Assembly (NCBI GenBank): GCA_964584035.1
Contig: CAZOYL010000024.1
Coordinates: 1-27,755, forward strand
DNA length: 27,755 bases
From: an uncultured Gemmatimonadota bacterium
GTDB taxonomy: Bacteria > SM23-81
Reading direction: 5' to 3'
Shown: positions 1-27,755 of the stretch, one piece after another
Layout of the letters: each line of letters starts with the position of its first letter
Numbering within the stretch: the first letter of the stretch is position 1
Program-made: the position numbers and the translations under genes
The notes under the pieces: model-generated
Told to the model about the DNA's origin: nothing
Database searches by the model: none
Seen by the model: the letters and a program-made list of their open reading frames with translations, nothing else

Positions 1-486
1 CACACGCTGACCAAGCTCGCGATCGATCATGAACAGGCCGCCGCCCTCCTTGCCGACCATCTTGAGCTTCTGTACGATCCCGTCGGCGGAGGCTTCCTCC
101 TCGACCTGTTCGGCGACGAACCACTGCAGAAAGTTTTTTGTGGCGTGGTCTTTCTCCTTGATCGCCAGATCAACCAGCTTATCGATCAGGCCGGTGACCT
201 TCTGCTCGTGCTTATAGGCGTCCTGGAAGGCGGCCAGCGGCGAGGCCCATTTGTGAGCCGGTTTGTCTATGGCCTCCAGCCAGACCCGGCCTCCGCGCTC
301 GTTGACATAGTCAAAGATCTTGGTGCCGTGGGTCAGCTCTTCCATCGCCTGAATCCGCATCCAGCTGGAAAAACCTTCCAGGTTGACAGATTCAAAATAG
401 GCCGACATGGCCAGATACAGATAGGCGGAATAATATTCCGCGACCACCTGCTTGTTGAGGGCTGTTTCCATTCTTTTGCTTAACAT
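1..486 (-). CDS. ftnA: Non-heme ferritin, 3' end runs off the window; absent from the ORF track
   Basis: Manual translation from ATG at 486: [32 protein letters not shown]...QAMEELTHG...[10 protein letters not shown]...[17 protein letters not shown]...[11 protein letters not shown]; open to position 1; ferroxidase-type EExxH, HE and EQVEEE motifs; starts 4 nt after the dfx stop. Confidence 0.95.
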
Positions 487-490
487 CCTC

Positions 491-868
491 TTATCCCTTC
501 CACAGGCCGTGAACATTGCAGTACTCCCGGGCCGTCACGGTATCGGCATCGATACAGAACACCGCTTCCGGCTTATCTCCGGGCTTCAGGAATTTTCGGT
601 AGACCTTGCCGTCATCGGCGATCACCTGGATCCACTCGATGTAATGTTCCTCAAGCATCGGGTGGGCTACGCTGCCGACCTTGACCTTGAACCCGTCGGC
701 CGTCTTCTCCGCCACCGGGACATGCTTCTCCTGGGCGGCATCGGTGGTGTTCTCACGATACAGCTTCATGGGCTGGCCGCAGCAGACAAGTTCACCGGGG
801 CCCTTGTGCAGCAGCTCGACGATATTGCCGCACTTCTCGCATTTATAGACCTGCAGGCGTTCGGTCAT
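491..868 (-). CDS. dfx: Desulfoferrodoxin (2Fe superoxide reductase)
   Basis: Centre I CEKCGN...CCG; centre II EKHVP, HPMLEEH, CNVHG; ATGA overlap with the catalase stop. Confidence 0.97.
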
Positions 869-2388
869 TTCCGCTCCCTCCTTGCGGTTGCTTTAACCCT
901 CTCCTCCTGGGTCATCTTGGCCAGTTTCTTAACCTCAGCGACGTCCAATCCCAATCCTGACGCGACACGGGACCCATAATCCTCATCTGCCTTGTAAAAC
1001 AGGGCGGCCTGGCGCAACTGAATGTTCTTTTTGGCATGGCCCAGGTGACCGGTGATATTGCCGACCAGGTGATCCCGAGCCTCATCGGTCATCACGGTGC
1101 GGTAGAGATTCCCGGGCTGAACGAAATCATCATCGGTCAGTGCTTCCGGATGGCGGGCAGCCATTCCGGAGACCTCGATGGGCGGCTCTGCCGCTTTGAG
1201 GTCCGCCACCGGACCCTGAAAGCTGTTGGGATTGTAGTTCGGCCCGCCGCCGCCGTTATCGTCCACGCGCATCGATCCATCGCGCTGGTAATTGCTCATC
1301 AACGCGGCCTTGGGCCTGTTGATGGGCAGCAGATGGTAGTTGGGGCCCAGGCGGTAACGGTGCGCATCGTGATAAGCGAAGATACGGCCCTGGAGCATCT
1401 TGTCAGGAGAGGCGGCGATTCCGGGAACGAAGTTGCCCGGGGAGAAGGCGGCCTGCTCAACCTCTGCGAAGTAGTTCTCCGGGTTGCGGTCCAACACCAT
1501 GCGCCCCAGCGGCATGACTGGAAAGTCTCCATGCGGCAGAACCTTGGTGACATCGAATGGATTGAAGCGGTAGCTCTTGGCTTGCTCGGGGGTCATGATC
1601 TGCACCTGCACGTCCCAGGCCGGATGATCGCCTTTCTCGATGGCGTCGAACAGGTCGATGGTGGCATGGTCGGGATTCTTGCCGGCCATCATCGTCGCTT
1701 CCTGATCGGTGAAGTTCTGGATGCCCTGGACCGTCTTGAAATGAAACTTGACCCAAAAATGCTCTCCCTTGTGGTTGTACCACATCATCGCATGGCCGCT
1801 GTAACCGTTCATGTTCCGGTAGCTTTTGGGAGTGCCGCGGTCGGAAAACAGGATCGTGACCTGATGAATGGACTCCGGCGTGAGGGAGAGAAAATCCCAG
1901 AACATGTCCGCATCCTTGGCGTTGGTGCGCGGATTGCGCTTCTGGGTGTGGATAAAATCCGGGAACTTCAGTGGATCACGAATGAAGAAGACCGGGGTGT
2001 TGTTCCCGACCATATCCCAGTTGCCCTCCTCGGTGTAAAACTTCACCGCGAAGCCGCGGGGATCTCGAGCCGCGTCGGCCGAGCCCTTCTCTCCTCCCAC
2101 GGTGGATAAACGGGCAAAGACCTCGGTGCGCTTGCCGATCTCCGACAGGAACCTGGCCCGGGTATATCGGGTCACATCGTGGGTGACCTCGAAATAGCCG
2201 TGAGCGCCGGCTCCCTTGGCATGCACCACGCGCTCCGGAATGCGTTCTCGGTTGAAGTGAGCCAGCTTCTCGACAAAATGGATGTTCTGTATCAAAGCGG
2301 GACCCGGGGAACCGGCGGTGATGAGCTTGTCATCATTGTCCACCGGCTGGCCGAAATTTCTGGTGAGAGTTTTTTTGCTTTTTGCCAA
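865..2388 (-). CDS. katA: Monofunctional small-subunit heme catalase
   Basis: [13 protein letters not shown] (distal His), [25 protein letters not shown] (proximal Tyr); TTG start after AGGAGG. Confidence 0.97.
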
Positions 2389-2408
2389 TTCGAAGACCTC
2401 CTTTTCAA

Positions 2409-2981
2409 TTACCAGTTCTCACACAGCATCTCAAAGTACGCTTGAGGATGGGCGCAGGCGGGGCACTCTTTCGGCGCCTCGGTTCCCTCATGGAGGTAGC
2501 CGCAGTTCAGGCAGCGCCAGACGACCGCCTTGTCCTTCTTGAAGACCGTGTCATTCTTGACGTTCTTCAGCAGGCCCAGATACCTTTTCTCGTGCTGCTT
2601 CTCGGCCACGGCGATGGACCGGAAGATGGCTGCGATCTCGAGGAAACCTTCCTCTTCGGCGACATCGGCAAAACCGGGGTACATCTGGGTCCACTCGTAA
2701 TTTTCCCCACCGGCCGCCCCCTTGAGATTTTCCGCGGTGGTGCCGATAACACCGGCCGGAAAAGAGGCCTGTATTTCCACCTCACCTCCCTGGAGCTGCT
2801 TGAACAACCGCTTGGCGTGCTCCTTCTCCTGGTTGGCCGTCTCCTCGAAGATGTGAGAGATCTGAACGTAACCCTCCTTCTTCGCCTGGCTGGCAAAATA
2901 GGAATAGCGATTCCTGGCCTGTGATTCTCCGGCGAAGGCGGTCAGCAGGTTTTTTTCGGTCTGAGTACCCTTGAGGGCCAT
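2409..2981 (-). CDS. rbr: Rubrerythrin
   Basis: [17 protein letters not shown] and EKQH diiron motifs; C-terminal WRCLNCGY...CPACAHP rubredoxin-like domain. Confidence 0.97.
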
Positions 2982-2996
2982 TTTCTACCTCCTTTG

Positions 2997-4256
2997 CTAT
3001 TCGTTCGTTTCCTCTACGCTTTCGATGGTATAACCCAGCCCCTCGATGCTGTCCCGGAGCTGCGACATATCAAGCCGGTCTCCGGTCACTCCGGCAGTGC
3101 CATTTTTGAGATCGACCTCCACGGATTGCACCCCACGAACCCCGGAAAGAGCCCGCCGTATGCTTTGAACACAGTGCTGGCAGGTCATCCCGGAGATGGA
3201 GAAAGTGATCATGGGAGCCTCCTGAAACCGGGGTACACCCCGCCTGTCCGGGCGTGTCGGCCGCCAGACGGCGACCGCCAGCACGGCCAGCAGCACCACC
3301 GCCGAAACCGTCTTGAGAGACTCCGGCAGCATCCCGGGCATGGCGGCGGTGATCGTCGCTCCTTGAAACCGGAAAATATAATCGAGAAACAACCCCGAGG
3401 CAAGCGCGGTGATGGCCACAGTGAGCAGATACGTGATGGCCGTTCGCCGGCCCATGATCTTCCAGATGGTGGCGATGGCAGCAGCATTAGTGGCCGGTCC
3501 GGTCAGCAGGAAAACCAGTGCCGCGCCCGGAGACACCCCTTTGGCAATCAGCGCCGCAGCTACGGGAACCGAGGCGGTGGCACACACGTAAATGGGTATG
3601 CCGACCAGCATCATGATGATCATGGCCCCGATCCCGGCCCCCAGGACTCCGGCCAGGTAATCGTCCGGAATGAAGGCGGAGATCAACCCGGCGACGATCA
3701 ATCCGATCAGCAGAGCTTTACCGATATCGCGGGGCAAGGACACAAATCCATAGCGTAGAATACGGCCAAAACGGTTGCCGCTTTTTACCTCGGAACAGCA
3801 CTCGCTGGTGCAGGCCGGGGCCGGTTCCCGGGCGGCTTGATGACCTTCCAGAAGACTCGTCAGGGAGCCCCCCAGGAGGCCGGTCACCAATGCCGCCAGA
3901 GGTCGAAACACGGCGAAAACGGGCCCGAGAAGACTGAAGGTGACCATGATGCTGTCCACGCCTGTCTGAGGGGTGGACAGCAAAAAAGCGGTGGTGGCCC
4001 CTCGGCTGGCCCCGTGCTGGCGCAATGATGCCGCCACGGGAATGACCCCGCATGAACAGAGGGGCAGAGGAATGCCGAAAAGGGTGGCTTTGACCACCGG
4101 CCAGGCGCCCTTGCCTCCCAGATGCCGTTCCACGATCTGTGCCGAGATGACGACCGACAGCACGCCGGCGACGAAGAAACCCAGCAGCAGGTATGGAGCC
4201 ATCTCGCTGAGGATATGCCAGAACTCTATGAGGACATTTTTAAGGACACTAAACAT
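2997..4256 (-). CDS. SO_0444/DUF318-type metal permease with C-terminal HMA domain
   Basis: Multiple TM segments; PLPLCSCGVIP, STPQTGVDS, YVCATAS, GPATNAA; CTSECC loop; C-terminal GMTCQHC. Confidence 0.88.
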   Translation of the reverse strand: MFSVLKNVLIEFWHILSEMAPYLLLGFFVAGVLSVVISAQIVERHLGGKGAWPVVKATLFGIPLPLCSCGVIPVAASLRQHGASRGATTAFLLSTPQTGVDSIMVTFSLLGPVFAVFRPLAALVTGLLGGSLTSLLEGHQAAREPAPACTSECCSEVKSGNRFGRILRYGFVSLPRDIGKALLIGLIVAGLISAFIPDDYLAGVLGAGIGAMIIMMLVGIPIYVCATASVPVAAALIAKGVSPGAALVFLLTGPATNAAAIATIWKIMGRRTAITYLLTVAITALASGLFLDYIFRFQGATITAAMPGMLPESLKTVSAVVLLAVLAVAVWRPTRPDRRGVPRFQEAPMITFSISGMTCQHCVQSIRRALSGVRGVQSVEVDLKNGTAGVTGDRLDMSQLRDSIEGLGYTIESVEETNE

Positions 4257-4363
4257 ACGAAATTCTCTCTAAAAAATCCACTGGAAAATGGCTCGCTGCC
4301 CCGGGATGATGATCGGCAAACCGAAAAGGATGGCGCTGTTCAGCAGCAGATGCCGAGATCACC

Positions 4364-4777
4364 TTAGGCCACCTCGTCTCCTTCTTTTCCCTGGCAGGCC
4401 GGGCAAATTCCCATGAACTCGACACAGCGGCCGATGAGGCGGTAGCCGGTCGTCTCTTTGATGGCCTGTTCGCATGGATCGACTGGATCGATGAGGACAT
4501 CATCGACCCGTCCACAGCTCAGGCAGCGAATATGAGCATGTTCCTCGATACAATGGTCGAACCGCATCTGAGATCCGCCCAGTTGGATCTTCTTGATAAC
4601 CCCGTTTGCGGAGAGAATCTCCAGATTACGGTAGATGGTGCCCAGGCTGATACGAGGCAGTTTTCTGCGAACCCAATGGTAGACCTCGTCGGCGGTCGGA
4701 TGAGTGCATGATGACCTGACCATCTGAAGAATCACTTTTCTCTGTTTTGACATCCTCATTTTATTGTTGGACAGCAA
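4364..4777 (-). CDS. Fur-family repressor, PerR-like by context; start revised to TTG 4777 (ATG 4789 or 4759 possible)
   Basis: RMSKQR, HPTADEVY, ISLGTIYRNL, HAHIRCLSCG, CPAC; GGAGG 5 nt before TTG at 4777; the ORF-track start at 4846 falls in the -35 box. Confidence 0.9.
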   Translation of the reverse strand: MLSNNKMRMSKQRKVILQMVRSSCTHPTADEVYHWVRRKLPRISLGTIYRNLEILSANGVIKKIQLGGSQMRFDHCIEEHAHIRCLSCGRVDDVLIDPVDPCEQAIKETTGYRLIGRCVEFMGICPACQGKEGDEVA

Positions 4778-4787
4778 GTTGTCCTCC

Positions 4788-4822
4788 ATATTAGTAATAA
4801 TAACGATAACAATTACTAATAT
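4788..4822. promoter_or_regulatory. Probable Fur/PerR operator: perfect 11-bp inverted repeat
   Basis: ATATTAGTAAT (4788-4798), 13-nt AT-rich spacer, ATTACTAATAT (4812-4822); overlaps the -10 box and predicted TSS. Confidence 0.75.
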
Positions 4823-4846
4823 AATACAGGACCTGACCTTTGTCAA
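4818..4846 (-). promoter_or_regulatory. Sigma70-type promoter of the oxidative stress operon
   Basis: TTGACA (4846-4841), 17 nt, TATATT (4823-4818). Confidence 0.8.
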
Positions 4847-4882
4847 GACTTTTTTCTGACTGTGGCCCGGAGGCTCCCTCAG

Positions 4883-5839
4883 CTATCCTCCATAGTCCAG
4901 TTTTTTCAGGTACTTGAGATAATCACTGTCGGTGGTCAGAATCAGCCAGGTGTTCTCGTCCAGGGTTTTCTCATAGGTCTCCAGCGTTTTGACGAAGGAG
5001 TAAAATTCAGGATCTTTGTTATAGGCCCCGGCGTAGATCCGGGTGGCCTCGGCATCCCCCCGGCCCTTGATCTGCTGGGCCTCTTTATAGGCCTGGGAGA
5101 GAATGGTTTTCAACTGAATTTCTTTGTCTCCCAGGATCTTTGATTTCTCGCCTTCGCCCTGCGAACGATACTGGGCGGCCATCTGCAGGCGCTCGGCGAT
5201 CATTCTCTCGAACACCCGATCCCGGACGCTCTCGACATAATTGATGCGCTTGATGCGCACATCCACCAGCTCGATCCCCAGAGCCAGGCTCTTTTGAGCC
5301 GCATCCAGCAGTATGGCCCGGGTGATGTTCTCCCGGCCGACCTCGATCTCCTCCACCTCCTTCTGCACCCGGACCTCCTCCCCTCCCGAGCTGACCTCGG
5401 TGGTGAACATCGACCGGTTGGTGTTCCGCACCACCTCGATGAGCGAGTTATCGGCAATGCTGTTGCGCACAGCCCCCTCGATGATATTGTCCAGCTTCGA
5501 CTGGGCGATGGCTTCGCTGCCCTCCACCGACTCCAAAAAGGCCAGCGGGCTGACGATCTTCCAGCGAGCGCAGGTGTCCACCCAGATGTACTTTTTATCC
5601 AATGTGGGAATTCGGGTGGGACGGCCGTCCCACTGCAAAAGCCGTTTATCAAAGGTCATCACCTGTTGAATCAACGGTATCTTGATGTTGATCCCAGGCT
5701 CGACCGCCTCCCGAATGGGCTTGCCGAATTGGACCACCACGGCCTGCTGTGTCTGATCGACGATGAAGACGGCATTGATCAAAACGAGCAGCATGATGAC
5801 CCCGAGGATGCCGATCAGAACGACTTTATTGGGTTTCAT
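4883..5839 (-). CDS. hflC: Protease modulator HflC (SPFH); start revised to MKPNKVV
   Basis: N-terminal TM; FIVDQTQQAVVVQFGKP, VDVRIKRI, RMIAERLQMAAQYRSQGEG, DPEFYSF; ATGA overlap with hflK stop. Confidence 0.93.
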   Translation of the reverse strand: MKPNKVVLIGILGVIMLLVLINAVFIVDQTQQAVVVQFGKPIREAVEPGINIKIPLIQQVMTFDKRLLQWDGRPTRIPTLDKKYIWVDTCARWKIVSPLAFLESVEGSEAIAQSKLDNIIEGAVRNSIADNSLIEVVRNTNRSMFTTEVSSGGEEVRVQKEVEEIEVGRENITRAILLDAAQKSLALGIELVDVRIKRINYVESVRDRVFERMIAERLQMAAQYRSQGEGEKSKILGDKEIQLKTILSQAYKEAQQIKGRGDAEATRIYAGAYNKDPEFYSFVKTLETYEKTLDENTWLILTTDSDYLKYLKKLDYGG

Positions 5840-6834
5840 TTGGCACCTCTTTCCAGAGGATTGATACCCAGCAGAGGCATCAATCCCTCTACTCCATCGT
5901 CGATGAGATATTTGTTCTGCATCCTGGGAATCACACGGGAAAGCGTCTCCAGATACATCCGCCTCCTGGTCACGTTCTTGGCTTTGCGGTACTCTTCCCA
6001 CAGCGCCGTGAATTTCTGGGCATCCCCATTGGCTTCGTTGACTCTCTCGACCGCATAGCCCTCGGCCTCTTTGACCACCTTCTCCGCCTCACCCTCCGCC
6101 CGGGGAACGACCTCGTTATATTCGCGCCGGGCCTCCTGGATCAGCCGGTCCTTATCCTGCATGGCCGAGTTGACTTCATCAAAAGCCGGTTTGACCTTAT
6201 CCGGCGGATTCACGTCTTGAAGGGCCACCAGAATAACCTGGATGCCCAGGCCGTAGGAATCCAGGATGGACTGCATCCGCTCTCTGACCACATCGGTGAT
6301 ATCCAGCTTACCGAAGGTCATGACTTCATCGATGCTGCTGTCGCCGACGCTGAGCCTCATGGCCACCTCGGCGATATCCCTGATGGTCTCCTCGGCCTCC
6401 CGAACGTTGAACAAGAAAGCGATAGGATCCTCGATCTTGTACTGAATGATCCATTCCACCACGCCCACATTCAGATCGCCGGTCAGCATGAGGGATTCGT
6501 CGGAATAACCGGTTTTACGGATTTGCGTCAGAACGCCGGGTTTCACGGTCCGGAAACCGAACTCCTGAGTGAAATTTCTCTTGACCTTTGGTTTCTGAAC
6601 CGTCTCGACGCCAAAGGGCCATTTCATGTGCAGCCCGGGCGAGGTCGTTCTGACATAGCGTCCGAACCGGCGAATGATCCCGACCTCATCGGCCCCCACC
6701 TTGTAGAAGGTGGTGAATAACAAAACCAGGCCGGCGACGGCCAGAAGGATGAACCCTGTCGACCTTGGGCCTACCGGCGGCATTTTGAAATCCCTGTCGC
6801 CCAAAACAACCTTTTTACCGTCCTCAAAATCCAT
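5836..6834 (-). CDS. hflK: FtsH modulator HflK; start revised to MDFEDGKK
   Basis: RRFGRY..PGLHMKWPFGVE, MLTGDLN, LQDVNPPDKVKPAFDEV, VPRAEGEA, TRRRMYLETL; GGGAGGT RBS before ATG 6834. Confidence 0.93.
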   Translation of the reverse strand: MDFEDGKKVVLGDRDFKMPPVGPRSTGFILLAVAGLVLLFTTFYKVGADEVGIIRRFGRYVRTTSPGLHMKWPFGVETVQKPKVKRNFTQEFGFRTVKPGVLTQIRKTGYSDESLMLTGDLNVGVVEWIIQYKIEDPIAFLFNVREAEETIRDIAEVAMRLSVGDSSIDEVMTFGKLDITDVVRERMQSILDSYGLGIQVILVALQDVNPPDKVKPAFDEVNSAMQDKDRLIQEARREYNEVVPRAEGEAEKVVKEAEGYAVERVNEANGDAQKFTALWEEYRKAKNVTRRRMYLETLSRVIPRMQNKYLIDDGVEGLMPLLGINPLERGAK

Positions 6835-6869
6835 CGCTGACACCTCCCTTTCCTGACGGAGACAGCTCT

Positions 6870-6911
6870 CTATGAACCAGCACCTGTGAACCACCATCTG
6901 TGAACCACCGC
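6870..6911. repeat. Three imperfect 14-bp direct repeats in the hflK leader
   Basis: ctatgaaccagcac / ctgtgaaccaccat / ctgtgaaccaccgc. Confidence 0.7.
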
Positions 6912-6922
6912 CCACCCCTCAC

Positions 6923-6950
6923 ATAATACGGAGGTGCGATATAAAGTCAA
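6923..6950 (-). promoter_or_regulatory. Putative sigma70 promoter of hflKC
   Basis: TTGACT, 16 nt, TATTAT on the minus strand. Confidence 0.55.
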
Positions 6951-7107
6951 GGAAAAACGGAAACATCACCCGCCGCCCATTGATATCTCTCCGCCGGTTC
7001 ATGGAAGGCCATGTTCAGGAAAATGATGGAAACAGCATCGTCCCGCCGCACACAACCTGTTCTATCGAGAACCTTTGGTACTTGTAACGTCAATGGTGCC
7101 TCTACCT

Positions 7108-7144
7108 AAAAAAAGGCGAAACTCATGTAAAAATGAGTCTCGCC
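7108..7144 (-). terminator. Intrinsic terminator closing the third ECF unit
   Basis: Minus strand GGCGAGACTCAT-loop-ATGAGTTTCGCC followed by T7. Confidence 0.85.
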
Positions 7145-7180
7145 TCTCGATCCGTCGACCATCCGGGAATCAGGCTTCTG

Positions 7181-7368
7181 CTATTTCAAGGCCTCGGTTT
7201 CGGCAACGGCCAGCTCAACTTTGATCCACAGTTCCAGACGTTCCGGTACCTCGCCGCCGGGTCCCCGAGCACCGGGACCACCGCCACCGCGACCACCGTC
7301 AGCAGGCATGCCGCCGCCATGAAGAAACAGGCGACCGTCCAGATAAACAGAATGTTTTGCCAGCGCAT
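7181..7368 (-). pseudogene. Probable internally deleted/frameshifted exported-protein gene (alternatively a 60-aa membrane peptide, 7186-7368)
   Basis: AAGGAG RBS, then ATG 7368 gives a signal-like MRWQNILFIWTVACFF; a shifted frame gives GGGMPADGGRGGGGPGARGPGGEVPERLELWIKVELAVAETEALK* with TAG at 7181-7183. Confidence 0.55.
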
Positions 7369-7397
7369 TTCAGCGATCTCCTTTTTGATCACCAAGC

Positions 7398-7436
7398 GAC
7401 ATGGGGGTGATCCCGCCAAATGGGCACCCCCATGTC
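7398..7436. other. Strong intergenic hairpin without a U-tract
   Basis: GACATGGGGGTG (7398-7409) / CACCCCCATGTC (7425-7436), perfect 12-bp stem. Confidence 0.75.
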
Positions 7437-7469
7437 ATCGTACCGCGCCGTCTGAGGTATCGCCTGGAT

Positions 7470-9023
7470 TTATTTGAGCAGCACCATCCGGTTGGTCACG
7501 GCGTGCCCTCCGGCCTGGATACGATAGAAATACACGCCGCTGGCCACCGGCTGGCCGTTCTGATGGAGACCATCCCAACGGACGCTGTAGCTGCCCTGGC
7601 GCTGATAGCCGACATCATAAGTGCGCACGAGCTGTCCGGAAATGTTGTAGATCTGTACCTTGACGTCATCCGACAGACCCAGGGTATAGTTGATCTGTGT
7701 CTCCGGATTGGCCGGGTTGGGATAGTTCTGGGCTCGAATGGGAGCCATGTCGGATGCCCCGGCGGGTGACAGCTCCCCGCTTTCGTCGGGCGGCTCGATG
7801 CCGAAATCACCCAGCATATCCGTGACCGCCTCGCAGATTTCCTCGCGGGAAGCGCCGGCTAGCCATAGATCGAGAATCGTGCTGCGGAGCGTTGCTCTCT
7901 GCTCGCCGGTCAGCTCGATGTCGGGATCCGGGATCTCAATTCCGAACTCGCTCATCAAGTTCTGGACGGCCTCGCGGATCTCCTCGGGAGAAGCCTCCTG
8001 CTGCCGAAGCGACCGGATGGTCTCATGCAATGTCTCCCGCTGCTCCCGGGTCAGAGGAGGCTTCAGGCAAGCCTGAATGTTCGGTAAAGGGGCTCTGCCA
8101 TGAATGCCATGACCGGATTCATGCCCCATCGGTCCCGGCCCGCGTTCAGGCATCTCAATTCCAAAAACCTCAAGTTGCTGGGCCACGGCGGAGCGGAGCT
8201 CCTCACGGGTGGCGCCACCTGTCCACAGCTCGAAGATGACAGCGTGGAGGGCTTGACGCTGTTCCTGGGTCAGCTCCGGCGGCGGATCCGGCAATTCGAT
8301 GCCCCACTCGGAGAGCTTTCCTTCCACCGCGGCCCTGATCTCATCGTGCGAAGCGCCCTGCTGACGCAACTCACTTATCAGCTGGTGGATCTCCTCTCTT
8401 TGCTCCTCGTTGAGCTGGTCAAGAATGCCCCGGAGAAAATGACCACCATGACCCATTTCGCGCCCGGGTCCGCCATGCTCCGGCGGCTCGATGCCCCACT
8501 CCTGGAGCAGTCCGGCCACAGCCTGGTGAATCTCCATCTGGGAGGCTCCATCCCGCCACATCTGCAGCATGGTCGAGTGAAGGGTGGCCCGCTGATCCTC
8601 GGTCAAATTATCTCCGAAGCCTTCACGGCCGCCTTCACGGCCGCCTTCACGGTCGCCTTCACGGCCGCCTTCACGGTCGCCTTCACGGCCGCCTTCCCGA
8701 TCGCCTTCCCGACCACCCTGACCACCCCGTCGGCCGCCAGGTCCGCCGGGGCGTTCCGGCATCTCGATGCCCCACTCGGCAAACAGCTCGGAGATGGCTT
8801 CGTGGATTTCCTCACGACCGGCTCCCGCAGCCCGCATCTCTTCCATCAGATCGCGGACCGTCTCGCGCTGCTCATCGGTCAGGTTGGAGAAAAATCCCCT
8901 TTCCGAACCGCCGCCATGATGCCCGCCGAAAGGCTGGGCCCAGAGAGCGCCCGTCAGGCTCAACAGCAGGGACCCGCTCAACAGGATCGATAATGCCACG
9001 AGTACGAGATTGAAGCGTTTCAT
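7470..9023 (-). CDS. Secreted protein with six LTxxQ helical repeats and a C-terminal FlgD-Ig/T9SS type A-like domain
   Basis: Signal peptide (ALWA|Q); six ~42-aa L[T/N]xxQR...GIExP units; C-terminus QNYPNPANPETQINY...IYNISGQLVR...WDG...VASGVYFYRI...MVLLK; GGAGG RBS. Confidence 0.88.
   Translation of the reverse strand: MKRFNLVLVALSILLSGSLLLSLTGALWAQPFGGHHGGGSERGFFSNLTDEQRETVRDLMEEMRAAGAGREEIHEAISELFAEWGIEMPERPGGPGGRRGGQGGREGDREGGREGDREGGREGDREGGREGGREGFGDNLTEDQRATLHSTMLQMWRDGASQMEIHQAVAGLLQEWGIEPPEHGGPGREMGHGGHFLRGILDQLNEEQREEIHQLISELRQQGASHDEIRAAVEGKLSEWGIELPDPPPELTQEQRQALHAVIFELWTGGATREELRSAVAQQLEVFGIEMPERGPGPMGHESGHGIHGRAPLPNIQACLKPPLTREQRETLHETIRSLRQQEASPEEIREAVQNLMSEFGIEIPDPDIELTGEQRATLRSTILDLWLAGASREEICEAVTDMLGDFGIEPPDESGELSPAGASDMAPIRAQNYPNPANPETQINYTLGLSDDVKVQIYNISGQLVRTYDVGYQRQGSYSVRWDGLHQNGQPVASGVYFYRIQAGGHAVTNRMVLLK
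8619..8714. repeat. In-frame 12-bp tandem repeat, 8 units, encoding (G/D)REG
   Basis: gccttcacggcc / gccttcacggtc / gccttcccgatc variants every 12 bp from 8619. Confidence 0.95.
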
Positions 9024-9042
9024 CGTTTTACCTCCTGTTCGG

Positions 9043-9276
9043 TCAAACCATTTTCTTCAGGTTTCTGAGCTCGTTGTAGAAACGGACGAACTCGCTATTG
9101 ATAAATTCCACCTTCAGCCGATCGCCGTTCCCGTTGAGATCGAAGGTGAAAAGGGTCTTTGATCTTCTTTGATCGCATTTGATGAGACTATGGCCCTTCA
9201 TCTTCAGATAGGCAGAAAAGGCCAGGTCATCGGTGGTGATGTGATGCGTTACCATCTGATGTGCATCATCGGTCAC
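9043..9276 (-). CDS. Small DUF5659-like protein
   Basis: TTDDLAFSAYLKMKG...TLFTFD...FYNELRNLKKMV resembles DUF5659 (recognition only); AAGGAG RBS; 19 nt before the next gene. Confidence 0.7.
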   Translation of the reverse strand: MTDDAHQMVTHHITTDDLAFSAYLKMKGHSLIKCDQRRSKTLFTFDLNGNGDRLKVEFINSEFVRFYNELRNLKKMV

Positions 9277-9333
9277 GGTTCATCACTCCTTTACAGGTTC
9301 GCCGGCATACATCACGTCGAAACCTTTCATCTG

Positions 9334-9364
9334 ATTAGACAGCACCATGGTTGTCTTTATTCCC
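9334..9364 (-). promoter_or_regulatory. ECF promoter motif, copy 3
   Basis: GGGAAT-aaagacaaccatggtgct-GTCTAAT. Confidence 0.85.
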
Positions 9365-9411
9365 GCAAGTTTGAGATTTCCCGCTCAATTGTTCTCTTTT
9401 TACCCGGTTTA

Positions 9412-10635
9412 TTACTCATAATGAAGCGCATCGATAGGATTCATAACGGCGGCTTTGCGAGCCGGGAAGAAGCCGAACAGAATCCCCACGGTTCCGGCGA
9501 AAAAGAAGGCCAGCAGGACAATGCCGGGCTGGATAAAAGCCCTGATGGGAGTAAACGAATTCAGCACAAAGGAGGCGCCAAAGGCCATCAGGATGCCGAT
9601 CAGGCCCCCGGTCAGGCTGAGAACCACCGCCTCGGCCAGAAACTGCGTCAGCACATCGCCGCTGCGCGCGCCGATGGCCAGACGGATGCCGATCTCACGG
9701 GTCCGTTCGGTGACCGTGACCATCATGATGTTCATAATGCCGATGCCCCCGACCAGCAGGGAAACAGCCGCCACGGCGCCCAGCAGGAGGGTCATGGTCT
9801 GCATGGCCGAGGTGGCCGCCTCGGTGATGTCGGCCTGGTTGCGAATGCTGAAATCGTCTTCCTCGACCGGGTCGAGCCGGTGAGATGACCTCAGAATGGA
9901 CCGGACTTCTTCCTGAGCTGCGTCCATGGCCTCCAGGGAGACGGCGCTGAGGTTGATCATGTTGACATAGTTCCTTCCGCCTTTCAGGCGATAGAGAACG
10001 GTGCTCGAGGGGGCCAGAATCATATCATCCTCATCGCGCCCCATGGGATTCTGCCCCTTTTCCTCCAGTACGCCGATGACGGTGAAGGGCGTGTTGACGA
10101 TGCGAATCTTCTCTCCGGTAGGATCCCGGCTGCCGAAAAGCTCATCGGCCACCGTCTGGCCCAGAAGGGCTACCTTTCTTCGCGAGCGGACGTCCGTTTC
10201 GGTGAACATCTCTCCATATTTCAGCGACCAATCGCGAATGGACAGGTACTGAGGAGAGACGCCCACGATGCTTGTGTTCCAGTTGTTTCCCCCGCCCACG
10301 ACCTGCCCGCCGGCACTGACGATGGGCGACAGGTGCTCGATCAGCGTAACCTGTTTCTCAAGATCTTCCACATCGTCCAGAGTCAGAGTTTGAAAACTAC
10401 CCGCCCCGCGATGCACCCCGCCCATGCGGCTGCCGCCGGGAAAGACGACGATCAGATTGCTGCCCAGGGATGTGATCTGTTCCTCGATGCTTTTCTGCGA
10501 TCCCTGCCCGATGGCCACCATGATGATCACGGCGCCGACTCCGATGATGATCCCCAGCGAGGTCAACAGACTGCGCAGGCGGTTCTTTATGATGCTGCGA
10601 TAGGCGGCCTTGAGGAGATTATATACGGGTATCAT
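9412..10635 (-). CDS. MacB/FtsX-family ABC permease
   Basis: RSLLTSLGIIIGVGAVI, periplasmic domain, SLLVGGIGIMNIM, ERTREIGIRLAIGA, PARKAA..PIDALHYE. Confidence 0.95.
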   Translation of the reverse strand: MIPVYNLLKAAYRSIIKNRLRSLLTSLGIIIGVGAVIIMVAIGQGSQKSIEEQITSLGSNLIVVFPGGSRMGGVHRGAGSFQTLTLDDVEDLEKQVTLIEHLSPIVSAGGQVVGGGNNWNTSIVGVSPQYLSIRDWSLKYGEMFTETDVRSRRKVALLGQTVADELFGSRDPTGEKIRIVNTPFTVIGVLEEKGQNPMGRDEDDMILAPSSTVLYRLKGGRNYVNMINLSAVSLEAMDAAQEEVRSILRSSHRLDPVEEDDFSIRNQADITEAATSAMQTMTLLLGAVAAVSLLVGGIGIMNIMMVTVTERTREIGIRLAIGARSGDVLTQFLAEAVVLSLTGGLIGILMAFGASFVLNSFTPIRAFIQPGIVLLAFFFAGTVGILFGFFPARKAAVMNPIDALHYE

Positions 10636-10638
10636 TTT

Positions 10639-11379
10639 TCAAACGTCCTCTTCCCGATAATTCTTAAAATCTGCTTCGGCATTGCGCCGATGTTCGACCA
10701 GGGTATCCCGCCGAATGATTCCATCCCGTATCTCGACGGTCCGTTTTGCATACCGGGCAATATCCGGCTCATGTGTCACCAATATGATCGTAATCCCCTG
10801 ATCGTTGAGCTCCTGAAACACAGACATGACATCGATGGAGGTTCGGGTATCCAGATTGCCGGTGGGCTCATCGGCCAGGATGATGGCCGGCTGATTCACC
10901 AACGCCCTGGCGATGGCGACGCGCTGCTGTTCCCCCCCCGAAAGCTGGCTGGGCACATGATCCAGCCGGGCGCCCAATCCCACCCGTTCCAGCGCTTCAA
11001 TGGCCGCTTTCCTGGGCGCGGCGATGCGTCCCGTTCTATCGTAGAAAAGCGGCAGTTCCACGTTTTCCAGCGCCGACGTCCTGGGCAGCAGATTATAGAC
11101 CTGAAAAACAAAGCCGATCTTCTGATTTCGTATATCGGCATACTCGTTCTTACTCAGGGCGTTCACGTTCACGCCCGCCAGGATGTAGTCACCCGAAGTG
11201 GCCTGATCCAGGCATCCCAGGATGTTCATCAGCGTCGATTTCCCCGAGCCGGATGAGCCCATGATGGCCGCCATCTCTCCGTTTTCGATGACCAGATCAA
11301 TCCCTCGCAGCGCGTGGACAGCCACCTCACCCATCTGGTACATTTTCGTGATGCCTTTGACTTCAATGAGAGAGCTCAT
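10639..11379 (-). CDS. MacB/LolD-type ABC ATP-binding protein
   Basis: GSSGSGKST, LSGGEQQRVAIARAL, ILADEPTGNLD, VTHE. Confidence 0.96.
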   Translation of the reverse strand: MSSLIEVKGITKMYQMGEVAVHALRGIDLVIENGEMAAIMGSSGSGKSTLMNILGCLDQATSGDYILAGVNVNALSKNEYADIRNQKIGFVFQVYNLLPRTSALENVELPLFYDRTGRIAAPRKAAIEALERVGLGARLDHVPSQLSGGEQQRVAIARALVNQPAIILADEPTGNLDTRTSIDVMSVFQELNDQGITIILVTHEPDIARYAKRTVEIRDGIIRRDTLVEHRRNAEADFKNYREEDV

Positions 11380-11456
11380 AGAATTTTCCTTATATCATAC
11401 GCGACAGAATGCGAAGGGCATCGAGAGCACCGTCGCTCTGTTGTATATCCCGAAGT

Positions 11457-12797
11457 TTAAAACGGAGGCCTGCCGCCGAACACCGGTCTCCTGCTCTGAT
11501 TTTGGGAATTGCTTCCTTTCGCTTCACCCGATACGCCGCTGATCACCTGCAGGCCCTCCTGGAGGTCTCTATTCACCCGTGAATCCATCGGCCCCGGGCG
11601 GCGGCCTCCGGCGGCGTCGGATGGAGGCTCGAGCCCGGCGATGACGGTCTGCTGGCCGTCGGTGGGGCCCTTCCGGACGGGCAACATGTCCAGCTGGCCA
11701 TGTTCATCAAGAAACCACAGAGCTGCCACATCACTCGGGGAGTTCTCCCCGGAGAACAGGTCCCGAATGATACCCCCTCCCGGAGCTCGTTCCCGGGACG
11801 CTCGCTCCCGAGTTTGATTCCTGATCGAATCGGGCATCGAGCCGGAGCGGCGCTGCATCGTTCGGCGAAGCTCCTGCAACATCCTCTGAGTGGGCTGCAG
11901 GCGGAGAGCGGCGTTCGAGACCAGCAGGACATCCTCACTCTGCTCGATGATGAAATCGATGGTGGCCGTCATTCCGGGCAGCAGCAGACCATCCGGGTTG
12001 GGCGCGTCCACAATGACGGTGTAGTTGACGACATTCTGCACGGTGGTCGGCTGCAGACGGACCTGCTTGACGATACCACTGAATATCTTTTCCGGATAGG
12101 CTTGAACGTCGAAGCGGACGGTCTGTCCCTCCCGAATATAGCCGATATCGCTTTCGTCCACCTGGGCATGGATCTCCATCTGAGAAAGATCCTCGGCGAT
12201 GATGAACAGGACCGGCGCCTGAAGGCTGGCGGCCACGGTCTGTCCCTGCTCGACGGCCCTTTGAATAACGGTCCCATAAATAGGCGAGCGGATGACGGCG
12301 TATCCCAGATTGGTCTCGGCCCTTCCCAGGGCGACCCTGGCTGACTGCAGGCCGGCCCGGGTGGTCTTCACACTGATTTCCAGGGGCAAAAACTCCTGCT
12401 CTGAGATAAAGCCCTTCTCGAACAGGGGTAGATTGCGCCGGCGTTCCGCCACTGCTTGATCGTACAGAGCCTGGGCGCGGTCCACCTGAGCCCGGGCATC
12501 CAGCACGGCGGCCTTCAGCAGGGATGTGTCCAGCACGGCCAGCACCTGTCCTTTTCGCACCACATCGTTGAAATCGACGTTGAGGACGTCGATGATTCCC
12601 GACACCTGGGTACCCACCTCGACGGTGCTTAAAGGATTGACGGTACCCGTGGCAGAAACGGTGTTCTCCAGATTGCCCCGGGTGATCTCGACGAACTGAT
12701 AGGTGCTCTCGGCACCATTCCTGCCGGTCCATAGAATCAGGAAGACGGCCAACGCGGCGACGATGACGCCGAGGGGAATGAGTACTTTTTTCTTCAT
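11457..12797 (-). CDS. MacA-like periplasmic adaptor subunit
   Basis: N-terminal TM; VEVGTQVSG, IRSPIYGTV, GQTVAASLQAPVLF, VDESDIG, LLPGMTA; Gly/Arg-rich tail. Confidence 0.93.
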   Translation of the reverse strand: MKKKVLIPLGVIVAALAVFLILWTGRNGAESTYQFVEITRGNLENTVSATGTVNPLSTVEVGTQVSGIIDVLNVDFNDVVRKGQVLAVLDTSLLKAAVLDARAQVDRAQALYDQAVAERRRNLPLFEKGFISEQEFLPLEISVKTTRAGLQSARVALGRAETNLGYAVIRSPIYGTVIQRAVEQGQTVAASLQAPVLFIIAEDLSQMEIHAQVDESDIGYIREGQTVRFDVQAYPEKIFSGIVKQVRLQPTTVQNVVNYTVIVDAPNPDGLLLPGMTATIDFIIEQSEDVLLVSNAALRLQPTQRMLQELRRTMQRRSGSMPDSIRNQTRERASRERAPGGGIIRDLFSGENSPSDVAALWFLDEHGQLDMLPVRKGPTDGQQTVIAGLEPPSDAAGGRRPGPMDSRVNRDLQEGLQVISGVSGEAKGSNSQNQSRRPVFGGRPPF

Positions 12798-12845
12798 CTC
12801 GCTCTTCCTCCAAATTCTTGATCACGTCGTCATTTGAGCATTCTG

Positions 12846-13571
12846 TCACAAAGGTATCACGGGGCAGTTATCCAGGCGGCCGCTATAATAATCCAGAGCC
12901 ACTCGACTCAAGAGAAGATTGTAGCTGGACTGAATCCAACCGTTGTTCGCGGCCACATACTGCGCTCGAACCAGGCTGAGCTCCGCCAGAATGGCCGACC
13001 CGACGTCGTATCGTTTTCGGGTGACCTCCAGAGCCTGCCGGGAATATTCCCGCTGGGCCCGGGCTGCCTCCAGCTCTTTTTGAGCCGTCGAGTAGTCAAA
13101 CAGGGCCTGATGAACCTCGAATATGACCGTTTGTCTGAGATCTTCCAGATTTAATTGCTCATTCGCCAGCTGAATCCGGGCTCTCTGCAGAGAGGCGATA
13201 TTGCCGAAACCGTCGAATAGAGTCAGCCGGGTGGAGAAGCCCAGATTCAAAGATTGACTCTCCCGATTCTCTGTCACATCGGTCATTGGATCATGACTTC
13301 GGGAGTAACTCTGAGATGCCGAAGCCGAGGCGCTCAGGTCGGGAAAGAAAGCCTCTTTGGATTGCCCCAGCGATATGGCACTGGACGCGACCTGATGGGC
13401 AGACCGCTGCAGCTCGATGTTCTGTTCCAGGGCAATGTCGATGGCATCCTTCAGGGCGATGAATTGACATTCCTGCGCCTGGATGATCTGCACGGTCAGG
13501 GCGAGCAAGGCGCATATACAGGCTAAAAAAATGAGAACCATGAGGTTTGATCTGCCAAAAAGAATGTTCAT
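12846..13571 (-). CDS. Half-length TolC-family outer membrane protein (single OEP repeat, 241 aa)
   Basis: Signal peptide; IALKDAIDIALEQN, FFPDLSAS, LTLFDGF running directly into RIQLANEQLNLEDLRQ...RYDVG...ALDYYSG. Confidence 0.85.
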   Translation of the reverse strand: MNILFGRSNLMVLIFLACICALLALTVQIIQAQECQFIALKDAIDIALEQNIELQRSAHQVASSAISLGQSKEAFFPDLSASASASQSYSRSHDPMTDVTENRESQSLNLGFSTRLTLFDGFGNIASLQRARIQLANEQLNLEDLRQTVIFEVHQALFDYSTAQKELEAARAQREYSRQALEVTRKRYDVGSAILAELSLVRAQYVAANNGWIQSSYNLLLSRVALDYYSGRLDNCPVIPL

Positions 13572-13651
13572 GTCCTATATCCTTCTGTTTTCGGTCGGTA
13601 GGTACTCTGATTGTTTATCGCAGTCAATAATAGCCATCGCCTTTCTGGAGA

Positions 13652-13682
13652 ATTAGACAAGATGCCCGATGGAAATATTCCC
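13652..13682 (-). promoter_or_regulatory. ECF promoter motif, copy 2
   Basis: GGGAAT-atttccatcgggcatctt-GTCTAAT. Confidence 0.85.
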
Positions 13683-13827
13683 CCTGTCTCCGAGAAATCA
13701 GGCTTGCCTGGTAATTCGTTCTTTGGAGGAAAACTTACCTGGTGGAGAAACCGCCGCCTGAGATGATAACGAAGCTCTCATCATCGCAGAGCCGGGTGTC
13801 GCTCTGAAGTCATGCGGGAAGCAGAGT

Positions 13828-13859
13828 AAAAAAGCCGCCGAGCTGTCCTGCCCGGCGGC
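13828..13859 (-). terminator. Intrinsic terminator of the sigma operon
   Basis: Minus strand GCCGCCGGGC-aggaca-GCTCGGCGGC then T6. Confidence 0.85.
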
Positions 13860-13898
13860 CGTTCTGGGAAGAATCATTTTCCCAATCCTTTTCTGATC

Positions 13899-14387
13899 TT
13901 ACCCTCCATCTCTATCCGGCGGCGGCAGACACCTTTCCCCCTCATCTGGCGGTGGAGGTGATCCCCGTTCGCCCGGCGGGGGCGGCGATCCAGATTTTTT
14001 CCCTCTGGAGTGATCCGGCCGCCGATCCCTGAAATGTCTGGGTGGTTTCGGCGCACGCGCCAAGCGCTCCTTCTGCTCCTCGGTGAGAATGGGGTCGAGA
14101 TCCTTTTCCAGGGAATCCTTCAGAGCCAGCATCTGGCTTTCGAACCGGTCATGGATCACCAGAAATTGCTGCGAGTGTTTCATCAGGATCTGGTGGACCG
14201 TATCGCGCTGAGATTCCGTCGGCTCGATGATGCTCTCGATCCGGGTCGCCAGATGATCCGGATGTCCCATGGACGAGAACCGCCTCACCCGGTGACGAAC
14301 GACCGCTCCGGTGATCAGCGCTCCGATGATCATACCGATCACCAGGGTGAGCCCGATGATGACATATGTTTTCGTCTTCATCTTCAT
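13899..14387 (-). CDS. Membrane-anchored Spy/CpxP/CnrX-like periplasmic helical protein
   Basis: N-terminal TM; PTESQR and ILTEEQKERL (LTxxQ-type) motifs; His/Met residues in the helices; Pro-rich tail; ATGA overlap with the anti-sigma gene. Confidence 0.75.
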   Translation of the reverse strand: MKMKTKTYVIIGLTLVIGMIIGALITGAVVRHRVRRFSSMGHPDHLATRIESIIEPTESQRDTVHQILMKHSQQFLVIHDRFESQMLALKDSLEKDLDPILTEEQKERLARAPKPPRHFRDRRPDHSRGKKSGSPPPPGERGSPPPPDEGERCLPPPDRDGG

Positions 14388-14824
14388 AACAGATCCTCCA
14401 CGGTGGCATCGAACGGAGATTCCAGTACCTCCACCAGTGTCTCCTGGGGTATGCCCAGGGCACCAGCGACAGATATATTGCCTGTCTTGACAACATTAAA
14501 GACCAGCAGCAGAAGGATCGCCGTCGCACCGACCAGGGCTACTCTGCGAAAGGCAAACTGGAGCGATTCGAAGAACTTCTGCGTCCCATTCCGAGTCTCG
14601 CCCAGTGCCGCAATACGGTGCATGACTCGTTCGGCGAAGAAAGGCCGGAATGATTTCGGAGCACCGGCAGCAATCGATCCGCGGAGCGCCGCAATGCGCT
14701 CCTTCTCCTGCTGCAATTGAGCCGATTGCTCCAGCGCATCTTGCAGCCGCCGCTGCTCATCCTCCGTGAGCTGGCCATCGAAGGACAGATAGAGCAGCTC
14801 TGTTATATTCTTTTTCATGTTCAT
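14384..14824 (-). CDS. Putative transmembrane anti-sigma factor
   Basis: ELLYLSFDGQLTEDEQRRLQDAL anti-sigma-like N-terminus lacking HxxxCxxC; FRPFFAERVM; one TM; ATGA overlap with sigma. Confidence 0.8.
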   Translation of the reverse strand: MNMKKNITELLYLSFDGQLTEDEQRRLQDALEQSAQLQQEKERIAALRGSIAAGAPKSFRPFFAERVMHRIAALGETRNGTQKFFESLQFAFRRVALVGATAILLLLVFNVVKTGNISVAGALGIPQETLVEVLESPFDATVEDLL

Positions 14825-15375
14825 GCTCCGTAATATGGCGTGAGAAGTTCTTTCAGTTTCTTTTGTGCCCGTGATAACCTGGAGAGCACGGTGCCGATGG
14901 GTATTTTCAATATTTTTGCGGTCTCCTCGGTCGAATACCCATCGATCAGACGCAGGACGACCACGGAACGGAATTTAGCATCCAGCCGCCCGATGGCCTT
15001 ATGCACCATTTCTTTATCCTCATCAGGCTGGGCATCGGCGCTCTCATCCGGAAGATCGTCCAGGTGATCGATCGATGGCCGAAAGAATATCTTCGAGCGG
15101 CGCTTACGTCGTCGCAACTCGTTCAAAGACAAATTAATGGCAATACGCGTGAGATACGTTCCCAGTTTCGATTCGCCCCGGAAATTCTTCAGACTGCGGT
15201 AGAGGCGGATGAATGTTTCCTGTCCGACATCATCGGCCTCGGGGCCATTTCCCAGCATGCCGATGATGGTCCCGGCCACCAGAGATTCGTAGCGCCTGAC
15301 CAATGTTTGGAAGGCCTCGTGGTCGCCCTCTTGGGCTCGCCTGACCAGTGTTTCGTCCGTCAAATGATCGCCCAT
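14821..15375 (-). CDS. ECF sigma factor (sigma70 group 4)
   Basis: GDHEAFQTLVRRY, ADDVGQETFI, FRGESKLGTYLTRIAIN, YSTEETAKILKIPIGTVLSRLSRA. Confidence 0.96.
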   Translation of the reverse strand: MGDHLTDETLVRRAQEGDHEAFQTLVRRYESLVAGTIIGMLGNGPEADDVGQETFIRLYRSLKNFRGESKLGTYLTRIAINLSLNELRRRKRRSKIFFRPSIDHLDDLPDESADAQPDEDKEMVHKAIGRLDAKFRSVVVLRLIDGYSTEETAKILKIPIGTVLSRLSRAQKKLKELLTPYYGA

Positions 15376-15406
15376 GAAAGGGTCCGGTGGCTGGCTTCAT
15401 TCACCA

Positions 15407-15437
15407 ATTAGACAACCGCACAGGAAAATAGATTCCC
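15407..15437 (-). promoter_or_regulatory. ECF promoter motif, copy 1 (autoregulatory position)
   Basis: GGGAAT-ctattttcctgtgcggtt-GTCTAAT, ending 31 nt before the sigma ATG. Confidence 0.85.
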
Positions 15438-15477
15438 GGATTCTATATTAAAATAGGCCGTTGTGCTCTCGACGCAA

Positions 15478-15544
15478 GAGATTTCACGCAACAGATTTGA
15501 CACGGTGATCTTTCACCGGAGATTTCACAAAGGAGATTTCCCGC
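15478..15544. repeat. Degenerate GAGATTTCAC direct repeats with ~14-bp period
   Basis: Copies at 15478, 15492, 15507, 15519 and 15533. Confidence 0.5.
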
Positions 15545-15586
15545 AGGCGGTTTGTAACCGAAAGGCTTGTAATCCCTGACCAGAAT

Positions 15587-15614
15587 AAAAAGGCCGCCCA
15601 TTTACGGGCGGCCT
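15587..15614 (-). terminator. Intrinsic terminator
   Basis: Minus strand AGGCCGCCCG-taaa-TGGGCGGCCT then T-tract. Confidence 0.88.
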
Positions 15615-15624
15615 GATAAAAGAA

Positions 15625-15716
15625 GGACGGATGCCAAAAGCTGGGTTCCAGAGGCGTAAGTGATACTTCCTCGGCTTGTTGCGGAGAAAGCTGCCTCACA
15701 GGTTTGGCATCCGTCC
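15625..15716. other. Structured element closed by a perfect 14-bp inverted repeat
   Basis: GGACGGATGCCAAA (15625-15638) / TTTGGCATCCGTCC (15703-15716); inner GAGGC/GCCTC pairing. Confidence 0.6.
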
Positions 15717-15738
15717 CGGTATCTCACAGCGGAGAAAG

Positions 15739-17775
15739 CTATTTCAGGTTCACCAGGCCGGTGTCGAATTCGCCCACCGGGTTGGAATCATCCGATTCCT
15801 TGGTGACTGAGACGGCCCTCACCGAGTAGTAATAATGGGTGCTGGTGCTGCCCACCACACCGGTGTCCAGGTAGAACAGGGCCGTGGTGGAATCCAGCAG
15901 GGTCGTCCCCACCGATCCGGGATCGGTGTCCCGATAGATCTTGTAGCGATCGACCCAGACCGGATGGTCATTGGGGTTCAGGGTCACGTGAGACCACTCC
16001 AGCTGGACATCGCCGCTGCCGGATTTGGCCCCGCCCGACAGGGTGACGGCCAGATCGTCCACCGGCTTGGGGATCACGTCCAGGAAGTATCCGAACTTGT
16101 CCGTGGGCCGAACCTGCGGGTTGCCCACGCCGTAGTTGTCGTCGTCGGTGATGTGAATTCTGTTGACGTAGGCCGGCAGATCGTTGTCAAAAGCACCGTT
16201 GCCATATTTATACTCCACCCATTCGCTGGAGCCCATGGGGAAGGTTATGGTGGCAGACCAGATGTTATCATCGGCGGTGACATCGCCGTTATAGCCCTCA
16301 TCGTTGAGGGTGTCGTCGTTAGCCGGATCGAAATCCCAGCTCAGCGGTGCCACGCTGCCCACCAGCAGCAGCGGCAGCATCACCGAGTCGGCGGTGCTCA
16401 TATCGACCGAGAAGACCACGGGAACATCGTGGTTGGCCTGCTCCTGGGTGGTGTAGGTCAGATCAAAAGCCGTCTGATCGACGATCTGGAACTGCCAGTT
16501 TCCATCGATCCAGTTGCCGGCCGTGTCGGTGACACCCCATTCCCAGGTGTTGGCCCCGCCGTCGACCACCAGATCGAGAGAGTGCTTCCAGACGTGGTCG
16601 TTGGGGGTGTCATCGCCGTTGGTACCATCGTCGTACATGTCATACAGGAAGCCCAAACCCCAGGAAGGATCATAGGCATGGTAGGCGTTGGTGTCAAAGC
16701 TGCCCTTGAACTTGAAGCCCGGCTGCCAGACGCTGTCGGCGGAGTCGTCCACGATGAAGGTCACCACGGCGATGCCGAATCCGGTAAAGGTGGCCTGGTC
16801 GTGATCGGGGTGGATATAATTGCCGTTCATATCCTCCACCGCGTGGCCCACCGAGACCGTATACACGACGCCGAAGGTCTGAGCGCTGGTGGTCAGCCTG
16901 ACGCCGTCGACACCCAGCGATTCGGCCGCCGTCACCGAAAGGCCGGCGATGGCGTAGTTGCTGGGATTGAAGGCCGATGTGTCCATGGCCTCGCTGAAGC
17001 TCAGGTCCACAGAGGTCGGACCGGTGGCCACCGCGCCGTCCAGCCACGGTTTGGTGGTATCGGCGCCGCTGGACTGGTGGACCAGTGTGGACAGATCGAG
17101 GTAGGCCATCATCTGCCAGCTGCTGTCCGGATCGGCGTTCCAGTCATCGAAGGGATCGTTGGAGGTGTCGCGGGCGTTATCGTTGTTGTTTCCTCCGGTG
17201 CTCCATACTTCGCACCACAGGGACTCCGGGGAGGTGATCCTGGATTTCTCGATCTTCCACTCGATGCCCGAGGGGGTCCCGGCGCTGAGCCCAACCCCAT
17301 CGAGATTCCCGTACTGCGTCCAGCTGCCGGCGCTGTCGTTGTAGGCCCAGAGTTGGGTGTGAAAAACGTCATAGGCCCCGCCGTCCACCCAGCTGTAAAA
17401 ACCGTATTCAGGCAGATGCGGATTGGTCCCCCGGACATTGCGCACCCAGGCATCGGAGGTATCGGCTCCCGAATCAGTGATCCCATCTATATCCAAATAG
17501 ATGGCGTATTTGCCCCAGTTGGTCGTTCCGATATCATCGTTGATGGTGAAGCAAAAATACCAGTAGGTGGCGTCATTGCAGACATAGAAGTCGAGCAGGT
17601 CCATGTTCGCGTTCCCGCCTCCATCTCCACCGGGATCTGACGCCTCGGCCGCGCCGTAAACACCATCGACGACACCATCCATAACGGGCGAGCCGAATCC
17701 CTCGGCCCAGACGAGTCCGGACCAGAATAACGCGCAGGCTGCTAAGGTGATCAGGGACAAGAAGAATTTATTCAT
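15739..17775 (-). CDS. Secreted acidic multidomain beta protein (DOMON/CBM9-like, Ig-like, two choice-of-anchor X-like motifs, C-terminal FN3-like); start revised to MNKFFLS
   Basis: GGAGGAG RBS; signal peptide LVWA|E; VDLSFSEAMD...SNY Ig-like; MYDDGTNGD..NDHVW and LNDEGYNGD..DDNIWS; YYYSVRAV..SNPVGEF. Confidence 0.8.
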   Translation of the reverse strand: MNKFFLSLITLAACALFWSGLVWAEGFGSPVMDGVVDGVYGAAEASDPGGDGGGNANMDLLDFYVCNDATYWYFCFTINDDIGTTNWGKYAIYLDIDGITDSGADTSDAWVRNVRGTNPHLPEYGFYSWVDGGAYDVFHTQLWAYNDSAGSWTQYGNLDGVGLSAGTPSGIEWKIEKSRITSPESLWCEVWSTGGNNNDNARDTSNDPFDDWNADPDSSWQMMAYLDLSTLVHQSSGADTTKPWLDGAVATGPTSVDLSFSEAMDTSAFNPSNYAIAGLSVTAAESLGVDGVRLTTSAQTFGVVYTVSVGHAVEDMNGNYIHPDHDQATFTGFGIAVVTFIVDDSADSVWQPGFKFKGSFDTNAYHAYDPSWGLGFLYDMYDDGTNGDDTPNDHVWKHSLDLVVDGGANTWEWGVTDTAGNWIDGNWQFQIVDQTAFDLTYTTQEQANHDVPVVFSVDMSTADSVMLPLLLVGSVAPLSWDFDPANDDTLNDEGYNGDVTADDNIWSATITFPMGSSEWVEYKYGNGAFDNDLPAYVNRIHITDDDNYGVGNPQVRPTDKFGYFLDVIPKPVDDLAVTLSGGAKSGSGDVQLEWSHVTLNPNDHPVWVDRYKIYRDTDPGSVGTTLLDSTTALFYLDTGVVGSTSTHYYYSVRAVSVTKESDDSNPVGEFDTGLVNLK

Positions 17776-17852
17776 TTTCTCCTCCTTTCCGTCCCTTTCG
17801 GGTGAGAAAAAGATCGTATACCGCTTCAACGGGTATACCTTCTTACTCTATC

Positions 17853-17881
17853 ATTTTACCAGATAGTAAAAATTCTGTCAA
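17853..17881 (-). promoter_or_regulatory. Sigma70 promoter with extended -10
   Basis: TTGACA, 17 nt ending TGG, TAAAAT. Confidence 0.8.
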
Positions 17882-17966
17882 GACCTTTTTTCATATTTTC
17901 GGAGAATTCCTGTTCGCGGCAAGATGGCCGGAATCAGCACGGGCACTGAAAATTCTTTTCCGGCGA

Positions 17967-20522
17967 TTATTTCGCGTTCCCAATTTCTTTGTTGAACTCG
18001 CCCACCCGGTTGGATTCCTCCGATTTCTGCCCTCCCGTATCGATCGCTTTAACCGTGTAATAATAATCCGTTCCGGTCGCTCCCGGATCGGTGAAGGTGA
18101 TGTCCGGCGTCCCGGCCAGAGAATCGCCGGGCAACTCCGCCGCGCTGCTGCGGTAGATGATGTAGCCGGAAATGCCGCACTCGCTGAACGGCTCGGTCCA
18201 CCGCAGGGAGACATCCTCTTTCGACAGGATGCCGGTCAGGTCGTCGACGGCCTGGGGCGGTGAACAGACGTTCACCTGCAGGAGGGGATCGCCGATCAGG
18301 GCCATGCCGTAGTACCAGCACACCTCCCAGTTGTCGAAGCCGTCGGTCCCCTGATTCCGGAACCATTCCTGAAAGGCCTTCCCCAGGCAACGGCCGCGGC
18401 CCAGCTGTTCGTAAAAATCCTCGAAATAAAGCATCGATCCGGATTTGGCTGATCCGATGGCGGCCAGGCCGTATGTGTCGGCGAAGGTATAGCGGCCGGC
18501 GATATAATTCGACTCGGTGAACCGCGCCGCCGAACAGGCGAACAGGTTGTACAGGATCCCATCAGGGTCGATGGTCTGGATATCGTTCGAAGACAGAGAT
18601 CCGCCATCCTCCGAAAAATGGGTTTCCAGATCGAACCAGTTGGTGCCGGCAAATCCGGGCTTCCAGCGATGCAGACCGCTGCTGTCGTTCTCGGCCGGGG
18701 TGACGGTGGCCTCGCCGCCCAGATAGTCCTGCGTCAGCCGCGTGGAGGCATTATGGTTCTTGTAGATGCCGTTGGTCAGCCAGCCGTGGATATATTGGGA
18801 AGGCGTCGGGGCCGGGTCATAGGCCAAACCGTCCAGGGCCAGCTTCTGATCGTCTCCGACGCGCCCGGACAGCTCGGCGCCGTACCAGACGCTGATCTTG
18901 ACCAGCAGCCGGTTCCAGCCCGCCTCCAGGCTCAGGGCGATCTGCTGGGCGTCGGCCTCATAGTCGTGATAAGTATTGTTGTAATAGACCACGGCCCCGT
19001 TGAGCCAGACCTTGGCTCCAGAGTATGTGCCCAGCCACAGTGCGGCCGGCCGGGCCGAGTCGCTGTACACGTGGGTGAAGGCGTACACCGCGCCGACGTC
19101 CATATCGCTGTAGAGGGTGGAGAAATCGAGATAGCCCGAGCCGATATCCCATAGCTGCCAGGTCTGACCCCCGGAGATCAGGCCCTCGTAGGCGTCGATG
19201 TCGGCCTCTCCCTCCAGAAAATCATGGCTCAGTGCCCCCCAGAAATTGCTCCAGTAGTGGAACCCGTTGGTCAGCCAGGCGCTGATATAGGGGGCATGCC
19301 GGACCGGGCCGGCCGGATCCTCAAGATGGGTGCTGATGCCGGGGATGAGGTATCCTTCGGAGTCGCAGAGGCGGGCCGAGAACTTGTACGTATCCTTATC
19401 CTGGACCACTTTGACCAGGAGGTTGTTGGTGCCGCTGTCCAGGGTGGCGGAGACGACATCGGCCAGGAAATCGTTAGTCCCATCGGGATCGGTGAGGATC
19501 TCACTGCCGTTGAGCCAGACCTTGAAGCCATCCTGTCCCTGGATGCGGAAATCACAATTGCGGGCCGAATCCGACTCGACGTAGGCATGCGCGTAGGAGG
19601 CGCAATCGCATGGCCGGGAGCTGAATTGATGTCCCTCCGGCCAGGAGTGGGCGCAGACCTGAACGGTCTCGTACCCGGTGCCCAATTCGACGGCATAGGT
19701 GTCGGCCACGGTGGTCTGGTGATCGTTGGAGACCTTCACCAGAGGGCCATAGATGGAGTCCATCCCACAGGTCTCCCAGGAGCTCCAATCGTCATCGATG
19801 AAGGTGATCCCCCTCCGGGGCTGCGAAAGCAGTCCATCCCGGTAGGCGGCGATCTTGGCCAGCAGACCGTTGATGTAATCGGCCTCGTCACCGCCCAACG
19901 TTGAGGCCGTCATCCTTCCCACCCAGATCTCCGGCAAGCGGTCCCCCGAGTGTATGTCGTAAATGCCGTTGACATCGCTGTCCGACCAGGTGCCGTCGAG
20001 GTCCATGAAGAAATAGTCGCAGGGGTATTCCTCGTAAGTGCCATCGTCCCAGGTGGACTCGTGCCAGGCCACCGGCAGATCGCCGATCAGGAGCGCCCCG
20101 ACCAGCCCCTGGGAGATGTACACCGAACCGAGGTAGTCCCGAAACTCCATCGGCGTGCCGCCAAACGCGGTGTCCAGCACCACGGCGACGGCGTACCCCT
20201 GAAATTCCAGATCGGACACGTAGCCCAGCAGGGCCGTCTCGATCTGCGGGTAGAGAGCTTCCTCCACGACGATCAGCACATGATTGTCCAGAGATTTCCC
20301 GAAGGTCCGGTGGACCGGCTGGATCTTCAACGGGGGCTGCTGGTGCAGCCCGTGGGCGGCGATGAAATCCTCATAGGAGCCCGGCATGCTGCCGGGCGGG
20401 CCGGCCCAGTGAAGGCGTTCGACCTGACGATAGGACCGCGTTTGGCCGGCGGCCGCCGTCACCAGGGCACCGGCCAGGCAGACGATCAGGGCGGCATTCC
20501 ACCACCATCGGTGCGGCATCAT
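17967..20522 (-). CDS. Secreted C25 (gingipain)-like cysteine peptidase with a large internal beta-domain insert and C-terminal FN3-like module
   Basis: GALLIGDLP, PCDYFFMDLDG, PEIWVGRM, CAHS (His292), YNLFACS (Cys663), YGMALIGDPLL; signal peptide. Confidence 0.8.
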   Translation of the reverse strand: MMPHRWWWNAALIVCLAGALVTAAAGQTRSYRQVERLHWAGPPGSMPGSYEDFIAAHGLHQQPPLKIQPVHRTFGKSLDNHVLIVVEEALYPQIETALLGYVSDLEFQGYAVAVVLDTAFGGTPMEFRDYLGSVYISQGLVGALLIGDLPVAWHESTWDDGTYEEYPCDYFFMDLDGTWSDSDVNGIYDIHSGDRLPEIWVGRMTASTLGGDEADYINGLLAKIAAYRDGLLSQPRRGITFIDDDWSSWETCGMDSIYGPLVKVSNDHQTTVADTYAVELGTGYETVQVCAHSWPEGHQFSSRPCDCASYAHAYVESDSARNCDFRIQGQDGFKVWLNGSEILTDPDGTNDFLADVVSATLDSGTNNLLVKVVQDKDTYKFSARLCDSEGYLIPGISTHLEDPAGPVRHAPYISAWLTNGFHYWSNFWGALSHDFLEGEADIDAYEGLISGGQTWQLWDIGSGYLDFSTLYSDMDVGAVYAFTHVYSDSARPAALWLGTYSGAKVWLNGAVVYYNNTYHDYEADAQQIALSLEAGWNRLLVKISVWYGAELSGRVGDDQKLALDGLAYDPAPTPSQYIHGWLTNGIYKNHNASTRLTQDYLGGEATVTPAENDSSGLHRWKPGFAGTNWFDLETHFSEDGGSLSSNDIQTIDPDGILYNLFACSAARFTESNYIAGRYTFADTYGLAAIGSAKSGSMLYFEDFYEQLGRGRCLGKAFQEWFRNQGTDGFDNWEVCWYYGMALIGDPLLQVNVCSPPQAVDDLTGILSKEDVSLRWTEPFSECGISGYIIYRSSAAELPGDSLAGTPDITFTDPGATGTDYYYTVKAIDTGGQKSEESNRVGEFNKEIGNAK

Positions 20523-20607
20523 CGCTCCTCTCTCATGATCGGCGAGCGATCAGTCTTCTGTTAGCCATCTGAAAATGACCGCCACAGACGTACCAATCTT
20601 TCCTTTT

Positions 20608-20636
20608 ATTCTACCACATATCTGCACTCCTGTCAA
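20608..20636 (-). promoter_or_regulatory. Sigma70 promoter with extended -10
   Basis: TTGACA, 17 nt ending TGTGG, TAGAAT. Confidence 0.8.
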
Positions 20637-20662
20637 GGAGTTTTCAGACTGGAGCCGTAAAG

Positions 20663-20688
20663 AAAAAAAGGACCCGACTGCGGGTCCT
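20663..20688 (-). terminator. Intrinsic terminator of the kor operon
   Basis: Minus strand AGGACCCG-cagt-CGGGTCCT then T-tract. Confidence 0.88.
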
Positions 20689-20725
20689 GTATGGGCGGAG
20701 CATCCTGAGCGATCGCGACCGGTGC

Positions 20726-21289
20726 TCACCGGGAAACAGTTAGCTTCTCTCCAACCTGGAAACCTTTTTGCAGGGCCTGTCGATTTAATTCCCTGCTCCC
20801 TTCGGGCACGATCTCCAGAACGGCCTTCTCCACCGATTCCAGGCTGAGCACTTTCGTTACGCCGCACAGGGCGCCGATCATGACGATATTGGCGACCACT
20901 TCCAGGCCCAATTCCTTGGCGATTCGCTGGGCCGGAATACGATGAAAAGCCGCTGCCGGTTCACTGTGAACCAGGTCCTCATCGATCAGCACGATGGTGT
21001 TCGGCCCGACCTCGGCGGCATACTGCCGGTAAGCCTGCTCCGACAGAGCCACGAGCACATCGGGAAGCTGTACGTAAGGATAATAGATCTGTTCTTCGGA
21101 GATCTTGACATCCGACTTGGTGACGCTGCCGCGCACCTCCGGGCCGTAGGACTGGGTCTGGATGGCGAACTTACCATCCTTCTGGGTGGCATGGCGCTGC
21201 TCATAAAGAACGGCGGCCCGGGCCAGGACGATGCCGGACAGAACGGCTCCCTGTCCGCCGGATCCGGCGAATCGGATGCTGATGCTCAT
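20726..21289 (-). CDS. korC: 2-oxoacid:ferredoxin oxidoreductase gamma subunit
   Basis: IRFAGSGGQG, QTQSYGPEVRG, ANIVMIGAL, N..AL..G. Confidence 0.9.
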   Translation of the reverse strand: MSISIRFAGSGGQGAVLSGIVLARAAVLYEQRHATQKDGKFAIQTQSYGPEVRGSVTKSDVKISEEQIYYPYVQLPDVLVALSEQAYRQYAAEVGPNTIVLIDEDLVHSEPAAAFHRIPAQRIAKELGLEVVANIVMIGALCGVTKVLSLESVEKAVLEIVPEGSRELNRQALQKGFQVGEKLTVSR

Positions 21290-22089
21290 TTCCTGACCCC
21301 TATGGCTTTGGTATAGGCCTCCCGGTCCCGCTCCACGAATTCGCCCACCGTAATCTTGCCCTGCAGGTTGAGGTCCAGCCGATCATCGGTGGCGTCTTGA
21401 GTTTTCTGACGGGGAAGCGAGTTCTCCTTGAGCCATTGAAACATCTCCCTGGTGCTGCCCATCCGGTTGCGGCGGCCGAACTGGGTGGGACACTGCGCGG
21501 CGATCTCCACGAAGGAAAATCCATCCTTCAGCAGGGCCTTTTTGATGGACCGGATCAGGGGCTTGACGTGAAAGGTCGTCCAGCGGGCCACATAGTTGGC
21601 TCCGGCGGCCAGGGCGATCTCGGAAAGATCGAAGGGATATTCCTTGCTGCCGGACGGTGTCGTGGAGCTGTAGAAATCTCTCGGCGTAGTGGTGGAGGCC
21701 TGCCCGCCGGTCATGCCGTAGATGTAGTTGTTGATACAGATGACGGTCAGGTCCACATTGCGGCGGCAGCCGTTGATGAAGTGATTGCCGCCGATGGCTC
21801 CCAGATCGCCGTCCCCGGAGAAGACGACCACCTTGAGATCCGGATTGGCCAGCTTGATGCCGGTGGCAAAGGGGATCGGGCGGCCGTGGGTGGAATGCAG
21901 CGAATCGGCGCGGATATATCCCGGTATCCGGCCGGAGCAGCCGATGCCGGAGACGAAGATGGTCCGATCCTGCGACAGCCCCGATCCTTCGAAGCCGCGG
22001 AAAAAACAGTTCATCACCGTACCGATGCCGCATCCGGGGCAGAACATGTGCGGCCAGCGGTCCCGGCGATAGAAGTCGAAGAAGTTCAT
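21286..22089 (-). CDS. korB: 2-oxoacid:ferredoxin oxidoreductase beta subunit (TPP-binding)
   Basis: FCPGCG, SGIGCSGR, HSTHGR, GDGD...NN, YGMTGGQ, QCPTQFGRRN. Confidence 0.93.
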   Translation of the reverse strand: MNFFDFYRRDRWPHMFCPGCGIGTVMNCFFRGFEGSGLSQDRTIFVSGIGCSGRIPGYIRADSLHSTHGRPIPFATGIKLANPDLKVVVFSGDGDLGAIGGNHFINGCRRNVDLTVICINNYIYGMTGGQASTTTPRDFYSSTTPSGSKEYPFDLSEIALAAGANYVARWTTFHVKPLIRSIKKALLKDGFSFVEIAAQCPTQFGRRNRMGSTREMFQWLKENSLPRQKTQDATDDRLDLNLQGKITVGEFVERDREAYTKAIGVRK

Positions 22090-22141
22090 GACGGCGATCC
22101 CTCGGGCGATCTCTCGGTAAAACCATCAGGGAAGAAAAACA

Positions 22142-23263
22142 TCATCCTTTCAGCCTCTCGACGATCTCCCCCGGGGTATGCACCTCTCCCCCGATCTTGG
22201 AGAATAGCTCGATCTGCCGGCAACCGGCCTGCCGGGCAACCCGCTCCACTTCCCAATACAATTGACCCAGGTTCATCTCCAGCACCAGCAGCCGTTTGGC
22301 CGTTGCCGCCACCCGGCGGAATTGCTCCTCCGGAAAGGGCCACAGGGTGACCAGCCGGAACAGGCCCACGTCTCCCCGCTGGCTGACCACCTCGAAGGCC
22401 GAGTTGGCCGGCGAGCCATAGGTCACCAGAAGGGTATCGGCATCCGGCCGCATGACTTCGCTGCGGCAGATCTGCTCGCGGTGATTCCGGATCTTGTCCA
22501 CCAGACGAGTCACCAGCCGCTGATGCACGGCCGGGTCGACCGTCTTGGGATATCCGGACACATCGTGGGTCAGCCCGGTGACATGCACCCGGTGCCCCTG
22601 GCCGAATTTCGGGAACTTCGGAACCAGGCCTTCATCACAGGCGAAGGCATTGTATTTGGCCGGCTCGGAGCACATATCGCGATTCAGGATGGGACGGCTA
22701 TCGGTCACGACGAATTTCCCGCGCATGTGGCCGATATCGGCATCCGAGAGTACGATGGCGGGAACGCGATACCGTTCCGAGAGATTGAAGGCCTCCACCG
22801 TCAGTTCGAACATCTCCTGCACCGAGTCGGGGGCCAGAACGATCGTCTCGTAATCGCCGTGGGAGCCCCACCGGGACTGCATCACGTCTCCCTGGGCCGC
22901 CCGGGTGGGCTGGCCGGTGGAGGGCCCGCCGCGCTGCACATCGATAATGACGATGGGCGTCTCGGTCATGCAGGCGTAGCCCAGGTTCTCCTGCATCAGG
23001 GAAAAGCCCGGACCGCTGGTGGCCGTCATGGTCTTGGCTCCCGTCCAGGAAGCCCCGATGATGGCGGCGATGGAGGCAATCTCGTCCTCTAACTGGATGG
23101 CGACGCCCCCGGCCTGTTTCAGGCGGGTGGACATGCGCTCGGCGATCTCGGTGGCCGGCGTGATGGGATAGCCGGCGAAAAATTTACAGCCGGCGTAAAT
23201 GGCTCCCTCGACGCAGGCCTCGTCGCCCTGCATGAAGTATGTCCCCGGTTTCAGTTTGCTCAT
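22142..23263 (-). CDS. korA: 2-oxoacid:ferredoxin oxidoreductase alpha subunit; start revised to MSKLKPG
   Basis: AGYPITPATE, QLEDEIAS, TATSGPGFSLMQE, QRGGPSTGQPT, EMNLGQ. Confidence 0.93.
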   Translation of the reverse strand: MSKLKPGTYFMQGDEACVEGAIYAGCKFFAGYPITPATEIAERMSTRLKQAGGVAIQLEDEIASIAAIIGASWTGAKTMTATSGPGFSLMQENLGYACMTETPIVIIDVQRGGPSTGQPTRAAQGDVMQSRWGSHGDYETIVLAPDSVQEMFELTVEAFNLSERYRVPAIVLSDADIGHMRGKFVVTDSRPILNRDMCSEPAKYNAFACDEGLVPKFPKFGQGHRVHVTGLTHDVSGYPKTVDPAVHQRLVTRLVDKIRNHREQICRSEVMRPDADTLLVTYGSPANSAFEVVSQRGDVGLFRLVTLWPFPEEQFRRVAATAKRLLVLEMNLGQLYWEVERVARQAGCRQIELFSKIGGEVHTPGEIVERLKG

Positions 23264-23330
23264 CTGCCTGACCGCCTGCTCCCTTTTGACTGTCCGCGAG
23301 CTTCGTGACCGCCCGCTCGCCTCAGAGCGC

Positions 23331-23564
23331 CTATTCGCCTGACCAGCCGATGGCCTGGTCGGGGCAGACCAGGATGCACATCTCACAGCGTTTTCTCTCG
23401 CCGGGGCCTCGTCCGGCATCGAGACATTTCTCCGGCTCGGCGATGCGGGGAACGAAATACCCCTGGGCCGAGGGCGCATCCCCCGCCTGATACACCCCGA
23501 CGGGACATTTGATGACGCACAGATCACAGCCCTTGCAGTAAGTTGGATCGATCTTGAGATGCAT
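23331..23564 (-). CDS. korD: 2[4Fe-4S] ferredoxin delta subunit; start revised to MHLKIDP
   Basis: CKGCDLCVIKCP and C-x12-CEMCILVCPDQAI. Confidence 0.88.
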   Translation of the reverse strand: MHLKIDPTYCKGCDLCVIKCPVGVYQAGDAPSAQGYFVPRIAEPEKCLDAGRGPGERKRCEMCILVCPDQAIGWSGE

Positions 23565-23650
23565 GGTGGACTCTCGATTGAAATGCCCAAGAGAGATGCA
23601 TCGAAACGGCGGCCTGACCGCCCGGCGCATCGTGCTTATTCCACTATACA

Positions 23651-23678
23651 ATATTATTCACCGTTTCCGGTTTGTCAA
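23651..23678 (-). promoter_or_regulatory. Putative sigma70 promoter of the kor operon
   Basis: TTGACA, 16 nt, TAATAT. Confidence 0.55.
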
Positions 23679-23750
23679 CCTCTTTCCCGTGAGCATGCCG
23701 AAAAGGCTCTGTTTCTCACTTCCGAAATCCTGATAGTCAACGCCCTCGAT

Positions 23751-23787
23751 AAAAAAGTGGGGCCGCTCTTCTGATGAACGGCCCCGC
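23751..23787 (-). terminator. Intrinsic terminator of the c-di-GMP cluster
   Basis: Minus strand GCGGGGCCGTTC-loop-GAGCGGCCCCAC then T6. Confidence 0.8.
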
Positions 23788-23838
23788 CTCCTGTCCTCAG
23801 GGCATCGCCATGGCCACGGGTCTTCCTGACGACAGGTG

Positions 23839-24921
23839 TTACTTTTCCGATGACGTATCCGGTACTGCCTTCAGGCCGGCCGGCCGACCATCATCCTGCT
23901 GCGCCTGCCGCAGGGCAGCATGAGCCGATTCCAGCAGCTCACCGGGCGTGTTGCCATCCCAGGGGTAGCTGACCACCGCCGTATGGACGCTCACTTTCCT
24001 CGCCGCCCGGCCATCGATTTTCTGCACCAGCTTTCCCTGCTCAACCGCGTCGCGGACCCGACGAGCCATCTTTAGGGCGCTATGGCCATCGGTCTCCGGA
24101 AGTACAGCAATAAACTGCCCCTCCTGATAGCGATAGATCGAATCTGTATTGCGCTTGAAGCTGATCAGAATGGCGCCCAGCTCTTTCATCAACCCATCGT
24201 CCCGTTCCGGTGCGGGGATTTGCTGATCGACTTGGAACCATCTGAGAGCCATCAACACCAGCGACAGAGGCCGCCGATAGCGCTTGGAGCGGTCGACCTC
24301 GGTCTTCAGATCTTCCTCCAGCCGGATCCGTTTGAGACAGCCGGTAAGGGAATCGTGGGTCGACAAAACCTCGATTTGGGAACGTAAGACCGACCGCTCG
24401 ACGGCCAACAACAACAGATCGGCCATCATCTGAAGGAAATTCTGCTCCTCCTCACCAAAGCCATCTTCCGACATGGATTCCAGATAGAGCAGTCCCCTGG
24501 CTTGCTCTCCACCGACCAGCGGGAGGCACATCAGCGACCGGGCCGGCCAGCCATCCGGCAGGCGGGCAGAAAGATCGGCGTCGGCGCGAACATCACCGGC
24601 GACCACCTGGCGCCCTGTGGTCAGGATGTGCCTGATCAGGGAATCATCGTCAAGCAGCTGCTCGGCCCGGTGGGTCTCTGAAAATCCTTCTCGGGCCAGC
24701 ACCCCGACCGAATCATCCGCAGCGACCACAAACATGGCACAGCCGGAGATGTCCAGCAGTGACGATAATTCCTCGACCAGAACTGCAGCAATCTGTTCCA
24801 GATCGATCTTTTTAAATACGCCCCTTTGTATTCTGGCGATGGCATTCATCCATTTCAATTGCCTTTCACGGTCATCCTCATCCACGATATTGCCCCCTTC
24901 CGGCACACTGACCTTTGGCAT
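23839..24921 (-). CDS. GAF plus degenerate GGDEF protein (start ATG 24921 or GTG 24885)
   Basis: GAF RSLMCLPL...GLLYLES...F; HDSLTG; A-site RYQEGQF; I-site RNTD. Confidence 0.85.
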   Translation of the reverse strand: MPKVSVPEGGNIVDEDDRERQLKWMNAIARIQRGVFKKIDLEQIAAVLVEELSSLLDISGCAMFVVAADDSVGVLAREGFSETHRAEQLLDDDSLIRHILTTGRQVVAGDVRADADLSARLPDGWPARSLMCLPLVGGEQARGLLYLESMSEDGFGEEEQNFLQMMADLLLLAVERSVLRSQIEVLSTHDSLTGCLKRIRLEEDLKTEVDRSKRYRRPLSLVLMALRWFQVDQQIPAPERDDGLMKELGAILISFKRNTDSIYRYQEGQFIAVLPETDGHSALKMARRVRDAVEQGKLVQKIDGRAARKVSVHTAVVSYPWDGNTPGELLESAHAALRQAQQDDGRPAGLKAVPDTSSEK

Positions 24922-24940
24922 AGAAAAGATATCTTTCTCT

Positions 24941-26689
24941 TCACGAAAGTGAGAATCCTTCCTCCTGGTACAACGCCAAACAGACATCTACGGCTCGAGG
25001 ATCATATTGAATCCCCCGCTTCTGTATCAGCTCGTCCAGGGTGTCCTGGATCCCGTGGGCCGGACGATAGGGGCGATGCGAGGACATGGCCTCGACCACA
25101 TCGGCCACCGCCAGGATCTTGGCCTGCAACAGGATCTGTTTGTCCTTCAGGCCCTGTGGAAAACCGGAGCCGTCCAACCGCTCATGGTGCTGCCGGACGA
25201 TCTCGGCCACCGGCCAGGGAAACTCGATCGACTTGAGGAGATCGTACCCGGTTTGGGAATGAATTTTGATCAGGCTGAACTCGGTGTCGGTCAATTTACC
25301 CGGACGATTGAGAATCTCCGGAGGCACGTAGATCTTGCCGATGTCGTGGATCAGGGCGGCCATGCGCAGACCCTGGATCTTGTTCCGGGAAATCTTCATC
25401 CGCTCGGCAATGGTGCAGGCCAGGACGGCCACACGGCGTTGATGGCCGGCGGTATAAGGGTCACGCATCTCCACCGCCGAGGCTAAAACCTCAACGATCT
25501 CCTCAGTCAGCCGGCTGAGTTTCTTATAACTCTGCATTAAATCCTGCTCGGCCTTTTTGCGCTCGGTGATATTTCTGACGAACATGCCCAGCTTCTCCGG
25601 CCGACCCTCCTGATCCTTGATTACCCACCCGGTGAGGGCCACCGGGAAGATGGTGCCGTTCTTACGGAGATACTCTTTCTCAAAAGTTCCGGATCCTTTC
25701 GCCCCATTCGCCTTGAAATGCCTGGTCTCTTCGTGACGCCATTTATCCGGGGTGATCTGCCGATAGGTCCTCTCCTGCAGTTCATCCAAACGATAGCCAA
25801 GCATCTCCTGAAATGCTTTGTTGGCCTCCAGGACCCGGCCCTTCAGATCGGAGGTAACGATGCCGTCGGGACTGGTCTCGAACAGCACCCGGTATTTTCT
25901 CTCGCTTTCCCGAAGAGCCTCCCCGGCCAGCTTGCGGTCGGTCACGTCGATACAGGAGACCTGCAGGGCTTGCAGGCCGTTATGCCCGATGCGGCTGGCA
26001 AATATCTGCAGCCAACGGACCTCGCCATCCTTGCGGATGATGCGGGCCTCGGTGGGCTGATCGCCGGTCTGGCCGTTCAATCTCTGCCGATAGACGCCCT
26101 GAATCCTTTCAATATCCTCGGGATGAATGAGCTCGGCGGTCTGCTGAGCCGTCAGTGAATACAGCTCGTCGATCCCGTAGCCAATCATATCACACAGGGT
26201 GGAATTGGCAAAGACGATGCGGGACTTCTCTCCCTGTAAGATCATCAGTCCCTGCAGGGACCGTTCCACTAAATTGCGGTATTTCTCCTCCGATTCGCGC
26301 AGCGCTTTCTCGGCCGAATTTCTCTGCAGAGCCATTTCGATGGTTCCCTTCAGCTCCCTGCTATCGAAGGGTTTTACGATATAACCATAGGGCTCCGTTT
26401 TTTTGGCTTTCTGGAGAATACCCTCATCGGCGTAAGCTGTGAGATAGACGACCGGGATGGCGAAGCGCTGACGGATCTCATCGGCGGCCTGGATGCCGCT
26501 TTTCTCACCTTCCAGGACAATATCCATGAGGATCAGGTCGGGTTTGCTATCCCCGGCGCTGACGATCGCATCCTTTCCGGTGGAAACCGTGGCAACGACC
26601 GAATACCCGATGCGTTCCAGAGTTCTTTCAATATCCGACGTCACGATCTGTTCATCTTCCACGATCATTATGCGCGCTTTGGTCATCAT
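24941..26689 (-). CDS. REC-PAS-PAS-HD-GYP phosphodiesterase; start revised to MMTKARIM
   Basis: IVEDE, LMD, LTAY, KPF receiver residues; two PAS/PAC; YTAGHQRRV, HDIGK, HHERLDGSGFP, VADVVEAMSSHRPYR. Confidence 0.92.
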   Translation of the reverse strand: MMTKARIMIVEDEQIVTSDIERTLERIGYSVVATVSTGKDAIVSAGDSKPDLILMDIVLEGEKSGIQAADEIRQRFAIPVVYLTAYADEGILQKAKKTEPYGYIVKPFDSRELKGTIEMALQRNSAEKALRESEEKYRNLVERSLQGLMILQGEKSRIVFANSTLCDMIGYGIDELYSLTAQQTAELIHPEDIERIQGVYRQRLNGQTGDQPTEARIIRKDGEVRWLQIFASRIGHNGLQALQVSCIDVTDRKLAGEALRESERKYRVLFETSPDGIVTSDLKGRVLEANKAFQEMLGYRLDELQERTYRQITPDKWRHEETRHFKANGAKGSGTFEKEYLRKNGTIFPVALTGWVIKDQEGRPEKLGMFVRNITERKKAEQDLMQSYKKLSRLTEEIVEVLASAVEMRDPYTAGHQRRVAVLACTIAERMKISRNKIQGLRMAALIHDIGKIYVPPEILNRPGKLTDTEFSLIKIHSQTGYDLLKSIEFPWPVAEIVRQHHERLDGSGFPQGLKDKQILLQAKILAVADVVEAMSSHRPYRPAHGIQDTLDELIQKRGIQYDPRAVDVCLALYQEEGFSLS

Positions 26690-26778
26690 CTTCACCTGTT
26701 TCAGCAACCGTTTCCCGGCGATTCTCTGTTTTCGCAGAGGATTCGAGGGTCCATCCGTTCCGAAGCGCCTCTGCCGAA

Positions 26779-27755
26779 TCACGATCTTGTGGCCGCTGAG
26801 GTTTTTCTGTTTCTCTTTTCCTGGTACATGTGTTCGTCGGCCCTGGCCAGTGTTTCATCGATGGACAAATCGCTTTCCGGCTGCCAGGAGGCACTGCCAA
26901 TGGACAGACTGACGGACACATCGAATTTTTTACCATCGCGGTTCCATACCTGCAACGCTTTGGCCAGACGGCGCTTGACCACATCAGGGGATGTCTTCAT
27001 CTCCGGCATGACCACCAGGAACTCGTCCCCCCCGTACCGGACCACCATCTCCGAGGAACGGGTATGCTGGTGCAGAAATTCAACCACCTGTCGCAGCACC
27101 CGGTCGCCGGTCTTGTGGCCGTGGGTATCATTGATCACCTTGAACCCGTCAATATCGATGAGCAGAAACCCGATGGCCTGTCCGGACCGGCGGGCACGCG
27201 GCAACTCCCGCTCGATGCTCTCCCGGAAGTAACGACGGTTGAAGGCTCCGGTCAGAGGGTCGCGGATGGCCTGATCGCGCAGCCGGTTCTCCAGCCGGAT
27301 CCGGTTGACGGCCTCAAGGGCATGTTCCAGGAGCAGCTCCAGCAGCTTGACGTCCTCTTTCGAGAACGCATCCGGCTCAGCGGCGACCACCTGAAAAACG
27401 CCGATCTTCCCGAGGGGGGTACTGATGCCGGATTGAAAATTCTTTCGCGTCGGACGGGCCTCTGGAACCTCATCGATATGGCCAAACAGCGTGGTTTTTC
27501 CGGTACGGTAGGTCTTCGCGGCCAGGCTTTTCTCATTCAGGGAGCTCTCGGTGCTGGCCCCCCGGGGCATGCCCGCGGAGGTCGCCTTGACGATCAGCTT
27601 TCTACCCACGGCGACGTCCAGTGTGCACATCTTGAAGGAGAGTATGCCCTCAGCGGCCCGGACGGTGATGTGGTATACCTGTTCTTCGTTCTGACATTCC
27701 TCCCGCATGCGGGCGATCTTGTGCAATCCTTCGATCTTTTGCCGCGACTCACGCA
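26779..27755 (-). CDS. GAF-GGDEF diguanylate cyclase, 5' end beyond the window
   Basis: Frame is open to the window edge (RESRQKIEGLHK...); DPLTGAFNRRYF, DIDGFKVINDTHGHKTGD, RYGGDEF. Confidence 0.92.
   Translation of the reverse strand, partial: RESRQKIEGLHKIARMREECQNEEQVYHITVRAAEGILSFKMCTLDVAVGRKLIVKATSAGMPRGASTESSLNEKSLAAKTYRTGKTTLFGHIDEVPEARPTRKNFQSGISTPLGKIGVFQVVAAEPDAFSKEDVKLLELLLEHALEAVNRIRLENRLRDQAIRDPLTGAFNRRYFRESIERELPRARRSGQAIGFLLIDIDGFKVINDTHGHKTGDRVLRQVVEFLHQHTRSSEMVVRYGGDEFLVVMPEMKTSPDVVKRRLAKALQVWNRDGKKFDVSVSLSIGSASWQPESDLSIDETLARADEHMYQEKRNRKTSAATRS

What the first reader, a model, noticed from the sequence alone, without database searches (positions are those of the whole stretch)
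7108..15437. Self-contained ECF regulon defined by a triply repeated GGGAAT-N18-GTCTAAT promoter
Seen: the same bipartite motif with identical spacing and unrelated spacers occurs at 15407-15437, 13652-13682 and 9334-9364, always on the minus strand and just upstream of the first gene of a unit. The units are (i) ECF sigma/anti-sigma/Spy-like protein, (ii) half-TolC/MacA/ATPase/permease, (iii) DUF5659-like protein/six-repeat secreted protein/gene remnant. Units (i) and (iii) end in terminators. The other operon heads I inspected carry TTGAC-type sigma70 promoters instead. Known: ECF sigmas usually autoregulate through bipartite motifs of the GGAA.../GTC... kind, and CnrH-CnrY-CnrX controlling an efflux pump is an architectural precedent. 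Inference: this is an envelope or metal stress system coupling a Spy-like sensor to a MacAB pump and an exported helical repeat effector, a combination I do not recognise.
Basis: partly seen in the sequence, partly recalled or inferred. Interest (0 to 1): 0.85.

Follow-up and report, generated by a model that had tools for sequence, protein, structure and literature searches.

The report
Conserved ECF sigma envelope-chaperone regulon
The thrice-repeated DNA motif is very probably the promoter of the neighbouring stress sigma factor, a switch shared by many uncultured bacteria that turns on Spy-like chaperone proteins, an unnamed lipoprotein and often an export pump; the type of switch is familiar, and in this strain two of its target genes carry internal deletions.

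Summary
GGGAAT-N18-GTCTAAT occurs three times, only here in the 2.9-Mb genome, each time heading a gene unit. The same motif lies upstream of 72 of 78 orthologous sigmas from many phyla, against 1 of 25 other ECFs. It also precedes 17 of 21 repeat-protein genes picked without reference to the sigma. So it is very probably this sigma's promoter, although no start site was mapped.

The conserved core is sigma, a single-pass anti-sigma and a membrane-anchored Spy/LTXXQ protein. The usual targets are further Spy-like proteins, a DOMON-fold lipoprotein (the 'remnant' here) and, in a minority, MacAB-TolC.

The best reading is an envelope protein-folding stress response rather than a Cnr-like metal sensor, since no metal site is conserved in the +2 protein. 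The repeat protein has a type IX secretion tail and the genome encodes SprA and PorV, so the pump is probably not its export route. The half-TolC is a real, in-register 219-residue deletion seen only in this strain, most likely decay.

The architecture and promoter type have precedents (ECF111, ECF207, S. meliloti RpoE1). I found no description of this clade's regulon.

The parts
15407..15437 (-). Promoter P1 (GGGAAT-N18-GTCTAAT), autoregulatory, 32 nt before the sigma start
   Evidence: conserved upstream of orthologues
14821..15375 (-). ECF sigma factor, 184 aa (sigma2 plus sigma4, no sigma3 hit)
   Evidence: clade of 81 sequences, SH-aLRT 99 in a quick tree
14384..14824 (-). Putative anti-sigma, 146 aa: N-terminal helical domain without zinc ligands, one TM helix near 95-113, short periplasmic tail
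   Evidence: (RsiW, E 0.004); present in 75 of 76 loci
13899..14387 (-). +2 protein, 162 aa: N-terminal hydrophobic anchor or signal, Spy/CpxP (LTXXQ)-type periplasmic helices, Pro-rich tail
   Evidence: family profile hits Spy at E 1.6e-5; LTXXQ in 25 of 58 members; 71 of 73 loci
13827..13860 (-). Intrinsic terminator-like hairpin plus U-tract ending unit i
13652..13682 (-). Promoter P2, 81 nt before tolC
   Evidence: same place in G002
12846..13571 (-). Single-repeat 'half' TolC, 241 aa: in-frame, in-register 657-nt deletion near 13184 that fuses the start of repeat 1 to the end of repeat 2
   Evidence: bridged by contigs of runs X1, X2, X5 and by L127, L128
11457..12797 (-). MacA-type periplasmic adaptor, 446 aa
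10639..11379 (-). MacB/LolD-type ABC ATPase, 246 aa
9412..10635 (-). MacB-type permease (MacB_PCD plus FtsX), 407 aa
9334..9364 (-). Promoter P3, 58 nt before DUF5659
   Evidence: same place in G001, G003 (exact GGAAT-N18-GTCTAA) and G002 (GTCTCAT)
9043..9276 (-). DUF5659 protein, 77 aa, soluble, function unknown
   Evidence: precedes the repeat gene in G001-G003 and 3 of 80 loci
7470..9023 (-). Secreted protein, 517 aa: signal peptide, six acidic three-helix LTxEQ repeats, T9SS type-A-like C-terminal domain
7398..7437 (-). GC-rich hairpin without U-tract between the repeat gene and the lipoprotein gene (similar hairpin in G002)
   Evidence: z -2.4 here, -3.3 in G002
7181..7368 (-). Remnant of the conserved DOMON-fold lipoprotein gene: signal-peptide start and last ~40 codons, out of frame, middle deleted
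   Evidence: intact 275-aa gene at the same place in G002; fold
7107..7148 (-). Intrinsic terminator-like hairpin plus U-tract ending unit iii
   Evidence: z -6.3

Best explanation
An autoregulated ECF sigma reads GGGAAT(A)-N17/18-(TT)GTCTAA promoters. At rest it is held at the membrane by the co-transcribed single-pass anti-sigma. The membrane-anchored Spy/CpxP-type +2 protein probably modulates that anti-sigma, as CpxP does CpxA or CnrX does CnrY (inferred; roles recalled). Envelope protein-folding or membrane stress releases the sigma, which fires P1 (positive feedback, with more anti-sigma and +2 protein as a brake), P2 (MacAB-TolC) and P3 (DUF5659, the Spy-like repeat protein, the DOMON lipoprotein). 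Across its clade this works like an ECF-run counterpart of the Cpx/Bae response: several Spy-like helical proteins, a lipoprotein, often a TonB-dependent receptor, sometimes a pump. In this strain the lipoprotein gene is dead and TolC has lost half its length, so the pump arm is probably impaired or borrows another outer-membrane factor. Shown by comparison: the motif, its position, its co-occurrence with the sigma and with the targets, gene identities and the deletions. Inferred: transcription from the motif, anti-sigma activity, the signal, chaperone activity and the export route.
For: Motif upstream of 72 of 78 clade sigmas versus 1 of 25 other ECFs (first pattern 69 of 78, reverse-strand control 4 of 78). 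A matrix built from 70 orthologue sites ranks the window's three sites first to third in the genome (29.6, 28.9, 23.6; best reversed-genome control 18.6). 129 sites versus 5 for the reversed pattern in 1.17 Mb of loci. 42 of 56 extra sites have a Spy-like, repeat, lipoprotein, DUF5659 or pump gene within 480 nt. Repeat-protein loci picked independently carry the motif in 14 of 15 genomes with the clade anti-sigma and 3 of 6 without it, control 0. A mapped S. meliloti RpoE1 promoter has the same geometry, GGGAAT-N18-GTCTTAT (PMC6180224 Table 1 passages). The closest solved sigmas are AlgU/RpoE-type. The +2 profile hits Spy; satellites are LTXXQ/Metal_resist proteins.
Against: No start site, reporter or expression data. 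The strict pattern was refined, so 72 of 78 is somewhat fitted. Kin are not independent, and some loci were seen through two tools. The window's +2 protein has no Pfam hit of its own at E 0.01, and the Spy match covers only about 50 residues. The repeat units match Metal_resist (53 of 55 members), nematode polyprotein allergen (36 of 55) and LTXXQ (25 of 55) alike, and align only weakly with the +2 family (probability 39%), so 'Spy-like chaperone' is a lead for them. The repeat family keeps Met and His at matching places in each repeat, which leaves room for metal binding. Two related ECFs outside the clade have GGAACTT..GTCTAA sites and one has the strict motif, so cross-talk is possible.
Confidence: 0.62

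Rival explanations
1. Same promoter and regulon, but a heavy-metal (Cu, Zn, Ni) response in the CnrYXH/ZraP manner: the +2 protein senses metal, the repeat protein chelates it, the pump exports it.
For: Architecture like CnrYXH (PMC13492112 passages). Metal_resist hits in satellites and in 53 of 55 repeat proteins. Per-repeat Met (62-78%) and His (51-75%) conservation in the repeat family. ECF111 and ECF281 were suggested to be metal-related.
Against: The +2 family has only one His column (55%) and no conserved Met or Cys. The pumps are MacAB or AcrB type, and I saw no metal ATPase or copper oxidase among the regulon genes annotated (30 of 89 unassigned genes plus known ones sent to Pfam). The CnrH consensus differs. 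Metal_resist also covers Spy-fold proteins without a metal role (recalled).
Confidence: 0.2
2. The regulon handles a small molecule or lipid (bile-like compound, lipopeptide, surface glycan). The repeats bind hydrophobic ligands like nematode polyprotein allergen units; the DOMON lipoprotein with the TonB receptor captures ligand; MacAB-TolC exports it.
For: NPA Pfam hit in 36 of 55 repeat proteins and ABA-1 at E 0.02. Lipoprotein fold matches CBM9 (Z 12.8, rmsd 3.0, 142 aligned) and the haem subunit of ethylbenzene dehydrogenase (Z 13.2, rmsd 3.3, 155 aligned). TonB-receptor-like genes in regulon units of 12 loci.
Against: The matches are weak or shared by many helical families; a shared fold shows no ligand. 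Most loci lack a pump.
Confidence: 0.12
3. The half-TolC is functional: six single-repeat subunits build the 12-stranded channel that three double-repeat subunits normally build, and dock on the MacA hexamer.
For: The deletion is in frame and exactly in register with the internal repeat; OMF protomers arose by duplication (PMC8277102 passages). Signal region, frame and the rest of the operon are intact. The junction is present in three runs.
Against: Recombination between repeats gives an in-register product by itself. No other whole single-repeat protein among 149 other best hits, 3 other hits or 49 more distant metagenome loci, where the few short frames were open-ended or unrelated in structure. 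The neighbouring lipoprotein gene is also deleted, and G001 and G003 lost the pump at this place, so the cluster decays by deletion. Two other TolC-like genes are in the genome.
Confidence: 0.1
4. The motif is not this sigma's promoter but a site for another regulator, or chance.
For: No experiment. Another ECF in the genome (C26) has a GGGAAT -35 upstream, with a different -10.
Against. In family f64, where the clade anti-sigma was found in 0 of 8 genomes, the three repeat genes lack this motif and share a different one.
Confidence: 0.04

Closest known systems
ECF111 (also ECF03s10, ECF281s2) of Casas-Pastor et al. 2021, PMC7826278 (supplementary Text S2: passages and parts 1, 9, 19 read; tables not readable)
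   Same: Sigma, single-TM anti-sigma at +1, LTXXQ or Metal_resist protein at +2; -10 GTCTAA; proposed envelope or metal stress.
   Different: -35 is TTGAACCT (ECF111) or GGAACTT (ECF281) there, GGGAATA here. Those groups are mainly cyanobacterial, firmicute and proteobacterial; context is said not to extend beyond +2; ECF281 anti-sigmas have zinc fingers.
ECF26/ECF207 promoters, e.g. S. meliloti RpoE1 (PMC6180224, passages incl. Table 1) and the ECF207 consensus GAATAA/GGTCT (PMC13492112, Table 4 passage)
   Same: -35 GGAATA(AA), GTC-type -10, 18-nt spacing; small local autoregulated regulons.
   Different: Proteobacterial; zinc-binding HX3CX2C anti-sigmas; sulfite, cytochrome and protease targets; no Spy-like +2.
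CnrYXH-CnrCBA of Cupriavidus metallidurans (PMC13492112 passages)
   Same: Three-part switch of sigma, single-pass anti-sigma and membrane-anchored helical periplasmic partner; controls an efflux pump.
   Different: Different promoter; gene order reversed; Ni sensing by CnrX ligands has no conserved counterpart here; the pump there is a metal RND. CnrH scores 53 bits against 105 for AlgU.
E. coli Cpx/Bae envelope responses and sigmaE-RseA (roles recalled; search listing only)
   Same: Output of Spy/CpxP-type periplasmic proteins and efflux genes; sigma closest in sequence to AlgU/RpoE; -10 GTCTAA as in ECF02.
   Different: Cpx and Bae are two-component systems. SigmaE uses GAACTT, RseB and a large scattered regulon. 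Neither has a T9SS-tailed repeat protein or the DOMON lipoprotein.
Self-contained ECF regulon on S. coelicolor genomic island 6 (bioRxiv 10.1101/247056, abstract and outline)
   Same: Sigma, anti-sigma and contiguous regulon as one unit.
   Different: Unrelated genes (small-molecule enzymes) and host.

Membership tests
ECF (group 4) sigma factors | sigma2 and sigma4 domains, no sigma3 | tested here: met
   PF04542, PF08281/PF04545, TIGR02937 above cut-off; no sigma3 hit
ECF (group 4) sigma factors | Autoregulatory bipartite promoter conserved upstream of orthologues | tested here: met
   72 of 78 versus 1 of 25
ECF (group 4) sigma factors | Sigma-dependent transcription from the motif | not testable with these tools
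   needs start-site mapping or reporters
ECF111 | Single-TM anti-sigma at +1 and LTXXQ/Metal_resist protein at +2 | tested here: met
   definition
ECF111 | -35 TTGAACCT | tested here: not met
   -35 is GGAATA; -10 GTCTAA agrees
ECF111 / ECF25 / any Casas-Pastor group | Score above the group HMM threshold | not testable with these tools
   Supplementary tables unreadable (0 rows); group HMMs not held
ECF25 | Taxa incl. Ignavibacteriae, Calditrichaeota, Bacteroidetes, Gemmatimonadetes; promoter GGAAC/GTC; single-pass anti-sigma | tested here: inconclusive
   Taxa and anti-sigma fit; the fifth -35 base is T, not C
ECF207 / ECF26 | -35 GGAATAAA with GTC (207) or GTT (26) -10 | tested here: met
   Matrix (fits ECF207; -10 differs from the ECF26 consensus)
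ECF207 / ECF26 / ECF281 | Zinc-binding (HX3CX2C) anti-sigma | tested here: not met
   No conserved His or Cys column in 58 anti-sigmas; zf-HC2 below cut-off
CnrYXH (ECF291) | Conserved metal ligands in the periplasmic partner | tested here: not met
   Only H71 at 55%; no conserved Met or Cys in the mature part
CnrYXH (ECF291) | Homology of the +2 protein to CnrX | tested here: inconclusive
   CnrX not among 29 hits at E <= 1, Spy on top; no structure comparison of this protein was run
CnrYXH (ECF291) | CnrH promoter consensus | tested here: not met
   ATACGC/CCCTCA
Spy/CpxP (LTXXQ) family, +2 protein | LTXXQ helical domain | tested here: met
   Family level only: 25 of 58 members; Spy E 1.6e-5
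Spy/CpxP (LTXXQ) family, +2 and repeat proteins | Dimer cradle and holdase activity | not testable with these tools
   needs biochemistry
T9SS type A cargo (repeat protein) | Signal peptide plus Ig-like C-terminal sorting domain | tested here: met
   TIGR04183 44.9 bits, cut-off 23; PorU CTD Z 11.0, rmsd 2.6, 91 aligned, tied with Vpr at Z 11.1
T9SS type A cargo (repeat protein) | Translocon and shuttle genes in the genome | tested here: met
   SprA_N E 1e-31, 7 PorV matches, 85 FlgD_ig-type tails; other T9SS parts not searched
TolC / outer membrane factor | Two OEP repeats per protomer | tested here: not met
   One repeat; 219-residue deletion relative to G002
MacAB-type exporter | Adaptor, ABC ATPase and MacB_PCD/FtsX permease | tested here: met
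   (split MacB; below the macrolide-specific cut-offs)

The most novel reading that the evidence does not exclude
This sigma clade runs an undescribed protein-quality-control regulon of FCB-related bacteria with an arm outside the outer membrane: a tandem Spy-like repeat protein is sent through the type IX system to act as an ATP-independent chaperone for the many T9SS surface proteins (85 such tails in this genome), with a dedicated DOMON lipoprotein as partner. A bolder side reading (about 0.1): the strain's single-repeat TolC works as a hexameric channel, a natural return to the pre-duplication state.
Probability: 0.2. Interest if true: 0.72.

Novelty: new variant of a known kind. Interest (0 to 1): 0.42.

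Why it matters
It yields a sharply defined promoter and a predicted regulon for an ECF clade spread over Bacteroidota, KSB1, Calditrichota, Marinimicrobia, Zixibacteria and Aminicenantes records. That assigns two unnamed families (the T9SS-tailed repeat protein and the DOMON lipoprotein) to a stress pathway and makes them testable. One record of the clade is a named, completely sequenced strain (L113, Roseithermus). The sigma, anti-sigma and promoter could serve as a synthetic-biology switch. The half-TolC is a ready-made natural test of whether an outer-membrane factor can assemble from single repeats. The regulatory logic itself is conventional.

Tried and rejected
Complex prediction of the +2 dimer with the anti-sigma TM and periplasmic part: no answer, score 0.02, mark 0.32; not used as evidence. 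No RNA holder listed for the stretch. Atlas search with the repeat region: no usable hit. Fold searches of the whole repeat protein were filled by the C-terminal domain, so the repeats' fold was not tested alone. A candidate fourth site before murA (C29:10536, score 17.7) is below the control maximum and not conserved in 4 of 4 relatives, which carry TTGACA or lie in an operon: rejected. The other matrix hits examined (ranks 4-10) lie inside genes, antisense or below the control maximum. Four looser sites in G001 and one in G003 were fetched; one lies between gyrase genes, the others inside or antisense to genes. Assembly error as the cause of the half-TolC: rejected. dN/dS against G002 is 0.08-0.23 for all ten segments, but with saturated dS it cannot date the deletion. 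ECF group assignment failed because the supplementary tables could not be read; they may hold members of this clade. The careful tree did not finish; the quick tree with 10 of the 25 outside ECFs was used. Alignment A4 held one wrong row and was replaced by A8. Paper searches found no description of this clade, its motif or a natural half-TolC: ECF, anti-sigma, CpxP, Spy, MacAB, LTXXQ; TolC half, hexamer; T9SS tails outside Bacteroidetes; GGAAT with GTCTAA. That library lacks most subscription papers, including Staron 2009 and Rhodius 2013, which I did not read. Earlier-findings look-ups by place, by sequence and by the first word set returned nothing.

Full report
Observation. GGGAAT-N18-GTCTAA matches three times in the window, all on the minus strand, and never in 100 shuffles. 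With the final T these are the only exact copies in the 2.89-Mb genome; one site with one mismatch has the same spacing elsewhere. They stand 32, 81 and 58 nt before the first gene of each unit. Pfam and NCBIfam confirm the genes. Units i and iii end in strong hairpins with U-tracts; there is none between ii and iii. Of nine other gene heads, five have TTGA[CT] within 220 nt.

Host. The genome (91.7% complete) belongs to a small uncultured phylum, with seven genomes held. The nearest named sigma relative, at 67% identity, is in a record titled candidate division Zixibacteria (L047). The four runs laid on the stretch are salt-marsh and marine-sediment metagenomes.

The motif follows the sigma. 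Orthologues at 59-69% identity occur in G001, G002, G003 and G056. Each of these genomes has three GGAAT-N18-GTCTAA sites, one of them directly before the sigma; G004, without a close orthologue, has none. In a quick tree these and the window's sigma form one branch (81 rows, SH-aLRT 99) against ten other ECFs. Of the 78 with enough upstream DNA, 69 match a first loose pattern (reverse-strand control 4). A refined pattern, GGAAT-N17/18-GTC[TAC]AA, matches 72 of 78, against 1 of 25 other ECFs; it was refined after seeing the data. A matrix from 70 orthologue sites, without the window's own, gives (G/T)GGAATAAA-N13-TTGTCTAA and ranks the window's sites first to third genome-wide, above the reversed-genome maximum of 18.6. 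The next candidates are not credible; the murA site is not conserved.

The motif also follows the targets. In the 80 loci there are 129 sites against 5 for the reversed pattern. The anti-sigma follows the sigma in 75 of 76 loci and the +2 gene in 71 of 73. Among 54 loci with at least 5 kb downstream, 37 have an extra site, 24 a further Spy-like or repeat gene, 26 the lipoprotein, 11 MacA, 2 AcrB, and only 3 have satellite, lipoprotein and MacA together. 42 of 56 extra sites precede such a gene; 14 were unassigned. TonB-receptor-like genes recur in regulon units of 12 loci. As a reverse test I picked loci by the repeat protein in 121 genomes of the phylum of G056 (22 genomes with a match). Of 21 with at least 300 nt upstream, 17 carry the motif: 14 of 15 where the clade anti-sigma was found and 3 of 6 where it was not; control 0. 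The three misses in family f64, which has no anti-sigma hit in 8 genomes, share another bipartite motif. For the lipoprotein (30 of 55 matches examined, 27 with enough upstream DNA) the figures are 9 of 16 and 1 of 11; it is often a second gene beyond the 1.5 kb held. Some of these loci overlap the earlier set, and kin are not independent.

The switch. The sigma is closest to AlgU/RpoE among solved structures (105 bits; CnrH 53). The anti-sigma has an N-terminal domain weakly like RsiW (E 0.004), no zinc ligands, one TM helix and a short tail. The +2 family has an N-terminal hydrophobic helix with two invariant glycines, matches Spy by profile (E 1.6e-5) and LTXXQ in 25 of 58 members. It has no conserved metal-ligand set. 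That it senses for, or binds to, the anti-sigma is inference from gene order and from CpxP and CnrX (roles recalled; the CnrYX mechanism also in passages of PMC13492112).

The repeat protein. It has 136 relatives among the 8000 candidates scored, nearly all of the 120 listed with the same tail. The model (mean pLDDT 78, pTM 0.53) shows a signal helix, six three-helix units joined by flexible linkers and an Ig-like tail. The tail passes the T9SS type A model and matches the PorU tail at Z 11.0, tied with an unrelated Ig-like domain. The genome has SprA, seven PorV-like genes and 85 such tails, so T9SS export is more likely than export by MacAB-TolC. The repeats match Metal_resist, NPA and LTXXQ models alike and keep Met and His at matching places. 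Chaperone, metal sponge and lipid binder all remain open; chaperone is preferred because other loci put plain LTXXQ proteins at the same promoter.

Two deletions. G002 carries the whole cluster in the same order, with a 460-aa TolC and an intact 275-aa lipoprotein gene. The window's TolC lacks 657 nt, joined in register between the two repeats near 13184. Contigs of runs X1, X2 and X5 cross the junction without differences; no listed piece of X3 does. Two further assemblies are 99.9% identical there. No other whole single-repeat relative was found. The remnant is the start and end of the lipoprotein gene, out of frame. That family has an invariant lipobox-like Cys, no Pfam match and a DOMON/CBM9-like fold. 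G001 and G003 have lost tolC-macAB here, leaving a permease scrap, and have the promoter before a remote AcrB-type gene. The modules are therefore interchangeable, and this copy is probably eroding.

Comparison with known systems. The supplement of PMC7826278 (passages and three parts read, tables unreadable) describes the sigma, single-TM anti-sigma, LTXXQ/Metal_resist triad for ECF111, ECF03s10 and ECF281s2, and GGAATAAA/GTC promoters for ECF207. Mapped S. meliloti RpoE1 promoters have the same 18-nt geometry. Compact ECF regulons are known (abstract). No described group that I read fits all features: ECF111 fails on the -35, ECF26/207/281 on the zinc anti-sigma and taxa, and ECF25 is undecided. 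It works like an ECF-driven Cpx/Bae-type response; group membership could not be tested. Earlier notes of this scan on other genomes read similar modules the same way; they are unchecked AI notes and not used as support.

Verdict. A real and well-supported promoter and regulon (about 0.95 that the motif is this sigma's promoter), of a conventional regulatory kind, in a clade and with targets that I did not find described. Envelope folding stress 0.62, metal 0.2, small ligand 0.12. Functional half-TolC about 0.1. Interest 0.42.

Noticed in passing
L196 (G137), L206 (G120), L210 (G073), upstream of the repeat gene: In family f64, where the clade anti-sigma was not found, the repeat gene has a different shared motif (CAGAATA or CAAAATA, about 15 nt, GGCGTATAG): an apparent hand-over to another ECF.
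   Followed up: partly
G000 genome-wide; C88:8549-9808 (SprA_N), C3:774-1439 (PorV): A T9SS-like system with 85 FlgD_ig-type tails and seven PorV-like genes in a lineage outside Bacteroidota.
   Followed up: partly
window 8595-8738: 12-nt tandem repeat (GGRE/GDRE) in the first linker of the repeat protein; its copy number varies between runs (24 nt missing in X1, 60 nt in X5).
   Followed up: partly
window 9412-13571 against L031: Synonymous divergence from G002 is patchy: about 0.45-0.6 for tolC 5' part, macA and permease, 1.4-1.8 for tolC 3' part and ATPase. This hints at recombination within the pump operon.
   Followed up: no
G000:C26:11700-12236 (L027): A second ECF (41% identity) has GGGAAT-N17-CGTATT upstream: same -35, different -10; possible cross-talk.
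   Followed up: no
L061, L063, L081, L099, L107, L117: TonB-dependent-receptor-like barrel genes, some followed by DUF4249, lie in units headed by the same promoter, often after the DOMON lipoprotein.
   Followed up: partly
window 1-4846: Oxidative-stress run: Fur/PerR-like regulator, permease with a metal-binding tail, rubrerythrin, catalase, desulfoferrodoxin, ferritin (labels from reading the ORFs, not searched).
   Followed up: no
window 4883-6915: hflK-hflC-like SPFH pair just downstream of the regulon, with its own TTGACT/TATTAT promoter at 6950.
   Followed up: no
window 15739-20522: Two large secreted proteins upstream (696 aa with Ig-like domains; 851 aa with a peptidase C25-like part); the 696-aa gene also precedes the sigma in G001.
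   Followed up: no
window 15478-15553: Three imperfect 21-nt direct repeats (GAGATTT...) upstream of P1, a possible binding site for another regulator.
   Followed up: no
L033:2038-2421: G003 has a WXXGXW-repeat lipoprotein gene inserted after the +2 gene.
   Followed up: no
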